Part shown: positions 1-37,921 of the stretch, one piece after another | Layout: every line of letters begins with the position of its first letter | Position numbering within the stretch: the stretch's first letter is position 1 | Source of the DNA: a virus | Lineage: Duplodnaviria; Heunggongvirae; Uroviricota; Caudoviricetes | Length of the DNA: 37,921 bases | Reading direction: 5' to 3' (one strand) | IMG/VR virus record: IMGVR_UViG_2734482770_000007 | The notes under the pieces: generated by a model | Told to the model about the DNA's origin: nothing | Databases searched by the model: none | Seen by the model: only the letters and a program-made list of their open reading frames with translations | Translations under genes and position numbers: made by a program

Positions 1-1053
1 TTACGGGGTAATGCCAACCGCTGCCGCCACTTTGTCGCCACTTGGCAGCGTTGCCAGAGGATTGAAACGGAGCGCCGTTTCTAGATGATCCGGTGCCAGA
101 TGTGCGTAACGCATAGTCATTTTTATATCGTGGTGTCCGAGAATTTTTTGTAAGGCCAGAATGTTTCCACCCGACATCATGAAGTGCGCCGCAAACGTAT
201 GGCGCAGAACGTGTGTGAGTTGACCGCGAGGGAGCACGATAGACGTTTTTTCCATCACGGATAAAAATTGAAAATAGCAGTCTGTGAAGAAATTGAACCC
301 ATCAAGCGCCATGATCTCTTCGTAAAGCTCTTTACTGATAGGGATGCTTCTGTTTTTCTTCCCCTTCGTTCTGACAAAGGTAATTCGGTATTTGGTCACC
401 TGTGAGCGGGTAAGATTTACGGCTTCACGCCAGCGTGCGCCTGTGCTTAAGCATATCTTAACTACCAGTGCCAGAATTGGGTCCTGACGTTTGCAATCAG
501 CCAGCAATTCAACAATCTGCTCATGGGTAAGCCATGCCATCTCTTTTTCTGCGATGGTGAATTTTCGCATGTTCTCCAGTGGGTTCGGATACGACCATTC
601 GCCCAGACGGGATAGTTCGCTAAAAACACTACTTAGATAGCTTTGCTCCAGGTTAATGGTGACCGGGCTTGCTCCTTTCTTCCATTTCTCGCTGAAGTAG
701 ATCTCGCCTGTCAGGCGTTTATCTCGATAGTGGGCAAACATTTTAGAGGTGAGATCGGTTGCAAGAGGATTGCCCAGAGCGTCAACCATCAACAGCAATT
801 TGTCATAGACATGCTGCCCAGCTGTCAGAGATTTACCATGTAGTTTGAACCATAGCTCAACCACGTCTTTCAGTGTTCGACGATCCACTGATTCACCCAG
901 CCAGGGCTTTGCTTCGGTTTCTTCCATCGTGTGGCGCTCAAAAGCCAGTGCTTCGCCTTTGGTGGCGAATTGTTTACGCACACGACGCCCACTTCGTCCG
1001 GCGGGGTAACATTCGCAAAGCCATTTCCCTGTGGTTAGTTTTCGTACTGCCAT
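1..1053 (-). CDS. int: Tyrosine integrase, P2/186 family
   Basis: 350-aa ORF ending at window edge; C-terminal catalytic region with R..HxxR..Y signature (LRHTFAAHF, HHDIKMTMRYAHL); sits next to a cI-type repressor as in P2/186 prophages. Confidence 0.9.
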   Translation of the reverse strand: MAVRKLTTGKWLCECYPAGRSGRRVRKQFATKGEALAFERHTMEETEAKPWLGESVDRRTLKDVVELWFKLHGKSLTAGQHVYDKLLLMVDALGNPLATDLTSKMFAHYRDKRLTGEIYFSEKWKKGASPVTINLEQSYLSSVFSELSRLGEWSYPNPLENMRKFTIAEKEMAWLTHEQIVELLADCKRQDPILALVVKICLSTGARWREAVNLTRSQVTKYRITFVRTKGKKNRSIPISKELYEEIMALDGFNFFTDCYFQFLSVMEKTSIVLPRGQLTHVLRHTFAAHFMMSGGNILALQKILGHHDIKMTMRYAHLAPDHLETALRFNPLATLPSGDKVAAAVGITP

Positions 1054-1077
1054 AAAAAGCCCTCATATCAGAGGGCT
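1054..1077 (-). terminator. Stem-loop with U-run on minus strand, between cargo gene and int start codon
   Basis: Inverted repeat agccctc / gagggct (1058-1064, 1071-1077) with 6-nt loop; minus-strand reading gives hairpin followed by TTTTT then the int ATG. Confidence 0.35.
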
Positions 1078-1135
1078 AAATTTAACTGTATATGTAACCA
1101 GTAATCAATGTGTGATTACTATGAAACATACATTG

Positions 1136-2812
1136 CTAAGCAACATGTAGTTCATCGTTGGCGGAAGTGGCTGCTTTGCGCTCCTGCTCAATAGCTAGAG
1201 ACTCTCTATATTCTTTCGCCTCTGCAAACATTGTCCAGTGGGCGTTGATGTTCATGTCTTCAATAACTGATTTGATTTCTTTTAAATTTACGTTAAAAAA
1301 CTCTTTTCGTGAGTTAATTTTATTGACCTGCTTTTCGTTGAAAACTTTATGCAGATGGTTTTCTAATGATGGTGCATCATCACTATAAATCATCGCATGA
1401 ACATCGAACGAAAAAGGAACACTAGCATCTCCGAGTTCACGAACACGATCAAGTGGTTCAAGGCGGCGTGTCATTCCAATTTTATATACATCTTCGCCAA
1501 ATGAACCAATATTACTAATGATATAGACGTGGCCTGATCTGGTTTGTTGAGCCATAGAAATAGCTCGTTGATTTTTAGCTTCAGCTTCTTCATATTTTAA
1601 CTGTAGTTCAGCTATTTTTTGCTCTAAAGCTAAGCGTTGTTCTTCATTTGCAAGCATAAGTTCTTTCGTTGCTTTATTTATAGCTTGCTGAATAGCTTTT
1701 TCTTCTTTTTCAGCTTCTTTTATCGCTTTTTCATATTCTCTACGAGCTCTTTCCTCTTCACGAAGCTGTTCTTTAATCCTTCTTTGCTCTTCTTTTTCTT
1801 CGAGCATAATTTCATTAACTGCTACACCCCATTTTAGCTCGTTGAGTCTTGCCTGAAGATAGATGTCACTTATTTTTGCGGACCTAAAGGCAGAGCCATT
1901 GTAATTTACTAGTTGAAATGCATCTTTTATTTCTTGGGAAAGTTTTCCAAAATTGTTGTGTTTGACTTTTGATAAAATACTGTCAACTCTTCCATTGAAG
2001 GCATCCAAAACAAAGTTTATGGCAGTATTACGCCTGTTTTGCTCAACATAATCACACGAAGCAGCTTTATTAGTTTTTATTAATGATTTGGTTAACTCTC
2101 TGGCTTTTTGTAATTCCTTGCCTGCATCTGTAAATTCATAATTTTCTGCCAGCTCATCAAGTACACTACGGTTAGGGATGATCCATTCATCACCATAACC
2201 TTCAATTTTATTTTTCATTGATTTTGCAACTGCTTCATATTTTTCTGCAAACTCTTTAGCTTCATATGCTGAACCAGCAATCTCCTTTGCTCTTTCTTCT
2301 GCATCAGAAATAATTTTTACTGCATTGTCATTAGCATTTGAGATTAGCTCATTTGCTTTATTATTAGCATTATCAAGACGTTCTTTGGCTTTCAGGCGTG
2401 CATCGCGAGCGTCTTTGGTGATTGCTATAGCTTCGCTATTAGCGTTGCTTATTGTCATCTGAGCTTGATAATTTGCTTCGTTTACTGTTTTAGCCGCCTT
2501 AATTTGGGCTTCATCTATTTTTTGCTTGGCTATTGAGTCCGCATTTTTTATCTTATTCTCTGCATCCATTACTGCGCTGTGCAATTCTTCGTATTGCCAC
2601 AATGGTGCTGCTCGCCCTTCAAGCTCTGATAATTCTCGTACGGTCTGTGCTAGTTTTTCTTGATTTTCAATCAGTTGGTTAGAAAGGGCTATGTTGTTAG
2701 CTGTCAGGTTATCTATAGCCGCTTTGTGTTTTTTACTTTGTTTAAATAATATTACAGCTAGAACAGGGGCGAGAAATGCTAATAAGAGTATAACGATGGC
2801 AAATGAATTCAT
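1136..2812 (-). CDS. Cargo (moron) protein: N-terminal transmembrane helix, long coiled coil, C-terminal T5orf172/GIY-YIG-like domain (DUF4041-type architecture)
   Basis: 558-aa ORF; N-terminus FAIVILLLAFLAPVLAVILF is hydrophobic; central region is Ala/Lys/Glu-rich heptad-like; C-terminus has GHVYIISN...YKIGMT resembling GIY-YIG/T5orf172 motifs. Visibly AT-rich versus backbone. Inserted between cI and int where 186/P2 have no gene. Confidence 0.6.
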   Translation of the reverse strand: MNSFAIVILLLAFLAPVLAVILFKQSKKHKAAIDNLTANNIALSNQLIENQEKLAQTVRELSELEGRAAPLWQYEELHSAVMDAENKIKNADSIAKQKIDEAQIKAAKTVNEANYQAQMTISNANSEAIAITKDARDARLKAKERLDNANNKANELISNANDNAVKIISDAEERAKEIAGSAYEAKEFAEKYEAVAKSMKNKIEGYGDEWIIPNRSVLDELAENYEFTDAGKELQKARELTKSLIKTNKAASCDYVEQNRRNTAINFVLDAFNGRVDSILSKVKHNNFGKLSQEIKDAFQLVNYNGSAFRSAKISDIYLQARLNELKWGVAVNEIMLEEKEEQRRIKEQLREEERARREYEKAIKEAEKEEKAIQQAINKATKELMLANEEQRLALEQKIAELQLKYEEAEAKNQRAISMAQQTRSGHVYIISNIGSFGEDVYKIGMTRRLEPLDRVRELGDASVPFSFDVHAMIYSDDAPSLENHLHKVFNEKQVNKINSRKEFFNVNLKEIKSVIEDMNINAHWTMFAEAKEYRESLAIEQERKAATSANDELHVA

Positions 2813-2832
2813 TTTAAAATCCTTTTACTATA

Positions 2833-3429
2833 TTAATTCGAGACTATTGTACTTCTTATACAAGCAACCACTTCAATATCAGAAAATGCACATTCAAAGC
2901 TATTCTCTGCTGTTGTAATTTTAATCATTCCTTTAGGAAGCCTTGTGATTTTTCGAATGGAATAGGTTCCGTCGATATTGATTAACCAGTTTCCATCAAG
3001 TACTTCAGAAAATTTTTGATCACAAATGTATGTGACGAGTCCATCCTGAACAACAATTGGTGATGAAAGGTTTGCAGGAAGAAATGATGAATCGAAGACA
3101 TATGAACCGTCTTCAATCATTTTGCCTGCGGCAAGGCGAAACTTAACAAGCTCTTCTGTAGCTGCTGTCAGCGAGCTTTGCTTAAGGCCTTGTCCGGTAG
3201 TTAACCATTTGAGGGAGGTTCCTGTTTCAAGAGCACATTGGATTATCCAGTCAGCAGGAAATGTATCCCGCAAATACCTGTTCGCTAGTGTGCTTTTTGA
3301 TACTTCCAAGTGATCAGCTAAAGCCTGTCGTGTCGTAAAGCCATAGGCTTCGACTAATCGCTCAATCGCAGCCTTACCACCTTTATTGGGATTTATTTTG
3401 ATCTCACTTGGGTACTTTGATGTTGACAT
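2833..3429 (-). CDS. cI: CI-type immunity repressor (186 CI-like, two-domain)
   Basis: 198-aa ORF, same strand and directly upstream of int operon, divergent from apl/cII; size matches 186 CI (about 192 aa) not the small P2 C; N-terminal HTH-like region. Confidence 0.8.
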   Translation of the reverse strand: MSTSKYPSEIKINPNKGGKAAIERLVEAYGFTTRQALADHLEVSKSTLANRYLRDTFPADWIIQCALETGTSLKWLTTGQGLKQSSLTAATEELVKFRLAAGKMIEDGSYVFDSSFLPANLSSPIVVQDGLVTYICDQKFSEVLDGNWLINIDGTYSIRKITRLPKGMIKITTAENSFECAFSDIEVVACIRSTIVSN

Positions 3430-3451
3430 ATCTCTTTTGCGATCCTAGTAT
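3423..3451 (+). promoter_or_regulatory. Putative lytic promoter pR (TTGACA-17 nt-TAGTAT)
   Basis: Consensus -35 TTGACA at 3423-3428, 17-nt spacer, -10 TAGTAT at 3446-3451, pointing toward apl/cII; overlaps the cI start codon region. Confidence 0.5.
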
Positions 3452-3458
3452 CAGTTTT

Positions 3459-3474
3459 GTACCCAATTGGGTAC
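3459..3474. promoter_or_regulatory. Perfect 16-bp palindrome GTACCCAATTGGGTAC, candidate repressor operator at pR start site
   Basis: Exact inverted repeat read directly; located just downstream of the predicted -10, where a repressor would occlude initiation. Confidence 0.45.
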
Positions 3475-3524
3475 TTGTCACGATTACTACAGGCTCACCA
3501 CAAGCCAATAGGAGATGTTGCATC

Positions 3525-3746
3525 ATGACCCCTAACATTTCAATAACTCTGAATACGCCACACGTCACAATCGAGCGTTATAGCGAACTTACTGGTCTTT
3601 CAATCGACACAATCAACGATATGTTGGCGGATGGTCGCATTCCTCGGCATCGTCTTCGTAAAGACAAGAAAAGAGAAAAGGTAATGATCAACCTTGCTGC
3701 TCTTACCGTTGATGCACTTACTGATTGCAATGTTGTATTCAACTAG
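3525..3746 (+). CDS. apl: Apl/Cox-like excisionase and transcriptional regulator (small HTH protein)
   Basis: 73-aa ORF from ATG 3525 preceded by AGGAGA; sequence [26 protein letters not shown] is a winged-HTH excisionase-like motif; first gene of the rightward early operon, followed by cII as in 186. Confidence 0.6.
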
Positions 3747-3778
3747 TTCCATTTTGGGATACATCAGAGGTGTCGACC

Positions 3779-4288
3779 ATGTTTGATTACCAAGTTTCCA
3801 AACATCCACATTTTGATGAAGCCTGTCGTGCATTCGCACTGCGCCACAATCTGGTGCAACTGGCAGAACGTGCGGGCATGAATGTGCAGATTCTGCGGAA
3901 CAAGCTGAACCCAGCTCAACCTCATTTATTAACCGCACCAGAAATCTGGCTGCTTACCGATCTGACTGAAGATTCAACGTTGGTAGATGGTTTTCTGGCA
4001 CAGATTCATTGTCTGCCATGTGTACCGATTAATGAGGTAGCAAAAGAGAAACTGCCGCATTACGTCATGAGCGCAACTGCAGAGATCGGGCGTGTTGCAG
4101 CAGGTGCGGTATCTGGTGATGTAAAAACTAGTGCCGGTCGTCGTGATGCTATCAGCAGCATTAACTCTGTAACACGACTGATGGCTCTGGCTGCTGTTTC
4201 ATTGCAAGCCCGTTTACAGGCTAATCCTGCGATGGCGAGTGCAGTTGATACCATGACTGGCCTTGGTGCTTCATTCGGTTTGCTGTGA
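3779..4288 (+). CDS. cII: CII lysogeny-establishment activator (phage 186 CII-like)
   Basis: 169-aa product from ATG 3779 ([24 protein letters not shown]...GASFGLL); near-identical in length and strongly resembles 186 CII as I recall it. Confidence 0.8.
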
Positions 4289-4295
4289 GGTGTTT

Positions 4296-4592
4296 ATGCT
4301 GACGAAAGAACCATCATTTGCATCGCTGCTGGTAAAACAAAGCCCGGCAATGCACTACGGTCACGGCTGGATCACGGGTGAGGATGGAAAACGCTGGCAT
4401 CCATGTCATTCACAAGATGAATTGCTGTCTGAATTGACCACGAGGAAACGGAGAAAGTCCAAATGTATGCGGCAGAAAGTGAAGTGGTTTATCAGTTTCG
4501 TTACAGAGGGGAGAGTTATTCAGTACCTGAAGGTGATTTGCTCTGTTGCTATCCGTCATTGTCGGGCGATGGCAGTTACTTTTTCACGTTAA
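4296..4592 (+). CDS. Hypothetical early protein (possibly real only to about 4465; 3' part overlaps next ORF)
   Basis: ATG 4296 with upstream TGAGG; ORF overlaps 4463..4687 by about 130 nt in a different frame; C-terminal part looks like read-through. Confidence 0.3.
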   Translation: MLTKEPSFASLLVKQSPAMHYGHGWITGEDGKRWHPCHSQDELLSELTTRKRRKSKCMRQKVKWFISFVTEGRVIQYLKVICSVAIRHCRAMAVTFSR

Positions 4593-4687
4593 AGGATGGG
4601 ACGTTTTTACGGGGAGAGCAGGTTAAAGAGACGATACGAAAAAATGTATCTCCTCTTGAGCGTTACCGTAAGAACAAAGAACGATAG
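4463..4687 (+). CDS. Hypothetical early protein
   Basis: 74-aa ORF with GGAGAAAG Shine-Dalgarno about 8 nt upstream of ATG 4463. Confidence 0.4.
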   Translation: MYAAESEVVYQFRYRGESYSVPEGDLLCCYPSLSGDGSYFFTLKDGTFLRGEQVKETIRKNVSPLERYRKNKER

Positions 4688-4709
4688 CTGCGTTTGGGGG
4701 ATATGAAGT

Positions 4710-5051
4710 ATGGCAATTAATGGCGCTGCAGCAACTGTTCCATTAAGCCCCGGTGAACGCCTGAATGGACTTAATCACATTGCGGAGTTAAGGGCGAAAG
4801 TTTTTGGCCTGAATATTGAGTCAGAGCTTGAGCGGTTTATTAAAGATATGCGTGATCCACGGGATATCAATAATGAACAAAATAAACGGGCACTGGCTGC
4901 CATATTCTTTATGGCAAAAATTCCAGCTGAACGTCATAGCATCAGCATTAATGAGCTGACCACTGACGAAAAGCGGGAGCTGATTAAAGCAATGAATCAT
5001 TTTCGTGCAGTGGTGAGCTTATTTCCCAGACGGCTAACCATGCCGAATTAA
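4710..5051 (+). CDS. Hypothetical early protein
   Basis: 113-aa ORF, GGGGGA upstream of ATG; same strand and spacing as early operon. Confidence 0.5.
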   Translation: MAINGAAATVPLSPGERLNGLNHIAELRAKVFGLNIESELERFIKDMRDPRDINNEQNKRALAAIFFMAKIPAERHSISINELTTDEKRELIKAMNHFRAVVSLFPRRLTMPN

Positions 5052-5118
5052 CCAACTAATGAAATTAATGGCGTAAACCCGCCGGGCATCCCTTTATCTA
5101 AATTCAGGAGAATTGATT

Positions 5119-5352
5119 ATGCGTAATATTGAAACCCTCACGACTAAAACCGGACCGGATGACGCAGGGCTTAATATTTTACTGACAGAGGCTCGTCTGG
5201 AAGAACGCCGGGCAAGGGCTGAAGCAATGGCTGCTCGCCTTGATAGCCTGGCGTGTCATATCTCATCCCGCCAGCTAAACCACGTGGAAGCGGCAGAACT
5301 GCTGCGCGTGACTGCTGAAGCAATCCAGAACGAAGCGCAGGAGATCCACTAA
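5119..5352 (+). CDS. Hypothetical early protein
   Basis: ATG 5119 preceded by AGGAG (5106-5110); stop overlaps next start (TAATG). Confidence 0.5.
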   Translation: MRNIETLTTKTGPDDAGLNILLTEARLEERRARAEAMAARLDSLACHISSRQLNHVEAAELLRVTAEAIQNEAQEIH

Positions 5353-5579
5353 TGGCTGATGCAATGGATCTCGTACAGCAGCGCGTTGAAGAAGAACGCC
5401 AGCGCCATATCCGTGCAGCCCGTGCCAAATCACCGGGCGTGTCACGCGTACTTTGCATTGAATGTGAAGCGCCAATTCCGCCAGCACGACGCCGCGCCAT
5501 TCCGGGAGTGCAGCTTTGCATTACCTGTCAGGAAATCGCAGAACTGAAAGGCAAACATTACAACGGAGGTGCTGTATGA
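5352..5579 (+). CDS. TraR/DksA-family C4 zinc-finger protein
   Basis: 75-aa ORF with CIECEAPIP...CITCQ (Cys-x2-Cys ... Cys-x2-Cys); start overlaps upstream stop and stop overlaps dam start (ATGA). Confidence 0.6.
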   Translation: MADAMDLVQQRVEEERQRHIRAARAKSPGVSRVLCIECEAPIPPARRRAIPGVQLCITCQEIAELKGKHYNGGAV

Positions 5580-6433
5580 GCACCATCCTGAAATGGGCGG
5601 GAAATAAAACCGCCATTATGCCAGAACTGAAAAAATACCTTCCTGCTGGCCCGCGACTGGTTGAACCTTTCGCGGGTTCCTGTGCTGTGATGATGGAAAC
5701 GGATTATCCCAGCTATCTGGTTGCGGATATTAATCCTGATTTAATCAACCTCTATAAAAAGGTTGCCGCTGATTGTGAATCGTTTATATCTCGCGCCAGA
5801 GTTTTATTTGAGATCGCAAACAGGGAGGTGGCTTATTACAACATAAGGCAGGAGTTTAACTGCTCAACTGAAATTACTGATTTCATGAAAGCGGTATATT
5901 TCCTGTATCTCAATCGTCACGGTTACCGTGGTTTATGTCGCTATAACAAGAGCGGGCATTTCAACATTCCCTACGGTAATTATAAAAATCCGTATTTCCC
6001 TGAAAAAGAACTTCGCACATTTGCAGAAAAAGCCCAGCGAGCAACGTTTATCTGCGCCAGCTTTGATGAAACGCTGGCGATGTTGAAGGCGGGAGATGTG
6101 GTGTATTGCGATCCGCCATATGACGGTACGTTTTCCGGCTATCACACTGATGGTTTCACTGAAGATGACCAGTATCACCTGGCATCCGTTCTTGAACATC
6201 GGTCATCAGAAGGACATCCGGTCATTGTTTCTAACAGTGACACATCCCTGATCCGTTCGCTGTATCGCAATTTTACTCACCACTATATCAAGGTAAAACG
6301 CAGCATCGGTGTGGCAGCTGGCGAGGGTAAATCAGCAACAGAAATCATTGCTGTTTCCGGGCCGCGCTGCTGGATGGGATTTGATTATTCGCGTGGCGTG
6401 GATAGTTCTGCCGTGTACGGAGTACGTGCATGA
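5576..6433 (+). CDS. dam: DNA adenine methyltransferase (Dam family, orphan)
   Basis: N-terminus ILKWAGNK...LVEPFAGS (AdoMet motif I) and catalytic DPPY (CDPPYDG) read directly; GGAGGT upstream of ATG 5576; no restriction endonuclease gene adjacent. Confidence 0.85.
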
Positions 6434-8844
6434 GTCATGCCGATATGAACAACTGCTGCGGCTTTAACGAGGCTGCCGCAGCATTCTCATGGAACAGCCC
6501 GAAAAAGGCCATTAACCCTTATCTGGACCCGGCGGAAGTTGCGCCGGTTTCTACGCTTTCAAACCTGATCACTCTGTACGCTGCCGATAACGAGCAGGAA
6601 CAGTTGCGCCGCGAGGCACTGAGTGATCAGGTCTGGGAGCGTTATTTCTTTAATGAATCACGTGATCCTGTCCAGCGCGAAATGGAGCAGGATAAGCTCA
6701 TTAGCCGGGCAAAGCTGGCGCATGAGCAGCAGCGTTTTAATTCAGACATGGTCATTCTGGCGGACGTCAACGCCCAGCCTTCCCATATCAGCAAGCCGCT
6801 GATGCAACGTATTGAATACTTCAGCAGCCTGGGCAGGCCAAAGGCTTATTCCCGCTATTTACGTGAGACGATTAAGCCATGTCTGGAACGACTGGAGCAT
6901 GTACGCGACAGTCAGCTATCTGCATCTTTTCGCTTTATGGCAAGCCATGAAGGGCTGGACGGCCTGCTGATCCTGCCTGAAATGAGTCAGGATCAGGTGA
7001 AACGCCTGTCCACCTTGGTAGCTGCGCATATGAGTATGTGCCTTGATGCAGCTTGTGGTGATTTGTATGCCACCGATGACGTTAAGCCAGAAGAAATCCG
7101 CAAGACATGGGAAAAGGTGGCAGCGGAAACCCTGCGTCTGGATGTCATCCCACCTGCGTTTGAGCAACTCCGTCGGAAAAGAAACCGCCGTAAACCCGTG
7201 CCGTATGAACTCATTCCGGGTTCGCTGGCGCGTATGTTGTGCGCCGACTGGTGGTATCGGAAATTATGGAAGATGCGTTGCGAATGGCGGGAAGAGCAGT
7301 TGCGCGCTGTTTGCCTGGTCAGCAAAAAAGCATCTCCTTATGTCAGCTATGAAGCCGTGATGCATAAACGTGAGCAGCGCCGTAAGTCGCTGGAGTTTTT
7401 CCGTTCTCATGAACTGGTGAACGAAGACGGCGACACGCTGGACATGGAGGATGTGGTAAACGCCAGCAGCAGCAACCCTGCGCATCGCCGCAATGAGATG
7501 ATGGCCTGTGTTAAAGGTCTGGAGCTTATCGCGGAAATGCGCGGTGACTGCGCCGTTTTCTACACTATCACCTGTCCGTCGCGTTTCCATTCCACGCTAA
7601 ATAACGGCAGACCAAACCCGACCTGGACAAACGCGACGGTAAGACAAAGCAGCGATTATCTGGTCGGCATGTTTGCTGCATTTCGTAAGGCGATGCACAA
7701 AGCCGGGTTGCGCTGGTATGGCGTGCGGGTGGCTGAGCCGCATCATGATGGCACAGTTCACTGGCACCTGTTGTGTTTCATGCGCAAAAAAGACCGCCGT
7801 GCCATCACTGCATTACTGCGTAAGTTTGCCATCCGTGAAGACCGCGAGGAGCTGGGCAATAACACTGGGCCGCGCTTTAAGTCTGAGTTGATTAACCCGC
7901 GCAAAGGAACGCCGACAAGCTACATCGCGAAATATATCAGTAAGAACATTGACGGTCGTGGTCTGGCTGGCGAGATCAGCAAGGAAACGGGTAAATCTCT
8001 GCGTGATAACGCTGAATACGTGAATGCCTGGGCGTCTCTGCATCGTGTTCAGCAATTCCGCTTCTTTGGTATTCCGGGGCGTCAGGCTTACCGTGAACTT
8101 CGCTTGCTGGCTGGTCAGGCGGCAAGGCAACAGGGTGACAAAAAAGCAGGTGCGCCGGTACTGGATAACCCGCGTCTTGATGCCATTCTGGCTGCTGCTG
8201 ATGCTGGTTGTTTTGCCACCTACATCATGAAGCAGGGCGGCGTACTGGTTCCCCGTAAATATCACCTCATCAGAACCGCTTATGAAATCAACGAAGAGCC
8301 GACCGCCTATGGCGATCACGGCATTCGTATTTATGGCATCTGGTCACCCATTGCAGAGGGCAAGATCTGCACTCATGCAGTGAAGTGGAAAATGGTTCGT
8401 AAAGCCGTTGACGTTCAGGAGGCGGCAGCCGACCAGGGCGCTTGCGCCCCTTGGACTCGTGGCAATAACTGTCCCCTTGCTGAAAATTTGTACCAACAAG
8501 GGAAAGACAAATCAGCTGATGGGGATACCAGAACGGATATCACCCGCATGGATGACAAGGAATTGCACGATTACCTGCACAGTATGAACAAAAAAGAGCG
8601 TCGGGAACTGGCTGCAAGGTTACGCCTGGTGAAACCGAAACGGCGTAGAGACTACAAACAGCGAATTACAGATCATCAGCGACAGCAGCTCGTCTATGAA
8701 CTGAAGTCCAGAGGATTTGATGGCAGCGAGAAAGAGGTCGATTTACTCCTTCGCGGCGGCAGCATTCCGTCAGGAGCAGGCCTGCGTATTTTCTATCGGA
8801 ACCAGCGTTTGCAGGAAGATGATAAGTGGCGGAACCTGTATTAA
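6430..8844 (+). CDS. A: Rolling-circle replication initiator (P2/186 gene A family)
   Basis: 804-aa ORF with metal-binding motif [11 protein letters not shown] (HUH-type) and Tyr-containing YIAKYISKN region; start overlaps dam stop (ATGA). Confidence 0.9.
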
Positions 8845-8938
8845 TTACGCGGGTTAACAATTCGTGCTCTTAATAATACCAGGTATATCAGGCTGATGAA
8901 CGTAAAAAAACGTTTTACATCAGTAAGATTATTATATA

Positions 8939-8954
8939 CTGTAAATATAAACAG
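8939..8954. promoter_or_regulatory. LexA (SOS) box CTGT-N8-ACAG
   Basis: TACTGTAAATATAAACAGTG read directly; close match to LexA consensus TACTGT(AT)4ACAGTA; 44 bp upstream of ATG 8998. Confidence 0.6.
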
Positions 8955-8997
8955 TGGTTATGCATACAGTATTGCTTGTGGTGTCATAGGAGGAAAG

Positions 8998-9186
8998 ATG
9001 CAGGACTATTTTTTGGAGTCTTTGAAGCTCCAGCGCATTGATTTTTTTCTTAAGCTTGTAGCGGCTAGTGAGTGTAGTGATGAAGAGAAGGGGCTGGCCC
9101 TGCAGTGGGTTTCTGAACTGACAGATGAACTCATGGCAAAAATCAGAACCCACGAATACAACCGCTCAATGGATGTCATCAGCTGA
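8998..9186 (+). CDS. Small SOS-controlled protein, possibly Tum antirepressor N-terminal module
   Basis: 62-aa ORF from ATG 8998 with AGGAGG Shine-Dalgarno; directly downstream of LexA box; position matches 186 tum. Confidence 0.45.
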   Translation: MQDYFLESLKLQRIDFFLKLVAASECSDEEKGLALQWVSELTDELMAKIRTHEYNRSMDVIS

Positions 9187-9196
9187 GGTGACTTTT

Positions 9197-9430
9197 ATGC
9201 GCATTGAAATAATGATCGATAAAGAGCAGAAGATTAGCCAGTCTACCCTGGACGCCCTTGAATCCGAGCTTTACCGCAATCTGCGCCCCCTGTATCCCAA
9301 AACGGTAATTCGCATTCGCAAAGGTAGCTCTAACGGTGTGGAACTGACCGGACTGCAACTGGACGAAGAAAGGAAGCAAGTGATGAAAATTATGCAGAAG
9401 GTGTGGGAAGACGACAGCTGGCTGCATTAA
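9197..9430 (+). CDS. DinI-like protein
   Basis: 77-aa product MRIEIMIDK...DALESEL...WEDDSWLH aligns by eye with E. coli DinI (MRIEVTIAK...DALAGEL...WESADDW); GAGGTG upstream of ATG 9197. Confidence 0.75.
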   Translation: MRIEIMIDKEQKISQSTLDALESELYRNLRPLYPKTVIRIRKGSSNGVELTGLQLDEERKQVMKIMQKVWEDDSWLH

Positions 9431-9460
9431 GAAACGTTGCCCCCAAGAGGATTCATTCTG

Positions 9461-9631
9461 ATGGGGGACTATTTTGGGCAACGAGTGAAACGAGGCGTTA
9501 GGTGGACGGCCATTTTGATAAGTGATCGTCCGCTTTTTGTTCTGAGTTCAAGCGATGGATTTAACACACTGGTTGAAGCAGAAGTATCTAAGTTCAATTT
9601 ATATTATTTGAAGGGCACTGGTCTGATGTAG
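9461..9631 (+). CDS. Hypothetical small protein in hotspot
   Basis: 56-aa ORF from ATG 9461 with AAGAGGA Shine-Dalgarno; track lists a longer version from 9437 (non-ATG start). Confidence 0.3.
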   Translation: MGDYFGQRVKRGVRWTAILISDRPLFVLSSSDGFNTLVEAEVSKFNLYYLKGTGLM

Positions 9632-9717
9632 TACGATTTTTGCCGGAGATGGCATGTTCTATATTGATCTCATCCATATAATGATTGGTATTATTAGCTT
9701 AGTTTAAAGAGGATTGA

Positions 9718-11295
9718 ATGGATATCAACTATGTTGTTTCAAAAATGGGGTTCGTAGATGATCTTATTAATGCAGGTTCATTTGATTCTGCCTATAAAAA
9801 TGTAAAGGATATTCTTAACGGTATCGATGAGATAAATACAATCAAAGAAAATAGAATAATTATATTATCTAATTTGGCCGGAAATCTTATTGATATCGGA
9901 AGTTTTAGTAATGTAAAAAATATAGCGGAGGAAGGCTTAAATATCTTTATAAACAATAAAAATGAATTTCTGACTATAATGAAAGAATCCTTATATTACT
10001 ATAACTTGGCAAATGGAATGAGCGCAGTTCTTGATTTTAATCCTAATGACAATGCAGATATTGATAGTTTCATTAAGCTGAATGATGTAAAAAATAATTA
10101 CTGGAAAGCGTTTAAACTTTCACAAGAAGATGGATGGGTGCCCCCTGATTTAATAGTTAATCTAGCTAATGTATTAAAAAAACAATATCGTATATCTGAA
10201 TCAATGGATTATTATGAACAAGCAATATCTATTGATAACTCAATTCCTCAGGCGTGGGTAAACAGATCTGAGGCATTAGAATTGCTTAATGAATTATCTA
10301 CAACATATACATATAAAATGATTAAAGAAGTTATTCGAGGTTATGAGTGTGCAATAAAGTCAGGGAAATGTTTTCCTTCATGGAAGGTTGCTCTTCAAAG
10401 AAAAATAAAGTACAACGAAAGTATATTGAGTGAATCATGTGTATATGGCATAGAGGATATAAGTACAGATGAAAGGCTCACGCAGGAGGAGTATGATACT
10501 TTATCAAACTACCAGAGGTTTTGTATAGATAATAATCTAATGTTGTCTGATCATTCGCTATATTGCAATTGTTATGCGTCATCTAAAGATAATATAACTA
10601 TTGCTACCACCGAGGAAGGTGTGTTTGGTGATTTTATAGTGCCAATGGAAATGGTGTTAAATAGACTTAAAGCTGAGTATTCCTTAGCACGAAAAATGTT
10701 TTTTGAATATAAGGTTGATAGTGAGTTTTTTGATGAGGATTCGGAGGTATGTTATTCTGAATTGTATAATGGAGAAATATTGTATGAAAATGTTGAGAAG
10801 TTAAGGGTTGCATTTAGAGCTTGCTTTGGTATCTTGGATAAAATAGCAGTTGCTCTGTGTCAATTATTTGATTTAAAACCAGATAGAGGACATATATACT
10901 TTCATAACTTCTGGCGGATTAGTGATGAAAAAAGAAAGCTTAAAATAAACAAAATAAATAATAAAGGATTGCTGGGTTTGTTTAGTATTGCTATGGATTT
11001 GAATGATAAAAATGGTGAGCTTGCTTTTTTTAAAGAATGGAGGAATGATTTAGAACATAAACTGTTAGTTATTCACGAGAAAGACATGTTAGTTGATTTA
11101 TATAATTCTTATGGGTTTTTTGATGAGGTGAGGTTTATTGAGAAAGAAAAGTTTGAGAAACAGCTCTTACAACTCATGAAAATTGTGAGATCAGCCGTTA
11201 TTCTTTTTGTGTTTACCATACGTATAGAGGGGAAAAAAAGTATTCCTAAAGATATGTTGACCATTAAAAATACCATCGAGAGAAAAGTATTGTAG
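9718..11295 (+). CDS. Cargo protein of unknown function; TPR-like N-terminal region, C-terminal HEPN-like Rx4H motif
   Basis: 525-aa ORF, strongly AT-rich by eye; AAGAGGA-like SD (AAAGAGGATTGAATG); helical repeat-like segment YYEQAISIDNSIPQAWVNRSEALELL; C-terminal EWRNDLEHK fits HEPN R-x4-H; followed by hairpin tcatcg-agc-cgatga plus T-run. Confidence 0.7.
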   Translation: MDINYVVSKMGFVDDLINAGSFDSAYKNVKDILNGIDEINTIKENRIIILSNLAGNLIDIGSFSNVKNIAEEGLNIFINNKNEFLTIMKESLYYYNLANGMSAVLDFNPNDNADIDSFIKLNDVKNNYWKAFKLSQEDGWVPPDLIVNLANVLKKQYRISESMDYYEQAISIDNSIPQAWVNRSEALELLNELSTTYTYKMIKEVIRGYECAIKSGKCFPSWKVALQRKIKYNESILSESCVYGIEDISTDERLTQEEYDTLSNYQRFCIDNNLMLSDHSLYCNCYASSKDNITIATTEEGVFGDFIVPMEMVLNRLKAEYSLARKMFFEYKVDSEFFDEDSEVCYSELYNGEILYENVEKLRVAFRACFGILDKIAVALCQLFDLKPDRGHIYFHNFWRISDEKRKLKINKINNKGLLGLFSIAMDLNDKNGELAFFKEWRNDLEHKLLVIHEKDMLVDLYNSYGFFDEVRFIEKEKFEKQLLQLMKIVRSAVILFVFTIRIEGKKSIPKDMLTIKNTIERKVL

Positions 11296-11617
11296 TATAT
11301 TTTCATCGAGCGATGAAACGGTCTGTTTTTCTTTATAGTTTTGTCATAAAAAAGAGATTTCCTGCTTAAAATTTGGCTATTACAGAGCAACTATGTATGT
11401 TCCTCGCTCACAGTAGAGCTTCATCTTTGTAAGTCTGTATGTTTCGTTTTTCAAGTGGTCATTCAGATACGGACTTTCACTTCTCTTAGACAGTGCATGA
11501 CTATGCTGCATGAAATCGCATGATCGTTTAAGGATCGTTTTTGCTAAGGCTCGCCAGAACTAGCGGGCTTTTACGTAGAACATGCAGGTGCATGAAAACC
11601 ACTACATAAAGCGGGCA

Positions 11618-11636
11618 GGCGTGGCGGGGATACGAG
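11618..11636 (+). other. Candidate cos (cohesive end) core
   Basis: GGCGTGGCGGGGATACGAG followed by GCGCGC resembles my recollection of the P2 19-nt cohesive end GGCGAGGCGGGGAAAGCAC; located in a 546-bp noncoding region adjacent to the portal-terminase operon, oriented as in P2. Confidence 0.3.
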
Positions 11637-11841
11637 CGCGCACTCTGGGGTAAAATGGTCAAAATCCACCGCAATTTACTGGCTCGGGAACGTAGTTAGT
11701 TTTGTAGGTATAAACGGCTCTCACGTTAGATAGGCATGCAGGATGTGTTAAATCGTTGTGATGAAGTTAACGGTGACTGAGACAGTTTAGGTCTAAGATA
11801 TAACTTCTGGGTTAGTTAAAAATTGGAATAGTAAGACATTT

Positions 11842-12138
11842 ATGAAAACTACTTATAGCTATGATTTTCAATATATGCGCAAAGGTCAGGATCGCCCTGA
11901 TGATGATGGAGAGGTTGTAGGGTGTAATTCAGAAGACAACTCGCTTTTGATGCTTCCAAATGTGGGAGACTACGTAACAATTACGAATAAGGGTGGGCGT
12001 GCTCAATTTGATGGGCGGGTGAAAACAAGGCTTTTCAATTACCTACGCATTGCTGATGGTCATGTTCATTGCTCCATTTGCATTGTAGTTGAGGAAGTTG
12101 ATATGGACTCCGTATGGGGGGCACTAATTAAAGAATAA
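11842..12138 (+). CDS. Hypothetical protein between cos and portal gene
   Basis: 98-aa ORF, no recognisable motifs; P2 has no gene at this position; followed by hairpin terminator. Confidence 0.5.
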   Translation: MKTTYSYDFQYMRKGQDRPDDDGEVVGCNSEDNSLLMLPNVGDYVTITNKGGRAQFDGRVKTRLFNYLRIADGHVHCSICIVVEEVDMDSVWGALIKE

Positions 12139-12144
12139 TAGAAT

Positions 12145-12160
12145 GCCTGCAAATGCAGGC
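12145..12160. terminator. Bidirectional hairpin between convergent 98-aa ORF and portal gene
   Basis: gcctgc-aaat-gcaggc perfect stem; T-rich on plus side (gctttaattt). Confidence 0.45.
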
Positions 12161-12168
12161 GCTTTAAT

Positions 12169-13209
12169 TTACTCAGAAATATCTAAGTTGTAAGATTCAA
12201 AGCAAATCACTTTTTCACCTAGCCAGTTGTTCAGCTCTTGCAGCCGCTTTTGCAGTGGCATCAGTTCATTGCGGACAAACACTCGACTAGCCTTCTCCAC
12301 ATCCCCAAACCCCCCGACATTATTAGGCATTATCCCCATCATTTGTGGCGGCACACGATGCGCCGCCATCATGTCGTCCCGGCTCACGTTCTTGATATTC
12401 AGGAACTCATCCTTCGCCGCCACTTCTGACAACGGGATAATCTGAAGCCCGTCCTTTTTACCGTTAGGCGAGTACATAAACAGGTTACGGAAGTTACCAG
12501 GACCTTTGGCGCTTTTCATCGCATTGCGGAGGTTGTTCACATCCTCCTGGTTCTGCGCAGCATCGGTCATGTACATGATGAAGCCTGCATGACTGCCGTT
12601 AATGTAATACTTGCGGCGGAACAGCGTGGCGGACTCGTTGAGCAGAGCTGACGGAATGGCAGAAAGATAACCGGGCAGGCCGTAGATCTCCTGGTTAATG
12701 TCCGGTTCCATTAGATGAAAAATGCTGCCTTTCGTGAACTGATACGGCTGGGTTGTCATACCGTATTGCACAAACCAGTAGGTATCCAGGTCTAACCCGC
12801 GTCGGGTGTATTTTGCCAGTGCAGGCTCAAGGGCGATAACTTCACCGAAGCGGTTCGTGCGTTTCTCCAGGTAGGCGTTACCAAAAACCAGATAGTCCTG
12901 CACAAAACGCGAAAAAGCCTGCTGGCTGAGCAGCGGGTGAGGGATGTAGGTGCTGGTCAGAATGTTGCACTTCACTGCAATCGGTGAGCTGTGATGCACG
13001 GCGGCGCGGAAGGTTCGCGCCAGTCCGTCGAAACTCACAGGCGGCTCATACCAACGATCCATCTGTACGCATTCCACATAGTCCAGCAGTTCGCGGCGGT
13101 CCAGAACAGGAACGGGATCACCGAAGCTGAATGCTTCGGCTGAAGTCTGGCTTTTATGCTGGATCTGTTTCGTCGACGCAGCGCGGTTCTTCTTACTCTT
13201 TCCCATCAA
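12169..13209 (-). CDS. Q: Portal protein (P2 gpQ family)
   Basis: 346 aa (P2 Q about 344 aa); leftward, upstream partner of terminase in a Q-P operon divergent from O-N-M-L. Confidence 0.9.
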   Translation of the reverse strand: MMGKSKKNRAASTKQIQHKSQTSAEAFSFGDPVPVLDRRELLDYVECVQMDRWYEPPVSFDGLARTFRAAVHHSSPIAVKCNILTSTYIPHPLLSQQAFSRFVQDYLVFGNAYLEKRTNRFGEVIALEPALAKYTRRGLDLDTYWFVQYGMTTQPYQFTKGSIFHLMEPDINQEIYGLPGYLSAIPSALLNESATLFRRKYYINGSHAGFIMYMTDAAQNQEDVNNLRNAMKSAKGPGNFRNLFMYSPNGKKDGLQIIPLSEVAAKDEFLNIKNVSRDDMMAAHRVPPQMMGIMPNNVGGFGDVEKASRVFVRNELMPLQKRLQELNNWLGEKVICFESYNLDISE

Positions 13210-14972
13210 AAAATCTCCACAATATTGCTGGTATTGGCGGACTCGCCCTGCAGCGGTTCGTTAAACAGTGCGTGCATTGTTGCCCAGGCCAGATCGGCAT
13301 GGCTGGCTTCTTCGCTGCGGCTGGCTTCATAGGTCGGGCGGTTGCCACTGGCAGTGGTAGCGCGACGGATTGCCATAAATGACTGCGCAATGTCGGTGTG
13401 CCCGGCGTCAAACTCCAGACGGCGGTGGCTGATAATGTCGTAGGCCTTGAGTACCAGGGCGTTTTTAACGTTGGGGTTGTAGACAAACTCCCTGACGGCA
13501 GGAAAAAACGCTTTCACGTTCTCGTAAACCCCGTGACCGACGCCGGTCGAGTCGATGCCGATATAGGTCACGTTGTACTGTTCGGTCAGTTTTTTGATGG
13601 CGTCAGCCTGGGCGCGGAAGTCCATCCCGCGCCACTGGTGACGCTCAAGAATGCGGAACTTACCACCCGGCACGGCTGGCGGAGCCACCACCACGCATCC
13701 GGCACTATCGCCGTTCTGCGTACCTTTTGCCGGGTCATAACCGATCCACACCTCGCGCCAGCCAAACGGGCGCAGCGCCAGTGCATGAAAGTCGGTCCAG
13801 ACTTCCCAGCTGTCCACCATGCACGCCTGCAGCTCGCTGAGCGGAAACACGGACGCGAGATCGTCCACAAACTCGCACATCAGCAGGTTCTGGTATTCGT
13901 CCGGGCTGTACTCCATGCGCAACTGGTCAAGGTCGAACAGGTTACAGCCGCCGCGCACCGCATCTTCCACGGTGACTATCTGGCGGTATTGCCCGTCTGC
14001 GCACAGCAGGCCGGGGGCCAGATTGCTGTGGGACAGGTCGATGTCCACCTTATCGGCTTTGTTGCGCCCACGGTTGAACAGCGCACCGGACCAGAACGGA
14101 TAAGCACTGTGTGTCAGACTGGATGGCGTGGAAAAATAGGTTTGTCGCCATTTTTTGTGAATAGCCATACCGGAAGCCACTTTGCGCAGCTCCTGGAATT
14201 TCGGTATCCAGAAATATTCATCCAGATACAGGTTGCCGTGGTAACTCTGGGCCGTGCGGGCATTGGTGCCGAGGAAGTAAAGCGTGGCCCCGTTAGGAAG
14301 CACCATCGGATCGCCTTTCAGCTCCACCTCCACTTCTTTGGCAAAGTCGATGATGTACTGTTTAAAGACGTGAGCCTGAGCCTTGCTGGCAGAAAGGAAA
14401 ATCTGGTTACGCCCGGTCAGCAGGGCGTCAATCAGGGCTTCACGGGCAAAGTAAAAGGTCGCGCCGATCTGGCGAGACTTCAGCAGGTTGCGGATGCGAT
14501 TGGTTTTTCCGGCTTCCCACCAGTGGCGCTGGTAGTTGAACATGGAGGAATGGAAGATTTCTTCCAGCTTCTCAATCTGTTCATCGGTGAAAACATTCTT
14601 TTCCGGCTGACGGCGCGGGCCTTTGTTGCGGTTGGCGACGTTAGGGTTTAAGTCGGCTTCGTTGCCGCCATTGTTAAACTTGCCGATGCGCGCGTGGCGC
14701 TCCGACTGGCGCGCCAGCAGGTCAATCTCTTTGAAATCTTTCCCTTCTTTGTGCTCCTTCATAATGAGCTGGCAGTAGCGTGCGGCGGTGGTGAGCTGCA
14801 TCTGATCCAGCGGCCCATAGTCACCCCACTTGTCGCGTTTTTTCCAGCTATGAACGGTTGCAACTTTCTCGCCCAGCATTTCAGCAATGCGGGCGACGCG
14901 GTATCCCTGAAAGTACAGCAGCATGGCCTGCCGACGGGGATCGAGATCTGCGGGTGTCAGTGTGGTGTTCAT
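13206..14972 (-). CDS. P: Terminase large (ATPase) subunit (P2 gpP family)
   Basis: 588 aa (P2 P about 590 aa); overlaps portal start by 4 nt; divergent from scaffold gene. Confidence 0.9.
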   Translation of the reverse strand: MNTTLTPADLDPRRQAMLLYFQGYRVARIAEMLGEKVATVHSWKKRDKWGDYGPLDQMQLTTAARYCQLIMKEHKEGKDFKEIDLLARQSERHARIGKFNNGGNEADLNPNVANRNKGPRRQPEKNVFTDEQIEKLEEIFHSSMFNYQRHWWEAGKTNRIRNLLKSRQIGATFYFAREALIDALLTGRNQIFLSASKAQAHVFKQYIIDFAKEVEVELKGDPMVLPNGATLYFLGTNARTAQSYHGNLYLDEYFWIPKFQELRKVASGMAIHKKWRQTYFSTPSSLTHSAYPFWSGALFNRGRNKADKVDIDLSHSNLAPGLLCADGQYRQIVTVEDAVRGGCNLFDLDQLRMEYSPDEYQNLLMCEFVDDLASVFPLSELQACMVDSWEVWTDFHALALRPFGWREVWIGYDPAKGTQNGDSAGCVVVAPPAVPGGKFRILERHQWRGMDFRAQADAIKKLTEQYNVTYIGIDSTGVGHGVYENVKAFFPAVREFVYNPNVKNALVLKAYDIISHRRLEFDAGHTDIAQSFMAIRRATTASGNRPTYEASRSEEASHADLAWATMHALFNEPLQGESANTSNIVEIF

Positions 14973-15018
14973 GGCACAAACCTACAGCCTTGAATGAAGG
15001 CTTTCCCCGCCTGCGGTT

Positions 15019-15036
15019 TGTGTGGTTGTCGGTACA
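15019..15036. promoter_or_regulatory. Late-promoter activator box TGT-N12-ACA (Ogr/B site) upstream of O
   Basis: TGTGTGGTTGTCGGTACA read directly in the P/O divergent intergenic region, about 80 nt upstream of O start. Confidence 0.5.
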
Positions 15037-15114
15037 AATACCGCGCATTGTTTCACTGCCCCCATCACCGCAACCATAAGGCTCCAGTAAGTTTTTTCTA
15101 ACGGAGCACGGCTC

Positions 15115-15948
15115 ATGACAGTGAAAGCAAAGCGTTTTCGCATCGGGGTGGAAGGTGCCACCACCGATGGACGCGAAATCCAGCGTGAATGGCTGGAACA
15201 GATGGCAGCCAGCTACAACCCGGCGGTGTATACCGCGCTGATTAACCTTGAGCACATCAAGTCTTATCTGCCGGACAGCACCTTTAACCGCTACGGCAAG
15301 GTGACGGCGCTGTTTGCTGAAGAAATTACGGAAGGTCCGCTGGCAGGCAAGATGGCATTGTATGCCGACGTTGAGCCAACGGAGTCCCTGGTGGAACTGG
15401 TGAAAAAAGGCCAGAAATTATTCACCTCTATGGAAGTCAGCCCGAAGTTTGCTGATACGGGCAAAGCCTACCTGGTCGGCCTGGCTGCCACTGATGATCC
15501 AGCCAGTCTGGGTACGGAAATGCTGACATTCAGCGCCAGTGCAGCCCATAACCCGCTGGCAAACCGCAAGCAGAATCCTGCCAATCTCTTTACCGCTGCA
15601 GAGGAAACGGTGATCGAACTGGAAGAAGTCCAGGATGACAAACCGTCCCTGTTTGCCCGCGTCACGGCGTTGTTTACCAAAAAAGAGCAGTCCGATGACG
15701 CCCGGTTCGCTGATGTGCATAAGGCCGTGGAGCTGGTCGCCACTGAGCAGCAGAACCTGAGCGCACGCACCGAAAAATCCCTGTCTGAGCAGGAAGAACG
15801 CCTGTCTGAACTGGAGACTGCTCTGCAGGAGCAGCAAACCGCCTTTAACGAACTGGTGAATAAGTTGAGTCATGAAGACAGCCGCCAGGACTACCGCCAG
15901 CGTGCAACAGGCGGTAACGCCCCCGCTGACACTCTGACCAATTGCTGA
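15115..15948 (+). CDS. O: Capsid scaffolding protein (P2 gpO family)
   Basis: 277 aa; motifs FRIGVEG..TDGR, INLEH, YLVGLAATDDPASLGTE, SDDARFADVH match my recollection of P2 gpO. Confidence 0.85.
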   Translation: MTVKAKRFRIGVEGATTDGREIQREWLEQMAASYNPAVYTALINLEHIKSYLPDSTFNRYGKVTALFAEEITEGPLAGKMALYADVEPTESLVELVKKGQKLFTSMEVSPKFADTGKAYLVGLAATDDPASLGTEMLTFSASAAHNPLANRKQNPANLFTAAEETVIELEEVQDDKPSLFARVTALFTKKEQSDDARFADVHKAVELVATEQQNLSARTEKSLSEQEERLSELETALQEQQTAFNELVNKLSHEDSRQDYRQRATGGNAPADTLTNC

Positions 15949-15964
15949 TGGAGCACAAAACCTG

Positions 15965-17023
15965 ATGAAGAAGAATACCCGCTTTGCTTTTAACGCTTAC
16001 CTGCAGCAGCTGGCGCGTCTGAACGGTGTGGCAGTTGAAGAACTGTCCAGCAAGTTCACCGTGGAGCCGTCTGTACAGCAGACGCTGGAAGACCAGATCC
16101 AGCAGTCTGCCGCTTTCCTGACGCTGATTAACGTCACGCCAGTGACTGAGCAGTCCGGTCAGCTGCTGGGGTTGGGTGTTGGTAGCACCATTGCCGGAAC
16201 CACTGACACCACCGCGAAAGAGCGTGAACCTGTCGATCCTACGCTGATGGTCGATGTGGAATACAAATGCGAGCAGACCAACTTTGACACGGTACTGACC
16301 TACGCGAAGCTGGACCTGTGGGCGAAGTTTCAGGATTTCCAGGTGCGTATCCGTGACGCCATCGTGAAACGTCAGGCACTGGACCGCATCATGATCGGCT
16401 TTAACGGCGTGAAGCGTGCGAAAACCTCCAACCGTAGCGAAAACCCGCTGCTGCAGGATGTGAACAAAGGCTGGCTGCAGAAAATCCGTGAGGATGCACC
16501 GGATCATGTCATGGGCAGCACCACCACGGGCGGTGAAACCACACCGGGCGCGCTGAAAGTCGGGAAAGGTGGCGAATATGCCAACCTGGACGCCGTGGTG
16601 ATGGATGCCGTCAATGAGCTTATCGACGTGGTCTACCAGGACGATGACGATCTGGTGGTGATTTGCGGCCGTGAACTGCTGTCTGACAAGTATTTCCCGC
16701 TGGTCAACAAAGAGCAGGAAAACAGTGAAAAACTGGCTGCCGATATGATCATCAGTCAGAAGCGCATGGGGGGCCTGCAGGCCGTGCGTGCGCCGTTTTT
16801 CCCGCCGAATGCGCTGCTGATCACCCGTCTGGATAACCTGTCCATCTACTGGCAGGAAGACACCCGCCGCCGTTCAGTTATCGACAACCCGAAACGTGAC
16901 CGGATTGAAAACTTTGAATCCGTTAACGAAGCCTATGTGGTTGAGGACTACCGCTGCGCAGCACTGGTGGAAAACATCCAGATTGGCGACTTCAGCGCCG
17001 TCGCAGTAGAAACCGGAGCGTAA
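15965..17023 (+). CDS. N: Major capsid protein (P2 gpN family)
   Basis: 352 aa (P2 N about 357); follows scaffold gene. Confidence 0.9.
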   Translation: MKKNTRFAFNAYLQQLARLNGVAVEELSSKFTVEPSVQQTLEDQIQQSAAFLTLINVTPVTEQSGQLLGLGVGSTIAGTTDTTAKEREPVDPTLMVDVEYKCEQTNFDTVLTYAKLDLWAKFQDFQVRIRDAIVKRQALDRIMIGFNGVKRAKTSNRSENPLLQDVNKGWLQKIREDAPDHVMGSTTTGGETTPGALKVGKGGEYANLDAVVMDAVNELIDVVYQDDDDLVVICGRELLSDKYFPLVNKEQENSEKLAADMIISQKRMGGLQAVRAPFFPPNALLITRLDNLSIYWQEDTRRRSVIDNPKRDRIENFESVNEAYVVEDYRCAALVENIQIGDFSAVAVETGA

Positions 17024-17026
17024 TCC

Positions 17027-17677
17027 ATGAGCCTGAGTCCCGCACGGCAGCATCGCCTGCGCGTTCAGGCTGAACAGGCCGCCCGTGAGGGCGGCAGCGT
17101 TCGCCACGCGTCGGGCTATGACCTGATGCTGCTGCAACTGGCGGAAGACCGCCGCCGTCTCAAGGGCGTTCAGTCCACGGTCAAAAAAGCGGAAATCAAG
17201 GTGGAGCTGCTGCCGAAGTACGCCGCCTGGGCTGAGGGTGTACTGGCTGCCGGAGGCGCTCAACAGGATGACGTGCTGATGTACGTGATGCTGTGGCGCA
17301 TTGATGCCGGAGATTATGCCGGGGCGCTGGAGATCGGGCGTCATGCCCTGCGTCATGGCTGGGTGATGCCGCTGGGTAACCGCAACGTGCAGACCGTGCT
17401 GGCAGAGGAAATGGCAGACGCTGCGCAGAGCGCAATGCTTGCCGCCACCGGCTTTGATGCCGATCTGTTGCTGCAGACGCTGGAGCTGACAGACGGTCTG
17501 GATATGCCGGACCAGTCACGGGCGCGTCTGCATAAAGCGATTGGCACTGTCCTGAGTGAAAGTAATCCGGCTTCCGCCCTTAATCATCTCAACCATGCGT
17601 TACAGCTCGATCCCCGCTGTGGCGTGAAAAAAGACAAACAGCAGCTGGAGCGCAGATTGCGCAATGACAGTCGCTGA
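17027..17677 (+). CDS. M: Terminase small/endonuclease subunit (P2 gpM family)
   Basis: 216 aa, immediately after capsid gene as in P2. Confidence 0.8.
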   Translation: MSLSPARQHRLRVQAEQAAREGGSVRHASGYDLMLLQLAEDRRRLKGVQSTVKKAEIKVELLPKYAAWAEGVLAAGGAQQDDVLMYVMLWRIDAGDYAGALEIGRHALRHGWVMPLGNRNVQTVLAEEMADAAQSAMLAATGFDADLLLQTLELTDGLDMPDQSRARLHKAIGTVLSESNPASALNHLNHALQLDPRCGVKKDKQQLERRLRNDSR

Positions 17678-17772
17678 CAGAACGTGCCCCCGCGCACGGG
17701 CGGCACGGGGTGGCGAAAGGCACCGCCACATCAAAACCTCGTCCACCGCCCTCTATTTCAGGAGAAAGCAGC

Positions 17773-18237
17773 ATGAAGTTTGTTGCGCCAGAACAGGCAC
17801 CGGAACAGGCGGAAATCATCAGAAATACGCCGTTCTGGCCTGATGTGGACCTGTCGGAGTTTCGCAGCGTGATGCGCACTGACGGCACGGTGACGCAGCC
17901 GCGTTTAAAGCAGGTTGCCCTGTCGGCAATTTCGGAGGTCAACGCAGAGCTGTATGAGTTTCGCAGACGCCAGCAGATGCTGGGGTATGCCTCGCTGGCA
18001 GAGGTTCCGGCGGAACAGCTGGACGGCAAAAGTGAGCGCATTCAGCACTATTTCAACGCGGTTTACTGCTGGGCACGCGCCATGCTCAACGAGCGTTATC
18101 AGGACTATGACGCCACAGCGTCTGGTGTGAAGCGAGGCGAGGAACTGGCGGAAGCAAGCGGTGATTTGTGGCGTGACGCCCGCTGGGCCATCAGCCGGGT
18201 GCAGGATGCGCCGCACTGCACAGTGGAGCTTATCTGA
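17773..18237 (+). CDS. L: Head completion/stabilisation protein (P2 gpL family)
   Basis: Start chosen at ATG 17773 with GGAGAAAG SD (track start 17710 lacks SD); synteny. Confidence 0.75.
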   Translation: MKFVAPEQAPEQAEIIRNTPFWPDVDLSEFRSVMRTDGTVTQPRLKQVALSAISEVNAELYEFRRRQQMLGYASLAEVPAEQLDGKSERIQHYFNAVYCWARAMLNERYQDYDATASGVKRGEELAEASGDLWRDARWAISRVQDAPHCTVELI

Positions 18238-18440
18238 TGAAAGTGCGTGCGTATCAGTATGACACGGTGGACGCGCTTTGCTGGCGTCATTACGGGCGCA
18301 CGCAGGGTGTCACGGAGCAGGTACTGAAGGCAAATCCGGGGCTTGCCGAATACGGCCCCTTTTTACCTCACGGGCTGCAGGTGGAGCTGCCGGACATACC
18401 GACAACCACCACCGTGCAGACCGTCCAGCTATGGGACTGA
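18237..18440 (+). CDS. X: Tail protein X (LysM-like, P2 gpX family)
   Basis: 67 aa, identical length to P2 X; start overlaps L stop. Confidence 0.75.
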   Translation: MKVRAYQYDTVDALCWRHYGRTQGVTEQVLKANPGLAEYGPFLPHGLQVELPDIPTTTTVQTVQLWD

Positions 18441-18443
18441 ATT

Positions 18444-18659
18444 ATGACGCTTGAGCGAATCAGCGCCTTTATCACGTACTGCATCGCCGTTGTCCTGGCC
18501 TGGCTGGGCGATTTGTCCATCAAGGATGCCTCAACGCTGGGCGGCCTGATGATTGGTGTGCTGATGCTGGCTATCAACTGGTACTACAAACACAAAGCCT
18601 ACCAGCTTCTGCGCGACGGGCAGATCTCGCGGGAGGACTATGAATCCATCAATCGTTAA
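18444..18659 (+). CDS. Holin
   Basis: 71 aa with two hydrophobic helices and charged C-terminus; immediately upstream of endolysin. Confidence 0.65.
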   Translation: MTLERISAFITYCIAVVLAWLGDLSIKDASTLGGLMIGVLMLAINWYYKHKAYQLLRDGQISREDYESINR

Positions 18660-19152
18660 ACGCTGCCTTGTCGGGACCGTGCTGGCTATTGCTGCCACGC
18701 TGCCGGGTTTTCAGCAGCTTCACACCTCCGTGGAGGGGCTGAAACTGATTGCCGATTACGAAGGCTGTCGTCTGCAGCCGTATCAGTGCAGCGCGGGTGT
18801 ATGGACTGACGGCATTGGTAATACATCTGGCGTCATTCCCGGCAAAACCATTACGGAACGACAGGCAGCAGAAGGGCTTATCTCCAACGTGCTGCGTGTG
18901 GAGCGGTCACTGGAAAGGTGTGTGAAGCAACAGCCACCGCAGAAAGTGTATGACGCGGTGGTGTCATTTGCCTTCAACGTGGGGACAGGTAATGCCTGCA
19001 GCTCCACGCTGGTGAAATTACTCAATCAGCGGCGCTGGGCGGATGCGTGCCGACAGTTGCCGCGCTGGGTTTACGTGAAAGGTGTGTTTAATCAGGGGCT
19101 GGATAACCGCCGTGCGCGGGAGATGGCCTGGTGCTTACAGGGAGCAAACTGA
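18640..19152 (+). CDS. K: Endolysin, T4-lysozyme-like (GH24) with N-terminal signal-anchor (SAR-type)
   Basis: LKLIADYEGCRLQPYQCSAGVWTDGIGNT matches the catalytic E-x8-D/C-x5-T region of phage lysozymes; hydrophobic N-terminus CLVGTVLAIAATLPGF. Confidence 0.85.
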   Translation: MNPSIVKRCLVGTVLAIAATLPGFQQLHTSVEGLKLIADYEGCRLQPYQCSAGVWTDGIGNTSGVIPGKTITERQAAEGLISNVLRVERSLERCVKQQPPQKVYDAVVSFAFNVGTGNACSSTLVKLLNQRRWADACRQLPRWVYVKGVFNQGLDNRRAREMAWCLQGAN

Positions 19153-19153
19153 A

Positions 19154-19531
19154 ATGAAAAAGAAATTAATCAGCGGGCTGTTTCTGATGTTATGGATGGC
19201 GCTGTTAATCGAAGCAATGGTGTATCCGCAGGGGATTTTTCCGGTACTGGCAGCGTCCGGCGTTTGGGTAGCCTGTTTGCTGACATGGGCGGTAATTCCG
19301 GTAGCACTGGCTGCGTTAATTAAGAATGGCCCGCTCTGGCAGGAGTTGAGGGCATCTTTGCTGAAGACAATTACCCGAAAAGAAAACGTATTTATCAGCT
19401 GGGTGATGCGATTGCTGATTGTCGTCAGTCTCGCCTGGACGGGGTGGGCTATTACCCTGGTCTTTTATCTGCTGACCGTTATTGCCTTCTGGATGACCCG
19501 TAATCAGATTGCGCAACAGGTATCTGCATGA
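19154..19531 (+). CDS. lysA: LysA-like membrane protein (lysis timing)
   Basis: Multi-pass hydrophobic 125-aa product from ATG 19154 (MKKKLISGLFLML...); position as P2 lysA. Confidence 0.55.
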   Translation: MKKKLISGLFLMLWMALLIEAMVYPQGIFPVLAASGVWVACLLTWAVIPVALAALIKNGPLWQELRASLLKTITRKENVFISWVMRLLIVVSLAWTGWAITLVFYLLTVIAFWMTRNQIAQQVSA

Positions 19532-19956
19532 ACCGGTTGCTGCTGGTTGTGCTGGCGTTATTACTGGCGGCGCTGGGCTGGCAGACGTGGCGGCTGGCTG
19601 ATGCCAGCCAGACCATCAGCACGCAGGCAGACGAGCTGCAGAGCAAAAGCCAGGCACTGGCAAAGAGCAACAGCCAGCTTATCAGCCTGTCCATTCTGAC
19701 TGAAACCAATAACCGGGAGCAGGCGCGGCTCTATGCCGACGCAGAACAGACCAGCGCGCAGCTGAGACAACGACAACACCGAATTGAGGAACTGAAGCGT
19801 GAGAACGAGGGTTTACGCCGCTGGGCTGATACTCCTTTGCCTGCTGACATTATCCGGCTGCGGGAACGTCCGGCACTCACCGGAGGTGCAGCTTACCGTC
19901 AGTGGTTGTCCGCGAGTGACGCCGTGTCGGCTGGATCAGGCAGCGCCGCGCACTAA
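19528..19956 (+). CDS. lysB: Rz-like i-spanin (LysB)
   Basis: N-terminal TM helix then coiled-coil-rich periplasmic domain; contains embedded +1-frame lipoprotein gene. Confidence 0.65.
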   Translation: MNRLLLVVLALLLAALGWQTWRLADASQTISTQADELQSKSQALAKSNSQLISLSILTETNNREQARLYADAEQTSAQLRQRQHRIEELKRENEGLRRWADTPLPADIIRLRERPALTGGAAYRQWLSASDAVSAGSGSAAH

Positions 19957-20089
19957 CGGTGATCTGAACGCGTTGCTGGATGAAACGGAGGCCGCCTGGG
20001 CGGTCTGTGCAGACAAAGTGGACATGATTATTGCGTGTCAGGAGCGAAACAGTGAACAAACCACAATCCCTGCGCCACGCCCTCAATAA
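19799..20089 (+). CDS. lysC: Rz1-like o-spanin lipoprotein (LysC), embedded in lysB and overlapping R
   Basis: +1 frame inside lysB; lipobox LTLSGC after hydrophobic signal; Pro-rich mature part. Confidence 0.6.
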   Translation: MRTRVYAAGLILLCLLTLSGCGNVRHSPEVQLTVSGCPRVTPCRLDQAAPRTNGDLNALLDETEAAWAVCADKVDMIIACQERNSEQTTIPAPRPQ

Positions 20090-20483
20090 AGCGGTGCCTT
20101 ATGTCCGCAATAACCCGGACAAACTGCATCTGTTTGTGGATAACGGTTCGCTGGTTGCCACGGGGGCCAACTCCATGTCGTGGGAGTACCGTTACACCCT
20201 GAACGCGGTGATTGAGGATTTCAGCGGCGACCAGAATCTGCTGATGGCCCCGGTTTTGCTGTGGCTGAGGGATAACCAGCCCGATGCCATCAATAACCCG
20301 GCGTTACGGGAAAAACTATTCACCTTTGAGGTGGATATTCTGCGCAACGATGTCTGTGATATCAGTCTGAACCTGCAACTGACGGAGCGTGTGCTGGTCA
20401 GCACTGACGGTAGTGTGTCGAGCGTTGAAGCTATAGCGGAACCTGATGAACCTGAAGAAATGTGGACGGTGAAACGTGGCTGA
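20031..20483 (+). CDS. R: Tail completion protein (P2 gpR family)
   Basis: 150 aa; synteny and size. Confidence 0.75.
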   Translation: MRVRSETVNKPQSLRHALNKAVPYVRNNPDKLHLFVDNGSLVATGANSMSWEYRYTLNAVIEDFSGDQNLLMAPVLLWLRDNQPDAINNPALREKLFTFEVDILRNDVCDISLNLQLTERVLVSTDGSVSSVEAIAEPDEPEEMWTVKRG

Positions 20484-20922
20484 ACTGCAGAAAGTGGACG
20501 ACTGGCTGAGTGCCTTGCTGGCGAATCTGGAGCCAGCCGCAAGAAGCCGCATGATGCGCCAGCTGGCGCAGGAACTGCGCCGGATACAGCAGCAGAACAT
20601 CAGGATGCAACGCAATCCAGATGGCAGTAGTTATGAACCGCGACGGGTAACAGCACGCAGTAAAAAGGGGCGCATCAAACGTCAGATGTTTGCAAAGCTG
20701 CGAACCACAAAATACCTGAAAACTGCCGCCAGCGCCGATTCTGCCAGCGTGCAGTTTGAAGGCAAGGTACAGCGCATTGCCCGTGTTCACCATTACGGCT
20801 TGCGTGATCGCGTCAGCCGTAAGGGGCCACAGATACGTTATGCTAAACGTAGGTTACTTGGAATTTATGATACTGATTTTGATATTATAGAAGAGATAAT
20901 CATAAATTTTTTGATTCGTTAG
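20476..20922 (+). CDS. S: Tail completion protein (P2 gpS family)
   Basis: 148 aa; synteny and size; 3' end overlaps convergent cargo gene. Confidence 0.75.
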   Translation: MAELQKVDDWLSALLANLEPAARSRMMRQLAQELRRIQQQNIRMQRNPDGSSYEPRRVTARSKKGRIKRQMFAKLRTTKYLKTAASADSASVQFEGKVQRIARVHHYGLRDRVSRKGPQIRYAKRRLLGIYDTDFDIIEEIIINFLIR

Positions 20923-22081
20923 ATTCATTAATTTTCTTAAAGTATGAGTCTATTTTTTCAATTAATAAATTGATGCTTTTTATAAATTCTTTTGTTTCTT
21001 TCTCTGTTGGTTCATGTGATGTATGAGCTATTTTGTCACGTAATTCTTTCCTGTTTTTATTTGCATGTTGCCACTCAAGTGGCGCAATTTCGGGTACAGA
21101 GATGTTAAAGAGTTGTTTGAATAGTTTTTTACATCTATCATCGAACTTCCAGTTTTTATTTAATGTTTCTTTTGTCTGGCATTCATTGATACCATTGCGA
21201 TGAAAGGCATTAATAATTTTTCTGAGAATATAGCTTTCAAGGCCTGCTGATGCTTCAATTACGGCTGATCTAAATGCACCTTTATGAACAAGATTGTCTG
21301 CTCTAATCAATAATAGTTCAGGATGTTCATTGAATTCATTTGACATTAAACGTTTTTTGAAATTATCAATGAGACTTTCATCGTGTTTATACCAGCTTTC
21401 TCTCATTAATGGGGTGATTACTCCAACTAAAGGAATTGCACTTATCTTAATACCATCGCAATAATGCTCTTGTAACACTCCGTTGGTAAATCCTGAGCCA
21501 ACTTGATAAAGAGATATCTCGTCTGCAAATTGATCTTTAAAGGCAACTCTATACTGTTTTATAAAGTGGTTTATTATTCCGATACATTCCTCTGATCTTT
21601 TAGGTGGAAATATCTCTCTAGCAGTTTTTATTTTTCTCTCTAACTCTATTTTTTTATCTATATCTTGCTGGCTCATTTTGGATAGGAGCATCTCAGCATC
21701 TTCCACAGATGGGAAGTTATCTTCTTTCCTTATTTGGTTTCTTATAGAGTTGATTAGTTCTTCATGTGATATTTCTAAAAGGTCAAAACATTCCCAATAG
21801 TTGGCGAGAGAAATAATAGTCCGGCATTTCATTATCCCTCTTTCATTTGTGTGATGTGGTAGTAGTTGTTCTCTGGTACCGATTAATAGGGTTTGAGGGA
21901 ATAAGCTTGCATCTTTAAATAGTGCATAGTAATCGTTGTGAACTGTTAAGCGTAAATGGTTATTTTCATATAGAAAATCATAATCACCATCTGGAATATT
22001 GAGGACATAAGGCAACTCGACCAAGTAACGTGCAGCAAAGATCATTTCAGTCATCTCCATATGAGAATTCAATTGTGCCAA
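20900..22081 (-). CDS. Cargo protein of unknown function in the S-V (orf30-equivalent) locus; C-terminal HEPN-like Rx4H motif
   Basis: 393-aa ORF, strongly AT-rich by eye, antisense to flanking late genes; C-terminal KELRDKIAHTSHEP fits R-x4-H; no other recognisable motif. Confidence 0.7.
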   Translation of the reverse strand: MAQLNSHMEMTEMIFAARYLVELPYVLNIPDGDYDFLYENNHLRLTVHNDYYALFKDASLFPQTLLIGTREQLLPHHTNERGIMKCRTIISLANYWECFDLLEISHEELINSIRNQIRKEDNFPSVEDAEMLLSKMSQQDIDKKIELERKIKTAREIFPPKRSEECIGIINHFIKQYRVAFKDQFADEISLYQVGSGFTNGVLQEHYCDGIKISAIPLVGVITPLMRESWYKHDESLIDNFKKRLMSNEFNEHPELLLIRADNLVHKGAFRSAVIEASAGLESYILRKIINAFHRNGINECQTKETLNKNWKFDDRCKKLFKQLFNISVPEIAPLEWQHANKNRKELRDKIAHTSHEPTEKETKEFIKSINLLIEKIDSYFKKINESNESKNL

Positions 22082-22091
22082 AAATCATACA
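22074..22091. promoter_or_regulatory. Late-promoter activator box TGT-N12-ACA upstream of V
   Basis: TGTGCCAAAAATCATACA read directly; overlaps the start codon region of the divergent cargo gene. Confidence 0.5.
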
Positions 22092-22136
22092 CTGCCACAA
22101 CGATGAAAAAAAATCTTGCTTTGCAACTATAGAAGG

Positions 22137-22715
22137 ATGAATGCACAACTAACCGAAATCATGCGCCTTATCACCAACCTGATCCGCACTGGTGTAGTCA
22201 CCGAAGTGGACAGGGAAAACTGGCTTTGCCGGGTGAAAACAGGCGACTTAGAAACCAACTGGATCAGCTGGCTGACCCTGCGTGCCGGGAATGCCCGGAC
22301 ATGGTGGCGACCATCGGAAGGTGAGCAGGTGGTGCTGCTGAGTCTGGGCGGCAATCTGGAGACCGCCTTTGCGCTGCCCGCTGTCTATTCGAATCAGTTC
22401 GCACCACCGTCGACGTCGGCGGACGCCTGCGTGACAGAACATCCTGACGGTGGCTGGTTTGAATACGAACCCGCCACCGGGCGCTGGTATGTCAGGGGCA
22501 TCAAATCCATGGTTATTGAGGCTGCCGACAATATCACCCTGAAAACCAGTGAGTTTGTGCTGGAGGCTGACCGCACGCGTATTAATAGTGAAGTAGTGAT
22601 CAATGGCGGCGTTACCCAGGGCGGCGGTGCAATGAGTTCTAACGGAATTGTGGTTGATGCACATCAGCATACTGGCGTCCTGAAAGGCGGCGACACAACC
22701 GGAGGCCCGGTATGA
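22137..22715 (+). CDS. V: Baseplate spike/assembly protein (P2 gpV family)
   Basis: Start at ATG 22137 after AGAAGG; 192 aa; first gene of V-W-J-I-H block. Confidence 0.8.
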   Translation: MNAQLTEIMRLITNLIRTGVVTEVDRENWLCRVKTGDLETNWISWLTLRAGNARTWWRPSEGEQVVLLSLGGNLETAFALPAVYSNQFAPPSTSADACVTEHPDGGWFEYEPATGRWYVRGIKSMVIEAADNITLKTSEFVLEADRTRINSEVVINGGVTQGGGAMSSNGIVVDAHQHTGVLKGGDTTGGPV

Positions 22716-23071
22716 CGCTTTATAGCGGGATGAACAATACCAGCGGCAAAGTCATTACTGATATTGACCATCTGCGCCAGTCGGTGCGGGACATTCTGCT
22801 GACGCCGCAGGGTAGCCGCATTGCCCGTCGGGAATATGGTTCCCTACTGTCGGCACTGATAGATCAGCCACAAAATCCGGCATTACGCCTGCAGGTCATG
22901 TCGGCAGTGTATGTGGCGCTGAGTCGCTGGGAGCCACGGCTGACGCTGGATTCCATCACCATCAACAGCAACTTTGACGGTTCTATGGTGGTGGAGCTGA
23001 CCGGGCGGCGGAATAACGGTGTGCCTGTGTCCCTTTCCGTATCAACAGGAGCAGAGAATGGCAGTGATTGA
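22712..23071 (+). CDS. W: Baseplate wedge protein (P2 gpW / gp25-like)
   Basis: 119 aa; overlaps V stop; synteny. Confidence 0.8.
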   Translation: MTLYSGMNNTSGKVITDIDHLRQSVRDILLTPQGSRIARREYGSLLSALIDQPQNPALRLQVMSAVYVALSRWEPRLTLDSITINSNFDGSMVVELTGRRNNGVPVSLSVSTGAENGSD

Positions 23072-23966
23072 CCTTTCGCAGTTGCCTGCACCGCAGATTG
23101 TGGATGTGCCGGACTTTGAGACGCTGCTTGCCGAACGCAAGGCAGAATTTGTGGCGCTTCATCCGAAAGATGAGCAGGAAGCCGTGATCCGCACGCTGGA
23201 ACTGGAATCTGAACCCGTCACTAAATTGTTGCAGGAGAACGCTTACCGTGAGTTGCTTCTGCGCCAGCGCATTAACGAAGCCGCGCAGGCGGTGATGGTG
23301 GCTTACGCGATGGGCGGCGATCTTGACCAGCTCGCTGCCAACTACAACGTGACACGCCTGACGGTGACGCCTGCTGATAATGATGCTGTGCCGCCCGTTG
23401 CAGCTGTGATGGAAAGCGATGAAGCGTTACGCCTGCGTGTGCCTGCAGCCTTTGAAGGGCTTTCTGTTGCGGGGCCAACTGCAGCTTATGAATTTCATGC
23501 CCGAAGCGCCGACGGTCGGGTGGCGGATGCCAGTGCAACCAGCCCGGCACCTGCAGAGGTGGTGCTGACTGTCCTTAGCCGCGAAGGCGATGGAACTGCA
23601 GAAAAAGACCTGCTGGACGTGGTGGAAAAAGCTCTGAACAGTGAGAACGTCCGCCCGGTGGCTGACCGTCTGAGGGTTCGCAGCGCAGAAATCATCCCGT
23701 ATCGCGTGGAAGCCACCATTTTTCTCTATCCGGGACCGGAAGCAGAGCCGGTAATGGCAGCGGCAAAAGCCAGCCTGCAGAAGTACATCGCCAGTCAGAC
23801 GCGTCTTGGTCGGGATATTCGCCGTAGCGCCATCTTTGCCGCCCTGCATGTTGAGGGTGTGCAGCGTGTGGAGCTGGCTTCTCCTCTGGCGGATGTGGTC
23901 CTGAACAAAACACAGGCGGCATCATGTACGCAGTGGAGCGTAACCAACGGAGGAACGGATGAATAG
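23058..23966 (+). CDS. J: Baseplate protein J
   Basis: Start at ATG 23058 (MAVIDLSQLPAP...) matching P2 J N-terminus pattern; 302 aa. Confidence 0.85.
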   Translation: MAVIDLSQLPAPQIVDVPDFETLLAERKAEFVALHPKDEQEAVIRTLELESEPVTKLLQENAYRELLLRQRINEAAQAVMVAYAMGGDLDQLAANYNVTRLTVTPADNDAVPPVAAVMESDEALRLRVPAAFEGLSVAGPTAAYEFHARSADGRVADASATSPAPAEVVLTVLSREGDGTAEKDLLDVVEKALNSENVRPVADRLRVRSAEIIPYRVEATIFLYPGPEAEPVMAAAKASLQKYIASQTRLGRDIRRSAIFAALHVEGVQRVELASPLADVVLNKTQAASCTQWSVTNGGTDE

Positions 23967-24564
23967 TCTGCTGCCACCGGGTTCAACTTCACTGGAGCGC
24001 CGACTGGCGCAAACCTGTAGCGGGATTTCTGATCTGCAGGTGCCGCTGCGTGACTTGTGGAATCCGGCTACCTGTCCGGTCAGCTTCCTGCCTTATCTCG
24101 CCTGGGCGTTCTCTGTGGATCGCTGGGACGAGGGCTGGACAGAAAGCGTCAAACGCCAGGTAGTGAAGGATGCTTTTTATATTCATCAGCATAAAGGGAC
24201 CACCAGTGCCGTGCGGCGGGTGGTGGAGCCGTTCGGCTTTCTGATCCGCATTATTGAGTGGTGGCAGACCGGAGAGGCACCGGGCACGTTTCGCCTGGAT
24301 ATCGGCGTGCAGGACCAGGGCATCACTGAAGATACCTATCTGGAACTTGAGCGACTGATAAGCGATGCCAAACCATGTAGCCGCCACATGATCGGCATGT
24401 CCATCAATCTGCAGACCAGCGGCCCGCATTGGGTGGGAGCCGCCAGCTATCTTGGTGAAGAAATCACGATCTATCCGTATATCAACGAAACAATTATTTC
24501 CGGCGGCACCGCGCATGAAGGCGGGGCGGTCCATGTTATTGACACAATGAGAGTGAATCCATGA
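23959..24564 (+). CDS. I: Baseplate/tail-fibre attachment protein (P2 gpI family)
   Basis: 201 aa; overlaps J stop and H start. Confidence 0.75.
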   Translation: MNSLLPPGSTSLERRLAQTCSGISDLQVPLRDLWNPATCPVSFLPYLAWAFSVDRWDEGWTESVKRQVVKDAFYIHQHKGTTSAVRRVVEPFGFLIRIIEWWQTGEAPGTFRLDIGVQDQGITEDTYLELERLISDAKPCSRHMIGMSINLQTSGPHWVGAASYLGEEITIYPYINETIISGGTAHEGGAVHVIDTMRVNP

Positions 24565-26045
24565 GCACAAAATTTTATACCCTGCTGACGGATATTGGCG
24601 CGGCGAAACTTGCCAGCGCCGCCGCGCTCGGTGTGCCGCTAAAAATTACCCATATGGCGGTGGGCGATGGCGGCGGAGCATTGCCGACGCCGGACGCAAA
24701 GCAGACGGCACTGGTAAATGAGAAACGCCGGGCTGCGCTGAATATGCTCTATATCGACCCGCAGAACAGCAGCCAGATTATTGCTGAACAGGTGATCCCT
24801 GAAAATGAGGGTGGTTGGTGGATACGTGAAGTGGGTCTGTTTGATGAGTCCGGGGCATTGATTGCCGTAGGCAACTGCCCGGAAAGCTATAAGCCGCAAC
24901 TGGCTGAAGGCAGCGGGCGCACCCAGACCGTGCGCATGGTGCTGATTACCAGCAGCACGGACAATATCACCCTGAAAATCGACCCTGCCGTCGTGCTGGC
25001 AACCCGCAAGTATGTGGATGACAAGGTACTGGAGCTGAAGGTGTTCGTGGATGATAAGATGGCAAAACATCTTGCCGCACCGGACCCGCATTCACAGTAT
25101 GCATCTAAAGAAAGCCCGACATTGACCGGAACACCCAAAGCGCCAACGCCAGCGGAGGGGAATAACACCACGCAGATTGCGACCACCGCGTTTGTTCAGG
25201 CCGCTATTACTGCTCTGATTAACGGTGCGCCAGCCACGCTGGACACACTGAAAGAAATTGCCGCAGCCATTAACAATGACCCGAAATTCAGTACCACCAT
25301 TAACAATGCGCTGGCACTAAAAGCACCGCTGTCGAGTCCGGCACTCACCGGAACGCCAACAGCACCTACTGCGGCACAGTCGGTCAACAATACACAGATT
25401 GCCACTACAGCTTTTGTGAAATCAGCGATTGCAGCAATGGTGGGTTCTGCACCTGCGGCACTGGATACACTGAACGAACTGGCGGCGGCGCTGGGGAATG
25501 ACCCGAACTTTGCCACGACAATGCTTAATGCACTGGCAGGTAAACAACCGCTGGACAATACGCTGACTAATTTGAGTGGAAAGGATGTAGCTGGTCTTCT
25601 CACATACCTTCAATTGGGAGAAGCGGCAAAACGGGATGTCGGAACCGGTAATAATCAACTCCCGGACATGTCCGCATTTGGTATGTCGCGAAACGGACAA
25701 ACTACCTGGGATATTCTCCCAAATGGTATGATTCGACAGGCTGGCACTGTGACACTGACACCAGTTGGTAACTTCAACTCGCAGGTGCTTGGTGGGGTGA
25801 CGTACTACACCCATTACTACAGGGTTAATTTCCCCAGACAATTCCCAAATGCACAAATAGCAACGCTGGCAACACTAGCGAGTTACAGCTATTCGACCCA
25901 GGCAACAATGGCCGGAAAATCACTGGCAACGCATCGCGATACTGATTCTGGCACTGACGTATCAAGAACGCGATTCACTGTGGCGTATACGACACCCAAT
26001 CTCGGCGAAACACCGACACTGCATTTTGAAGCAATAGGATACTAA
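24561..26045 (+). CDS. H: Tail fibre protein (P2 gpH family), C-terminal domain within invertible segment
   Basis: 494 aa; internal tandem fibre repeats; hix-like crossover site at codons 346-354. Confidence 0.85.
   Translation: MSTKFYTLLTDIGAAKLASAAALGVPLKITHMAVGDGGGALPTPDAKQTALVNEKRRAALNMLYIDPQNSSQIIAEQVIPENEGGWWIREVGLFDESGALIAVGNCPESYKPQLAEGSGRTQTVRMVLITSSTDNITLKIDPAVVLATRKYVDDKVLELKVFVDDKMAKHLAAPDPHSQYASKESPTLTGTPKAPTPAEGNNTTQIATTAFVQAAITALINGAPATLDTLKEIAAAINNDPKFSTTINNALALKAPLSSPALTGTPTAPTAAQSVNNTQIATTAFVKSAIAAMVGSAPAALDTLNELAAALGNDPNFATTMLNALAGKQPLDNTLTNLSGKDVAGLLTYLQLGEAAKRDVGTGNNQLPDMSAFGMSRNGQTTWDILPNGMIRQAGTVTLTPVGNFNSQVLGGVTYYTHYYRVNFPRQFPNAQIATLATLASYSYSTQATMAGKSLATHRDTDSGTDVSRTRFTVAYTTPNLGETPTLHFEAIGY
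25113..25556 (+). repeat. Tandem in-frame repeat (two copies of about 74 codons) within tail fibre gene
   Basis: Protein segments SPTLTGTPKAP...NNTTQIATTAFVQAAI...LDTLKEIAAAINNDPKF and SPALTGTPTAP...NNTQIATTAFVKSAI...LDTLNELAAALGNDPNF are clearly paralogous. Confidence 0.55.
25597..25622. promoter_or_regulatory. hix/gix-like 26-bp invertase crossover site (left), core TT
   Basis: TTCTCACATACC TT CAATTGGGAGAA; imperfect dyad resembling Hin hixR; inverted partner at 27131-27156 (19 of 26 identical in inverted orientation). Confidence 0.55.
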
Positions 26046-26047
26046 AT

Positions 26048-26281
26048 ATGGAGAATATCTATTTCAGCCCAACGACCGTTGGTTTTTATGTTTCTGAACA
26101 AGAGCGACCTGATGATGCGGTTGAAGTCTCGCCAGAGGTGGAGGCATTTTTGAGGGAGTGTGTTATCTGGGGAGCGGATACATTTAACGTAGAGCGAGAT
26201 GCAGCAACGGTGACATATCCAACAGAACTGCTTGAATATGTCACCACCTACAACGCCCCCGTTAAATATCCTGCGGATTGA
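26048..26281 (+). CDS. Small protein immediately downstream of H, possible fibre chaperone for current orientation
   Basis: 77-aa ORF starting 2 nt after H stop (TAA-NN-ATG), same arrangement as the inverted cassette; no recognisable tfa motif. Confidence 0.4.
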   Translation: MENIYFSPTTVGFYVSEQERPDDAVEVSPEVEAFLRECVIWGADTFNVERDAATVTYPTELLEYVTTYNAPVKYPAD

Positions 26282-26672
26282 CAGGCCATACGGGTTTGGC
26301 TGTATCAACGCGCATCAGCAAGACCCGGTATTTTTTCCATTCAGATAACGCGGCGGTTTCTTCTGCCGTCGCGATTTCCGCATCAAAAGCATCCTGTCTC
26401 CAGACTATTTCCTTATCAGCCATAGAACGCAATACCGTTCTTTTCTGTTCAGCCTGAATAATCTGTTGTTCAGCGGAGAGTGGCGGGATATCAATCCACT
26501 CAGGATTACCATTTTTATCAGCCCCCAGCGTTTTGCCTTGTGGCGCTACGCCTGTGTAAATTGCCATTGTTTCATCATCAACATCAACGCCATTTTCAGG
26601 CCATGAACCGGCGCTGATATATACCTCTTTTAGTGCTTTCGGATAGAAAGAGCCTTTATAAAATTTATTCAT
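26262..26672 (-). CDS. Tail fibre assembly protein (Tfa), paired with the alternative fibre cassette
   Basis: C-terminal [32 protein letters not shown] matches conserved Tfa C-terminus (lambda Tfa [27 protein letters not shown]); start taken at ATG 26672, 2 nt after cassette stop (track start 26702). Confidence 0.7.
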   Translation of the reverse strand: [136 protein letters not shown]

Positions 26673-26674
26673 TC

Positions 26675-27184
26675 TTAATACCCCAGCGCGATAAAACAAC
26701 AATCTTCGGTGCCCTCTCCGGATGGCGACCAGTTCTGAATACTGATATGCGTTCTGCTGGCAATACGCACATTCATCGCGGCATTGTAGCCAGATGTTCC
26801 ACGGTTTCCGGTCGCAAATAAGCCTGCATAGGGAAAAGCAAATGGTAAGGCATATCCAGCATCAGCTCCCTTTTGTGTTGCCACCGTTCCCCACTGCAAC
26901 ATAAGTTTCACCGGGTTTCCTGTCGTCGCAATGCATGGAATGTAGATGTAGCCATTCCCTGACATCATTGACCTGAAGCTATCTAAATCCAGTAACTTCG
27001 AGGCATTATCTGCTCCAACATCTCGTGTTGCGGCGGTCCCTAACTGGAGCGTATTTCGGAAGGCTGATACATCAGAAATATCAGCTCCATTAGCCGATTT
27101 CTGCATAGCTCCGGAGGCTTTATTTATCGTTTCTCCCAAACCAACGTTTATGAAAATGCAGAGATAACGGCTAACTGGCATCAT
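26675..27184 (-). CDS. Alternative tail-fibre C-terminal cassette (promoterless in this orientation)
   Basis: Minus-strand ORF with LQLGTAATRDVG paralogous to H YLQLGEAAKRDVG; contains hix-like site near its 5' end, in the same codon phase as the site in H, so inversion would fuse it in frame to H codons 1-354. Confidence 0.6.
   Translation of the reverse strand: MMPVSRYLCIFINVGLGETINKASGAMQKSANGADISDVSAFRNTLQLGTAATRDVGADNASKLLDLDSFRSMMSGNGYIYIPCIATTGNPVKLMLQWGTVATQKGADAGYALPFAFPYAGLFATGNRGTSGYNAAMNVRIASRTHISIQNWSPSGEGTEDCCFIALGY
27131..27156. promoter_or_regulatory. hix/gix-like 26-bp invertase crossover site (right), core AA
   Basis: TTCTCCCAAACC AA CGTTTATGAAAA; about 20 of 26 match to Hin hixL as recalled (TTCTTGAAAACCAAGGTTTTTGATAA). 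Confidence 0.6.
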
Positions 27185-27205
27185 CTCCGGTTTTTATTCA
27201 GGGGG

Positions 27206-27777
27206 ATGATCATGCTTATTGGCTATGTACGCGTGTCAACAAATGACCAGAACACCGATTTGCAACGCAATGCACTGAACTGTGCGGGATGTGAGCGGAT
27301 TTTTGAGGATAAAATCAGTGGCACCAAGTCCGACAGACCGGGGCTGAAAAAGCTGCTCAGGACACTATCGGCAGGAGACACGCTGGTTGTCTGGAAGCTG
27401 GACAGACTGGGCGCAGTATGCGGCATCTTGTTACGCTGATAGAAGCGCTGCGCCAGCGTGGCGTGAATTTCCGAAGCCTGACTGACAGTATTGATACCAG
27501 CACCCCAATGGGCCGTTTCTTTTTTCATGTCATGGGTGCCCTGGCTGAAATGGAACGCGAACTGATAGTTGAACGTACCAGGGCGGGGCTGGCTGCAGCT
27601 CGTGCTAAAGGCAGAGTAGGTGGACGCCGTCCTAAGTTGACCAGCGAACAGTGGTCACAGATTGGGCGTTTACTCGAGGCCGGAGAATCAAGACAGCGTA
27701 TTGCACTGATTTTTGATGTAGGCGTTTCTACCATTTATCGAAAATTTCCGGCAAATAAGAACAATAAATCTCCCTGA
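27206..27777 (+). pseudogene. Serine DNA invertase (Hin/Gin/Cin/Pin family) disrupted by a 1-nt frameshift
   Basis: Two ORFs (27206..27439, 27418..27777) together align with Hin: MLIGYVRVSTNDQN (catalytic Ser), VVWKLDRLG then frame change to MRHLVTLIEAL...SLTDSIDTS...GRFFFHVMGALAEMERELIVERT...VSTIYR (HTH). Intact frame would need one extra base near 27412. Confidence 0.75.
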
Positions 27778-27825
27778 ATCAGCTTTATTTTGATTATCCC
27801 TGAAAGCAGACAAATACCGTCATTT

Positions 27826-27843
27826 TGTGTGAATAACGGTACA
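27826..27843. promoter_or_regulatory. Late-promoter activator box TGT-N12-ACA upstream of sheath gene
   Basis: TGTGTGAATAACGGTACA; near-identical in outline to the O-promoter box (TGTGTG...CGGTACA); about 85 nt upstream of FI start. Confidence 0.5.
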
Positions 27844-27919
27844 ACTGCGCTTAGCTGTTTGTCAGGCACAATCACTTCAACATAGGGCGAAGCCTAATCC
27901 AATCAGGAGGTTCGCCACT

Positions 27920-29092
27920 ATGGCTCAGGATTACCACCACGGGGTGCGCGTTGTTGAAGTCAACGAAGGCACCCGATCCATTACCACGGTGAGCACCGCC
28001 ATCGTGGGTATGGTCTGCACGGGCGATGATGCCGATGCAAAAATGTTTCCTCTTAATAAACCCGTGCTGATCACTGATGTGCTGACTGCCAGCGGTAAAG
28101 CGGGTGAGTCAGGCACGCTGGCTCGTTCGCTGGATGCCATCGCTGACCAGGCAAAACCCGTGACCGTTGTTGTGCGTGTGCCGCAGGGTGAAACGGAAGA
28201 AGAAACCACGACCAATATCATCGGAGCAGTGACCGCTGAAGGTAAAAAAACAGGCATGAAAGCCCTGTTATCTGCCCAGTCACAGCTCGGCGTTAAACCG
28301 CGCATTCTCGGCGTGCCAGGTCACGACACGAAGGCGGTAGCTACTGAGTTGCTGAGCGTGGCGCAAAGCCTGCGTGGATTTGCTTACCTGTCAGCGTATG
28401 GTTGCAAGACAGTGCAGGAAGCAATCACTTACCGTGAAAACTTCAGTCAGCGTGAAGGAATGCTGATCTGGCCCGACTTTACTGGCTGGGACACGGTGCT
28501 GAATGCCGAAGCAACGGCTTATGCCACCGCCCGTGCGCTTGGTCTGCGCGCCAAAATTGACGAGCAGACCGGATGGCACAAAAGCCTGTCCAACGTGGGC
28601 GTTAACGGTGTCACCGGAATTTCTGCTGATGTGTTCTGGGATCTGCAGGACCCGGCAACCGATGCGGGACTGCTGAACCAGAACGACGTCACCACCCTTA
28701 TCCGCAAAGACGGTTTTCGCTTCTGGGGTTCCCGCTGCCTGAGTGATGACCCGCTCTTTGCCTTCGAAAACTACACCCGCACGGCGCAGGTGCTGACGGA
28801 CACGATGGCAGAAGCGCACATGTGGGCGGTGGATAAACCGCTGAATCCGTCGCTGGCCCGCGACATTATCGAGGGTATCCGCGCCAAAATGCGCAGCCTG
28901 GTCAGTCAGGGCTATCTCATTGGTGGTGATTGCTGGCTGGATGAGTCGGTGAACGACAAAGACACGCTGAAAGCCGGAAAACTCACCATCGACTACGACT
29001 ACACGCCAGTGCCGCCACTTGAAAACCTGATGCTGCGTCAGCGCATCACCGATCAGTACCTGGTGAATTTCTCCAGCCAGGTCAGCGCGTAA
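27920..29092 (+). CDS. FI: Tail sheath protein (P2 gpFI family)
   Basis: 390 aa (P2 FI about 396); followed by tube gene. Confidence 0.9.
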
Positions 29093-29101
29093 GGGGACAA
29101 C

Positions 29102-29617
29102 ATGGCTTTACCACGCAAATTAAAACACCTGAACCTGTTTAATGACGGGAACAACTGGCAGGGGATCGTTGAGTCGCTGACGCTGCCGAAATTTACCCGC
29201 AAATATGAGAAGTATCGCGGCGGCGGAATGCCGGGTGCAGTGGATGTGGATCTGGGGCTGGATGACGGCGCACTGGATACGGAATTTTCCATTGGTGGTA
29301 CTGAACTGCTGCTGTTTAAGCAGATGGGCAAAGCCACGGTGGATGGTATCCAGTTGCGCTTTACCGGCTCTATCCAGCGTGACGATACCGGGGAAGTGCA
29401 GGCCGTGGAGCTTGTGGTGCGTGGACGTCACAAAGAAGTGGATTCCGGCGAGTGGAAGACGGGCGAAAGCAACACCACCAAAGTGACCAGTACCAACAGC
29501 TACGCGAAGCTGACTATAAATGGTGAGGTGCTCTATGAAGTGGACCTTATCAACATGGTGGAAATTGTGGACGGTGTGGACCTGATGGAAGCGCACCGCA
29601 ACGCCCTCGGCCTCTGA
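29102..29617 (+). CDS. FII: Tail tube protein (P2 gpFII family)
   Basis: 171 aa (P2 FII about 172). Confidence 0.9.
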   Translation: MALPRKLKHLNLFNDGNNWQGIVESLTLPKFTRKYEKYRGGGMPGAVDVDLGLDDGALDTEFSIGGTELLLFKQMGKATVDGIQLRFTGSIQRDDTGEVQAVELVVRGRHKEVDSGEWKTGESNTTKVTSTNSYAKLTINGEVLYEVDLINMVEIVDGVDLMEAHRNALGL

Positions 29618-29671
29618 TGTATCTGAACGGCGCGGGATACCGCGCCAGAACCCAATTTACAGGACAGCAAA

Positions 29672-29974
29672 ATGAGCGATAAGCAGACTGAAAAGACTAT
29701 TCAACTGGATACCCCCATCAAGCGCGGTAAAACAGAAATCACCGAAATTGTGCTGCGTAAACCGCAGTCCGGTGCGCTGCGCGGTACACGCCTGCAGGCC
29801 ATTATGGATATGGATGTGAACGCGATGATGACCGTGATCCCCCGCATCTCCAGTCCGGCACTGACTGCACAGGAAATTGCAGAGATGGACCCGGCAGATC
29901 TCACTGCCATGTCGGTTGAGGTTGTCACTTTTTTGTTGAAGAAGTCGGTGCTTGCCGGTTTACCGACAGCCTGA
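29672..29974 (+). CDS. E: Tail assembly chaperone E
   Basis: 100-aa ORF between tube and tape-measure genes; contains slippery T TTT TTG near 3' end. Confidence 0.8.
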   Translation: MSDKQTEKTIQLDTPIKRGKTEITEIVLRKPQSGALRGTRLQAIMDMDVNAMMTVIPRISSPALTAQEIAEMDPADLTAMSVEVVTFLLKKSVLAGLPTA

Positions 29975-30108
29975 CGGTTGACGATCTGGTGGCTGATATC
30001 GCCACCATCTTTCACTGGCCGCCATCCGTTACTGACGTTATGCCGCTGACCGAAGTGCTGGAATGGCGGTATAAAGCGATTCAGAGAAGCGGGGCCAACG
30101 ATGAGTGA
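29672..30108 (+). CDS. Tail assembly chaperone E+E' (-1 programmed frameshift product)
   Basis: Slippery heptamer T-TTT-TTG at 29929-29935 in zero-frame phasing; -1 frame is open for 58 codons (VEEVGACRFTD...AIQRSGANDE) and stops at 30106-30108, overlapping the T start codon. Confidence 0.6.
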
Positions 30109-33100
30109 TAATAACCTGCGCCTGCAGGTCATTCTTAATGCGGTTGACAAACTCACCCGCCCATTCCGTGCTGCACAGGCCAGTTCGAAAGAGCTGGCTG
30201 GCGCAATTCAGAATACCCGAAACAGCCTCAAAGAACTGAATAAGCAGGCTGGCAGAATTGATGAATTTCGCAAGACGCGCTCGCAACTAGCCATAACAGC
30301 CAACAACCTGAACGCAGCCCGCGAAGAGGCGGCAAAACTCGCCACACAATTTGCTGCCACTAACAGGCCAACCGCCGCGCAGGCAAAGTTATTCAGTCAG
30401 GCCAAAACACGAGTACAGGAACTTCAGCAGACCTATAACGGCTTGTTGGGGGCGGTCCAGAGACAACGTCAGGCACTTAAAGAATCAGGGATTGATACCA
30501 GACAACTCAGTAGTGCCCAGCGAGAACTTAAGAAAAATGCCGAAGAAACTCGTCAGGCACTGGAGGGCCAGCAAAAAGCACTTAAACGTCTGGGTGAACA
30601 ACAGGCACGGATGAACGCTGCCAGAGAACAATACTCAAGACGGCTTGAAGTGCGCGATCGCATCGCAGGAGCCGGAGCCACCACCACGGCTGCAGGGCTG
30701 GCAATGGGCGCGCCAGTGATGGCGGCGGTAAAAAGCTATACCAGCATGGAAGATGCCATGAAAGGTGTGGCAAAGCAGGTCAATGGTCTGCGTGACGATA
30801 ATGGCAACCGCACTGCGCGTTTTTACGAAATGCAGGATGCCATCAAAGCTGCCAGTGAACAGCTGCCAATGGAAAACGGTGCTGTGGACTTCGCCGCACT
30901 GGTTGAAGGTGGTGCGCGCATGAATGTGGCAAACCCTGACGACAGCTGGGAGGACCAGAAACGTGACCTGCTGGCCTTCGCCAGTACGGCAGCAAAGGCG
31001 GCAACAGCCTTTGAGCTGCCAGCGGATGAACTGTCAGAAAGTCTGGGGAAAATCGCCCAGCTCTACAAAATACCAACCCGCAATATTGAACAGCTCGGTG
31101 ATGCGCTGAACTATCTGGATGATAACGCTATGTCGAAAGGGGCAGACATCATTGATGTCATGCAACGCCTGGGCGGTGTGGCTGATCGTCTGGATTATCG
31201 TAAAGCGGCGGCGCTGGGTTCCACCTTCCTGACACTGGGGGCTGCGCCGGAGGTCGCTGCCAGTGCTGCCAACGCGATGGTGCGTGAATTGTCCATTGCG
31301 ACCATGCAAAGCAAGAGTTTCTTTGAAGGAATGAATCTGCTGAAACTCAATCCTGAAGTGATTGAAAAGCAGATGACGAAGGATGCGATGGGAACTATCC
31401 AGCGCGTACTGGAGAAGGTGAACGCACTGCCGCAGGATAAGCGCCTGTCTGCCATGACCATGTTGTTTGGTAAAGAGTTTGGCGATGATGCGGCGAAACT
31501 GGCAAACAACCTGCCGGAACTGCAGCGCCAGCTAAAACTGACAGCGGGCAATGATGCGCTCGGTTCGATGCAGAAAGAATCCGACATTAACAAGGACTCA
31601 CTTTCTGCGCAGTGGTTGCTGGTCAAAACCGGAGCGCAGAACACCTTCAGCAGCCTGGGCGAAACGCTGCGCCAGCCGCTGATGGATATTCTGTACACGG
31701 TGAAAAGCATCACGGGGGCGTTGCGTCGCTGGGTGGAAGCTAACCCTGAACTGACGGGCACACTGATGAAAGTAGCCGCGGTTGTGGCTGCTGTTACTGT
31801 GGGCCTCGGCACCCTGGCTGTGGTGTTGGCTGCTGTGCTGGGGCCGCTGGCAGTCATCCGTCTGGGATTCTCTGTGCTGGGTATCAAAACGTTACCTTCC
31901 GTTACGGCAGCAGTAACGCGAACAAGCAGCGCGTTGTCCTGGTTGGCTGGCGCACCACTTGCACTGCTGCGACGCGGGCTTGCTTCATCGGGCAACGCCG
32001 CAGGTTTACTTACTGCGCCGTTGTCGTCTTTGCGCCGCACGGCATCACTGACGGGAAATGTCCTGAAAACTGTAGCAGGTGCGCCGGTTGCACTTTTGCG
32101 GTCTGGATTATCCGGTTTACGTGCTGTTGCTGTGATGTTTATGAATCCTCTGGCGGTACTGCGCGGTGGACTGGCCTCCGCAGGCACGGTGCTGCGAGTA
32201 CTGGCATCTGGTCCACTGGCGATGCTGCGCGTTGCCCTGTATGCCGTATCTGGTCTGTTAGGTGCTCTGCTCAGTCCGATAGGTCTTGTGGTTACTGCAC
32301 TGGCGGGCGTGGCGCTGGTTGTCTGGAAATACTGGCAACCCATCACCGCATTTCTTGGTGGCGTAGTGGAAGGATTCAAAGCGGCGGCAGGTCCCGTCAG
32401 TGCAGCATTCGAACCGCTTAAGCCCGTGTTCCAGTGGATTGGCGACAAAGTACAGGCGCTGTGGGGCTGGTTTACTGATCTGCTGACGCCCGTTAAGTCG
32501 ACCTCTGCCGAACTGCAGAGTGCAGCGGCAATGGGGCGACGATTCGGGGAGGCACTGGCGGAAGGGCTGAATATGGTCATGCATCCGCTGGACTCCCTGA
32601 AATCCGGCGTTTCCTGGTTGCTGGAGAAACTCGGCATTGTCAGTAAAGAGGCTGCAAAGGCGAAACTGCCGGAAAGAGTGACGCGTCAGCAACCTGCGAC
32701 GGTGAATGCAGACGGTAAAGTGATGATGCCACCGGGTGGTTTTCCGTCATGGGGATATGGCTTTGCGGGGATGTATGACAGCGGCGGCTATATCCCGCGC
32801 GGGCAGTTTGGCATCGTCGGTGAAAACGGGCCGGAAATTGTTAACGGCCCGGCAAATGTGACCAGCCGGAGAAATACAGCTGCACTGGCTGCCGTTGTTG
32901 CCGGAATGATGGGCGTTGCTGCCGCGCCTGCAGAGCTTCCACCATTGCATCCTTTGGCACTTCCCGCGAAAGGCGGCGAAGCGATGGTGAGTCGTGCAGC
33001 CACTGTACCGCCCGTTCACCGGATTGAGGCACCGACGCAGATCATCATTCAGACGCAGCCAGGACAAAGTGCGCAGGATATTGCGCGGGAGGTGGCACGC

Positions 33101-33178
33101 CAGCTTGATGAACGTGAACGCAGGCTGAAGGCAAAAGCCAGGAGTAACTACAGCGATCAGGGGGGATACGACGCATGA
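30101..33178 (+). CDS. T: Tail tape measure protein (P2 gpT family)
   Basis: 1025 aa; N-terminal coiled coil, central Ala/Leu/Gly-rich hydrophobic repeats; position after E/E'. Confidence 0.85.
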   Translation: MSDNNLRLQVILNAVDKLTRPFRAAQASSKELAGAIQNTRNSLKELNKQAGRIDEFRKTRSQLAITANNLNAAREEAAKLATQFAATNRPTAAQAKLFSQAKTRVQELQQTYNGLLGAVQRQRQALKESGIDTRQLSSAQRELKKNAEETRQALEGQQKALKRLGEQQARMNAAREQYSRRLEVRDRIAGAGATTTAAGLAMGAPVMAAVKSYTSMEDAMKGVAKQVNGLRDDNGNRTARFYEMQDAIKAASEQLPMENGAVDFAALVEGGARMNVANPDDSWEDQKRDLLAFASTAAKAATAFELPADELSESLGKIAQLYKIPTRNIEQLGDALNYLDDNAMSKGADIIDVMQRLGGVADRLDYRKAAALGSTFLTLGAAPEVAASAANAMVRELSIATMQSKSFFEGMNLLKLNPEVIEKQMTKDAMGTIQRVLEKVNALPQDKRLSAMTMLFGKEFGDDAAKLANNLPELQRQLKLTAGNDALGSMQKESDINKDSLSAQWLLVKTGAQNTFSSLGETLRQPLMDILYTVKSITGALRRWVEANPELTGTLMKVAAVVAAVTVGLGTLAVVLAAVLGPLAVIRLGFSVLGIKTLPSVTAAVTRTSSALSWLAGAPLALLRRGLASSGNAAGLLTAPLSSLRRTASLTGNVLKTVAGAPVALLRSGLSGLRAVAVMFMNPLAVLRGGLASAGTVLRVLASGPLAMLRVALYAVSGLLGALLSPIGLVVTALAGVALVVWKYWQPITAFLGGVVEGFKAAAGPVSAAFEPLKPVFQWIGDKVQALWGWFTDLLTPVKSTSAELQSAAAMGRRFGEALAEGLNMVMHPLDSLKSGVSWLLEKLGIVSKEAAKAKLPERVTRQQPATVNADGKVMMPPGGFPSWGYGFAGMYDSGGYIPRGQFGIVGENGPEIVNGPANVTSRRNTAALAAVVAGMMGVAAAPAELPPLHPLALPAKGGEAMVSRAATVPPVHRIEAPTQIIIQTQPGQSAQDIAREVARQLDERERRLKAKARSNYSDQGGYDA

Positions 33179-33660
33179 TGATGGTGCTGGGATTGTACGT
33201 GTTTATGCTGCGCACCGTTCCGTATCAGGAACTGCAGTATCAACGCAGCTGGCGACATGCGGAAAACAGCCGGGTAAACCGTCGTCCGTCCACGCAATTT
33301 CTGGGACCGGACAACGACATGCTGACGCTTTCTGGTGTTCTTATGCCGGAGATAACGGGCGGCAGGCTGTCGTTGCTGGCTCTGGAGCAGATGGCAGAAC
33401 AGGGAAAAGCATGGCCCCTGATTGAAGGCAGCGGCACGATTTACGGCATGTATGTGATTGAGGGACTGAATCAGACTAAAACGGAGTTTTTCCGCGATGG
33501 TATGCCGCGCCGGATTGAGTTTACCCTGTCGCTCAAACGGGTGGATGAATCCATGTCCGATATGTTCGGTGATCTCAGTGCGCAGCTGAATAATTTGCAG
33601 GATACGGCAACGTCTGCCTTAAGCGATATCAGTAAAACGGTGGGAGGGCTGCTGTCGTGA
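33175..33660 (+). CDS. U: Tail protein U
   Basis: 161 aa (P2 U about 159); overlaps T stop. Confidence 0.8.
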   Translation: MMMVLGLYVFMLRTVPYQELQYQRSWRHAENSRVNRRPSTQFLGPDNDMLTLSGVLMPEITGGRLSLLALEQMAEQGKAWPLIEGSGTIYGMYVIEGLNQTKTEFFRDGMPRRIEFTLSLKRVDESMSDMFGDLSAQLNNLQDTATSALSDISKTVGGLLS

Positions 33661-34757
33661 ATTTCAGCTCTGAACTGCTTAACAAAGGCAACAAAACTCC
33701 CGCATTCAGCATCAGTATTGAGGGGAAGGATATCACCACTGTGCTGGACAAACGCCTGATGGGGCTTACGCTGACGGATAACCGGGGCTTTGAAGCGGAC
33801 CAGCTTGATCTGGAGCTGGACGACGCCGACGGAAAAATCGTGCTGCCGCGCCGTGGTGCGGTCATTACGCTGGCGCTGGGCTGGAAGGGGCAGCCGCTTT
33901 TCCCGAAAGGGGCATTCACGGTGGACGAGATTGAACACACTGGCGCACCGGACCGCCTGACTATCCGGGCGCGAAGTGCTGATTTTCGGGAAACGCTGAA
34001 TACCCGCCGTGAAAAATCGTGGCATAACACCACCATCGGGGAAGTGGTGAAGGAAATAGCCGCGCGGCACAAGCTGAAGATGGCACTGGATAAAGACCTG
34101 TCGGATAAGCCCGTGGAGCATATAGACCAGACTAATGAGAGTGACGGCAGTTTTTTGATGCGGCTGGCGCGACAGTACGGTGCCATCGCGTCGGTGAAAA
34201 ATGGCAATCTGTTATTCATCCGGCAGGGGCAGGGCAAAAGCGCCACTGGTAAACCACTGCCGGTGATCACTATCACACGGAAGGACGGCGACAGTCACCG
34301 CTTTACCCTGGCAGATCGCGGAGCCTACACGGGCGTAATTGCCAGCTGGTTGCATACCCGCGAACCCGCGAAGAAAGAAAGCACCACGGTGAAGCGTAAG
34401 CGCAGGACTAAGAAGCAGAAGAAAGAGCCGGAAGCGAAGCAGGGCGATTACCTGGTGGGGACGGATGAAAACGTGCTGGTACTTAATCGCACTTATGCCA
34501 ACCGGAGCAACGCCGAACGAGCGGCGAAAATGCAGTGGGAACGCCTGCAACGCGGTGTTGCGTCATTCTCGCTACAACTGGCGGAAGGTCGGGCAGATCT
34601 CTACACGGATATGCCTGTGAAGGTCAGTGGCTTTAAACAGCCGATAGATGATGCGGAATGGACCATTACCACCCTGACACATACTGTCAGCCCGGATAAT
34701 GGTTTTACGACCAGTCTGGAGCTTGAAGTGAGGATTGATGATTTCGAAATGGAATGA
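33657..34757 (+). CDS. D: Tail protein D (late control/tail assembly)
   Basis: 366 aa (P2 D about 387); overlaps U stop. Confidence 0.85.
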   Translation: MNFSSELLNKGNKTPAFSISIEGKDITTVLDKRLMGLTLTDNRGFEADQLDLELDDADGKIVLPRRGAVITLALGWKGQPLFPKGAFTVDEIEHTGAPDRLTIRARSADFRETLNTRREKSWHNTTIGEVVKEIAARHKLKMALDKDLSDKPVEHIDQTNESDGSFLMRLARQYGAIASVKNGNLLFIRQGQGKSATGKPLPVITITRKDGDSHRFTLADRGAYTGVIASWLHTREPAKKESTTVKRKRRTKKQKKEPEAKQGDYLVGTDENVLVLNRTYANRSNAERAAKMQWERLQRGVASFSLQLAEGRADLYTDMPVKVSGFKQPIDDAEWTITTLTHTVSPDNGFTTSLELEVRIDDFEME

Positions 34758-34847
34758 TTCTTCGCAATGGAGAACTTTTAAGTTTGCAAAATGGAATAAT
34801 GCGGTATCATTATTGTGAATTTAGCAAAAATGGGGAGAACTCGAAAA

Positions 34848-35066
34848 ATGATGATTTGCCCACTGTGTGGAAGTGCCGCCCATACTCGCAGCAGTTTTCA
34901 GGTATCTTCATTGACCAAAGAGCGTTACAACCAGTGCCAGAACATTAACTGCAGCCATACTTTTGTTACCCATGAAACTTTTGTTCGTTCGATTGCAACG
35001 CCAAAAGAGTCAAATCCGGTTCAGCCGCATCCAATGAAATCAGGACAGGTGGCGCTCTCTCTTTGA
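34848..35066 (+). CDS. ogr: Zinc-finger late-gene transcription activator (P2 Ogr / 186 B family)
   Basis: 72 aa from ATG 34848 (GGAGA SD): CPLCGSAAHTRSS...KERYNQCQNINCSHTF matches Ogr Cys4 pattern CPLC...CQN.NCS.TF; last prophage gene before host DNA. Confidence 0.85.
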   Translation: MMICPLCGSAAHTRSSFQVSSLTKERYNQCQNINCSHTFVTHETFVRSIATPKESNPVQPHPMKSGQVALSL

Positions 35067-35142
35067 CTCTGCCGCCATTTTGTCGCCATCGTTAAAAAAC
35101 AGTGTTTCTAACATCATGATTTTAAACAGCTTAAATTTCAGG

Positions 35143-35189
35143 CAACAAAAAACCCATCAACCTTGAACCGAAATGGCGGGGTTGATGGG
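35143..35189 (-). terminator. Rho-independent terminator (minus strand) downstream of ybjL
   Basis: 10-bp stem cccatcaacc / ggttgatggg with 17-nt loop, followed on minus strand by TTTTTT. Confidence 0.4.
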
Positions 35190-35301
35190 CTCCACAAAAT
35201 GGGGACATCAAAGAAAAGCAGTGGCACTAATTAAGACTGATGCCCTGCGGAAAAGTTCTGCGGTTGTGCAAAAAAATTTCATTTTCAGGGCAACTTCAGT
35301 T

Positions 35302-36987
35302 TTATCCTAATCCTGGCCATACCATGACGATGATTGTCCCTGCCAGCGTCAGCAGGACGTTGGCGATTGCGTAGGTGCCCGCATAGCCCAGCGCAGGGAT
35401 GTTACTGCGAGCTGTATCACTGATGATCTCCATTGCCGGCGCGCAGGTGCGTGCGCCCATCATTGCGCCGAACAACAGTGCGCGGTTCATTCGCAATACA
35501 TAAGCACCGAACAAGAAACAGATAACCACGGGCACAAGACTGACAATTAATCCGGCAATCAACATCTGACCGCCAATCGCGCCCAGGCCGTTATTAATAC
35601 CGCTACCGGCGCTCAGACCAACGCCTGCCATAAACACCATCAAGCCGAACTCTTTCACCATGCTTAATGCACCTTGCGGAATGTAACCGAAGGTCGGGTG
35701 GTTAGCACGCATAAAGCCCAGCATAATTCCGGCGAATAACAACCCGGCAGCGTTCCCCATGCCGAAACTGAATGTGCTGAACTGGAAGGTGATCATCCCG
35801 ATCATCAGCCCAATAACAAAGAAGGCGCAGAATGCCAGCAGGTCAGTGACCTGGCTGTGAATCGAGATAAAGCCGATGCGATCGGCGATGGTTTTTACGC
35901 GGCGGGCATCGCCGCTGACTTGTAAAACGTCACCTTTGTTAAGCACGACGTTGTCATCTATCGGCATCTCAATCTGGCTACGAATGACGCGGTTAAGGAA
36001 GCAACCGTGATCGGTCAACTTCAGTTGTGCGAGACGTTTACCTACAGCGTTATGGTTTTTAACGACCACTTCTTCAGTGACGATACGCATGTCGAGAAGG
36101 TCACGATCGAAAACTTCTTTACCGTTACGGAAGCTGGGATCGAGTCGGGCATGGGCGTCGGGATAGCCTACCAACGCTATTTCATCGCCCATTTGTAGCA
36201 CGGCATCACCGTCTGGATTTGCCAGAATCCCGTTACGTCGAATACGTTCAATGTAGCAGCCGGTTTGTCGATAAATACCCAGTTCACGCAGATTTTTGCC
36301 GTCGGTCCAGGCCACCAGTTCCGGGCCGACGCGATAGGCGCGGATCACCGGTAAATAAACCTTACGGTTGGCATCAGTGTCCAGGCCACGTTCGCGGGCG
36401 ATTTGCTGGGCGCTGGTCTGTAAGTCCTGATGCTGCAATTTCGGCAAGTAACGCGCACCAACAATCAAACTCACCAGACCGATTAAATAGGTTAAGGCAT
36501 ACCCGAGGCTCAGATTATCCAGTGCCAGTGAGAGCTGCCTGCTTTCCATGCCGGAATGACGCAGTGTATCGCCAGCACCGACCAGAACCGGTGTCGACGT
36601 CATAGAGCCTGCTAACATACCGGCCGTCAGGCCAATATCCCAGCCAAACAGCTTACCTAACCCTAAGGCGATCACCAGCGCACTGCCAACCATCACCAGT
36701 GCTAACATTAGGTAATTTTTCCCATCGCGAAAAAAAATGGAAAAAAAGTTCGGTCCGGCTTCGACCCCGACGCAGAAAATAAACAGCATAAAGCCAAGAT
36801 TAAGCGCATCGGTGTTAATGCTGAAATGTTGTTGGCCTAATAACAGCGATACGACTAAAACGCCAATGGAATTACCCAGTTGGATCGAACCAAGTCGTAA
36901 CTTTCCGAGACATAGCCCAAGCGCGAGGACCACAAATAATAACAGAATGTAATTCCCATTTAACAATTCGGCGACGTTTATATTCAC
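35302..36987 (-). CDS. ybjL: Putative AAE-family transporter YbjL (two TrkA-C/RCK_C domains)
   Basis: 561-aa polytopic membrane protein; sequence matches my recollection of E. coli YbjL and the ybjL-ybjM-grxA gene order. Confidence 0.85.
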
Positions 36988-37256
36988 GGAGGCTAACTTC
37001 TTGTTTACTAGTAAGCTGTTGAAAGAAATGGTAATTTACGATAATGTTTTTTACCAGAATTCAGGGCGCAGATTCATTCAGCGCACCTAAACGATAGTAA
37101 AGTAACAATATATTTTACTAGTGTAATCACATTAGGTATCAACGGCTATATGAATTGCGTTGGCCTATATTAGCATGGAATGCGAAGCGGCTTTATCTTA
37201 CTGAACGCCACACTGGCGAAAAATGTGTTCGATAGACGCAGTGTCAGGAGGAACGA

Positions 37257-37634
37257 GTGAAACATAAACAACGTTGGGCGGGGGCAATCTGCTGTTTTGT
37301 CCTCTTCATTGTGGTGTGCCTTTTTCTGGCGACGCACATGAAAGGCGCTTTTCGGGCTGCCGGGCATCCTGAAATCGGCTTGCTATTTTTCATTCTTCCT
37401 GGAGCAGTCGCCAGCTTCTTTTCACAGCGTAGAGAAGTCCTGAAACCTCTGTTTGGCGCAATGCTGGCGGCACCCTGTTCGATGCTCATTATGCGGCTGT
37501 TTTTTTCACCGACGCGCTCATTCTGGCAAGAGCTGGCATGGTTACTAAGCGCGGTGTTCTGGTGTGCGCTGGGGGCACTGTGTTTCTTATTTATCAGTAG
37601 TTTGTTTAAACCACAGCACAGAAAAAATCAGTAA
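37257..37634 (+). CDS. ybjM: Inner membrane protein YbjM
   Basis: 125-aa hydrophobic protein between ybjL and grxA, as in E. coli K-12. Confidence 0.75.
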   Translation: MKHKQRWAGAICCFVLFIVVCLFLATHMKGAFRAAGHPEIGLLFFILPGAVASFFSQRREVLKPLFGAMLAAPCSMLIMRLFFSPTRSFWQELAWLLSAVFWCALGALCFLFISSLFKPQHRKNQ

Positions 37635-37653
37635 AGCCCTCAACGCGAGGGCT
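37635..37653. terminator. Hairpin between convergent ybjM and grxA
   Basis: agccctc-aacgc-gagggct stem-loop; on minus strand followed by a T-run after a short spacer. Confidence 0.45.
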
Positions 37654-37663
37654 TGTCAGACGA

Positions 37664-37921
37664 TCAGGCGTCCAGATTTTCTTTCACCCATGCAGCAAAA
37701 TCGGTATAGCCGCCGATATGTTGCTGATCGACAAAAATCTGCGGCACGGTTTCTACGGGTTTACCTGCCTTTTGTTGTAGATCTTCTTTAGTGATCCCTT
37801 CCGCACGAATATCTACATACTGATACTGAAAATCATCGCGTTCATTGCTCAATTTCTCAGCCAGATCTTTTGCACGCACACAGTAAGGGCAACCCGAACG
37901 ACCAAAAATAACGGTTTGCAT
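37664..37921 (-). CDS. grxA: Glutaredoxin 1
   Basis: 85-aa product with CPYC active site (GCPYCVRAK); full length, start codon at window end. Confidence 0.9.
   Translation of the reverse strand: MQTVIFGRSGCPYCVRAKDLAEKLSNERDDFQYQYVDIRAEGITKEDLQQKAGKPVETVPQIFVDQQHIGGYTDFAAWVKENLDA

Follow-up and report, generated by a model that had tools for sequence, protein, structure and literature searches.

What is a 558-aa gene doing between the repressor and integrase genes of a 186/P2-like prophage? In 186 and P2 the repressor gene stands directly before int, as an earlier note on this DNA had stated: cI and int share 1 nt in 186, and in P2 a gap of 115 nt without any gene separates C from int. In the window (the whole stretch of 37,921 nucleotides of caudoviricete virus DNA that was analysed), an AT-rich gene occupies this interval on the same strand. 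The earlier note read it as a membrane-anchored coiled-coil protein with a GIY-YIG-like domain, co-transcribed with the repressor and plausibly acting in superinfection exclusion or defence. The arrangement was confirmed from the open reading frame, its GC content of 0.37 (int, 0.49; whole window, 0.50) and Pfam searches of the neighbours. We find that the gene is a homologue of the SNIPE (formerly PD-λ-1) family, which has already been named and mechanistically characterised. It is not a new kind of system; the finding is correct but already known, and the identity is already recoverable by standard annotation with PADLOC and RefSeq. Taken as a whole, the locus is very probably best explained by a SNIPE-family entry-defence nuclease, carried as a moron and expressed in lysogens.

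The reading frame starts with ATG and runs uninterrupted through 558 codons on the minus strand (Table 1). Its product is 100% identical to E. coli proteins deposited at NCBI, and the RefSeq product name on the identical copies is "SNIPE associated domain-containing protein". Two PADLOC PD-Lambda-1 models matched the protein: PDLC03976 with E=2.4e-120, aligning protein residues 106-550 to profile positions 36-481 of 491, and PDLC03977 with E=7.9e-117. Family membership is established by these matches.

Table 1. Features of the lysogeny region and of the 558-aa protein, in positions of the window.
Feature	Position	Strand	Basis
Tyrosine integrase int, 350 aa, last gene of the leftward lysogeny operon	1..1053	-	Pfam Int_N 3e-32, Phage_integrase 7e-22
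Terminator-like hairpin AGCCCTC-TGATAT-GAGGGCT, then UUUU, then int AUG	1058..1077	-	Terminator scan, RNA fold
SNIPE / PD-λ-1 family gene, intact, 558 aa	1136..2812	-	ORF, PADLOC, BLASTP, NCBI identical proteins
T5orf172/MUG113 (GIY-YIG-type) nuclease domain, aa 427-520, with Y430, Y443, R449, E484	1253..1534	-	Pfam
E484 codon, counterpart of SNIPE E414	1361..1363	-	Alignment of E414 with E484 in APSLENHLHKVF
Charged helical linker from DUF4041 to nuclease, aa 326-425	1538..1837	-	Predicted helices; reference SNIPE alignment
DUF4041 (PF13250), aa 267-322	1847..2014	-	Pfam E=3.1e-12
Long helical N-terminal region, aa 24-204	2201..2743	-	Low-confidence AlphaFold2 helices
N-terminal transmembrane helix, aa 4-23, FAIVILLLAFLAPVLAVILF	2744..2803	-	Hydropathy; sole hydrophobic segment
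cI-to-SNIPE spacer, 20 nt, Shine-Dalgarno-like AAAGGA, TATAGTAAAAGGATTTTAAA	2813..2832	-	Sequence
186-type CI repressor, 198 aa	2833..3429	-	Pfam Phage_CI_repr 8e-32, Phage_CI_C 4e-27
Rightward pR-like early promoter (TTGACA-17-TAGTAT) that overlaps the start of cI	3423..3451	+	Promoter scan
Cox/Apl-like gene	3525..3746	+	GenBank annotation of near-identical phage vB_EcoM-813R9
cII	3779..4288	+	vB_EcoM-813R9 annotation; Pfam Phage_CP76 4e-42

The domain order of the protein was established as follows. The 19-residue Kyte-Doolittle mean reaches its maximum of 3.16 at residues 4-22, and no such stretch starting past residue 9 exceeds 1.6, which bears out, as a prediction, the single N-terminal transmembrane (TM) helix proposed before (residues 4-23). 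The hydrophobic segment is followed by the K/H-rich sequence KQSKKHK, and an N-out/C-in topology is therefore predicted. The suspected GIY-YIG-like motifs and DUF4041/T5orf172 arrangement were confirmed by Pfam profile search. GHVYII lies at residue 427 and YKIGMT at 443, and three families scored above their curated cut-offs: DUF4041 at residues 267-322 (3e-12; 46.6 bits against a cut-off of 27), T5orf172 at residues 427-520 (3.2e-17) and MUG113 at residues 443-520 (3.7e-20). The present Pfam name of PF13250 (DUF4041) is SNIPE. The proposed coiled coil of about 350 residues stands in part: long helices are predicted at about residues 24-204 and 316-425, but a globular stretch of some 110 residues, with DUF4041 in it, lies between them. 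This correction is based on Pfam and on secondary structure from a low-confidence AlphaFold2 model (mean pLDDT 52, pTM 0.22), computed from a 22-sequence alignment of 82-100% identity. Helices span residues 2-64 and 72-203 in the N-terminal region, with low confidence, and 316-387 and 390-425 in the linker, with pLDDT 63-79. The nuclease domain, at a pLDDT of only 37-58, was modelled as strand 428-434, strand 442-450, helix 453-460, strand 468-476 and helix 480-493, the order of the GIY-YIG core β-β-α-β-α in an unreliable model. The model is too poor to carry a fold comparison. Searching the PDB with the nuclease-domain sequence returned nothing significant (best E-value 0.57). Conservation of the catalytic residues is established, as they are invariant in 22 of the 22 aligned homologues.

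Vassallo et al. 2022 (PMC9519451) discovered PD-λ-1; Saxton et al. 2026 (PMC13190303) gave it the name SNIPE and resolved how it works. The reference protein is located in the membrane, with a topology derived from PhoA/LacZα fusions, cleaves λ DNA while it is injected, associates with the tape measure protein (TMP) and ManYZ, and acts on siphoviruses only (PMC13190303). Its defence is direct, infected cells living and growing at high multiplicity of infection. When it is no longer tethered to the membrane, the nuclease cleaves host DNA and is toxic, and the E414A substitution abolishes defence together with the toxicity of the ΔTM form (PMC13190303). A single TM helix occurs in 59% of SNIPE homologues, and direct defence by injection-coupled cleavage with TMP/ManYZ association has been demonstrated for the ECOR26 protein only (PMC13190303). 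The earlier proposal of a membrane-tethered nuclease in superinfection exclusion or defence agrees with these experiments on the family (PMC9519451, PMC13190303); for the 558-aa allele itself, membrane localisation, nuclease activity, an injection-coupled mechanism and the target range are predicted by homology.

Reference-type SNIPE was retrieved from complete genomes with the paper's own primer sequences and is 1 residue from the 'PD-lambda-1' annotated in ECOR26 prophage PhiR26_1 (RCP76574.1); E414 was located through primer oDS93 (PMC13190303 supplement), which encodes APSL(A)KKLHDVF. Both proteins are prophage-borne, have a basic cluster right after the N-terminal TM helix (MTQT-TM-KRIKK in the reference), and follow the same order of short periplasmic N-terminus, TM helix, helical region, DUF4041, charged linker helix and GIY-YIG/T5orf172 nuclease. 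BLASTP aligned them with 50% identity over residues 265-555 (E=4e-77) and detected no similarity to reference SNIPE in the N-terminal region (aa 24-204), for which global alignment gave 14-24% identity by region. The nuclease domain (aa 421-525, 70% identical) and the linker (aa 326-425, 45%) are the parts most conserved with the reference, and reference Y360, Y373, R379 and E414 align with Y430, Y443, R449 and E484. Over the DUF4041 region (residues 265-325) identity is 26%, and at TMP-interface positions K327 replaces reference W257 and S292 replaces reference E223. The window protein has 558 aa against 500 in the reference, and its N-terminal stretch of about 200 residues is unrelated and 70 residues longer. 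The regions implicated in SNIPE partner binding are the most divergent ones in the 558-aa protein. With an unrelated N-terminus and a DUF4041 region of 26% identity, partners and target range may therefore differ from those of reference SNIPE. The genomic settings differ as well: the ECOR26 gene belongs to a lambdoid (siphovirus) prophage, where it is on the opposite strand, flanked by ren and the nin region and apparently with its own promoter, whereas the window gene is part of the lysogeny operon, between cI and int, of a 186/P2-like (myovirus, Peduoviridae) prophage.

The genomic position of the gene is established. The window CI is 29% identical to 186 CI and the window Int 53% identical to 186 Int; the int stop codon falls at the window edge. 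That the gene lies inside the cI-int operon was upheld by the 20 nt with a Shine-Dalgarno sequence that lead from the cI stop codon to its ATG. This spacer is too short for a terminator or promoter. Klebsiella, Citrobacter and divergent E. coli alleles keep both its core TAAAAGGATTT and its length of 20 nt. The terminator scan gave no terminator-like site between cI and the 558-aa gene, the only convincing one lying 3' of the gene. The hairpin before int (RNA fold -13.3 kcal/mol) is found in every relative examined, regardless of cargo, and is a backbone element, not cargo. Its 3' arm is also the Shine-Dalgarno sequence of int. Scanning for consensus promoters gave no leftward one upstream of either cI or the 558-aa gene. 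Weak minus-strand matches at 1344-1317 and 1237-1210 were rejected as an internal promoter, with 3 sites against 7.7 expected by chance in AT-rich DNA. The divergent Cox/Apl-like and cII genes identify the switch as 186-type, and the pR-like promoter marks the switch region where the leftward lysogenic transcript must originate. The position of this promoter is analogous to that of 186 pR in the NC_001317 annotation. The same record annotates pL/pE-cI-int as the lysogenic operon of 186, and by synteny with 186 the cI-gene unit would be transcribed from a pL/pE equivalent. The gene follows cI by 20 nt on the same strand, upstream of the pre-int hairpin, and is thus most likely co-transcribed with the repressor; we infer this co-transcription by homology and expression of the gene in lysogens from its position.

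Among 5426 complete E. coli genomes, 164 (~3%) carry the 558-aa gene. An int match was present in 1136 complete E. coli genomes, with at least 90% identity at the best place in 1084 of them, and the cI-SNIPE junction was recovered at a coverage of at least 80% in 160 of the 164 gene-bearing genomes. In other taxa, all 13 loci encode a CI of 198 aa, and the cI-gene spacing is the same across these 13 loci from three genera. Prophages whose int is 94-97% identical have other cargo, or merely a small gene, in the cI-int slot; where int is similar, relatives from E. coli and Klebsiella have in this place a 329-aa coiled-coil/TM protein, a 349-aa protein or a 63-aa secreted-type peptide. PADLOC returned nothing for the alternative cargo genes of the relatives or for the other AT-rich ORFs of the window. 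The view of the gene as a moron is supported by 164 gene carriers against 1136 int carriers, by the empty slot in 186 and P2 and by the GC content of 0.37 against 0.50. We conclude that the gene is accessory cargo almost always linked to one cI allele; both its accessory status and this linkage are established.

Within the 558-aa clade, identity is 64-68% over aa 26-110, 87-88% over aa 111-264 and 85-94% over aa 265-525. The first ~90 residues of the N-terminal region (aa 26-110) are among the most divergent, and aa 111-204 are conserved. Values of dN are 0.19-0.25 for aa 1-110 versus 0.06-0.11 elsewhere. In comparisons with Klebsiella, Citrobacter and divergent E. coli alleles, dN is ~0.10 and synonymous sites are saturated; since dN/dS is not computable for most segments under this saturation, dN values alone are given. 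Together with relatives in Klebsiella, Citrobacter, Salmonella and Enterobacter, the carriers form a second SNIPE clade, hard-wired behind the repressor of 186/P2-like prophages. Every such lysogen is therefore predicted to make SNIPE, which is of use when the host range of phages has to be predicted, as in phage therapy targeting Klebsiella or E. coli.

On the reading that we prefer, the 558-aa protein is most likely made with CI in lysogens and cuts superinfecting siphovirus DNA at the inner membrane. Transcribed with the repressor from the lysogenic promoters, the gene would be constitutive in lysogens. The long helices would keep the DUF4041 module and the GIY-YIG-type nuclease close to the membrane. 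During genome injection by a superinfecting long-tailed, non-contractile phage (siphovirus), DUF4041 and the N-terminal region would engage the injection apparatus (the TMP and/or an inner-membrane partner) and DNA. The nuclease would cleave the entering genome; the cell would survive, with its resident DNA, including the prophage, spared, so that the gene would act as a moron benefiting both host and prophage.

A bolder reading, which we consider unlikely, takes the 198-aa CI allele and the 558-aa SNIPE as an ancient cassette, inherited as a unit, that joins immunity to defence at entry; its partner would not be ManYZ, and it would protect against different phages, possibly including the prophage's heteroimmune competitors. 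[quoted passage not shown] Defence cargo between cI and int of P2-related phages is described for Vibrio K139-like phages (Rousset 2022, PMC9122126), and cargo 'between integrase and primase' for P2-like prophages (NAR 2026, PMC13586616). The slot is the same interval as that of the window gene and holds variable AT-rich cargo. The portions read of PMC9122126 and PMC13586616 make no mention of SNIPE/PD-λ-1 in this slot or of its linkage to a particular cI allele.

The 558-aa allele could instead be inactive, or have targets too narrow for measurable defence, and be a decaying or neutral passenger. The S. thermophilus PD-Lambda-1 homologues EU01 and CIRM956, recognised by the same family models, are protective against siphoviruses, and two S. 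thermophilus homologues that are 98.5% identical differ wholly in activity (bioRxiv 10.1101/2024.10.22.618286). Such near-identical proteins range from fully active to inactive, so the activity of the 558-aa allele is not to be assumed; frameshifted copies of the reference-type gene also exist in E. coli. These streptococcal homologues come from a Gram-positive host and a chromosomal context and are likened to the window protein by family model; phage-encoded streptococcal relatives match just its C-terminal ~150 residues. Against an inactive passenger, the window ORF is intact, full-length identical or near-identical copies are deposited, the catalytic residues are invariant in 22 homologues, dN is low relative to saturated synonymous sites, and gene order and spacing are maintained across genera. 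We regard inactivity as improbable.

Still less probable is an abortive-infection toxin, in which sensing of infection would release or activate the nuclease on host DNA and the infected cell would die. Abortive infection is the mode of many prophage-encoded nucleases, and the reference nuclease cleaves host DNA and is toxic off the membrane. Reference SNIPE nevertheless defends directly, with cells surviving and growing at high multiplicity of infection, and it is the nuclease domain and linker that are most conserved with this directly defending protein.

The constant location at one junction could also be accounted for by a free-standing GIY-YIG homing endonuclease, a selfish gene that cuts empty cI-int junctions. 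The catalytic-domain type is common to the window protein and homing enzymes such as I-TevI, and the gene is richer in AT than the genes beside it. Homing enzymes are soluble proteins that tolerate sequence variation but are directed to a site. The window protein has a TM anchor, ~300 helical residues and DUF4041 in place of homing-enzyme DNA-binding modules, and Pfam found no homing-type DNA-binding domain in it. The entire cI-plus-cargo block, not the gene alone, varies between prophages; alleles at the fixed position are synonymously saturated, which argues for old vertical linkage and not recent mobility; and in lambdoid, Synechococcus-phage and Marinitoga-virus genomes the relatives are located at unrelated sites. 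Homing is accordingly highly improbable. An SMC-like 'chromosome segregation ATPase', the GenBank product name in phages vB_EcoM-813R9 and KP12 with a weak SMC_prok_A match behind it (E=0.0026, 15.5 bits against a cut-off of 729), has a negligible probability and is already refuted by the absence of a Walker A NTPase motif ([AG]xxxxGK[ST]) anywhere in the protein, the SMC, DivIVA and V-ATPase-E matches being far under cut-offs and in helical regions. Matches to DivIVA/Wag31, V-ATPase subunit E, SMC and TMF_DNA_bd were rejected as coiled-coil composition and not homology.

The preferred reading of a lysogen-expressed entry-defence nuclease has analogies in other systems. In λ, rexA-rexB are co-transcribed with cI from the maintenance promoter and made in every lysogen. 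By analogy, an exclusion/defence function lies directly behind the repressor gene in both cases, with no sequence relationship between rexA-rexB and the window gene. Rex acts by membrane depolarisation and abortive infection, with no nuclease at the entry point. P22 SieA and T4 Imm may resemble the window protein in site and timing, at the inner membrane during injection; Sie proteins block entry without a nuclease. SNIPE is set beside superinfection-exclusion and GIY-YIG proteins in the discussion of PMC13190303.

The closest full-length relatives outside Enterobacteriaceae are found in Synechococcus phage Ssp-JY37/Yong-L1-251 and Marinitoga viruses MCV2/MPV1, which are other phage types with the gene at other genomic positions. 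Their proteins are 52-55% identical over 73-89% of the window protein and 56-69% identical in DUF4041, reaching 69% for the Synechococcus-phage homologue over residues 265-325. They define the sub-clade of the window protein. Their annotations say no more than 'hypothetical protein' or 'chromosome segregation ATPase'. The Synechococcus-phage homologue has an N-terminal hydrophobic segment.

The 558-aa product of the gene between cI and int (the window protein) can be assigned securely, from its sequence, to the SNIPE (PD-λ-1) family. It matched both PADLOC PD-Lambda-1 models (E=2.4e-120 and 7.9e-117). PD-λ-1 was found by functional selection in E. coli (strain ECOR26, protein RCP76574.1; PMC9519451) and was renamed SNIPE in 2026, when its mechanism was established (PMC13190303). 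The reference SNIPE was retrieved by translating the primers of that paper and searching complete genomes with the N-terminal one. The recovered copy, L006, is 500 aa long, shows the N-terminus, ΔTM junction, E414 context and C-terminus expected from the primers, and agrees at all residues but one with the protein annotated as 'PD-lambda-1' in PhiR26_1, a prophage of ECOR26. The window protein aligned with L006 over residues 265-555 (50% identity, E=4e-77), with about 70% identity in the nuclease domain, 45% in the linker and 26% in DUF4041; its first ~200 residues, a part 70 residues longer, had no detectable similarity to L006. The GIY Tyr, YIG Tyr, Arg and essential Glu of SNIPE correspond to Y430, Y443, R449 and E484. 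Identical copies are named 'SNIPE associated domain-containing protein' by the RefSeq pipeline, and PF13250 is named 'SNIPE' in current Pfam. Together, the model matches, alignment, catalytic residues and database names make the assignment secure and the finding already known in kind, the system having been named, mechanistically characterised and auto-annotated. The earlier note, which had proposed a membrane-tethered, nuclease-like protein as a plausible effector of superinfection exclusion or defence, was right in both observation and interpretation.

Pfam placed DUF4041 at residues 267-322 and T5orf172/MUG113 at 427-520, all above curated cut-offs and as the note had proposed; GHVYII begins at residue 427 and YKIGMT at 443. 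The single N-terminal transmembrane helix was also recovered by hydropathy prediction, residues 4-23 being the only strongly hydrophobic segment. It is followed by KQSKKHK, from which the positive-inside rule predicts an N-out/C-in membrane anchor. From an AlphaFold2 model with low confidence (mean pLDDT 52) the secondary structure alone was used: helices 2-64 and 72-203, a stretch of short helices at 216-307, two long ones at 316-387 and 390-425, and a β-β-α-β-α pattern C-terminal to the last. The coiled coil of 'about 350 residues' in the note thus stands as to its long helices but not as to its continuity; the layout suggests two helical arms with a DUF4041-containing module between them. 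No Walker A motif was found in the window protein. GenBank ON470620.1 and OM835953.1 carry the same gene labelled 'chromosome segregation ATPase', which we rejected as a coiled-coil artefact lacking an NTPase motif.

The gene is an uninterrupted frame of 558 codons with an ATG start and a GC content of 0.37, against 0.50 for the whole window and 0.49-0.53 for the backbone genes int, gpA and Q. The 186-type CI, int and the divergent Cox/Apl-like, cII, fil, Dam and gpA genes identify the element as a 186/P2-like (Peduoviridae) prophage, whose SNIPE region is 99.9% identical to that of Escherichia phage vB_EcoM-813R9 and 96% to that of Klebsiella phage KP12. An intact, AT-rich, same-strand gene thus lies where the note saw one, and the comparison it drew holds: cI and int of 186 overlap by one base, and the 115-nt C-int gap of P2 is gene-free. 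Host genes at the right end of the window, with rcdA/ybjJ just past int in near-identical records, place the prophage between rcdA and ybjL. The first base of the window coincides with the int stop codon.

Features of the window and of related loci
Feature	Location	Strand	Remarks
CI repressor, 198 aa	20 nt upstream of window gene	same as window gene	Phage_CI_repr 8e-32, Phage_CI_C 4e-27 (both Pfam domains of 186-type CI)
Window gene, 558 aa	1136-2812	-	
GC-rich hairpin + U-run	1058-1077	-	directly 5' of int ATG at 1053
Tyrosine integrase (int)	82 nt downstream of window gene		Pfam
Cox/Apl-like gene, cII, fil, Dam methylase, gpA	gpA, 6430-8844	rightward, divergent from cI	cII, Phage_CP76 4e-42
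525-aa ORF	9718-11295	+	C-terminal LA2681-like HEPN domain (Pfam E=1.8e-38), GC 0.31
Portal/terminase genes	12169-14972		
393-aa ORF	20900-22081	-	GC 0.33
Two tail-fibre ORFs	26262-27184	-	assembly protein (Caudo_TAP, 1e-30); C-terminal domain (Gp53-like_C, 2e-8)
Host DNA	35302-37634		
ybjL-like	35302-36987	-	Asp-Al_Ex/TrkA_C transporter
ybjM	37257-37634		
329-aa coiled-coil protein	within L003:2640-4578		E. coli 98234; C-terminal hydrophobic segments; PHROG 2628; behind 312-aa CI with two HTH domains (duplicated HTH)
349-aa unknown protein	within L002:1851-3844		Klebsiella phage 4LV2017
63-aa Cys-rich peptide	L004/L005		signal-like N-terminus; YdcA family; PHROG 6000
Panacea (SocA-like antitoxin) protein + 251-aa unknown	L004:4041-5269		E. 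coli GPEC1292
Window-protein homologue	L023:3408-5075		Synechococcus phage Ssp-JY37 (host cyanobacterium)
Window-protein homologue	L024:2088-3836		Marinitoga camini virus 2 (Thermotogae host)

The two genes differ in setting: the reference SNIPE gene belongs to a lambdoid prophage, where it is flanked by ren and the nin region and runs on the opposite strand, and the window gene is part of a leftward lysogeny operon in a myovirus prophage. Its ATG is preceded at a proper distance by AAAGGA, and a terminator scan found no terminator-like site in the 20-nt spacer from cI. In the 186 operon as annotated, pL and pE drive cI and then int; on this model, the gene is expected to be co-transcribed with cI both when lysogeny is established and while it is maintained. 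The sole good terminator-like site, AGCCCTC-TGATAT-GAGGGCT plus UUUU (-13.3 kcal/mol), lies 3' of the gene, and its 3' arm (GAGGG) doubles as the int Shine-Dalgarno sequence. This hairpin is absent upstream of int in 186 and P2 and was kept in all relatives examined, in two sequence variants with the stem preserved; since it occurs irrespective of the cargo, it is a backbone feature. Its possible roles are attenuation of transcription into int, masking of the int ribosome-binding site, or both.

In relatives whose int is 94-97% identical, other same-strand genes that are rich in AT (GC 0.33-0.36) directly follow the relatives' own, different cI alleles; the 329-aa, 349-aa and 63-aa genes had no PADLOC match. 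The location is not new either, since a cI-int defence hotspot was noted in Vibrio K139-like P2 relatives (PMC9122126) and a 2026 survey placed 8% of P2 defence systems in the integrase-primase interval (PMC13586616); in the parts of these two papers available to us we found no mention of SNIPE at this slot or of allele-specific linkage to cI. E. coli GPEC1292 has a second cargo position between int and the attachment-site side (rcdA), which fits the 'integrase-att' hotspot mentioned in PMC13586616.

A close relative of the window int occurs in 1136 of 5426 complete E. coli genomes and the window gene in 164, single-copy and chromosomal in every carrier; the gene is therefore accessory, as its designation as a moron had implied. 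The cI-window gene junction was found at at least 80% coverage in 160 genomes and the remaining 11 matches cover only the 5' part of cI, so that the cI allele and the gene are almost perfectly linked. Thirteen further loci (Klebsiella, Citrobacter and a divergent E. coli allele) keep the layout to the nucleotide (CI 198 aa, 20 nt, 558 aa, 82-83 nt, int), while their integrases (344-350 aa) and integration sites vary. Between alleles, identity is 81-87% for CI, 82-85% for SNIPE and 90-93% for Int. Synonymous sites between SNIPE alleles are saturated at a dN of ~0.1, indicating that the CI-SNIPE pair is old and under purifying selection.

Divergence peaks in residues 1-110 (56-68% identity, dN 0.19-0.25); most of the remaining protein has 85-94% identity and dN 0.06-0.11. 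The pattern is in line with the published proposal that SNIPE adapts through its N-terminal region, which is less conserved among homologues than any other part (PMC13190303). Mutations at the W257 and E223 positions of DUF4041 strengthened tape-measure binding in the reference SNIPE (PMC13190303); the window protein naturally has K327 for W257 and S292 for E223. Outside enterobacteria, it has its nearest full-length relatives in phages of Synechococcus and viruses of Marinitoga (52-55% identity), and its DUF4041 is 56-69% identical to the L023 and L024 homologues versus 26% to the E. coli reference. Conservation across phyla thus appears unexpectedly high for a defence gene, and these relatives mark the 558-aa form as a distinct, widespread sub-clade of the family.

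SNIPE is a constitutive inner-membrane protein whose N-terminus is periplasmic and whose bulk is cytoplasmic, and it has ManYZ and the tape measure protein as partners; it cuts λ DNA during injection, leaves induced prophage and plasmid uncut, and protects against siphoviruses only (PMC13190303). E414A or deletion of DUF4041 abolishes defence, and without the TM helix the protein is a toxic nuclease on the nucleoid (PMC13190303). We consider it likely that the window gene encodes a functional SNIPE, made in lysogens, that would cut superinfecting siphovirus DNA at the membrane. The rivals weighed, namely an inactive passenger, an abortive-infection toxin, a homing endonuclease and an SMC-like ATPase, each had evidence against them. 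Resident DNA is not attacked by the reference SNIPE, so a functional SNIPE in the lysogen would leave the prophage intact; it would probably also spare myoviruses of the prophage's type, since none of the BASEL myoviruses proved sensitive to the reference (PMC13190303). Homology does not reveal activity or range, because two S. thermophilus homologues 98.5% identical gave strong and no protection (bioRxiv 10.1101/2024.10.22.618286) and the partner-binding regions of the window protein differ. The remaining interest lies in a SNIPE sub-clade whose N-terminal arm and DUF4041 surface differ from those of the reference, in the constant position of the 558-aa form behind one cI allele, and in the conserved hairpin between cargo slot and int.

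The 525-aa ORF of the window sits between gpA and the portal/terminase genes, the classic P2 defence hotspot; it gave only a weak TPR match in PADLOC v2 and nothing in PHROGs, and is a candidate uncharacterised HEPN defence gene. The 393-aa ORF, on the strand opposite to the flanking structural and lysis genes, had PHROG 28299 (unknown function, E=3e-277) as its sole match and none in PADLOC, and looks like a further cargo gene inside the tail-gene block. The two tail-fibre ORFs run opposite to the plus-strand tail genes, an arrangement that recalls a tail-fibre cassette of the alternative or invertible kind.

Follow-up and report, generated by a model that had tools for sequence, protein, structure and literature searches.

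The window, by which we mean the whole analysed stretch of 37,921 nt, contains a gene for a Dam-family N6-adenine DNA methyltransferase within a tightly packed block of early genes (Table 1). The reading frame is intact from its ATG at 5576 to a TGA at 6431–6433; in the program-made list of open reading frames it starts earlier, at a TTG (5516), and the ATG, which is the start given in RefSeq and in phage records, was adopted here. Neighbouring genes of the block run into each other. The stop codon of the DUF2732 gene and the start codon of the zinc-finger gene form the sequence TAATG, the TGA stop of the zinc-finger gene falls within the ATGA at 5576–5579, and a second ATGA (6430–6433) connects the methyltransferase gene with gene A. 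Both ATGA overlaps had been claimed in a previous sequence-only reading and were found again in the sequence, and the proposed position between a TraR-like zinc-finger gene and replication gene A agrees with the PF01258 and PF05840 matches of the neighbours. The Dam reading frame is chained to both of them by overlaps of 1–4 nt.

Table 1. Features at and around the Dam locus (positions are those of the window)
Feature	Position	Strand	Basis or remark
PD-Lambda-1-type gene (T5orf172 nuclease-like domain)	1136–2812		Single-gene cargo
CI-type immunity repressor gene	2833–3429	-	PF07022, 8e-32; PF16452, 4e-27; homologue annotated 'phage repressor protein CI'
pR-like early promoter (TTGACA, 17-nt spacer, TAGTAT)	3423–3451	+	Consensus scan and sequence
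DUF2732 gene	5119–5352	+	PF10809, 4e-29; RefSeq homologue of 234 nt; opens the tightly packed four-gene block
TraR/DksA-type C4 zinc-finger gene (P2 Orf82 homologue)	5352–5579	+	PF01258, 3e-11; TIGR02419, 66 bits (cutoff 59.7)
Shine-Dalgarno sequence of Dam (GGAGG)	5565–5569	+	Read off the sequence; 6 nt 5' of the Dam ATG
Dam-family N6-adenine DNA methyltransferase gene, orphan	5576–6433	+	285 aa; DPPY encoded at 6110–6121
Predicted RNA hairpin (6412–6419 pairs with 6425–6432)	6412–6432	+	Pairs the gpA AUG
Gene A, replication initiator/nickase (gpA)	6430–8844	+	PF05840, 1e-127; ATG overlaps the Dam stop
GC-rich hairpin (CCGGCG, 7-nt loop, CGCCGG), then TTTCTACGCTTTC	6529–6560	+	Sequence and fold; about 100 nt into A
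TPR-HEPN gene	9718–11295		Single-gene cargo

The assignment of the gene to an early replication operon, also made from the letters, was upheld by domain searches and by annotated relatives. Consensus scanning of the + strand between 3300 and 9700 gave a single promoter-like site, the one next to cI, and its location there suggests that it acts in the same manner as pR of 186; its spacer includes a GATC (3441–3444). A long early transcript from this CI-repressed promoter would carry the methyltransferase gene, and CI would hold the early operon, Dam included, off in the lysogen, with expression beginning after induction or infection alongside that of the nickase gpA. Because the gene sits downstream of the CI-controlled early promoter, production of the enzyme is probably confined to lytic growth.

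Such a location bears on the idea of lysogenic conversion, according to which the lysogen already produces the phage Dam, with effects on host gene expression or methylation patterns. Prophage methylases do change host phenotypes elsewhere, e.g., PamA in S. aureus, and Dam methylation affects the excision of Salmonella prophages, including that of the P2-like SopEPhi (PMC7380047). However, the gene of the window belongs to an early lytic operon and has no + strand promoter-like site of its own, an enzyme of the same specificity adds little where the host already methylates GATC, and the prophage has its actual conversion and defence genes elsewhere, in separate low-GC cargo spots, all of which makes this explanation quite unlikely.

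The membership of the protein in the Dam family, first read from its DPPY motif, is indicated concordantly by Pfam (PF02086, 2e-75, 254 bits with the cutoff at 22, covering positions 1–253 of the 253 of the profile), by TIGR00571 (318 bits; cutoff 114.85) and by alignment with the solved E. coli chromosomal Dam (PDB 2G1P, 2ORE and 4GOL), a member of the same fold family whose structures match the phage protein with E=3e-73 and 48% identity over ~260 residues. DPPY (motif IV) occupies residues 179–182, which correspond to 181–184 of the E. coli enzyme, and is invariant in 62 alleles and five distant homologues. Residues K9, Y119, N120, L122, R124, P134 and Y138 of E. coli Dam are those contacting GATC (PMC4417163), and six of the seven, namely K6, Y117, L120, R122, P132 and Y136 in the numbering of the phage protein, are common to both enzymes. 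Differences from the host-type enzyme include the replacement of the base-contacting N120 with R118 and of R137 with N135, as well as a C-terminal extension of 22 aa and the very location of the gene, which is phage-borne and placed within a repressor-controlled lytic operon. The putative AdoMet-binding motif I reads F32-A-G34-S-C36 (FAGSC) instead of FxGxG in this protein and in all the aligned phage homologues; T4 Dam likewise does not have the last glycine of this motif. The score against NF008152, the equivalog of chromosomal Dam in Enterobacteria, was 287 bits and fell below the cutoff of 441, so that the gene, which lies inside a prophage, is not an orthologue of the host one.

The same substitutions might be taken as signs of an altered or relaxed specificity, with methylation of sites beyond or instead of GATC and a broader anti-restriction cover than that provided by host Dam. 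N120 is replaced with R118 in the Dams of the Elveevirus/Felsduovirus type and R137 with N135, the score is under the NCBI cutoff for host Dam, and E. coli Dam itself reads the first base pair less strictly than the rest (PMC4417163). Against this stand the retention of R124, L122, P134, Y119, K9 and Y138, all invariant in the 62 alleles, the fact that it is GATC in particular that separates Dam-carrying from Dam-less relatives (see below), and the name of retron-Ec67 Dam methylase borne by homologues. We consider a changed specificity improbable; the GATC specificity is likely the same as in E. coli Dam.

The absence of a restriction enzyme near the gene, stated previously, was borne out: its flanks are the zinc-finger gene and gpA, the best PADLOC model was 'orphan methyltransferase' (oMTase, 2e-110), and a domain search of the neighbouring ORFs detected no type II endonuclease family. 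The hallmark of a type II restriction-modification system, a methylase together with an endonuclease sharing its specificity, was therefore not found. Other phage-encoded orphan Dams, those of P1 (Dmt) and T4/T2, recognize GATC, have no partner endonuclease and are expressed lytically; they are distant from the enzyme considered here, with identity of ~35% for the P1/P7 type and ~25% for T4.

A partner nuclease could be sought elsewhere in the prophage, in which case Dam would be half of a restriction-modification or defence system. The PD-Lambda-1-type gene, with its T5orf172 nuclease-like domain, is a candidate for such a partner, and the TPR-HEPN gene is present too. But these cargo genes belong to other transcription units and vary among relatives independently of Dam: relatives with the same Dam have a RES-domain protein (Cartapus), an ABC-three-component system (AR_0085) or, in Klebsiella, other genes. 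Together with the orphan class given by PADLOC and the result of the endonuclease search, this makes a defence pair extremely improbable, and a linkage of Dam to the PD-Lambda-1-type or HEPN gene was dropped.

Genes of this kind are not new. A Dam reading frame was reportedly described by Hsu, Inouye and Inouye in 1990 in the retron-Ec67 element, likewise within a 186-type prophage of E. coli, in a paper whose title claims a Dam methylase function; Dodd and Egan (1996) are cited along with them for this 186-related prophage. The Ec67 prophage has its retron beside cos, whereas the window has other cargo, and no Rfam match to a retron was found in it. The name 'retron EC67 DNA adenine methylase' is carried by members of the 90% identity cluster of our protein and by the homologue to which the record of Fels-2 refers. 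A paper on Klebsiella which cites the 1990 work tabulates the prophage gene order CI, orfA, CII, DUF5347, DUF2732, TraR/DksA, Dam, replication endonuclease and DinI, with 858 bp for Dam and 2415 bp for the replication endonuclease; this order coincides with that of the window.

Comparison with the early operons of related prophages, which had been suggested as a check, showed that the order of zinc-finger gene, Dam and A recurs in annotated relatives, i.e., vB_EcoM-813R9 and Cartapus from Escherichia, 4LV2017 from Klebsiella, and RE-2010, Fels-2 and SopEPhi from Salmonella. The Dam protein of vB_EcoM-813R9 is 100% identical in amino acid sequence. Dam was found in the same position in Fels-2, SEN8, RE-2010, Cartapus, Klebsiella phages and ESSI-2, and for other genera the identity is as low as 48–53%. 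In Fels-2 (STM2730), SopEPhi, SEN8 and RE-2010 the gene lies directly 5' of gpA and overlaps it, as here, with identity to our protein of 72% for Fels-2, SopEPhi and SEN8 and 96% for RE-2010; the R118 substitution and the C-terminal tail are common to the Dams of the Salmonella Peduoviridae and that of the window. The zinc-finger gene is directly 5' of Dam in Fels-2 and RE-2010, too. In Fels-2 and SEN8, by contrast, A is annotated as starting with GTG and overlapping Dam by 10 nt, and SEN8 has an extra exonuclease gene between the zinc-finger gene and Dam. Thus, a Dam gene before gene A is an ordinary, previously described component of many prophages of the P2/186 type in E. coli, Salmonella and Klebsiella, and the novelty of the arrangement implied by the sequence-only reading does not hold, in view of how common it is and of its existing annotations. 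As for abundance, 1242 of 5426 complete E. coli genomes, about a quarter, contain such a gene.

M.EcoMIV, the 'prophage Dam homolog' of the E. coli ST131 strain EC958, which was silent by RT-PCR (PMC4659465), was considered as the same gene and rejected on reading the genome, as it is a different methylase of 254 aa in a Mu-like prophage. Phage-borne Dam is not mentioned in the papers on Eganvirus and on a Serratia P2-like prophage or in that of 2025 on Dam memory in Salmonella.

P2 and 186 were correctly said to be without Dam at this position. In P2 it is occupied by Orf83 (DUF5405), and in 186 by three genes, of the exonuclease-like, DUF5405 and PAPS-reductase-like types, respectively. The last of these, orf84, fills the same slot directly 5' of A with a 4-nt overlap and belongs to an unrelated family (PF01507); 186, which does not have Dam, contains only 14 GATC sites.

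The content of GATC in the phage genomes gives a new supporting result. The window contains 106 sites with an observed/expected ratio of 0.69, and the ratios are 0.56–0.76 in the Dam-carrying Fels-2, ESSI-2 and YenM_42.18 versus 0.13–0.23 in the Dam-less P2, Wphi, L-413C, 186 and PsP3, in which no other 4-nt palindrome is as depleted as GATC, in a comparison which covers nine genomes of about six genera, takes the Dam-less set from two genera and ignores kinship. This contrast fits self-methylation of progeny DNA as a measure against MutH or against restriction damage alike.

Summarizing these data, it may be suggested, with a probability of roughly 75%, that the gene product is a functional prophage Dam that works without a partner, is specific for GATC, acts early in lytic growth and completes the methylation of phage progeny DNA. 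Rolling-circle phage DNA would outpace the scarce host Dam, and the phage enzyme would finish the methylation of ~100 GATC sites, so that progeny DNA would not be under-methylated. Full methylation would spare the DNA from cutting by MutH and from other processing directed at GATC in which neither strand or only one is methylated, and in the next host it would also be a safeguard against restriction enzymes specific for unmethylated GATC. Dam is already present in every known host, and for this reason the benefit to the phage depends on host Dam being limiting. Host Dam methylates phage DNA poorly, and GATC is under counter-selection by MutH in enterobacteriophages (PMC5014478). For DNA at high copy number, too, the supply of host Dam is limiting. 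Orphan methylases of mobile elements are known to be expressed on cell exit (PMC12707154). Of the two roles proposed in the sequence-only reading, protection of phage DNA itself agrees with the data, the GATC contrast included, and modulation of host genes is unsupported, because the sole promoter-like site on the + strand between 3300 and 9700 is the pR-like one by cI and the host already methylates GATC.

Methylation of phage GATC could instead time the lytic programme or the choice between lysis and lysogeny, bulk protection being secondary. A candidate site is the GATC of the pR-like promoter, which lies just 5' of the -10 element of the early promoter in the window and in Cartapus as well as in P2, where it overlaps operator O1. 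Packaging of P1 requires Dam methylation at pac for its cleavage, whereas P2-type phages package from cos, and we know of no need for methylation in this process. Excision of SopEPhi is favoured by Dam methylation (PMC7380047). However, the promoter GATC is shared by the Dam-less P2 and absent from 186, a single prophage site would already be methylated by host Dam, and the genome-wide GATC contrast would be left unexplained. The stretch at ~8445–8472 in A, matching the nick region of the P2 ori (a weak blastn hit, 82% over 28 nt, E=0.03), contains no GATC, and the nearest ones are at 8364 and 8671. Self-regulation of this kind is unlikely, and completion of the methylation of progeny DNA is preferred.

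Conservation of the gene was studied in IMG/VR loci collected by gpA, a scan that gave near-identical relatives only (97–100%) and is informative on conservation and selection, not on the diversity of the slot. In all the 77 complete loci with near-identical gpA, the 285 codons are intact and the 4-nt overlap onto A is retained; pN/pS is ~0.2 over the 62 Dam alleles, and the catalytic and recognition residues are all invariant.

The junction with gene A has features of its own. The gpA start codon is predicted to be paired in a hairpin with a probability of ~0.99, a value matched by 5% of shuffles, and the GGAG Shine-Dalgarno sequence of gpA (6419–6422) lies partly in its loop. The same hairpin over the start of A was predicted in Cartapus and 186, and fold prediction did not give it in P2, Fels-2 and ESSI-2. 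The record of 186 notes that A appears to be translated only if translation of orf84 proceeds to its end; early in A, 186 also has a terminator-like hairpin, tM1. The GC-rich hairpin of the window can be regarded as a positional analogue of tM1, expected to be active when A is untranslated; it was not flagged by the terminator scan, its T-run being too short for the rule. By analogy with this note on orf84, the 4-nt overlaps and the predicted hairpin suggest translational coupling between Dam and gpA: a ribosome terminating at the Dam stop probably opens the hairpin over the gpA start and re-initiates there, as reported for orf84 and A in 186, the one phage that provides an experimental precedent.

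Coupling of this type raises the question of whether the reading frame persists chiefly because its translation leads into that of gpA, its methylase activity being dispensable or decaying. The slot before A does hold unrelated genes, such as the PAPS-reductase-like one in 186 and DUF5405 in P2, and the apparent need of A for complete translation of orf84 is in line with a leader function. A passenger is nevertheless very improbable in view of the low pN/pS, the invariance of catalytic and DNA-contact residues, the 77 intact copies out of 77, the retention of Dam in the same position by other genera at 48–53% identity and the way in which the presence of Dam tracks GATC content.

It is possible, though in our opinion doubtful, that two heritable strategies, purging of GATC and possession of Dam, coexist in one phage family and that the position before A is a cassette slot licensing the synthesis of gpA. 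As regards the strategies, P2, 186 and their kin would purge GATC, and Dam carriers would keep it. As regards the slot, Dam and the PAPS-reductase-like, exonuclease, DUF5405 and ASCH/DUF3850 genes would be its occupants, each chained in the ATGA manner, and translation of the occupant would open the hairpin at the gpA start and prevent termination of the tM1 type. The clade-specific change of N120 to arginine might, in addition, adapt the enzyme to replication intermediates.

As a discovery, the gene has little weight, being routinely annotated and of a kind described in 1990. Its interest is rather that Dam would explain how the DNA of this prophage lineage can hold normal GATC numbers and is a likely source of extra GATC methylation following prophage induction. 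The contrast between Dam-carrying and Dam-less P2-type phages constitutes a natural experiment on GATC avoidance in enterobacterial phages and extends a classical observation. Over-produced Dam triggers at least one retron defence system, the Dams of E. coli, Salmonella and P1 acting on retrons with GATC in their msDNA, and the phage enzyme may for this reason also shape the range of hosts that the phage can exploit.

The gene in front of replication gene A encodes an adenine methylase of the Dam family, as the sequence-only reading had proposed from its DPPY motif. The D12 adenine-methylase domain covers the protein end to end (2e-75), the NCBI 'dam' subfamily model gives 318 bits (cutoff 115), the orphan-methyltransferase class is the top match in the defence-system library, and the solved structures of E. 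coli Dam align with it at E=3e-73 and 48% identity. In this alignment, DPPY and six of the seven residues by which the E. coli enzyme reads GATC (R124, Y119, L122, P134, N120, K9 and Y138; PMC4417163) are kept. The phage enzyme departs from E. coli Dam in two substitutions (N120 to R118 and R137 to N135), in a motif I of the form FAGSC and in a 22-residue C-terminal tail. Judged by its sequence, it is a Dam-family member and not the host gene, since its score with the chromosomal Dam orthologue model (287 bits) lies below the cutoff (441). Relaxed specificity is possible in view of the N120-to-R change, but it is disfavoured by the conservation of the other contacts and by the GATC-specific contrast between Dam-carrying and Dam-less phages considered below.

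The ATGA overlaps claimed for both ends of the gene were read from the sequence at 5576-5579 and 6430-6433, and domain matches confirmed the identity of both neighbours. The mechanical ORF list begins this frame further back, at TTG 5516; the ATG start, preceded by GGAGG six bases upstream, was adopted because RefSeq and phage records of identical genes begin there. With overlaps at every junction, the DUF2732, zinc-finger, Dam and A genes form one tightly chained four-gene block.

Features of the prophage, its flank and an insert found in close relatives
Feature	Coordinates	Strand	Remarks
PD-Lambda-1-type gene	1136-2812	-	558 aa, GC about 37%, between int and cI; model match 2e-120
DUF2732 gene	5119-5352		precedes zinc-finger gene, TAATG overlap with it
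TraR/DksA C4 zinc-finger ORF	5352-5579		upstream of Dam; PF01258 3e-11; TIGR02419 above cutoff
Dam	5576-6433	+	ATG 5576 to TGA 6431-6433; 285 residues
P2-type replication protein A	6430-8844		downstream of Dam; PF05840 1e-127
GC-rich hairpin and T-rich stretch	6529-6560	+	about 100 nt into A; position like tM1 of 186
TPR/HEPN ORF	9718-11295	+	525 aa, GC 32%; TPR repeats; C-terminal LA2681-like HEPN 2e-38
393-aa ORF	20900-22081	-	GC 34%; opposite strand within late region, between S-like and V-like genes
RybB small RNA	35144-35222	-	105 bits; host-flank marker
YbjL-type permease	35302-36987	-	host-flank marker
DUF3850/ASCH insert	about 2348-2650 in most		carried by relatives' loci L026, L028, L041, L045, L046, L047, L055, L063, L079, L080, L084

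The sequence-only reading is borne out in its essentials. The feature is an ordinary one and already known. The zinc-finger/Dam/A junction (1.25 kb) recurs in early operons of related prophages: Escherichia phage vB_EcoM-813R9 shares it at 99.8% identity, and Cartapus and numerous Klebsiella phages at 96–97%, in records that label the gene DNA adenine methylase. Of 5426 complete E. coli genomes, 1242 contain it. The exact protein occurs on at least 1000 contigs, and its cluster has 4038 members. Protein identity is 96% to Salmonella RE-2010, 72% in Fels-2 (STM2730), SopEPhi and SEN8, at equal position, and 48–53% in Cronobacter ESSI-2 and Yersinia vB_YenM_42.18. One cluster member bears the name 'retron EC67 DNA adenine methylase', which the Fels-2 record also cites. 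A later paper traces this name: Hsu, Inouye and Inouye (1990) reportedly found a Dam methylase ORF in retron-Ec67, an element of 34 kb, and Dodd and Egan (1996) reportedly showed the element to be a prophage related to 186. That later paper also tabulates a Klebsiella prophage with a gene order matching that of the window. In vB_YenM_42.18 (L008), positions 2465-3304, just upstream of gpA, hold an intact Dam ORF of 279 aa with 53% identity, where the record has only two short hypothetical genes, probably by mis-annotation. The ST131 'prophage Dam homolog' M.EcoMIV, matched by annotation and expected position to 36788-37552 of E. coli EC958 (L010), appears to be another gene, a 254-aa methylase in a Mu-like prophage.

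P2 and 186 indeed lack Dam at this position, as had been stated, and other genes occupy it: Orf83 (DUF5405) between zinc finger and A in P2, and an exonuclease-like gene, a DUF5405 gene and the PAPS-reductase-like orf84 in 186. SEN8 has an exonuclease gene and Dam there, and 11 of the 77 close relatives carry an inserted 99-residue DUF3850/ASCH gene between zinc finger and Dam, which overlaps each neighbour through an ATGA and shows the same ...GGAV C-terminal junction. The slot ahead of A is thus modular, and these insertions suggest cassette-like exchange at gene junctions.

Dam itself is well preserved. In all 77 complete IMG/VR loci with near-identical gpA it is intact, with 285 codons and the four-base overlap onto A; its 62 distinct alleles give a pN/pS of about 0.2 and are invariant at all catalytic and DNA-contact residues examined. 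These selection data contradict the idea that Dam is a mere leader ORF for A. Coupling of the two genes is plausible from our analysis, based on the overlap, a predicted start-codon hairpin and the precedent of 186. According to the 186 record, translation of A appears to need translation through the end of orf84, and terminator tM1, early in A, should act if A is untranslated. The hairpin (6412-6419 with 6425-6432) is predicted to pair the A start codon with a probability of about 0.99, a value matched by 5% of shuffled controls; it is predicted in Cartapus and 186 too, and not in P2, Fels-2 or ESSI-2.

The P2/186-type prophage adjoins the host rybB and ybjL genes, and no tRNA gene was found within the window; rcdA is the other prophage flank in a related genome. 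Its genes follow the order int, PD-Lambda-1-type gene, cI and then a rightward operon of apl/cox-like, cII, fil, DUF5347, DUF2732, zinc finger, Dam and A. The sole promoter-like site on the + strand at 3300-9700 is TTGACA-17-TAGTAT (3423-3451), which adjoins cI like pR of 186, and from this layout the lysogen most likely does not express Dam, which would be produced alongside the replication proteins once the prophage is induced.

In our opinion, the best reading of these sequences is that the phage enzyme would methylate the replicating phage DNA itself. GATC occurs 106 times in the 34.8 kb of the prophage (observed/expected 0.69); together with Fels-2 (0.76), ESSI-2 (0.56) and vB_YenM_42.18 (0.64) it makes up a set of four Dam-carrying genomes with 67–117 sites and mild depletion (0.56–0.76). 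In contrast, Dam-less P2, Wphi, L-413C, 186 and PsP3 have only 14–30 sites each (0.13–0.23), GATC being the most depleted of the sixteen 4-base palindromes in every one; this comparison covers nine genomes, with a Dam-less set from two genera, and ignores kinship. The contrast extends to the homologous late genes, with 65 sites in the window against 8–14 in Dam-less phages. Earlier publications agree with it: enterobacterial phages avoid GATC, the host enzyme methylates phage DNA poorly, and the proposed selective force is MutH damage at unmethylated GATC (PMC5014478). Host Dam also becomes limiting when DNA is present in many copies. Mobile elements, according to reviews, express solitary methylases on exit, and GATC must be unmethylated for DpnII-type enzymes to cut it (PMC12707154). 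Phage Dam would complete the methylation of fast-replicating phage DNA, which would remove the penalty on GATC sites; the contrast does not separate MutH from restriction as the selective agent. The protective role suggested by the sequence-only reading fits this contrast, whereas its other suggestion, modulation of host genes, is weakened by the lack of a Dam promoter and of a specificity distinct from the host's. The most useful by-product is how cleanly GATC content separates Dam-carrying from Dam-less phages within a single family.

Regulation through single GATC sites is hinted at by a site (3441-3444) in the early-promoter spacer, just upstream of the -10 element, with a counterpart in Cartapus (L001, about 2313). 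However, Dam-less P2 (L002, 1900-1903) has it too, the genome-wide pattern would be left unexplained, and no GATC occurs in the stretch weakly matching the P2 ori nick region. Three immunity types thus share this site, which in P2 overlaps operator O1; phage 186 has none. Control there may be methylation-sensitive.

The prophage defence genes vary independently of Dam from one relative to the next, which contradicts a partnership between them. The PD-Lambda-1-type gene carries DUF4041 and T5orf172/MUG113 domains, and relatives have other genes at its spot. The TPR/HEPN ORF, located in the cargo spot that follows A and a DinI/Tum-like gene (9125-9430), matched no system-specific PADLOC model, just a generic TPR model weakly, and is a candidate for defence or abortive infection. 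No family matched the 393-aa ORF convincingly; its only hit, a weak one to a Cys-tRNA-ligase segment, stayed below threshold. Its position equals that of non-essential P2 Orf30.

Follow-up and report, generated by a model that had tools for sequence, protein, structure and literature searches.

The DNA analysed here, called the window throughout, is the whole stretch of 37,921 nt, which belongs to a Fels-2-like prophage of the P2 family. Directly after the gene of its P2 gpA-type replicase, the window carries a compact module formed by a LexA box, a p95-like candidate promoter and two small genes with products of 62 and 77 aa (Table 1). These genes are referred to as ORF62 (tumA type) and ORF77 (tumB type). 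An initial annotation, made from the letters alone, had seen in the module a counterpart of tum, the LexA-controlled antirepressor gene of phage 186, and had left undecided whether its two reading frames are two genes or a frameshifted tum. The location on which it relied is that of 186: the module follows a P2 gpA-like replicase gene in a genome that also encodes a 186-type CI repressor, and tumA is placed directly after gpA likewise in Fels-2, E. coli HS, PSP3, 186 and metagenome contigs.

Table 1. Features of the module and of the two genes most relevant to its reading, in coordinates of the window
Feature	Position	Strand	Basis or remark
186-type CI immunity repressor gene, presumed antirepressor target	2833-3429	-	Homology, Pfam
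P2 gpA-type replicase gene, 804 aa	6430-8844		Just 5' of the module
Putative SOS promoter, p95-like: -35 TTTACA (8914-8919), 17-bp spacer, -10 TACTGT (8937-8942)	8914-8942	+	Read from sequence, analogy to 186 p95
LexA operator (SOS box) TACTGTAAATATAAACAGTG	8937-8956	+	Motif match, uniqueness, conservation
Shine-Dalgarno AGGAGG of the 62-aa gene	8988-8993	+	Read from sequence; conserved in HS and Fels-2
tumA-type gene (ORF62), 62-aa antirepressor homologous to the 186 Tum N-terminal domain	8998-9186	+	Translation, homology, dN/dS
Small hairpin GTCATC-AGCTGA-GGTGAC over the tumA stop and the DinI Shine-Dalgarno (GAGGTGA, 9185-9191)	9175-9192	+	Terminator-like scan
tumB-type gene (ORF77), 77-aa DinI-family protein	9197-9430	+	Pfam, PHROG, homology, dN/dS

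The downstream gene encodes a DinI-family protein. As first described, ORF77 begins 10 nt after the ORF62 stop and in another frame (+1). Its product matches the Pfam family DinI (PF06183) with E 6.6e-23 and 81.3 bits, for a cut-off of 24.2, and covers profile positions 1-63 of 63; it also matches PHROG 189, which covers DinI and Tum. The alignment with E. coli DinI (1GHH) extends over residues 1-77 and includes the C-terminal acidic W-E-D-D-S-W region, so that the full-length DinI profile is present together with its acidic C-terminal helix region. The protein is 78% identical to PSP3 TumB and 41% identical to residues 71-145 of 186 Tum, that is its C-terminal half (E 3e-24), which bears out the statement of the initial annotation that this part of Tum is DinI-related. 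E. coli DinI binds RecA filaments and modulates their co-protease activity (references within PMC3121763). By analogy, the phage protein most likely binds RecA filaments and adjusts how strong or how lasting the SOS signal is. Non-polar dinI deletions in Gifsy prophages have no measurable effect on induction (PMC3121763), which makes this role less certain, and the DinI-like protein itself is probably not required for induction.

The upstream gene has diverged much further from 186. Its perfect AGGAGG, correctly picked out at the outset together with the 62-aa frame, sits 4 nt before the ATG at 8998, and the frame closes with TGA at 9184-9186. Longer ORF versions of 96 and 101 aa, with starts 5' of the LexA box or within ORF62, lack homologue support and were set aside. 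The protein is 98% identical to ECHS_RS04495, the tum gene product of prophage DuoHS. BLASTP gives no alignment between ORF62 and 186 Tum, a PDB sequence-profile search gives no match, Pfam and PADLOC give no family, and among PHROGs only families of ‘unknown function’ are hit. The AlphaFold2 model is a two-helix hairpin (helices 2-23 and 28-61, pLDDT 87), for which Foldseek finds in the PDB generic helical hairpins only (E > 0.8).

Homology appears at the profile level. A HMMER search of 1.84 billion cluster-representative proteins for relatives of ORF62 yields 66 matches at E <= 0.001, down to 36% identity. The true family members among them are small proteins; the longer matches are miscalls with upstream extensions, or two low-complexity repeat proteins that were set aside. 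A profile built from 36 diverse family members matches an independent alignment of 186-type Tum N-termini with an hhalign probability of 96.6% (E 5.8e-10), collinearly over residues 3-44 of both. A first profile comparison with close ORF62 homologues only had given 49% against the Tum N-terminus, significance being reached only after diverse representatives from the exhaustive search had been added. The ORF62-family HMM scores 35.4 bits on residues 5-48 of 186 Tum and, at 37 bits, also recognizes a Yersinia phage protein with the annotation ‘tum protein’. The pattern common to the two families is roughly [LI]-[EQ]-R-[IV]-[DE]-x-[IVF]-x-[RK]-[LM]-x-A-x3-C-x3-[DE]-[KR]-x-[LIV]-A-[LI]-x-[WL]-[IVL]-[AS]-E-[LIM]. 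Judged by these profiles, ORF62 is a diverged member of the Tum N-terminal, or antirepressor, module family, and its suspected Tum-like identity is upheld for the N-terminal 44 residues of Tum. The initial annotation had called for an alignment with 186 Tum and would have yielded to a lack of similarity with either ORF; Tum resembles both, ORF77 by sequence and ORF62 by profile only.

Upstream of ORF62, the sequence TACTGTAAATATAAACAGTG agrees with the E. coli LexA consensus TACTGTATATATATACAGTA at 17 of 20 positions, and both arms, CTGT and ACAG, are perfect. This 20-mer is the single such site in the 37.9-kb window and is matched in none of 100 dinucleotide-preserving shuffles; the looser pattern CTGT-N8-ACAG retrieves the same single site. 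A degenerate second candidate site lies at 8952-8971. The near-consensus box reported before the 62-aa ORF is therefore real, and only its placement needs correction: it lies upstream of the ORF, as stated, but starts at 8937 and not at 8939, which is the C of CTG, and its end is 41 nt from the ATG instead of 44. The box is identical in DuoHS of E. coli HS and in Fels-2. Each of the 15 TumA-family loci examined (the window, HS, Fels-2, PSP3, 186, Yersinia 06.16-2, ESSI-2 and eight metagenome or genome contigs) has a TACTG-N10-CAGT box shortly 5' of the start; TumA identities in this set run from 100% down to 36% and beyond. The box precedes the start by 15-41 nt in 14 of the 15; in the remaining one, L009, it directly adjoins the start, which has probably been placed wrongly. 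An operator sequence that is non-random and present in 15 of 15 loci suggests a LexA-repressed promoter for the TumA module, and LexA is predicted to bind the box of the window.

The probable promoter is built into this operator. Its putative -10 element, TACTGT, is the left arm of the LexA box. The 186 record annotates p95 in the same manner, with a -35 TTCACA, an 18-bp spacer and a -10 TACTGT that forms the first six bases of the LexA site. By this analogy, a p95-like SOS promoter may be placed in the window as listed in Table 1. A generic sigma-70 scan of the window missed it, its -10 matching at only 3 of 6 positions.

The DNA of the module is 97.6% identical to that of Salmonella phage Fels-2 and 96-98% identical to that of many Klebsiella and E. 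coli Peduoviridae. Homology extends to position 9428 with the Klebsiella and Salmonella relatives, including Fels-2, and to 9440 with E. coli phages. A hairpin after the DinI stop (about 9435-9483) lies just past the first of these limits and spans the second; with a z of -1.4 it does not stand out from shuffles, and it is not claimed as the operon terminator. No credible RNA family was returned by an Rfam scan of 8700-9800.

The arrangement of the two ORFs invites suspicion. In 186 both domains are part of one 146-aa polypeptide, and in the window the frames are separated by a mere 10 nt and a +1 shift, as if they were the halves of a 186-like tum broken by a frameshift or a sequencing error, the induction gene being dead or crippled. 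The comparative data leave this reading extremely improbable, and a frameshifted tum is rejected on their account. Both ORFs are under strong purifying selection. Measured against SopEPhi, Klebsiella ST13phi12.1 and ST437phi4.1 and Yersinia MLG42, at dS ~1 (about 0.8-1.9), dN/dS is 0.07-0.10 for ORF62 and 0.05-0.07 for the DinI ORF, whose overall range is 0.05-0.11; it is about 0.07 for each. About a fifth of complete E. coli genomes (1125 of 5426) carry the module as a 62+77 aa pair, as do 67 phage records, and the exact pair is kept in contigs whose TumA is only 52% identical. Relatives mostly lack one continuous ORF: depending on the relative, the offset of the second reading frame from the first is 0, +1 or +2, the ORF62 stop is TGA, TAA or TAG, and the spacer to the DinI ATG is 10-13 nt. 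In each of the nine Fels-2-like loci compared, the DinI ORF has an ATG with a purine-rich Shine-Dalgarno-like stretch before it. Nothing is left of the 186 linker (about residues 45-70), and none of the 66 ORF62-family matches (E <= 0.001) has a C-terminal DinI extension, so that the exhaustive search produced no fused member. Finally, DuoHS, which has the identical layout, is inducible. A fused TumA-DinI protein, functionally a 186 Tum, might still be made by programmed ribosomal frameshifting or stop read-through, for which the short gap and the small hairpin over the stop codon could speak. However, the event needed would vary by lineage (+1, +2 or TAG read-through), no conserved slippery sequence is apparent by eye in the junction sequences compared, all nine Fels-2-like loci provide the DinI ORF with a Shine-Dalgarno-like stretch and an ATG, and many TumA homologues have no DinI gene downstream. 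Such recoding is thus highly improbable. Together, the varied frames, stops, spacers and Shine-Dalgarno-like stretches therefore exclude a recent frameshift as well as any single recoding mechanism. In distant P2-like prophages and in Cronobacter phage ESSI-2, a LexA-boxed TumA stands alone after gpA without a DinI gene, and 186-type N-modules themselves occur as stand-alone proteins of 63-78 aa in 42 of 120 database clusters, 13 running on into DinI. The fusion of 186 is one arrangement among several and not an ancestral norm lost at the present locus. By its sequence, the layout of the window, where the 186-style single 146-aa fusion gives way to a stop, 10 nt of spacer, a shift of frame and a Shine-Dalgarno for the second ORF, is a genuine two-gene operon. 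Purifying selection, variable frames and stops, the tumA and tumB genes of PSP3 and published genetics thus settle the question of the initial annotation in favour of two genes.

A further doubt concerns the function of ORF62, which could be a leader or an unrelated small protein, with induction due to the DinI-like protein or to another SOS-controlled factor. The lack of Pfam, PADLOC and PDB matches and the RefSeq label ‘hypothetical protein’ are compatible with this, as is the key genetic result if the deletion on which it relies was polar. That result comes from DuoHS, where neither lysis nor virion formation follows mitomycin C treatment once tum (ECHS_RS04495) is deleted or in a lexA(Ind-) background (Ortiz de Ora et al. 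2025, PMC12055606). ECHS_RS04495 is a 189-nt gene, labelled ‘hypothetical protein’ and located directly 5' of a DinI-like gene; were the two coupled in translation, loss of the first might in principle have a polar effect on the second. Against a role other than that of antirepressor stand the profile homology to the Tum N-terminal region, the strong purifying selection on ORF62, the LexA-boxed stand-alone homologues in DinI-less prophages and the Gifsy dinI deletions devoid of an induction phenotype. In 186, Tum sequesters CI once LexA has derepressed p95 (PMC7708051), and its binding to CI and blocking of operator binding are also described in PMC3121763. The split of tum in Fels-2 and PSP3 is mentioned by Lemire et al. 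(2011, PMC3121763), who cite Bunny et al. (2002), and through the same source the upstream gene of PSP3 is reported, as a personal communication in Bunny et al. (2002), to carry the antirepressor activity. It is accordingly very unlikely that ORF62 has no part in antirepression.

The hairpin at 9175-9192 folds in the window, in HS and in Fels-2. In the ST13 and ST437 relatives the 3' end of tumA pairs in an analogous way with the purine-rich region of the Shine-Dalgarno; not all relatives show this. Translational coupling of tumA and the DinI gene by this structure is possible.

The presumed target of TumA is the CI repressor of the window. It is 32% identical to 186 CI over the full length (E 3e-34) and has the Pfam domains Phage_CI_repr and Phage_CI_C; the same Pfam search finds no S24 peptidase domain. 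Residues 1-90 make up its N-terminal and residues 96-198 its C-terminal domain. Because this CI is of 186 type and devoid of an S24 peptidase domain, it is not expected to cleave itself on RecA and would need an antirepressor. By sequence, the cognate repressor thus appears to be a non-RecA-cleavable 186-type CI, which TumA is predicted to contact. The pairing is extrapolated from DuoHS, because the CI of the window is only 55% identical to that of DuoHS (75% in the N-terminal and 42% in the C-terminal domain).

Comparison across phages indicates which part of CI may be recognized. In Fels-2-like phages with TumA proteins 98-100% identical, the N-terminal HTH domains of CI are 70-84% identical to that of the window, and the C-terminal oligomerization domains 30-38%. 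With the diverged TumA subtypes (ESSI-2, Yersinia, PSP3 and 186), the N-terminal domains fall to 47-63%, and the C-terminal ones stay flat at 27-38%. Across subtypes, TumA type thus tracks the N-terminal and not the C-terminal domain of CI. Between the window and PSP3, TumB is 78% identical and TumA unalignable, a contrast that would be expected if TumB acts on a conserved host protein, RecA, and TumA on a phage protein. The pattern suggests that TumA recognizes the conserved N-terminal domain of CI and may act across immunity types. An alternative is a recent recombination of the gpA-tum-dinI block, with a saturated signal in the C-terminal domain. We offer tentatively, and as rather doubtful, the broader idea that the 62-aa hairpin is a trans-acting antirepressor of broad specificity that docks on the conserved DNA-binding domain of CI. 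If true, a single TumA, made on SOS induction, could trigger several P2-like prophages of different immunity at once within a polylysogen; E. coli genomes contain as many as 3 copies of the tumA-dinI module.

Collectively, the region very probably represents, in split tumA-tumB form, the SOS operon of a P2-family prophage of Fels-2/186 type. In the lysogen, host LexA on its box, which overlaps the -10 of the p95-like promoter, would keep the operon off. After DNA damage, active RecA would promote self-cleavage of LexA and a bicistronic tumA-tumB mRNA would be made. The helical-hairpin TumA would then bind the 186-type CI and block its binding to the operators, so that loss of CI would derepress the early lytic promoter and lead to excision and lytic growth. 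The DinI-family protein of the second cistron would bind RecA filaments and tune the SOS signal. LexA repression and the bicistronic mRNA are suggested by sequence, conservation and analogy, and the inactivation of CI by TumA is suggested by homology and by genetics in a near-identical prophage. What is known of the DinI family suggests an action of TumB on RecA filaments, and the Gifsy data suggest that TumB is dispensable.

The split tumA-dinI layout is real, widespread and already described: publications of 2002 (as cited in the later one) and 2011 record a split tum in Fels-2 and PSP3, and genetics in a near-identical E. coli prophage were reported in 2025. The module predicts induction by SOS through an antirepressor and not through repressor cleavage, which bears on the mobilization of the prophage, and of any satellite or cargo genes, under DNA-damaging antibiotics. 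The value that is left lies in an annotation gap and in the pairing of near-identical TumA proteins with strongly diverged CI repressors. The antirepressor gene is labelled ‘hypothetical protein’ in RefSeq and, wrongly, ‘levan regulatory protein’ in some records. Because it is mislabelled and belongs to no Pfam family, annotation pipelines see the DinI gene alone and miss the induction switch.

Among known systems, 186 shares with the window the module after gpA, the LexA box that forms the promoter -10, the 186-type CI target, an N-terminal antirepressor module related at the profile level and a C-terminal DinI module with 41% identity. It differs in its single 146-aa Tum, whose modules are joined by a linker of ~25 residues, whereas those of the window are separate cistrons. 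In addition, its N-module is too diverged for BLAST, its LexA box is 18 nt from the start and not 41 nt, and the orf97 of its SOS operon (p95-tum-orf97) is replaced in the window by another cargo gene. A HEPN cargo gene of the window lies at 9718-11295. The 186 record also lists nested C-terminal Tum products from internal starts, which comprise DinI only and ‘modulate SOS induction’.

The closest counterparts have the split form. Fels-2 (STM2728/STM2726.1) shows the same architecture, with proteins 98% and 100% identical to those of the window, and its record points to PSP3 TumB. In PSP3, as in the window and Fels-2, a TumA of ~60 aa and a DinI-like protein of 77 aa are encoded by separate cistrons behind one LexA box. 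GenBank describes PSP3 tumA as ‘similar to 5' end 186 tum; UV induction of prophage’ and tumB as ‘similar to dinI and 3' end of 186 tum’. However, PSP3 TumA is of another subtype, with no BLASTP alignment to ORF62 and hhalign probabilities of 12.6% to the ORF62 family and 81.5% to the 186-N family, and its intergenic gap is 3 nt instead of 10. In DuoHS, the 62-aa protein is 98% identical, the LexA box and the promoter region do not differ from those of the window, and the same DinI gene follows; DuoHS departs from the window in its CI and in the cargo genes after dinI. A more distant parallel is provided by Gifsy-1/2/3 (gfoA/gftA), in which LexA represses an operon for a small antirepressor and a DinI homologue, and the phage repressors are uncleaved; there, dinI comes first (reversed order), the phages are lambdoid and the repressors belong to another family (PMC3121763). 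Gifsy antirepressors can act in trans on other prophages (PMC3121763). Compared with E. coli DinI (1GHH), with which it aligns over the full length within PF06183, the ORF77 protein is encoded by a phage and probably expressed with an antirepressor from one transcript.

Fusion of the antirepressor to DinI is not the rule, even within the 186 subtype. The N-terminal module of 186-type Tum is a stand-alone protein of 63-78 aa in 42 of the 120 clusters counted (proteins P0121-P0240), with termini such as ...FSAKPIEN, as against 13 clusters in which it continues into a DinI domain. In the window, the junction between the antirepressor gene tumA and the DinI gene can fold into a hairpin; a similar pairing occurs in part of the relatives and is absent from others. 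With such a structure, translation of the DinI gene would be coupled to that of tumA, and a deletion of tum could therefore have a polar effect on dinI. The features discussed here are compiled in the table.

Features of the prophage around cI and the tum module
Feature	Coordinates	Strand	Description
558-aa gene	1136-2812	-	between integrase and cI
degenerate second LexA-like site, CAGTGGTTATGCATACAGTA	8952-8971	+	shares bases with the right arm of the main LexA box
hairpin	9175-9192	+	final tumA codons paired with the Shine-Dalgarno of the DinI gene; tumA stop in the loop
525-aa ORF	9718-11295	+	directly 3′ of the DinI gene

The second LexA-like site is good in its right half (ATACAGTA) but degraded on the left, and it is also kept in the E. 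coli HS prophage and in Salmonella phage Fels-2. It accounts for the extra ∼21 nt that separate the box from the start codon when compared with other TumA loci, and may represent a remnant or else a weak site that acts cooperatively.

Phages with TumA proteins 98-100% identical to that of the window encode CI repressors that are just 43-55% identical to its CI (2833-3429), with N-terminal domains at 70-84% and C-terminal domains at 30-38% identity. The TumA subtype follows the N-terminal domain of CI and not the C-terminal domain. A nearly constant TumA facing varied CI repressors may reflect either an antirepressor of broad specificity or a recent exchange of modules.

The antirepressor gene (8998-9186) is poorly served by annotation. 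PGAP names it ‘hypothetical protein’ in every one of 25 E. coli genomes drawn as a sample from the 1129 matching records, some UniRef and phage records call it ‘levan regulatory (domain) protein’, and Pfam has no family for it. Gene callers often lengthen tumA to 84-109 aa by choosing a start further upstream, so that the called gene takes in its own LexA box.

Two genes flanking this regulatory region have the appearance of cargo. The protein encoded in the slot between integrase and cI matches the anti-phage defence protein PD-Lambda-1 (PADLOC, E 2.4e-120) and contains nuclease-like DUF4041 and T5orf172/MUG113 domains; judged by these matches, the gene looks like defence cargo in the int-cI slot of a P2-like prophage. 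Homology of the relatives to the window ends at 9428-9440, just past the dinI stop, and their post-dinI slot is filled by different cargo, including GAPS4, an R-M system and DUF6575. In the window, the 525-aa ORF found there is very AT-rich (28-32% GC versus ∼50% for the backbone). Its product combines a TPR region with an LA2681-like HEPN domain (Pfam, E 1.8e-38); a PHROG search gave no match, and PADLOC returned a weak TPR match alone. This ORF can be regarded as a candidate gene for abortive infection or defence. Read-through from the SOS promoter might lead to its co-transcription, a proposed likeness to phage 186, where orf97, the gene following tum, is co-transcribed from the SOS promoter.

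Follow-up and report, generated by a model that had tools for sequence, protein, structure and literature searches.

A TPR-HEPN gene of the named LA2681 family of predicted ribonucleases as single-gene cargo in the gpA-gpQ hotspot of a P2-like prophage

Phage P2 itself carries old and tin at the cos-proximal position of the gpA-gpQ interval. What is encoded by the 525-aa gene that occupies this position in a P2-like prophage, and could it serve in defense? We addressed this question in the window, a stretch of 37,921 nucleotides from a member of the Caudoviricetes (IMG/VR record IMGVR_UViG_2734482770_000007). The ORF (9718..11295, plus strand) starts with ATG, and the encoded protein is identical to WP_000354145. 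The AT-rich composition pointed out in the original prediction is confirmed: the GC content of the gene is 0.308 (GC3 0.27), compared with 0.50 for the whole window, 0.528 for gene A (GC3 0.57), 0.519 for the portal gene, and about 0.53 for the neighboring phage genes. The low value extends over the entire variable segment in which the gene lies (Table 1).

The prophage follows the order integrase, CI, A endonuclease, DinI-like gene, HEPN gene, cos-like site, portal Q, and terminase, and the gpA-gpQ hotspot of P2 has been defined previously (PMC9122126). Using blastn against the E. coli P2-like prophages L012, L013, and L014, we found that homology is lost at about 9540-9560 and regained at about 11398-11441; on the left side, homology to other P2-like prophages reaches about 9560. 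On this side, the conserved genes end with the DinI-like gene, which bounds the variable slot on the left; RefSeq annotates it at 78 aa in L001, a syntenic prophage. A non-coding block common to P2-like prophages, whatever cargo they carry, marks the right boundary of this slot (slot 1). The cos-like site inside this block agrees at 14/19 positions with what we take to be the P2 cos sequence. The string used for this comparison is also present in the cloned P2/P4 sequences in the supplement of Rousset et al. 2022. In other strains, slot 1 holds a TIR protein, an RNase-A-like/immunity pair, or a KAP NTPase. The proposed hotspot placement and the expectation of alternative cargo in other P2-like prophages are thus borne out, as content varies between otherwise homologous prophages at the gene A/portal Q/cos position. 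Together, these comparisons support the assignment of the HEPN gene as AT-rich accessory cargo of the P2 gpA-gpQ hotspot.

The same surroundings bear on a different reading, in which the protein is an RNA-processing or regulatory RNase of the phage's own biology, with a TPR domain that binds a peptide or host factor and tunes lysogeny, induction, or P4-type satellites. The gene adjoins the DinI-like gene and the cos region, and P4 satellites share the cos region (PMC9122126). However, unrelated genes, including those for TIR and KAP NTPase proteins, freely take the same slot, and the cargo is therefore not needed for the phage cycle. We regard a role in the phage's own biology as improbable.

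Table 1 Features of the HEPN gene and its surroundings (positions in the window)
Feature	Position	Strand	Remarks
A replication endonuclease	6430-8844
DinI-like gene	9197..9430	+	Pfam DinI E=1.3e-22 on ORF 9125-9430
Variable cargo segment, slot 1 of gpA-gpQ hotspot	9561..11397	.	GC 0.310
Candidate promoter -10, TATAAT	9677-9682	+	Putative, by reading the sequence
Candidate extended -10, TGgTATTAT	9686-9694	+	Putative, by reading the sequence
Shine-Dalgarno, AAGAGGA	9707-9713	+	Read from sequence; GAGG core 5 nt before ATG
N-terminal all-helical TPR-like solenoid (aa 1-245)	9718..10452	+	AF2 helix pairs, pLDDT ~90
Single clearly canonical TPR unit (aa 145-178)	10150..10251	+
Conserved linker (aa 246-306)	10453..10635	+
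HEPN domain (aa 307-507)	10636..11238	+
Predicted RNase catalytic motif, R442-N-D-L-E-H447	11041..11058	+	Rx4H, polar residue after R
AT-rich hairpin after stop codon	11302..11317	+	6-7 bp stem
Conserved non-coding block	11398..11641	.	blastn 85-97% identity to L012, L013, L014
cos-like site	11618-11636		Within conserved non-coding block
98-aa ORF, slot 2 (cos-like site to portal gene)	11842..12138	+	100% identical to WP_000859244
Portal Q	12169-13209	-

The HEPN gene is the only gene of the variable segment (9561-11397, 1.84 kb), in which no second credible gene was found. Two ORFs were considered as partner genes and rejected: one with a TTG start (9437-9631) spans the junction between conserved and variable sequence and has no Pfam match, and the other (11109-11390) is AT-rich and runs antisense across the 3' end of the HEPN gene. 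The claim of a single-gene module appears to hold beyond this prophage as well, since no neighbor is conserved across seven different genomic contexts. Immediately upstream of the start codon, the gene has the Shine-Dalgarno sequence of its own that had been predicted. Two candidate -10 elements lie further upstream; a two-hexamer promoter scan did not call them (9677..9694). Of the predicted hairpin terminator, the short hairpin stands, but its role as a terminator is doubtful: it folds no better than shuffled controls (z=0.18), a terminator scan did not call it, and the T-run begins about 8 nt past the stem.

To which family does the protein belong? It matches the Pfam profile HEPN_LA2681 (PF18733; E=1.8e-38, 132.4 bits against a gathering cut-off of 27) at aa 309-504, spanning profile positions 9-204 of 204, and 43/43 aligned homologs match the same profile. 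Judged by sequence, the protein is a member of LA2681, a family that already has a name and consists of predicted HEPN RNases fused to TPR. The family and its TPR fusion/operon appear in Table 1 of Anantharaman et al. 2013 (Biol Direct 8:15), where it is scored "Yes" for a conserved Rx4-6H; the window protein shows no structural difference from this family, whose description is computational only. The gene has also been listed in the hotspot itself. Table S5B of Rousset et al. 2022 (Cell Host Microbe 30:740) ranks "HEPN_LA2681/RNPP_C" 100th with 33 occurrences among a hotspot total of 18,150, comments "Likely a RNAse" and "1 TM", and shows 399 residues that are identical to the window protein, while Table S5A of the same study contains the same four-gene arrangement of a hypothetical gene, DinI, HEPN_LA2681, and WP_000859244. 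More recently, the machine-learning screen DefensePredictor (2026, PMC13092281) predicted a same-named E. coli protein as a novel defense gene with mean log-odds of 9.1. The original prediction had called the gene unrecognised and unassignable to any named system, which is refuted by the PF18733 match, the 2013 family description, and the 2022 hotspot listing; the TPR-HEPN gene is an already catalogued defense candidate. The LA2681 entry is not among the systems that Rousset et al. 2022 cloned and tested against phages, and the family name is absent from the cloned systems in Table S6 of DefensePredictor. Across the literature on LA2681, PF18733, WP_000354145, and TPR-HEPN, the 2013 HEPN paper was the only main text found, with the rest in supplementary tables, and we found no defense, toxicity, or RNase experiments on any LA2681-family protein in the searchable literature.

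We examined the predicted catalytic domain by conservation and structural modeling. The sequence FKEWRNDLEHKLL is present in the protein and carries R442..H447. Rx4H alone turns up in 17% of shuffles of the protein; R442, N443, E446, and H447 are invariant in 43 homologs, down to 36% identity. Helix 2 contributes the further invariants E360, R363, and D374, with E360 and R363 in an E-x2-R spacing versus the typical E-x3-[KR]. The full-length AF2 model (pLDDT 86.7, pTM 0.89) places a four-helix HEPN bundle after a TPR-like solenoid and a linker. A Foldseek search with this model was uninformative about the C-terminal domain, all its matches being TPR solenoids, so aa 255-525 were modeled separately (pLDDT 85.9, pTM 0.88). 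In the AF2 model, helix 1 (307-334) and helix 2 (357-384) are followed by a helical insert (385-435), helix 3 (436-447), a beta-hairpin (449-475), and helix 4 (476-507). This is the up-and-down bundle of four helices, interrupted by an insert after the second, by which HEPN domains are recognized, and the motif lies at the end of helix 3 with the helix order of the published HEPN definition (Anantharaman 2013). Sequence and model agree in identifying the C-terminal part as a predicted HEPN domain with a conserved Rx4H motif. The HEPN-like Rx4H motif had been proposed with the proviso that structure prediction might reveal no such fold; the fold is present in the AF2 models, and the PF18733 match and the invariant motif further bear the proposal out.

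A HEPN fold need not imply catalysis. Ligand binding without catalysis is known for some HEPN families (Anantharaman 2013), and the domain here could likewise be an inactive binding or scaffold module, with any phenotype arising from sequestration by the TPR domain. Such families have lost the Rx4-6H motif, whereas LA2681 is scored as retaining it, with all four residues (R, N, E, and H) invariant in the 43 homologs, which leaves catalytic inactivity very improbable.

The "1 TM" comment in Table S5B of Rousset et al. 2022 suggests another arrangement, a membrane-anchored effector rather than a soluble RNase dimer, in which the hydrophobic C-terminal helix at aa 483-501 inserts in the membrane. 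Indeed, the 19-residue Kyte-Doolittle mean of LLQLMKIVRSAVILFVFTI is 1.96. The segment, however, holds K488 and R491 and falls inside the PF18733 match. Both AF2 models bury it in the core of the HEPN bundle as helix 4 (pLDDT above 90), and its region also carries the family-invariant residues S492, A493, F497, and R502. In the models, the "1 TM" flag is explained by the HEPN core helix, and we give membrane anchoring very little credence.

The TPR-like character of the N-terminal half, also part of the original prediction, is borne out by the family profile, which aligns with consensus TPR proteins over residues 127-197, and by Foldseek, in which the top matches of the full model are the TPR solenoids CTPR, OGT-TPR, and MamA (E about 2e-4). 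With the single sequence, Pfam TPR_10/8/2/1 at aa 145-174 all remain below threshold (best 19.3 bits versus 27.5); TPR_2 is matched at E<0.01 by 19/43 homologs. On this sequence and model evidence, the half is best described as TPR-like with one canonical repeat, and the solenoid (aa 1-245) is a predicted sensor or regulatory domain. Its mean identity to distant homologs is 32%, compared with 49.5% for the HEPN domain. The linker between the two domains contains the invariant residues L276, S277, H279, Y282, C283, C285, D291, I295, G304, and F306. Of these, H279, C283, and C285 could, with the likewise invariant C369, take part in a structural metal site. The RNPP_C label that Rousset et al. 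2022 gave the N-terminal region denotes a domain found in peptide-sensing receptors and would favor a role in the phage's own biology. A Pfam scan with E up to 10, however, yields no RNPP_C match, and the 50 best Foldseek matches include no RNPP receptor. An RNPP-type peptide receptor was accordingly rejected for this domain.

How widely is the gene distributed, and in what company? At the 50% identity level, the LA2681 family comprises 78 clusters at E<=1e-30 and 720 at E<=1e-3, and nearly all full-length matches have the HEPN domain at about 300-525, a fixed TPR+HEPN architecture. A Vibrio homolog adjoins Lamassu LmuA/LmuB and Mrr, a Cellvibrio homolog lies on an ICE next to AbiEii, Fic, and ArdA, a Yersinia homolog adjoins AbiEii in an integrase/AlpA/primase island, and further homologs are found near SIR2, RT, and HsdR genes. 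LA2681 homologs are thus modular and neighbor-independent and lie in mobile and defense islands. This occurrence outside phages, in ICEs and chromosomal islands, also argues against a function in the phage's own biology. By tblastn, no match was found in 50,697 GenBank phage records; its known occurrences are in prophages and islands rather than in deposited phage genomes. Scans against NCBIfam and PHROGs gave nothing useful. In PADLOC-DB v2.0.0, whose models include ApeA, Abi HEPN families, RloC/PrrC, and Csm6, no system was matched above noise; the protein hit a generic TPR model (E=3.5e-4) and Csx1/Csm6 (E=0.074).

The gene is rare, being present in 11/5,426 complete E. coli genomes and in the 33/18,150 hotspot occurrences given above. 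Rarity would suit a selfish, addiction-type toxin cargo or a decaying passenger, toxic or inert, that is kept by recombination or hitch-hiking and brings no anti-phage benefit. Other HEPN-type hotspot genes point the same way: pFR83 ("HEPN-TPR", P4 hotspot) and pFR103 ("Putative HEPN", P2 hotspot) are single-gene HEPN-type cargo like the window gene, and neither had detected activity against the phage panel used (Rousset et al. 2022, Table S2B). They are not the same protein as the one studied here, being unrelated by BLASTP (E=2.1 and 1.1, respectively), and pFR83 has the reverse domain order. Against a toxin or passenger, all 11 genomes carry an intact ORF at 99.5-100% conservation, and 62 residues are invariant over wide divergence, indicating purifying selection. 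No antitoxin gene, MNT or other, is present in the 1.84-kb cargo or conserved beside homologs, and P2 hotspots reportedly contain few defense-gene pseudogenes (bioRxiv 10.64898/2026.02.27.708500). We therefore consider a toxin or passenger unlikely.

A defense or abortive-infection function of the TPR-HEPN gene is plausible. The reading we favor, at slightly better than an even chance, is that the protein is most likely a stand-alone sensor-effector abortive-infection RNase, horizontally acquired as single-gene cargo. In this model, the AT-rich gene in the cos-proximal gpA-gpQ hotspot would encode a TPR-like helical solenoid and linker of about 300 residues joined to one C-terminal HEPN ribonuclease domain, and the lysogen would make the protein from the gene's own promoter. 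At rest, the protein would be inactive because a single HEPN domain may supply only half of the composite active site that HEPN RNases usually build as dimers, and because the TPR domain may also restrain it. On infection by a competing phage, the TPR solenoid, which evolves faster, would bind a phage-derived protein or peptide, leading to productive HEPN dimerization or opening. The metal-independent RNase could then cut cellular and/or phage RNA (tRNA, rRNA, or mRNA), so that translation stops and the infection is aborted. Here, we infer the dimerization, the trigger, the RNA target, and the autoinhibition alike. Neither an antitoxin nor an NTPase seems to take part. That LA2681 TPR-HEPN proteins form a genuine stand-alone abortive-infection system, in which the TPR domain recognizes a phage protein or peptide and switches on the RNase without an NTPase, second messenger, or antitoxin, we hold tentatively, somewhat short of an even chance.

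As a discovery, the locus adds little, as the protein, family, architecture, P2 hotspot location, and RNase prediction are already public in databases and in the 2022 table, and the 2026 screen has flagged a same-named E. coli protein. Its remaining value lies in a compact, antitoxin-less, single-gene TPR-HEPN with a confident structural model, clear predicted catalytic residues, and a natural expression context. If defensive, it would provide the first experimental function for the LA2681 family, which is spread across Proteobacteria and beyond; if the proposed mechanism is true, it would represent a minimal "repeat sensor plus RNase" immune receptor, a further design among bacterial immune proteins.

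Known systems share parts of this design. ApeA, which Gao and colleagues are said to have described in 2020, is reportedly a single-protein HEPN anti-phage system found in defense islands and P4 hotspots. Like the window protein, it joins an N-terminal non-catalytic domain to a C-terminal HEPN RNase in one polypeptide, but its N-terminus is ApeA_NTD1 rather than TPR, no PADLOC ApeA model matches, and the two represent separate families. Sequence identity to HepT/MntA (HEPN-MNT; PDB 5yep, 8xdj, 7ae2, 6m6u) is about 8-11%. In contrast to that system, no MNT antitoxin gene is present in the 1.84-kb cargo or conserved beside homologs in the seven contexts, and the HEPN domain here spans about 200 aa, including a helical insert and beta-hairpin, and is fused to a 300-aa TPR region. 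Avs/AVAST and STAND NLR-like proteins resemble it in coupling a TPR solenoid, as proposed phage sensor, to a nucleic-acid-degrading effector, whereas the window protein is far smaller (525 aa) and has, by Pfam and in the AF2 model, no STAND or P-loop NTPase of the kind that lies between effector and repeat sensor in those proteins. PrrC/RloC and DS-11 likewise combine sensor and HEPN effector in one protein, but their sensors are an ABC-type ATPase or CBS instead of TPR, and no sequence relationship was detected. In DS-11 (CBS-HEPN), mutations of the HEPN catalytic residues abolished defense (PMC13092281).

The 98-aa ORF of slot 2 has no match in Pfam or PADLOC. Slot 2 of other strains holds AIPR or AAA ATPase genes. 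The ORF is an independent module outside the HEPN unit; in L014 it is paired with another slot-1 gene, and in L001 the HEPN gene is paired with another slot-2 gene.

The 525-aa AT-rich gene singled out by the original prediction is real and carries its own Shine-Dalgarno sequence; its GC content of 0.308 (GC3 0.27) compares with 0.50 for the window, 0.528 for replication gene A (GC3 0.57) and 0.519 for the portal gene. The hairpin terminator also ascribed to it is the one weak element among the sequence features claimed: the hairpin region folds as shuffled sequence does (z=0.18), its T-run is displaced, and a terminator scan makes no call there.

The gene content of the window is that of a P2-like prophage, and the gene was correctly placed in the P2 variable hotspot, the gpA-gpQ interval. 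Rousset et al. 2022 (PMC9122126), who define this interval as a defence hotspot, count 1,650 arrangements among 18,150 loci. From the HEPN gene onward the order is cos-like site, 98-aa ORF, portal Q and terminase. In BLAST comparisons, homology shared with E. coli P2-like prophages holding other cargo reaches ~9560, is absent over 9561-11397, resumes over a conserved 240-bp block and is absent again until the portal gene. Since homology is lost, regained and lost again, the hotspot has two slots, and the block divides it into two independently exchanging segments. Within the block, GGCGTGGCGGGGATACGAG resembles the P2/P4 cos core, with agreement at 14 of 19 positions. In the window the HEPN gene is alone in slot 1; other strains have there a TIR protein or a KAP-type NTPase, or else an RNase-A-like/immunity pair. 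The slot-2 cargo of other strains is an AIPR protein, an AAA ATPase or an HNH gene, or again the 98-aa ORF, as in strain LR-50, where the slot-1 gene is a KAP NTPase. Both the HEPN gene and this ORF are found with differing partners and are therefore independent modules, the ORF a small one with no match in Pfam or PADLOC.

Features of the prophage window and of related Yersinia enterocolitica loci (own coordinates)
Feature	Coordinates	Strand	Remarks
Integrase	1-1053	-	
PD-Lambda-1 homolog, 558 aa	1136-2812	-	Second AT-rich cargo gene, GC ~0.35; between integrase and CI repressor
CI repressor	2833-3429	-	
A replication endonuclease	6430-8844		
Small hypothetical gene			Between A and DinI-like gene
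DinI-like gene			Upstream neighbour of HEPN gene; Pfam E=1.3e-22
Shine-Dalgarno AAGAGGA	9707-9713	+	GAGG core 5 nt ahead of HEPN gene ATG
HEPN gene	9718-11295	+	ATG start, 525 aa
AT-rich hairpin	11302-11317		6-7 bp; 3' of HEPN gene
Conserved non-coding block, 240 bp	11398-11641		85-97% identity among P2-like prophages, irrespective of flanking cargo
cos-like sequence	11618-11636		Inside conserved block
98-aa ORF (slot 2)	11842-12138	+	100% identical to WP_000859244; cos-like site to portal gene
Terminator-like hairpin	12144-12161		Strong, bidirectional; just past 98-aa ORF
Portal Q	12169-13209	-	Then terminase
393-aa ORF	20900-22081	-	Third AT-rich island, GC ~0.34; strand opposite to flanking ORFs
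186-aa gene, locus L010	7110-7670	+	
186-aa gene, locus L010	9755-10315	-	
186-aa gene, loci L009 and L011	9755-10315	-	

Pfam assigns aa 309-504 of the product to HEPN_LA2681 (PF18733, E=1.8e-38), and TPR models match aa 145-193 below threshold; PADLOC, NCBIfam and PHROGs scans give nothing significant. A search of ~5.8 billion proteins retrieves 182 relatives, almost all ~525 aa, at 57-85% identity in Enterobacter, Yersinia, Salmonella, Erwinia, Cronobacter and Pantoea and at ~40% in Pseudomonas, Vibrio, Cellvibrio, Parazoarcus and Polaromonas. Alignment of 43 of these relatives reveals 62 invariant residues, including R442, N443, E446 and H447; E360, R363 and D374; and E311, R316, K318, E320 and R325. 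A bare Rx4H arises in 17% of shuffles of the protein, so the motif by itself is weak evidence; FKEWRNDLEHKLL, running from R442 to H447, is meaningful because it is invariant within the family. When only the HEPN domain is used to query 1.84 billion cluster representatives, 720 match at E<=1e-3 and, at the stricter E<=1e-30, 78. Almost every full-length match is 500-565 aa long and has the domain at ~300-525. The family is of modest size, with a single fixed architecture. Also invariant in 43/43 homologs are H279, C283 and C285 in the linker (window 10552-10572) and C369 in HEPN helix 2 (10822-10824), which could form a structural metal site; zf-H3C2 matches one homolog weakly in Pfam (E=0.0068).

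The full-length AlphaFold model is confident (pLDDT 86.7, pTM 0.89) and is helical save for one beta-hairpin. Its N-terminal 245 residues form paired helices, Foldseek ranks consensus TPR proteins, the OGT TPR domain and MamA highest among PDB entries, and positions 127-197 of the family profile align with consensus TPR sequences, all supporting the predicted TPR-like N-terminal half. The C-terminal domain, modelled separately (pLDDT 85.9), has its first two helices at 307-334 and 357-384; a helical insert leads to helix 436-447, which ends in RNDLEH, and a beta-hairpin separates this from the last helix, 476-507. The arrangement agrees with the published HEPN topology, a four-helix bundle interrupted by an insert after helix 2, in which Rx4-6H, with a polar residue after R, ends helix 3. 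The published definition also places an acidic residue in helix 2, typically as E-x3-[KR]; here that helix carries the invariant E360 and R363, spaced as E-x2-R, and D374. Foldseek finds no significant match for this domain (best E=0.39), with HepT, AF0298, YutE and AbiV again ranking high. Fold-search support is thus modest but consistent, and the HEPN assignment, also foreseen in the original prediction, is solid from the Pfam match, the invariant motif and the modelled topology; we are confident that the protein is a HEPN-fold member of the LA2681 family.

The gene is nevertheless not the novelty that had been supposed but a candidate already named and catalogued, its domains having been read correctly from raw sequence. 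The family and its TPR fusion stand in Table 1 of Anantharaman et al. 2013. Among P2-hotspot genes, Table S5A of Rousset et al. 2022 (PMC9122126) gives WP_000354145, identical to the window protein, under the name HEPN_LA2681, one entry having the window's exact arrangement (hypothetical, DinI, HEPN_LA2681 and WP_000859244). Their Table S5B (rank 100, 33 occurrences) labels it 'HEPN_LA2681/RNPP_C' and annotates it '1 TM' and 'Likely a RNAse'; the 399 residues printed there are identical to the window protein. Of 5,426 complete E. coli genomes, 11 have the gene at the locus it occupies in the window. The '1 TM' flag and a hydrophobic segment (483-501) would make it a membrane protein, a reading that the model renders unlikely, since the segment forms HEPN helix 4 there, conserved and buried. 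WP_000354145 is absent from the systems cloned by Rousset et al. 2022; pFR83 'HEPN-TPR' (P4) and pFR103 'Putative HEPN' (P2), each considered as a possible match, proved unrelated to the window protein, and both are tabled there as systems without detected activity. DefensePredictor lists a same-named 335-aa E. coli protein without homology to known defence proteins (mean log-odds 9.1, 'Predicted novel defense gene'), linked to ours by name only; the family name is missing from its Table S6 of cloned systems, and the main texts searched mention the LA2681 family nowhere beyond the 2013 HEPN paper.

The catalytic motif is intact and invariant, contradicting an inactive HEPN domain, and we regard the protein as probably an active RNase. 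HEPN RNases such as RNase L, PrrC, RloC, Cas13, Csm6 and HepT build a composite active site from two HEPN domains; with one domain per chain, the window protein would therefore have to dimerise. The TPR-like domain, always fused, diverges faster (32% identity to distant homologs versus 49.5% for HEPN). Its solenoid might serve as a sensor or regulator coupling a phage-derived ligand to productive dimerisation, whereupon the RNase would cut tRNA, rRNA or mRNA, arresting translation and leading to abortive infection. This specific trigger is a tentative proposal; a role in phage defence of whatever kind is somewhat favoured. The gene could possibly be a selfish toxin or passenger conferring no defence benefit, as the negative results for other HEPN cargo would allow, although it lacks an antitoxin and is under strong purifying selection. 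The RNPP_C label hints at a peptide-sensing regulator serving the phage, but our scans do not reproduce that label, and slot 1 is dispensable and exchangeable.

Homologs recur in mobile or defence islands. In E. coli the gene occupies the P2 hotspot; the Yersinia homolog lies in an integrase/AlpA/primase island with AbiEii, that of Cellvibrio on an ICE with AbiEii, Fic, a HigBA-like pair and ArdA, and that of Vibrio between Mrr and a Lamassu LmuA/LmuB pair (PADLOC E=1e-194 and 0). The Pseudomonas homolog adjoins an integrase and a PAAR toxin, and those of two metagenomic genomes are near RT, SIR2, HsdR and HipBA genes. There is no partner gene in the slot-1 cargo and no conserved neighbour across these seven contexts. 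In three Y. enterocolitica loci the homolog (83% identical) is followed by an opposite-strand 186-aa gene; in L010 two such genes flank it, inverted with respect to each other, and the copy upstream has no PADLOC match. The arrangement may be the sign of a small mobile unit that includes the HEPN gene.

Elsewhere in the prophage lie the second AT-rich cargo gene and the third AT-rich island. The 558-aa product of the cargo gene, with DUF4041 and T5orf172/MUG113 domains (Pfam), shows clear homology to PD-Lambda-1, a known defence protein (PADLOC E=2.4e-120), so at least one of the prophage's other slots carries a recognised defence gene. The 393-aa ORF of the island has no PADLOC match and matches tRNA-synt_1e only below threshold (E=1.8e-4); it apparently occupies the slot of a hypothetical gene (24689-25555, minus strand) that sits between the virion-morphogenesis and baseplate V genes in L001, a syntenic prophage with the HEPN gene. 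Among the P2-hotspot proteins of Table S5B (Rousset et al. 2022), the single-gene entry at rank 126, 'FdhE', carries KNLRNDIEHYQF, an RNxxEH motif resembling that of the window protein, which suggests further unlabelled HEPN-type cargo in this hotspot.

Follow-up and report, generated by a model that had tools for sequence, protein, structure and literature searches.

Phages P2, 186 and P4 of the Peduoviridae carry a cos site with 19-nt 5' cohesive ends, placed between the accessory region on the replication side and the portal gene. In P2 and P4, cos has a conserved core of about 55 bp, and longer flanks increase transduction more than 1000-fold (PMC9594776). The interval from gpA to gpQ, within which cos lies, has been defined as a hotspot (Rousset, Depardieu et al. 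2022, Cell Host Microbe; PMC9122126). The window, meaning the whole stretch of 37,921 nucleotides of viral DNA analysed here, very probably carries a P2-family prophage of the Fels-2/SEN8 type, in which 11296-12168 is the meeting point of the trailer of a HEPN cargo module, the cos block and the module of a 98-aa gene (ORF98). The prophage order is gpA (6430-8844), a DinI-like gene, cargo, cos, the portal gene and the terminase gene (13206-14972), and cos has the same position as in P2, 186 and P4. The locus is largely ordinary, with a P2/Fels-2-like cos and two swapped cargo modules in an anti-phage hotspot that has already been described. Its features are summarized in Table 1.

Table 1. Features of the cos region and its two cargo arms (positions in the window).
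Feature	Coordinates	Strand	Basis or remark
Left-arm cargo gene, 525-aa TPR + LA2681-type HEPN protein	9718-11295	+	Pfam HEPN_LA2681 1.8e-38, weak TPR
Trailer of HEPN cargo module, noncoding 3', AT-rich	11296-11491 (196 bp)	+	Co-inherited with HEPN gene
Conserved cos block, 153 bp	11492-11644	not applicable	-126 to +27 from first cos base
Three direct repeats	TGCATGA 11494-11500, TGCATGA 11507-11513, CGCATGA 11517-11523	+	
Terminator-like hairpin GCTCGCCAG-AA-CTAGCGGGC, then TTTT	11549-11572	+	Imperfect in the window
cos-proximal segment CATGCAGG-TGCATGA-AAACC...AAAGCGGGCA	11581-11617	+	90-99% column conservation
19-nt cohesive-end sequence (putative cos cleavage region) GGCGTGGCGGGGATACGAG	11618-11636	+	Homology to annotated cos
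ORF98 module 5' leader, noncoding, 197 bp	11645-11841	+	
ORF98, right-arm cargo gene, 98 aa	11842-12138	+	WP_000859244.1, phrog_12676
GC-rich hairpin TGCCTGCAAATGCAGGCG, bidirectional terminator	12144-12161	both	Terminator scan
Portal gene, gpQ homologue, right anchor of slot	12169-13209	-	Pfam Phage_portal 2.1e-18

A preliminary description had singled out 11296-11841 as an unusually long region of 546 bp with no significant ORF. The lack of coding content stands, since the ORFs wholly within this gap are all on the minus strand and encode at most 48 aa; a 93-aa minus-strand ORF (11109-11390) crosses its left edge, antisense to the 3' end of the HEPN gene. The length is unusual when compared with P2 and 186 but not among relatives, where it is normal for cos to lie in a noncoding gap of 400-590 bp. 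The gap is not a single element and consists of three parts, namely the trailer, the cos block and the leader. GC content is about 30% in the left arm, about 50% in the cos block and 37-43% in the right arm, as compared with about 52-58% in the backbone.

Base by base, the 19-mer lines up with the cos annotated in P2 (GGCGAGGCGGGGAAAGCAC, cosL) and in 186 (GGCGTGGCGGGGAAAGCAT). The window and 186 agree over the first 13 bases, whereas the last six are TACGAG in the window and AAGCAC and AAGCAT in P2 and 186, respectively. The sequence follows the P2-family pattern GGCG(A/T)GGCGGGGA...... and matches at every base the "putative cos site" that occupies bases 1-19 of Salmonella phage SEN8, which is an annotation and not a mapped end (PMC5427200); the SEN8 record opens with the 19-mer and closes at the base preceding it. 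A cos-anchored comparison was made of 63 distinct cos regions, comprising the window, P2, 186, E. coli loci and species-representative loci, and the 19-mer of the window equals their consensus. As in other P2-family members, the site has the replication/accessory region on one side and the portal-terminase operon on the other, and it is flanked by conserved recognition DNA, here the block from -126 to +27 with elements that align with P2 and 186. Judged by sequence, 11492-11644 is the packaging (cos) site, with putative cleavage within the 19-mer. Alignment of both the 19-mer and its flanks to the P2 and 186 cos regions bears out the preliminary description on two points, that the gap contains a P2/186-like cohesive-end element and that the noncoding stretch may hold packaging signals, which would comprise the 19-mer and about 126 bp of conserved upstream DNA.

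Column conservation across the 63 cos regions is 80-99% within -126 to +27 and drops to a background of about 30% beyond, and the cos block is the sole part of 11296-12168 that matches sequenced phages. The upstream elements (TGCAT repeats and AAAACC...GCGGGC) are kept at aligned positions between the window and P2/186, and the cos-proximal segment aligns with GGTGCATTAAAACCGCCCCGTGAAGCGGGCG of P2 and with the 186 equivalent. This segment contains a fourth direct repeat (TGCATGA, 11589-11595, + strand), so that the repeated GCATGA motifs noticed earlier are confirmed, all on the same strand. Window-wide, TGCATGA occurs at chance level (10 found versus 10.0 expected), but the copies in the cos block are not attributable to chance because three of them fall within 100 bp and their columns are conserved; the (T)GCATGA repeat columns are 80-99% conserved in the 63 cos regions, with TGCAT present in P2 and 186 at aligned positions. 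The element CATGCAGG is present twice, at 11581 and at 11735, and the second copy, which lies in non-conserved module-specific DNA, is consistent with chance. The consensus of the hairpin across the 63 cos regions is GCCCGCCAG-loop-CTGGCGGGC-TTTT. Its stem is conserved and its loop variable, with base pairing at the five inner stem positions in 58-59 of the 63 regions. This GC-rich hairpin and T-run, 50-69 bp upstream of cos, is characteristic of the clade of the window, whereas 186 has a 6-bp version and P2 has none. Its conservation suggests a role in terminase binding, or it could be a plain transcription terminator.

After induction, terminase (homologues of gpM and gpP) would recognise the conserved DNA of roughly 126 bp that lies towards the replication genes from cos and contains the four repeats, a hairpin and the AAAACC...GCGGGCA segment. 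From their conservation, the four TGCATGA-type direct repeats would be bound by the small terminase subunit. Staggered nicks within GGCGTGGCGGGGATACGAG would then leave cohesive ends of 19 nt, like those of P2 and 186.

A structured RNA had also been suggested as a possible content of the noncoding stretch. An RNA of this kind, or a small regulatory one, besides or in place of packaging signals, would agree with 546 bp devoid of ORFs, with the conserved hairpin and T-run, and with several short inverted repeats, yet it is very unlikely. An Rfam scan of 8800-12400 at E<=1 returned nothing, and folding of three sub-regions gave z-scores of +0.09 (trailer), -1.0 and -0.75 (leader), none of which is significant. 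The DNA beyond the cos block is unconserved between relatives: the trailer shows no conservation in the comparison of 63 regions, and in diverged ORF98 modules the leader differs in sequence and in length (97-218 nt) while the coding parts are conserved. The leader is near-identical in two E. coli genomes with the same ORF98, with one difference in one of them. The single conserved hairpin needs no structured RNA because a terminator or a protein-binding palindrome explains it. The stretch is read as a packaging site flanked by the untranslated ends of two modules. A sigma-70 consensus scan of 11200-12300 gave zero promoter matches, a search of the ORF98 leader for Ogr-type TGT-N12-ACA sites found none, and a manual look for an ORF98 promoter or a strong Shine-Dalgarno sequence yielded weak candidates only, none convincing.

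The spacer between cos and the portal gene, whose homologues are named "phage portal protein" in RefSeq, is 532 bp in the window, 167 bp in P2 and 176 bp in 186. Among 64 species-level loci, it exceeds 260 bp, and is thus beyond the P2/186 type, in 54 and exceeds 700 bp in 51, with a median of 1,686 bp. ORFs in this interval nearly always share the orientation of ORF98, and the genes found there include TIR, bSEFIR, AbiL, AriA, PD-T4-9, Old, KAP NTPase, putAbiC and methylase genes. The content differs in every relative examined. The cos-portal interval is a common cargo slot, usually with defence genes, and these contents support the earlier suggestion that the 98-aa ORF is an extra small cargo gene where P2 and 186 have just a spacer. 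ORF98 lies between gpA and gpQ and is variable among related prophages, as expected of cargo in the published hotspot. Table S5A of Rousset et al. lists the exact arrangement WP_001154434 + WP_001217575 + WP_000354145 + WP_000859244, and ORF98 does not appear as a curated or tested system in the part of the supplement covered here (Rousset et al. 2022; PMC9122126).

In that study, ORF98 and the HEPN gene both fall between gpA and gpQ and the locus is treated as one hotspot (PMC9122126), whereas the present comparison resolves it into two slots, one on each side of cos, that assort independently. The left arm extends from DinI to cos, with the TPR-HEPN gene and its 196-bp trailer, and the right arm from cos to the portal terminator, with the 197-bp leader, ORF98 and the shared bidirectional terminator. 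The backbone-like cos block separates the two slots, which would each swap independently by recombination with cos as the shared anchor. This two-arm mosaic is deduced from the separate extents of matches to other genomes, from the steps in GC content and from the disjoint sets of genomes that carry ORF98-family genes and the HEPN gene. Identity over 11296-11641 is 97.9-100% across all 11 HEPN-bearing E. coli genomes (99-100% in most), and the match stops 5 bp past cos. The stretch 11494-12168 matches two genomes only, both with other left cargos.

By sequence criteria, ORF98 is a real, conserved cargo gene whose expression is predicted. It is 100% identical to a RefSeq CDS in E. coli LR-50 and matches phrog_12676 (PHROGs v4) at E 4.8e-52, with residues 1-98 aligned to profile positions 1-97 of 97; this family has no annotation, so membership is uninformative on function. 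The family comprises 49 homologues and 203 clusters at 50% identity, nearly all standalone proteins of 90-100 aa, with 20 invariant residues, and a dN/dS of 0.08-0.16 shows purifying selection. The homologues, the phrog_12676 match and this selection agree with the preliminary call of 11842-12138 as a gene. The roughly 200 clusters span Enterobacterales to Desulfuromonas and Agrobacterium. A conserved downstream partner was considered and rejected, as the genes 3' of the homologues in Desulfuromonas and in Agrobacterium are unrelated. A handful of family members are longer, and their additional parts contain no informative domain; the TetR N-terminal domain of one of them probably reflects a chimeric gene call. 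The bidirectional terminator is common to ORF98 and the convergent portal gene and occupies the position of tQ in P2, and P2 and 186 annotate tQ/tW at the equivalent place relative to the portal stop. Its hairpin is kept in diverged ORF98 modules, with changes in the loop.

ORF98 is a small, soluble, cytoplasmic and acidic protein (pI 4.9), and an AF2 model (pLDDT 84, pTM 0.75) predicts mostly beta-strand. Searches with ORF98 against Pfam, NCBIfam and PADLOC models gave zero matches, and no significant structural neighbour or recognisable fold relative was found. Against PDB sequences, its profile gave a marginal match to designed DPBB proteins and, beyond that, noise at the level of YefM. A Nudix fold and a double-psi beta-barrel, leads from the fold and profile searches, were rejected, as ORF98 shows neither significant similarity in structure or profile nor the catalytic Nudix box. 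A tblastn search of 50,697 phage records gave no match, although PHROGs contains the family, and a literature search with the ORF98 accessions and PHROG id returned no papers.

ORF98-family genes are found in the cos-portal slot of P2-like prophages of Escherichia, Salmonella, Citrobacter and Kosakonia, in the same orientation, with the same terminator hairpin and at 66-85% identity. This shared placement, together with the purifying selection, could be explained if ORF98 served the phage as an accessory or regulator in packaging or head assembly, such as a helper associated with cos or the portal. Such a role is very improbable, however, given that the family is present in only 12 of about 1,272 E. 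coli genomes carrying this cos block and in none of 80 species-representative portal loci, and that P2, 186, Fels-2 and SEN8 manage without it. The family also occurs in lambdoid prophages, near IS elements, beside a CRISPR-associated Tn7-like transposon and in integrative elements without P2-type packaging genes. ORF98 is dispensable, since most relatives do not have the gene.

HEPN RNases often come with small partner proteins. The 98-aa ORF had been suggested as a possible partner of the 525-aa protein. The two would then form one two-gene system (e.g. effector and regulator or antitoxin) that straddles cos, and a profile search with ORF98 does give very weak matches to YefM antitoxins (E 0.06-0.08). 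The two genes are adjacent here and in one contig listed by Rousset et al. (NZ_PURB01000017; PMC9122126). Across 5,426 complete E. coli genomes, however, the ORF98 family occurs in 12, the HEPN gene in 11 and both in none, so that consistent co-occurrence is absent, and the partners vary. Opposite the HEPN gene across cos are at least five right-arm types (retron Ec67-family RT, PIN, AIPR, DUF262 and a 120-aa ORF), and opposite ORF98-family genes at least seven left-arm types, among them GAPS4, HNH, P-loop NTPase, DUF6694 and HipA/HIRAN. The HEPN protein (WP_000354145), named "LA2681 family HEPN domain-containing protein" in RefSeq, appears in Table S5B as system #100, "HEPN_LA2681/RNPP_C, likely a RNAse", a single-gene system with 33 occurrences (Rousset et al. 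2022; PMC9122126). The GC content also differs (30% for the HEPN gene versus about 40% for ORF98), and a linear genome would part the two genes. A joint system is thus extremely unlikely, and the two genes are regarded as cargo of separate arms.

ORF98 resembles morons, or lysogenic-conversion genes, such as old and tin of P2 in being a single gene between conserved phage genes, with its own terminator and a GC content unlike that of the backbone. In contrast to ORF98, which has no recognised domain, old and tin lie across cos from this slot, and their exclusion phenotypes are known. ORF98 would be a self-contained, putatively translated single-gene moron whose family occupies the same slot in several genera. 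Its most likely mode of action would be binding to another macromolecule in conflicts between phages or between phage and host, either as an exclusion or defence factor or as an anti-defence inhibitor. Binding is inferred because the slot is usually anti-phage and the protein is small, acidic and soluble without an enzyme signature. The conflict reading draws on the neighbourhood only, given that ORF98 has no PADLOC, Pfam or NCBIfam match and no significant structural neighbour. Against it, ORF98 has stayed in one slot across genera, which an accessory role beneficial to the phage would explain as well. A broader reading can be offered only tentatively, in which the family would represent a novel type of single-gene conflict protein (minimal anti-phage, exclusion or anti-defence) with a small beta-rich fold not described before, carried by P2-like phages in the cos-portal arm, and the DNA left and right of cos would form two distinct hotspots that recombine independently and are anchored on the packaging site.

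For annotation, the comparison would settle where cos lies, and how far it functionally extends (about 150 bp), in the large Fels-2-type clade of P2-like prophages, and the "mystery" intergenic region is accounted for by the packaging site and the untranslated ends of two cargo modules. The published gpA-gpQ hotspot becomes two slots that are split by cos and shuffle independently, and genes located across cos from each other should therefore not be presumed partners, which affects how "systems" are delimited. ORF98 represents a compact, conserved and strongly constrained 98-aa family that is found repeatedly amid defence genes on mobile elements, and this recurrence marks it as a candidate that could be screened at low cost for a role in defence or anti-defence.

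The interval 11296-12168 belongs to a P2-family prophage and lies between a cargo gene for a 525-aa TPR and HEPN_LA2681 protein (the HEPN gene) and the portal gene. It very probably comprises a cos site flanked by two cargo arms, in which a 98-aa gene (ORF98) is an independent cargo and one bidirectional terminator serves both it and the portal gene. The sequence observations of the preliminary description are all real, including the 98-aa ORF and the ORF-poor gap before it, where ORFs wholly inside 11296-11841 reach at most 48 aa in an ORF scan. Mechanical ORF calls at 8896-9430 (96 and 101 aa, overlapping) overstate both genes there; in RefSeq relatives these encode a 62-aa hypothetical protein (WP_001154434) and a 77-aa DinI-like protein (WP_001217575), and the pair is the conserved left anchor of the gpA-gpQ cargo hotspot.

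Features in and around the interval between the HEPN and portal genes
Feature	Position	Strand	Remarks
gpA-type replication endonuclease	6430-8844		upstream of 11296-12168
Small ORF and DinI-like gene			between gpA-type and HEPN genes
HEPN gene, TPR + HEPN_LA2681, 525 aa	9718-11295	+	Pfam 1.8e-38
HEPN module trailer	11296-11491		
cos block	11492-11644		
Direct repeats TGCATGA	11494, 11507, 11589	+	in cos block
Direct repeat CGCATGA	11517	+	in cos block
Terminator-like hairpin	11549-11572		in cos block, 50-69 bp left of cos
ORF98 module leader	11645-11841		
ORF98, 98 aa	11842-12138	+	
GC-rich hairpin	12144-12161		terminator score on both strands (terminator scan)
Portal gene	12169-13209	-	downstream
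Large terminase	13206-14972	-	downstream

An element resembling the P2/186 cohesive ends had been noticed in the noncoding stretch, and alignment bears this out. For P2 and 186, the right end of each record was joined to its left end and the product aligned to the window. GGCGTGGCGGGGATACGAG (11618-11636) then coincided exactly with the cohesive ends annotated in P2 (GGCGAGGCGGGGAAAGCAC) and 186 (GGCGTGGCGGGGAAAGCAT). The flank upstream of it (GGTGCATGAAAACC...AAAGCGGGCA) and, farther upstream, TGCAT-containing elements also align with both phages. Salmonella phage SEN8 (Felsduovirus) has exactly this 19-mer as its "putative cos site" at bases 1-19 of its record, and the last base of that record corresponds to window 11617 (PMC5427200). 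The cos of this prophage is therefore of the Fels-2/SEN8 type and not the P2 or 186 variant, and cleavage would fall at 11618-11636.

Eighty loci with portal-protein relatives were gathered, one genome per species, and together with E. coli relatives, P2 and 186 gave 63 distinct cos regions, which were compared with the 19-mer as anchor; the consensus of the 19-mer equals the window's own copy. Between -126 and +27 (window 11492-11644) the columns of this comparison are 80-99% conserved, with a sharp drop to about 30% on both sides; the packaging signals suspected in the noncoding stretch are found in this 19-mer and its conserved block. A signal of about 150 bp is consistent with work on P2/P4 cos, where the conserved core is about 55 bp and transduction rises more than 1000-fold when the flanks are longer (PMC9594776). 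Across the window the TGCATGA heptamer is as frequent as chance predicts (10 copies against 10.0 expected). The four TGCATGA/CGCATGA copies in the cos block are, judging from sequence, functional, because they are clustered and conserved and P2 and 186 have TGCAT at the corresponding alignment positions; analogy to other cos phages suggests that they would be binding sites for the small terminase subunit. The hairpin left of cos (consensus GCCCGCCAG-loop-CTGGCGGGC-TTTT) is GC-rich with a T-run, keeps its stem while varying in its loop among the 63 regions, and is imperfect in the window; P2 lacks it and 186 has a shortened form. It may be a terminator that protects cos against read-through, or a further site or palindrome bound by protein. 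A second CATGCAGG (11735), also pointed out in the preliminary description, stands in DNA that is not conserved and probably arose by chance.

Nucleotide searches against 5,426 complete E. coli genomes gave a mosaic pattern. Window 11296-11641 is 97.9-100% identical in genomes with the same HEPN gene, the match ending 5 bp beyond cos. Only two of the 5,426 genomes, LR-50 and HCM-26C-1, match window 11494-12168; they carry different cargo left of cos and are virtually identical to the window right of it, with differences in the left part of the cos block. GC content is about 30% in the HEPN module, about 50% in the cos block, 37-43% in the ORF98 module and 52-58% in the portal and terminase genes. 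From this mosaic and GC pattern, the segments left and right of the cos block are the HEPN trailer and the ORF98 leader, neither of which is conserved outside its own module. The suggestion of a structured RNA found no support: an Rfam scan of 8800-12400, which includes 11296-11841, gave no match at E<=1, and none of three sub-regions folded better than shuffled controls (z = +0.09, -1.0 and -0.75). One prophage, in E. coli ECCTRSRTH03, has a HEPN left arm and cos identical to the window and carries a retron Ec67-family reverse transcriptase/endonuclease (4589-6346 of its locus) in the cos-portal slot, replacing ORF98.

The distance from cos to the portal stop, described earlier as unusually long, does exceed that of P2 and 186 (532 bp versus 167 and 176 bp) but is ordinary when set against the 64 species-representative loci whose cos is recognisable. 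The spacer is 260 bp or less in 10 of these, 261-700 bp in 3 and more than 700 bp in 51, with a median of 1,686 bp. ORFs of relatives in this slot nearly always run in the direction of ORF98 and include TIR, bSEFIR, AbiL, AriA (PARIS), PD-T4-9, Old, KAP NTPase, putAbiC and cytosine methylase. The slot is thus an ordinary one, common among relatives and often holding defence genes, which agrees with the idea of the 98-aa ORF as an additional cargo gene. The P2 anti-phage hotspot has been defined as the entire gpA-gpQ interval beside cos in a paper whose Table S5A has the window's exact arrangement (WP_001154434, WP_001217575, WP_000354145 and WP_000859244) and whose Table S5B numbers the HEPN protein #100, a single-gene system described as "likely a RNAse" (Rousset et al. 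2022, PMC9122126).

ORF98 is a real gene: its product equals the RefSeq protein WP_000859244.1 at 100% identity and has a full-length match to phrog_12676 (E 4.8e-52). A word-indexed search found 49 homologues and an exhaustive profile search 203 clusters at 50% identity, nearly all standalone proteins of 90-100 aa. Twenty positions are invariant in an alignment of 32 members, and dN/dS against same-slot orthologues is 0.08-0.16. The protein is acidic (pI 4.9; family net charge -3.5 to -9.4), and a confident AlphaFold model (pLDDT 84, pTM 0.75) predicts five strands and a C-terminal helix. Its ribosome-binding site is weak, with no consensus sigma-70 promoter in 11200-12300 and no Ogr-type site in the leader.

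The proposal that ORF98 is a partner of the 525-aa protein is contradicted by their distribution. Among complete E. coli genomes, the ORF98 family occurs in 12 (2 identical, 10 at 68.7% nucleotide identity) and the HEPN gene in 11, with zero overlap. Their neighbours across cos also vary: a P-loop NTPase, GAPS4 pair, HNH protein, DUF6694, HipA_C + HIRAN or 86-aa ORF opposite ORF98-family genes, and a retron Ec67-family RT, 120-aa ORF, PIN protein, AIPR protein or IS2 + DUF262 opposite the HEPN gene. Outside P2-like phages, the family is found in Klebsiella and Serratia lambdoid prophages, an Agrobacterium prophage and an integrative element, beside a type I-F CRISPR-associated Tn7-like transposon, adjoining IS110 in Desulfuromonas and downstream of a TIR/AAA protein. 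The genes following distant relatives are unrelated to one another, with no common downstream gene. These varied partners and settings mark ORF98 as a self-contained mobile single gene. A role as a packaging accessory is unlikely, since the gene is missing from the majority of phages that have this cos, and family members are also found in elements devoid of P2-type packaging genes. As a best guess, offered tentatively, ORF98 could be a binding protein in phage-phage or phage-host conflict (exclusion/defence or anti-defence), given the slot's usual content, the diverse mobile elements and a small, acidic, non-enzymatic protein.

The closest non-P2 homologue (83% identity), in the Klebsiella lambdoid prophage (3767-6975 of its locus), has a GmrSD + HEPN defence pair on one side and a DinI gene on the other. 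The kinds of neighbour are those of the window, whereas the phage backbone is unrelated; the likeness may be coincidence or hint at a shared accessory neighbourhood. Two E. coli contigs (L008 and L010) hold P2-like prophage remnants with large structural-gene deletions, L008 with ogr almost directly after the portal gene and L010 without a portal gene; both retain an ORF98-type gene adjoining cos.

Elsewhere in the prophage, the integrase (1-1053) and CI repressor (2833-3429) flank a 558-aa DUF4041 + T5orf172/MUG113 protein (1136-2812, minus strand). It has a PADLOC match to the defence protein PD-Lambda-1 (2.4e-120) and marks a second cargo/defence slot. A 393-aa ORF (20900-22081, minus strand), on the opposite strand within the late tail-gene region, has no confident match in Pfam or PADLOC; it lies at what we take to be the position of P2's nonessential orf30-type insert and may be a third cargo slot. 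The right prophage junction (35302-37634) carries the host Asp-Al_Ex/TrkA_C permease and YbjM, the same neighbourhood as beside P2-like prophages in loci L008-L011, which indicates a commonly used attachment region.

The region is real and mostly known biology, a P2-family cos site within a catalogued hotspot arrangement. What is added to the published hotspot is that the conserved cos block splits gpA-gpQ into two independently assorting arms, from DinI to cos and from cos to the portal terminator. This two-arm structure is a modest new point, as is the well-constrained, uncharacterised 98-aa family, which merits a simple functional test.

Follow-up and report, generated by a model that had tools for sequence, protein, structure and literature searches.

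Two questions are raised by the late region of the DNA analysed here (the window, 37,921 nt), which is a prophage of the P2 family whose CI/CII immunity region is of the 186 type: whether the TGT-N12-ACA boxes found upstream of genes O, V and FI are binding sites of an Ogr/B-type late activator, and whether the box of V reaches into an antisense cargo gene, so that late activation might interfere with cargo expression. A preliminary description had proposed both. We put the probability that the boxes are activator sites of late promoters, and that none of the cargo coding sequence lies under the V box, at roughly four in five. Late-promoter boxes of a P2/186-like prophage are textbook biology.

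Late operons, activator boxes and predicted promoters

The boxes precede the late operons P-Q, O..S, V..G and FI..D, whose genes were identified with Pfam and whose order is that of the P2 and 186 records. The start codons used for measuring distances are supported by the alignment of the P N-terminus with P2 P and 186 Orf12, which begins at the same methionine, and by the PGAP annotation of NZ_CP073968, which starts V at the same ATG (22137). The element that bears the boxes also encodes a cognate C4 zinc-finger activator, 51% identical to P2 Ogr and 54% to 186 B, with the finger CX2CX22CX4C (cysteine spacing taken from the translation).

13206-14972, minus strand: gene P, terminase large subunit, first in the leftward late operon (Pfam Terminase_6N, Terminase_6C, Terminase_5)
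15115-15948, plus strand: gene O, capsid scaffold, first in the rightward head/lysis operon (Pfam Phage_GPO, E = 4.9e-114)
22137-22715, plus strand: gene V, baseplate spike, first in the baseplate/tail-fibre operon (Pfam Phage_base_V, Apex)
27920-29092, plus strand: gene FI, tail sheath, first in the tail operon (Pfam Phage_sheath_1, Phage_sheath_1C, Gp18_domIII_N)
34848-35066, plus strand: late activator gene, Ogr/B homologue, 72 aa (Pfam Ogr_Delta, E = 6.7e-22)

The three 18-mers reported upstream of O, V and FI were recovered exactly where the preliminary description had placed them. Those of O and FI match at 14 of 18 positions, with the outer 6 and 7 bases identical.

15019-15036, no strand assigned: TGTGTGGTTGTCGGTACA, activator box common to the divergent P (leftward) and O (rightward) promoters; exact motif, weight-matrix score 21.5, the highest
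22074-22091, no strand assigned: TGTGCCAAAAATCATACA, activator box of the V promoter; exact motif, weight-matrix score 18.0
27826-27843, no strand assigned: TGTGTGAATAACGGTACA, activator box of the FI (tail sheath) promoter; exact motif, weight-matrix score 21.3

A pattern of such low information could occur three times by chance, and the genome-wide count suggested in the preliminary description, which we ran, proves nothing because it stands at chance level: the bare motif is not enriched in the window, with 12 matches against 9.64 +/- 3.11 in shuffled sequences, 29 of 100 of which give at least 12. Nine of these matches (six wholly intragenic, one across the P start codon, and two, at 1111 and 37603, outside the listed genes) have no plausible role, as chance would also predict. 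Against this reading, the three boxes occupy the positions of the annotated P2 and 186 sites, and for all three promoters to have an exact box no more than 5 nt from the place it takes in P2 has a chance probability of ~2e-8. They are also the three best matches in the window to a weight matrix built solely from the boxes of other phages, each differing from the window's own sites by more than 4 mismatches over 26 nt; the next best score is 16.1, and maxima in shuffled sequence average 12.1 +/- 2.6. Among the relatives examined, the boxes are conserved without exception at fixed distances from V, FI and P while unrelated sequences flank them. The comparative data thus refute chance occurrence, to which we attach next to no weight. 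The identification of the boxes as Ogr/B-type sites of P2-family late promoters agrees with the annotated sites in the P2 and 186 RefSeq records, with the activator encoded by the element, and with the literature, where TGT-N12-ACA is the consensus of P2 PP, PO, PV and PF (PMC3931495).

We propose that the four late promoters are switched on by the element's own Ogr/B-type activator through these three dyads, the first lying midway between the P and O promoters and serving both, the second serving V and the third FI. The centre of each dyad is about 55 bp before the predicted start of transcription, the spacing at which, in P2, 186 and P4, Ogr, B and delta contact the alpha subunit to bring in RNA polymerase. 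When starts are placed at the box centre plus 54.5 or 55.5, hexamers resembling a -10 element fall at -12..-7, and this geometry would put the 5' end of the V mRNA and, in this lineage, of the P mRNA on the first base of the initiation codon.

14979-14984, minus strand: TAGGTT, candidate -10 of the P promoter, read from the sequence
15071-15080, plus strand: CAACCATAAG, candidate -10 region of the O promoter, predicted at box centre + 55.5
22122-22130, plus strand: TGCAACTAT, candidate extended -10 of the V promoter, read from the sequence
27878-27886, plus strand: CAACATAGG, candidate -10 region of the FI promoter, predicted at box centre + 55.5

At the place of the O/P box, the P2 and 186 records each annotate one shared activator site, and the box of O also serves the divergent P promoter; therefore, three boxes account for four promoters, a point missed in the preliminary description. 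This box is exact in all 40 GTDB loci (O protein 59-98% identical), and its centre lies 55.5 nt from the P ATG in every one of the 33 distinct regions in which the P start is correctly located, while its distance to the O ATG varies from 81.5 to 100.5 nt among relatives. The invariant distance on the P side suggests that the P mRNA of this element is probably leaderless. If its transcript begins with the first base of P (14972), TAGGTT stands at -12..-7; relatives whose sequences were inspected by hand at this position have TAnnnT (TATGTT, TAGTCT), and the mapped P promoter of P2 carries TAGCCT at the same distance (-12..-7) from its start. On the opposite side, O transcription is predicted to start at ~15083, downstream of a GCAA(A/C)CATAAGG block at the -10 region that is conserved in all relatives. 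The FI box is exact in all 61 distinct upstream sequences (78 loci, FI 91-100% identical), at -87..-94 from the FI ATG, and P2 pF and 186 pJ have their annotated sites at the corresponding place; the predicted start is ~27890, and (G/C)AACATA(G/A)G is kept at the -10 region across divergent FI upstream sequences.

The V box is constant as well. From its centre to the V ATG there are 54.5 nt in the window and 54.5-57.5 nt across all 17 classes into which the 85 V loci fall; the exact box is present in all 85, with its 5' end at -63..-66 from the ATG, and the spacers between box and ATG are mutually unrelated (30% identity, about random). A start at or adjoining the V ATG is predicted, and a TG-n-CAAnnT similar to the candidate V -10 was recognised by eye in classes L002, L003, L004, L067 and L077 as well as in P2 pV. 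In most V-upstream classes, the V ATG is not preceded by a Shine-Dalgarno sequence; directly before it the window has GAAGGA, which would be missing from a leaderless mRNA. For V, as for P, the distances from box to ATG point to leaderless mRNAs, which the preliminary description had also overlooked; a leaderless V mRNA matches the annotation of P2.

Start and product of the cargo gene

In the preliminary description, the V box coincided with the 5' end of a 393-aa cargo gene. Such an overlap, of 8 nt, arises solely when the gene is given the TTG start at 22081 of the mechanical open reading frame (20900-22081), in which case binding of the activator would act on the cargo gene's own start. 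Apart from the mechanical list, one Logan-derived homologue (P0008) has been called with a similar N-terminal extension. Several indications contradict it. PGAP annotates the start at ATG 22060, and the PHROG 28299 profile begins at residue 3 of that version of the protein. The sequence MIFAARYL, encoded from ATG 22045, opens the protein in 17 of the 23 clusters of homologues, among them every cluster at 41-47% identity; the residues preceding it are unconserved, and a GGAG lies 9 nt before this ATG. The supported starts are therefore 22045, 22054 and 22060, and a start at TTG 22081 is very improbable. Since the cargo gene starts at ATG 22045, the edge of the box at 22074 is 28 nt upstream of its start codon.

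20900-22045, minus strand: cargo gene, 381 aa, AT-rich (34% GC), start fixed by homologues
22055-22058, minus strand: GGAG, cargo Shine-Dalgarno sequence, 9 nt ahead of ATG 22045, read from the sequence

The product is an uncharacterised 381-aa protein with an N-terminal beta-rich domain, which gave no informative match, and a C-terminal HEPN domain. The HEPN assignment rests on the helical fold characteristic of HEPN, which the protein has, and on the Rx4-6H motif, whose residues R336 and H341 (RDKIAH) show no change among 22 sequences reaching down to 41% identity. None of the curated HEPN Pfam models scored above threshold on 22 members, with sub-threshold matches to HEPN_AbiV in seven (best E = 0.0054) and to HEPN_RiboL-PSP in five, and the protein therefore falls into no named HEPN family; a PADLOC search of the cargo found nothing. 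The cargo is probably an anti-phage or abortive-infection RNase.

The control region between V and the cargo gene

Only 91 bp separate the divergent V and cargo genes, and the V dyad lies inside this control region, which, as we read the sequence, must also contain the cargo promoter. A candidate for it straddles the V box.

22072-22100, minus strand: TTGTGG-N17-CACAAT, candidate cargo promoter (hypothetical), in 7 of 9 cargo-family regions
22093-22113, no strand assigned: TGCCACAA-N3-TGAAAAAAAA, block found only with the cargo family, between the V box and the V -10 region

In this candidate, the -35 element occupies 22100-22095 and the -10 element 22077-22072, the latter being the left half-site of the V box, with a predicted start at ~22065. 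TTGTGG-N17-(C/T/A)ACAAT recurs in seven of nine intergenic regions of cargo homologues (protein 41-99% identical), a family that occupies this same site, although part of the -10 belongs to the activator half-site and would be conserved for that reason alone. The block at 22093-22113 is nearly invariant in eight of these nine regions, in which the N12 of the box and the cargo-proximal part vary, and none of the other V-upstream classes has it. By giving a candidate promoter that spans the V box, the block makes interference between late activation and cargo expression plausible: if the cargo promoter does straddle the dyad, occupation of the V promoter by activator and polymerase and occupation of the cargo promoter by polymerase would be mutually exclusive.

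An opposing interpretation is that the boxes are real and that the cargo is transcribed from elsewhere, either inside V or further upstream, with the conserved block working for the V promoter, perhaps by bending the DNA between activator and polymerase through an A-tract; no interference of the occlusion type would then occur at the V box. The candidate cargo promoter is indeed a weak match to the consensus (3/6 and 4/6) and was not reported by a promoter scan, its -35/-10 pair is missing from two of the nine homologous regions, and the block spans roughly -45 to -24 of the V promoter, a stretch in which the shape of the DNA might have an effect. Yet the unrelated V-upstream classes all possess the box and lack the block, so the V promoter as such does not need it; the block accompanies the cargo family even where protein identity falls to 41%, although adjoining intergenic bases vary; and, with the cargo start codon just 91 nt from the V ATG, a promoter outside the control region would lie inside V. 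We consider transcription from elsewhere rather unlikely. The cargo promoter would most likely straddle the V dyad, and the combination of such a promoter with interference is a possible, still tentative, reading of this region.

Comparison with P2, 186 and other relatives

The late promoters PP, PO, PV and PF of P2 are reportedly activated by Ogr (Christie & Calendar 1985). The element has the same four late operons as P2 (NC_001895), with the activator gene likewise downstream of D. A single annotated site serves divergent pO and pP in P2, whose starts lie 55-56 bp to either side, which would parallel the distance of ~55 bp between site centre and predicted start in this element; one site for both PP' and PO' has also been described in phage Smp131 (PMC3931495). 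The sites of P2 are themselves imperfect (TGT-N12-CCA at pO/pP and pF, TGT-N11-ACA at pV), whereas all three are perfect here, and the activator of this element is just 51% identical to Ogr. Phage 186 (NC_001317), in which B activates the late promoters p12, pV and pJ, shares the CI/CII type of immunity, has an activator with 54% identity to that of the element, and uses a single B site for divergent p12 and pV; at pJ, the B site is ~58 bp from the mapped start. Its sites read TGT-N12-CCA instead of TGT-N12-ACA. P carries a leader of 23 nt in P2, and its homologue one of ~22 nt in 186, whereas the P ATG coincides with the predicted start here, so that a leaderless P mRNA would be a departure from both references.

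Unlike the HEPN anti-phage and toxin proteins to which it may be compared (the AbiA HEPN domain, LsoA, HepS and the HEPN/MNT toxins), the cargo has no match above threshold to Pfam HEPN models and none in PADLOC, and, in contrast with HEPN toxins, no partner (antitoxin) gene accompanies it in its cassette. Passages of PMC3091744, of Rousset et al. 2022 (PMC9122126) and of bioRxiv 10.64898/2026.02.27.708500 report P2 late-gene hotspots with defence genes and recognise the orf30 locus as a site of horizontally acquired genes; the matching passages of these three sources mention neither that every cassette brings its own version of the V promoter, with the activator box at a fixed distance, nor the HEPN-like family of the cargo. 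Among the hotspots of the P2 family (TO region, Z region and orf30 locus), the cargo occupies the S/V junction, that is, the orf30 position of P2. In relatives, this junction is either unoccupied or filled by one of a set of at least 13 distinct AT-rich cassettes, one of which encodes a TIR-domain protein, and in 186 it is an empty stretch of 69 bp that lacks any cargo gene. Cargo and orf30 belong to different PHROGs and are unrelated. In P2, nevertheless, the activator site of pV lies at the same distance as here, transcription is annotated as beginning on the first base of V, and the antisense, non-essential orf30 begins 15 bp away from that activator site: an antisense gene whose start abuts the activator site of pV is a layout that already exists in P2.

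Activator boxes in the late region

Pfam assignments and BLAST identify the window as an E. coli P2-family prophage, the late region of which is ~97% identical by BLAST to Escherichia phage 500465-1 and Klebsiella phage 4LV2017.

Gene map of the prophage
1-1053, minus strand: int
1136-2812, minus strand: PD-Lambda-1-like gene
2833-3429, minus strand: 186-type CI
3725-4288: CII
6430-8844: A
9718-11295, plus strand: HEPN_LA2681 protein
12169-13209, minus strand: Q
13206-14972, minus strand: P
from 15115: O and head/lysis genes, up to R and S
20900-22045, minus strand: antisense cargo gene
from 22137: V, W, J, I and tail fibre
27206-27777: invertase
from 27920: FI to D
34848-35066: Ogr/B homologue (the activator)
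35302-36987, minus strand: host permease gene

The last phage gene is that of the activator, and the gene beyond it encodes a host-type Asp-Al_Ex/TrkA_C permease, so that one prophage boundary (attachment site) should fall at ~35070-35300. The Hin/Gin-type invertase gene adjoins the tail-fibre segment and carries a frameshift after KLDRLG (~27410), which splits it into two ORFs (27206-27439 and 27418-27777). It is intact, with 190 aa, in 27 related loci, and the broken copy is a pseudogene or else results from a sequencing error. A search for an invertible segment found no inverted repeats of at least 18 nt flanking the tail-fibre segment.

Three TGT-N12-ACA 18-mers, at 15019-15036 (P/O), 22074-22091 (V) and 27826-27843 (FI), are all present as initially reported, and their attribution to the Ogr/B activator family is borne out by reference annotation, the literature, the activator gene, conservation and a weight matrix. 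The genome-wide motif count proposed in the preliminary description as a check was rejected as a test of the boxes: the window contains 12 TGT-N12-ACA matches versus 9.64 ± 3.11 in dinucleotide-preserving shuffles, 29 of 100 of which had 12 or more. There is no enrichment, and the count is uninformative either way. Of the nine other matches, six are wholly intragenic, one lies across the P start codon and two fall outside the listed genes.

Despite this chance-level count, the three boxes are real. Their dyad centres (15027.5, 22082.5 and 27834.5) lie 55.5 nt from the ATG of P, 87.5 from that of O, 54.5 from that of V and 85.5 from that of FI, matching the layout of the O, V and FI distances in P2; by chance, exact matches this close (within ±5 nt) to the expected positions of all three promoters would arise with a probability of ~2e-8. 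The 72-aa product of 34848-35066 carries an Ogr_Delta domain, shows CX2CX22CX4C spacing and has 51% identity with P2 Ogr and 54% with 186 B. A weight matrix was trained on 48 non-redundant boxes from other phages, all differing from the window sites by more than 4 mismatches over 26 nt. It has the consensus ATTGTGT-N8-ACACAAT and ranks the three boxes first to third in the window (21.5, 21.3 and 18.0; the next matches score 16.1 and 14.6), the maxima in shuffled sequences averaging 12.1 ± 2.6. The match scoring 14.6, inside the range of shuffled sequence, is a near-box TGCGTCATTCTCGCTACA (TGC...ACA) at 34559-34576, within gene D, with the activator gene ~290 nt further downstream.

The boxes are also conserved in relatives. 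For V we gathered loci in which V shares at least 97% identity (80 from IMG/VR and one from each of four E. coli genomes), plus two cargo-family homologues (L306 and L307). The DNA upstream of V in this set forms 17 mutually unrelated classes, with a mean between-class identity of 30%, approximately random, over the 44 nt after the box; an exact TGT-N12-ACA occurs in every locus, its 5' end between -63 and -66 relative to the V ATG. These 17 unrelated promoter versions, sharing just the dyad and its distance to V, constitute a clean natural footprint of the needs of the activator. Upstream of FI, an exact box lies at -87 to -94 in 61 of 61 distinct sequences (78 loci, FI 91-100% identical), with a conserved AACATA(G/A)G ~45 nt downstream of it, and the P/O region has an exact box in all 40 GTDB loci compared (O protein 59-98% identical, many enterobacterial genera). 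This late-promoter system, with the classic Ogr/B architecture of the P2/186 family, is already known, which makes the finding an ordinary one and our main result confirmatory.

Four promoters and a predicted leaderless terminase mRNA

The count of three late promoters, one for each box, has to be amended: the boxes stand, and they serve four promoters, the O box also serving P, an arrangement shared with P2, 186 and Smp131. In 33 of 33 distinct intergenic regions with the P start located (relatives' loci L246-L290), the dyad centre lies exactly 55.5 nt from the P ATG, while the distance to the O ATG in P/O relatives ranges from 81.5 to 100.5 nt, a 19-nt spread. From this fixed spacing on the P side, with variation on the O side, the terminase mRNA of this lineage is predicted to be leaderless. 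At -12 to -7 from the P ATG there is a TAnnnT hexamer (TAGGTT at 14984-14979, minus strand, in the window; TATGTT and TAGTCT, read by hand, in relatives), and the mapped P promoter of P2 has TAGCCT at the place equivalent to TAGGTT. In an alignment of their N-termini, the P proteins of the window, P2 and 186 begin at one shared Met. P2 and 186 have a P leader of 22-23 nt, unlike the P mRNA predicted here, and the simplest reading of the spacing would be that this lineage has lost it.

Setting the start at the dyad centre + 55.5 at the other promoters places similar -10-like elements upstream of it. Most V-upstream classes lack a Shine-Dalgarno sequence; the window, with GAAGGA, is an exception.

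Predicted -10-like elements (start set at centre + 55.5)
15071-15076: CAACCA, O promoter
27878-27883: CAACAT, FI promoter
22122-22130: TGCAACTAT, V promoter

Another exact TGT-N12-ACA match, at 14961-14978, lies 58 bp from the P/O box and has the fourth best weight-matrix score in the window (16.1). It may be a second, weak activator site, and it is kept in some relatives; it is lost in many others (CATGGCCCAA variants) and overlaps the P start codon, and we rejected it as a separate P-promoter box, a role also disfavoured by the single shared site used by P2 and 186. The match is probably a product of chance in coding sequence, and we retain the shared P/O box as the P site.

The S/V junction and control of its cargo gene

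Among relatives with near-identical V (at least 97%; loci L002-L085), the S/V junction, corresponding to window 20923-22136, is either empty or holds one insert. Empty junctions measure 68 nt, the box beginning 4 nt past the S stop codon. Filled ones contain one of at least 13 unrelated AT-rich inserts (31-37% GC), two larger ones reaching 1.9-2.2 kb. All except one are antisense, with starts ~-19 to +90 nt from the box; the exception encodes a TIR-domain protein on the sense strand (locus L003). The classes are homologous again only from the V ATG onward, so every cassette comes with its own V promoter, and this promoter, box included, is part of the swapped unit at this hotspot.

The insert in the window is a cargo gene that, in all eight homologues for which context was fetched, likewise lies between S and V, antisense to V. 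E. coli MB30 and E2348/69 also carry this cargo region, at 99.6-99.7% identity. Its protein gave nothing above threshold with Pfam, NCBIfam or PADLOC, its profile nothing significant against PDB sequences, and its DNA no match to phage genomes in distant-mode BLAST; we dismissed a weak, below-cutoff match to a CysRS catalytic domain (E = 1.8e-4) as spurious. An AlphaFold2 model from a 22-sequence alignment has a mean pLDDT of 85, R336-x4-H341 is invariant in that alignment, and sub-threshold Pfam matches to HEPN_AbiV and HEPN_RiboL-PSP recur among family members. On the model, the motif and these matches, we read the cargo as a HEPN-domain protein outside any named HEPN family, probably a defence or abortive-infection RNase.

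Elsewhere in the prophage, a second cargo or defence gene lies between int and cI (1136-2812, minus strand); its 558-aa product gave hits to the PADLOC PD-Lambda-1 model (E = 2.4e-120) and, in Pfam, to T5orf172, MUG113 and DUF4041. Between A and Q, where P2 has its old/tin hotspot, a further gene (9718-11295, plus strand) encodes a 525-aa protein that matches Pfam HEPN_LA2681 (E = 1.8e-38), which together with the S/V cargo gives the prophage two different HEPN-type cargo genes.

The preliminary description had the V box overlapping the start of the cargo gene, annotated as a 393-aa ORF. That ORF, with a TTG start at 22081, is a mechanical maximum. PGAP places the start at ATG 22060 in an E. 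coli genome 99.7% identical, and the PHROG 28299 profile begins two residues inside the PGAP start. The best supported start is ATG 22045 (MIFAARYL), found in 17 of 23 homologue clusters, including all the distant ones (41-47% identity), and preceded by GGAG 9 nt upstream. The claimed overlap is therefore an ORF-calling artefact, because the supported coding sequence stops 28 nt short of the box.

As judged from sequence, overlap between the V box and cargo control at the promoter level is a possibility. The cargo and V ATGs are separated by 91 nt, and the cargo promoter must either use this stretch too or sit inside V. We compared nine intergenic regions of cargo-family members: the box N12 and the cargo-proximal bases vary, and TTGCCACAAAGnTGAAAAAAA, the block adjoining the box on its right, hardly varies in eight of them and is absent from other V-upstream classes. 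Read on the cargo strand, the block yields TTGTGG-N17-(C/T/A)ACAAT in seven of the nine, with a T-tract before it.

Candidate cargo promoter (minus strand)
22100-22095: -35 hexamer
22077-22072: -10 hexamer
~22065: predicted start, leaving a leader of ~20 nt that includes GGAG

The activator box would cover this candidate's spacer and part of its -10, and the V and cargo promoters would stand back to back, with predicted starts ~72 bp apart, making mutual exclusion plausible. We give such a box-spanning cargo promoter, with mutual exclusion of the V promoter, roughly one chance in three. Its hexamers are weak consensus matches, part of its -10 would be conserved anyway because it is an activator half-site, and a promoter scan around the V/cargo region found none in the intergenic stretch and did not report it. 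An alternative -10 inside the box, TATGAT, is not conserved in homologues, and TTGTGG-N17-nACAAT is preferred.

A more extended model, which we consider unlikely, is that S/V cassettes bring their own V promoter at a fixed box distance, that the HEPN-like cargo promoter is built around the box, and that the late activator silences the cargo, as a resident defence or toxin gene, when virion genes are switched on. If true, this would be a built-in handover from lysogenic defence to lytic growth.

The cargo family is an uncharacterised, HEPN-fold candidate for a defence gene, missed by current defence catalogues, and its control region is interleaved with a late promoter. The silencing of prophage defence genes while the phage itself grows lytically thereby becomes testable with a 100-bp fragment.

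Comparison with P2, 186 and Smp131

The P2 promoters PP, PO, PV and PF share the consensus TGT-N12-ACA and are Ogr-dependent (PMC3931495, citing Christie & Calendar 1985; Julien & Calendar 1995). The P2 RefSeq record has a single activator-binding site for pO and pP (3057-3087), with the P and O starts 55-56 bp to either side, a pV site at 10239-10266, with transcription starting at the first base of the V CDS, and a pF site at 17555-17583. In the 186 record, the divergent p12 and pV share one B-protein site and pJ has another, and in phage Smp131 PP' and PO' use a single site, each reading it on its own strand (PMC3931495). The dyads of P2 and 186 are imperfect (TGT-N12-CCA or TGT-N11-ACA), whereas those of the window lineage are perfect. 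The S/V layout also recurs in P2, with an antisense orf30 whose start lies 15 bp from the pV site; PMC3091744 describes the orf30 locus as a recognised site of horizontally acquired genes, and bioRxiv 10.64898/2026.02.27.708500 reports defence hotspots within P2 late genes.

Follow-up and report, generated by a model that had tools for sequence, protein, structure and literature searches.

A Predicted HEPN Ribonuclease Encoded Antisense between the Tail Genes S and V of a P2-Like Escherichia coli Prophage

Introduction

What is the role of an AT-rich gene that lies between two tail genes of a prophage and is read from the opposite strand? This question is raised by a DNA stretch of 37,921 nucleotides (IMG/VR record IMGVR_UViG_2734482770_000007), in the following called the window, which belongs to a P2-like (Peduoviridae) prophage of Escherichia coli. 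In this prophage the interval between the tail-completion gene S (20476..20922, plus strand) and the baseplate gene V (ATG at 22137) is occupied by a cargo gene that is convergent with S and divergent from V. The P2 hotspot studies consulted here concentrate on two loci, A-Q and Z/fun, and touch on defence loci "within the late genes" in passing. A first-pass annotation of the window had drawn attention to an R-x4-H motif in the encoded protein. In the HEPN superfamily such a motif closes helix 3 of the domain, is accompanied by a polar residue directly after the arginine and by an acidic residue in helix 2 (PMC3710099), and provides the arginine and the histidine on which the metal-independent RNase activity of the superfamily depends (PMC3710099). 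Here we describe a computational analysis of the cargo gene, of its product and of the slot in which it resides.

Results and Discussion

Position, Start Codon and Composition of the Cargo Gene

The maximal open reading frame of the cargo gene extends over 20900..22081 on the minus strand and comprises 393 codons from a TTG at 22081. Two start codons further downstream were considered. The ATG at 22054 yields a protein of 384 amino acids which corresponds to the RefSeq entry WP_228337576.1; the match to PHROG 28299 covers residues 10-393 of the maximal frame and thus points to the same codon. The N-terminus "MIF...", which is shared by nearly all relatives across the family, corresponds to the ATG at 22045 and results in a coding sequence of 381 codons (20900..22045, minus strand, stop codon at 20900-20902). 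A GGAG sequence at 22055..22058 on the minus strand, 9 nt upstream of this ATG, may serve as Shine-Dalgarno sequence, as read off the sequence. The true start is therefore probably ATG 22045 or ATG 22054 and not TTG 22081. The antisense frame and its strand had been described correctly before, whereas the length of 393 amino acids and the start codon are probably to be revised, the former to 381 or 384 amino acids. Residue numbers given below refer to the form with 384 amino acids.

The GC content of the gene is 33.2% (27% at third codon positions). In 500-nt windows it amounts to 0.33-0.35 over the cargo gene compared to 0.53-0.60 on either side, in agreement with the strong AT-richness that had been noted. 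Likewise, the reported overlap of the 3' end with S was recovered as a convergent overlap of 23 nt.

A TGT-N12-ACA dyad is located at 22074..22091 (no strand assigned), 45 nt before the ATG of V. The pattern as such is not enriched, with 12 sites found and 9.6 expected. However, the dyad is found 45-46 nt before the V start codon in the window, in phage 500465-1, in which the site between S and V is empty, and in phage Cartapus, and a box also occurred in each of four additional homologue loci that were inspected. Its position also agrees with the annotation of P2, where the activator site is placed at 10239-10266 and V transcription starts at the V ATG at 10308. This conserved position, and not the bare pattern, is the reason for assigning the dyad to the late promoter pV as its Ogr-type activator box. 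Since the starts indicated by the family and by RefSeq lie further downstream, the TTG at 22081 falls inside the pV activator box and not beside it. The start codon thus does not abut the box as had been claimed: the probable start at 22045 or 22054 lies 28-37 nt beyond it.

In all loci the centre of the box is 29-48 nt away from the ATG of the cargo gene. At this distance the Ogr box cannot act at -55 for the cargo gene, which argues against its late, Ogr-driven expression. A consensus scan upstream of the gene revealed no convincing sigma-70 promoter; the weak candidates TTGTGG-17-CACAAT and TATGAT both overlap the Ogr box. Between S and the cargo gene no significant terminator or hairpin was detected, and an AU-rich hairpin at the overlap of both genes was dismissed because it did not stand out from shuffled sequence (z = -0.56). 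P2 possesses a terminator after S.

Conservation and Distribution of the Gene

Homologues of the cargo protein form 21 clusters with 40-99% identity from Escherichia, Citrobacter, Enterobacter, Cronobacter and Pantoea, all of them annotated as "hypothetical protein". Comparison with the Citrobacter allele of 87% identity gave a dN/dS ratio of 0.17, with the lowest value (0.11) in the C-terminal domain. Judged by these alignments the cargo gene is genuine and evolves under purifying selection. An exhaustive profile search retrieved 140 representatives (clustered at 50%), and in about 60 of these the match covers most of the protein. Named sources of members include Erwinia billingiae and, from the planctomycetes, Gemmata massiliana. 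Ten clusters were looked up; most consist of one sequence, and they are mostly metagenomic.

Of 1041 E. coli genomes in which the flanks were matched, 21 contain the gene. Two related prophages that carry it, in NCTC11121 and E2348/69, are integrated beside ybjL. A tblastn search of 50,697 phage records yielded no homologue of the cargo protein. Moreover, the gene is missing from closely related phages that retain S and V (500465-1 and Klebsiella phages), with flanks that are about 94-96% identical. Because of this absence the cargo gene is, as far as genome comparison can tell, non-structural and dispensable, as the first-pass annotation had assumed when it set the gene apart from the structural genes. 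Full-text literature searches with the accession and the PHROG number, and for E2348/69 in combination with a P2-like prophage, returned no paper on the gene.

The Slot between S and V

Eight loci were compared, namely the window and loci with homologues of approximately 87, 72, 69, 46, 44, 40 and 33% identity. In each of the eight the S-V interval holds the cargo gene and nothing else; the gene is oriented antisense to the late genes and has a GC content of 0.32-0.37. Its neighbours are S and V alone; none of the eight loci contains a conserved partner gene or small open reading frame, and an adjacent gene for a minimal nucleotidyltransferase antitoxin, as in HEPN-MNT pairs, was absent from all of them.

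For each homologue locus the identity of V was related to that of the cargo protein. The respective values for V and the cargo protein were 0.86 and 0.87 in L019, 0.83 and 0.71 in L017, 0.84 and 0.68 in L020, 0.68 and 0.46 in L003, 0.64 and 0.40 in L004, 0.65 and 0.45 in L006, and 0.48 and 0.33 in L009. The divergence of the cargo gene thus tracks that of the flanking genes S and V, yet it proceeds faster than in the tail genes. Since homologues of 33-87% identity share the slot and diverge along with S and V, the sequence comparison identifies the gene as a long-standing resident of the slot in one sub-lineage and not as a recent insertion. Its AT-richness should therefore no longer be taken as a sign of recent acquisition.

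AT-richness extends into the last approximately 33 codons of S (about 20820-20922), which vary together with the cargo gene. Across the homologue loci the identity of this S tail (residue 116 to the end) drops from 0.79 to 0.24-0.35, compared to 0.83-0.45 for S residues 1-115. Thus, the exchangeable cassette begins inside S. The prophage of E2348/69 retains the cargo gene despite a rearranged 3' end of S.

Other phages carry other genes at this position. In P2 the slot contains the unrelated, non-essential, antisense Orf30, which abuts the pV activator site, and in Cartapus an antisense frame of 176 amino acids; Pfam found no domain in P2 Orf30 or in the Cartapus cargo protein. P2 Orf30 was rejected as a homologue (hhalign probability 0.15). 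An evenly spaced sample of P2-like prophages of E. coli provided 50 records with both flanks. The slot was empty in 33 of them (about two thirds) and held other single genes in 15, and among this other cargo were DUF6216, a TIR-domain protein encoded on the sense strand, an FRG-domain protein and hypothetical proteins. This comparison of related prophages bears out the description of the S-V interval as a variable locus at the position of P2 orf30: the slot is polymorphic.

The C-Terminal Half Is Predicted to Adopt a HEPN Fold

An AlphaFold2 model was calculated from 22 homologues and was rated confident (pLDDT 84.5, pTM 0.77). The C-terminal domain of approximately 160 amino acids comprises residues 226-383 (20906..21379, minus strand). 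In the model, helix 1 (residues 244-257) is followed by helix 2 (261-286), a helical insert (291-323), helix 3 (325-344) and helix 4 (351-383). In the Foldseek search that the first-pass annotation had suggested, the HEPN protein 2q00 was the top match with a probability of 0.99 and a TM-score of 0.65 (on the target). Csx1-Crn2 was also among the matches.

The C-terminal sequence KELRDKIAHTSHEP is present as reported and contains the predicted catalytic R-x4-H motif at 21023..21040 on the minus strand (CGT GAC AAA ATA GCT CAT, encoding R-D-K-I-A-H), with the arginine codon at 21038-21040 and the histidine codon at 21023-21025. The motif, R339 to H344, forms the end of helix 3. Both residues are invariant in 22 of 22 close and 41 of 41 full-length distant homologues, down to approximately 20% identity, and represent the sole invariant columns in an alignment of 22 diverse C-terminal domains. 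Among 56 distant relatives of the C-terminal module the histidine is invariant and the arginine is kept in at least 90%. In most relatives the residue following the arginine is D, H or N, as expected from the HEPN definition. Helix 2 carries the invariant R262 and also E267, which is found in at least 90% of the sequences.

Sequence and model were compared with the published description of the superfamily (PMC3710099), and both the R-x4-H motif and the acidic residue in helix 2 were found. Since the fold, the position of the motif within the fold and the conservation of R and H agree with this definition, membership in the HEPN superfamily is established computationally. The earlier remark that the R-x4-H sequence fits the HEPN pattern is hereby substantiated, as fold, position and conservation mark it as a true HEPN motif.

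Relation to Known HEPN Families

Scans of Pfam, NCBIfam and PADLOC with the full protein gave no model above threshold, and the homologues are all hypothetical; the function is thus as unrecognised by these resources as had been stated before. The curated HEPN models PF18735, PF18739, PF05168, PF09670 and PF18733 and those of NCBIfam never reached the gathering threshold. In PADLOC-DB v2, which covers ApeA, Abi families, PD-T4/T7/Lambda, HEC, PDC and others, the sole match was CARF_HEPN_CSX20 with an E-value of 0.31.

When the C-terminal domain of the window protein was used in isolation, it matched RiboL-PSP-HEPN (PF18735) with 15.7 bits (E 0.014), compared to a gathering cut-off of 28.4 bits. 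The 22 diverse C-terminal domains were also scanned alone against Pfam, and all HEPN-type matches obtained remained below the gathering cut-offs. RiboL-PSP-HEPN was matched by eight of the 22 domains (best E 7e-7), Ymh by seven, HEPN by five, Apea-like HEPN and DUF4145 by four each, and Csm6 HEPN by two. Furthermore, 12 of the 56 distant relatives of the C-terminal module match HEPN models of the Csx1/Csm6 type. Judged by these profile scans, the protein belongs to no named HEPN family, and its family is absent from the Pfam, NCBIfam and PADLOC models.

Several other similarities were rejected. A resemblance to cysteinyl-tRNA synthetase (Pfam tRNA-synt_1e, E 1.8e-4; TIGR00435) was judged spurious because it occurs in one of 41 family members and lies below threshold. 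The LA2681-type HEPN protein of the same prophage was discarded as a relative (hhalign probability 0.16). Sequence searches of the PDB with the full profile and with the C-domain profile retrieved no HEPN chains; their best match, alpha-latrocrustotoxin (E 0.003), was taken as noise.

The N-Terminal Region

The N-terminal region comprises residues 1-215 (21410..22054, minus strand). It consists of a beta-meander domain (residues ~1-90), a helical region (97-172) and a beta-hairpin (193-210). No solved structure was matched by these approximately 215 amino acids. Throughout the family the motif ELP[YF]xLNxPxGxY in the beta-meander domain, N162 in the helical region and G192 directly before the hairpin are conserved, the latter two being invariant. 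The same signature is visible by eye in distant relatives of 415-460 amino acids that HMMER matches via the C-terminal module alone. The two-part architecture is therefore old. By analogy to other HEPN proteins we propose that the N-terminal region is a sensor or regulatory domain.

Genomic Context of Distant Relatives

More distant members of the family are found outside P2. The neighbours of one are a serine recombinase, HamA (Hachiman) and a system resembling type I restriction-modification. Another has an integrase as its neighbour, within an integrated element that also carries a Prim-Pol gene, and a further one belongs to an island with a YobI-type ATPase. The two other AT-rich cargo loci of the prophage in the window encode PD-Lambda-1 and the LA2681-type HEPN protein.

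Comparison with Characterized Systems

HepS of the Salmonella prophage Gifsy-1 is an anticodon nuclease that acts by abortive infection and is inactive until triggered (PMC13043305; PDB 9OIJ/9OIK). Like HepS, the cargo protein is prophage-encoded by a single gene in an accessory-gene slot, has no partner or antitoxin and carries a HEPN domain with the canonical R-x4-H motif. In contrast to HepS, it shows neither homology to 9OIJ nor the solo-HEPN tetramer architecture. Tha from prophages of S. aureus is a tail-activated HEPN RNase defence (PMC11087260). Compared by its description, Tha resembles the cargo protein in that a prophage encodes it and in that it contains HEPN. The autoimmunity of Tha is controlled by an antisense overlap with phage genes, conceptually reminiscent of the arrangement with S and V. 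However, the overlapping gene on the other strand encodes a dedicated inhibitor of Tha, the protein Ith, whereas no conserved equivalent reading frame is found here, and the host phyla differ.

In the CARF-HEPN proteins Csm6 and Csx1 a sensor domain precedes the HEPN RNase, as proposed for the cargo protein, and it is their models that 12 of the 56 distant relatives match, but an N-terminal CARF domain of the Rossmann-like type is absent from the cargo protein. Among the HEPN families of Pfam, RiboL-PSP-HEPN (PF18735) comes nearest in sequence; nevertheless, the score of the window protein stays below the cut-off and a RiboL-PSP domain is lacking. ApeA was reportedly introduced by Gao et al. 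in 2020 as a single-gene HEPN defence. It shares with the cargo protein the combination of an unclear N-terminal domain and a C-terminal HEPN domain in a single polypeptide, and four of the 22 C-terminal domains show sub-threshold similarity to HEPN_Apea (PF18739), but the window protein itself matches neither the PADLOC ApeA models nor PF18739. P2 Orf30 and the DUF6216 proteins are equivalent in position between S and V, in antisense orientation and as AT-rich, non-essential cargo abutting the pV activator site; they are unrelated in protein sequence (Orf30 by hhalign, as given above), and no HEPN motif was detected. The cargo protein is therefore analogous to HepS, Tha and ApeA but a member of none of the families with which it was compared by sequence or structure.

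Proposed Function and Alternative Explanations

Taking fold prediction, sequence conservation and analogy together, we consider it moderately probable that the cargo protein is a single-protein HEPN RNase, carried as accessory cargo of this P2-like lineage, which serves in abortive infection or superinfection defence. By association, the TIR- and FRG-domain cargo found elsewhere in the slot, the PD-Lambda-1 and LA2681-type HEPN genes of the same prophage and the surroundings of the distant relatives point in this direction. A promoter of its own, which would have to overlap the pV control region, would drive synthesis of the protein in the lysogen. It would be inactive by default, since no antitoxin is encoded. 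By analogy, the N-terminal domain may sense an infection cue or restrain the nuclease. On activation, paired HEPN domains would cut cellular RNA (tRNA, rRNA or mRNA) independently of metal ions, and as for HepS and Tha this cleavage would stop phage production and abort the infection. During lytic growth of the own phage, Ogr-driven late transcription would converge on the gene through S and fire divergently from pV, and the gene would be shut off. Such a collision would follow from the lack of a significant terminator between S and the cargo gene and from a promoter that overlaps the pV region. A self-protection switch by transcriptional interference is thus plausible but hypothetical.

The predicted RNase might instead stabilise the prophage as a toxin or addiction module. 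The antitoxin could then be the N-terminal domain of the protein itself, an antisense RNA arising by read-through of S or a host factor, and the main task would be maintenance of the prophage and not defence against other phages. We regard this as unlikely: none of the eight loci offers a conserved small open reading frame, a partner or a nucleotidyltransferase antitoxin, the empty slot in about two thirds of the related prophages indicates that the gene is not needed for stability, and E2348/69 keeps the gene although the 3' end of S is rearranged there. Alternatively, the enzyme could support lytic growth or counter-defence by shut-off of host RNA, decay of cyclic oligoadenylate or inactivation of a host tRNase. 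The Csx1/Csm6-type models among the nearest recognisable relatives of the C-terminal domain (12 of 56) and the location inside the late region beside pV would suit such a role. The gene, however, runs counter to the late operons, the distance between the centre of the Ogr box and the ATG (29-48 nt) is too short for the -55 geometry, and distant relatives reside in defence islands outside phages. Type III CRISPR systems, moreover, are rare in E. coli. This explanation is accordingly quite improbable.

A HEPN protein without catalysis, acting as an RNA- or ligand-binding regulator, or an inert passenger silenced for instance by H-NS is in our view very improbable. The arginine, the histidine, the polar residue after the arginine and the glutamate in helix 2 are all conserved, which is the signature of an active HEPN RNase, and the dN/dS ratio of 0.17 argues against an inert passenger. 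For an accessory protein of tail assembly or of the virion nothing speaks except the location between S and V. The opposite orientation to the late genes, the absence from viable related phages (500465-1, Klebsiella phages), the lack of a homologue by tblastn in the 50,697 phage records and the lack of a structural-protein fold make this role hardly credible.

Significance

Recent work has shown that HepS and Tha protect lysogens without harming the phage that encodes them. The cargo gene is a comparable candidate. Since the well-studied EPEC strain E2348/69 carries it as E2348C_RS04440, knockouts and RNA-seq would be straightforward. If active, the gene would represent an additional family of defences and make the S-V interval, which also harbours TIR and FRG cargo, a third productive site for mining. 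It would further represent a tractable case of how a myovirus escapes self-killing when a nuclease gene lies within the region of its own tail operons.

A more far-reaching proposal combines several parts: the N-terminal module, with the ELP[YF]xLNxPxGxY beta-domain and the helical region containing N162, would be a new sensor fold that couples recognition of a molecule made by the phage to the HEPN RNase, the family would be wide, and in the P2 lineage the antisense placement between the end of the O operon and the Ogr-dependent pV promoter would provide an off-switch by transcriptional interference once the prophage itself enters lytic growth. The combination as a whole is speculative and rather doubtful. 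If it is true, it would define a family of single-protein defences that extends from the P2-like prophages of Enterobacterales to Gemmata and metagenomic islands.

Cargo of the S-V Slot and Cassette Exchange

The interval between the tail-completion gene S and the baseplate gene V (S-V slot) was found to be empty in 33 of 50 prophages of a spread sample of P2-like prophages. Cargo other than the HEPN gene consisted of single genes. These encode a TIR-domain protein in sense orientation in E. coli D3 (L023, 839-1639), an FRG-domain protein in antisense orientation in ETEC4069 (L024, 741-1676) and a DUF6216 protein, also antisense, in BL21(DE3) (L025, 665-1471). The DUF6216 cargo was likewise present in E. 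coli B and BL21.

The last ~33 codons of S (window 20820-20922, plus strand) are recoded and AT-rich, and the C-terminal tail that they encode co-varies with the cargo present in the slot. Thus, cassette exchange swaps the C-terminal tail of S, which is an essential tail-completion protein.

A rearranged form of the locus was observed in E. coli E2348/69 (L001, NC_011601.1, 858223-897503; rearranged part at 18367-24135 of the locus). Here, the segment that comprises the HEPN gene, V, W, J, I and a truncated H has been inverted with respect to S, with a breakpoint corresponding to about window position 20844. S lacks its C-terminus and a Hin-like recombinase gene now adjoins the 3' end of the HEPN gene. 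The rearrangement looks like an aberrant invertase-mediated inversion, which should have disabled tail production and left the HEPN gene intact.

Candidate Late-Promoter Boxes

Four of the 12 TGT-N12-ACA sites of the window appear to lie at the expected positions of the four late promoters of P2. Two are located near the divergent P/O region (14961-14978 and 15019-15036), one at V (22074-22091) and one before the tail-sheath gene (27826-27843). The P2 record annotates the V ATG itself as the transcription start of this gene, whose mRNA would accordingly lack a leader.

Further Cargo Genes and Distant Family Members

Between the integrase gene (1-1053) and the CI-type repressor gene the prophage carries an AT-rich 558-aa ORF (1136-2812, minus strand) with the Pfam domains DUF4041 and T5orf172/MUG113. 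Its PADLOC match (E 2.4e-120) is to PD-Lambda-1, a validated defence gene. The classical A-Q (old/tin) hotspot contains an AT-rich 525-aa ORF (9718-11295, plus strand) for a protein with an LA2681-like HEPN domain (PF18733, E 1.8e-38), the second HEPN protein of this prophage. Kinship with the S-V HEPN protein was rejected (hhalign probability 0.16).

Distant members of the S-V HEPN family, with ~22% identity or a match of the C-domain only, were detected in non-P2 contexts among mostly unannotated genes (L011/L012, 7001-8137; L021, 8001-9317; L022, 8001-9353). One resides in a YobI-ATPase island, another follows an integrase gene and has three uncharacterised ORFs downstream, together with a Prim-Pol gene, and a third has a serine recombinase on one side and a cluster of restriction-modification and HamA genes on the other. 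The islands around these distant members may hold further uncharacterised defence genes.
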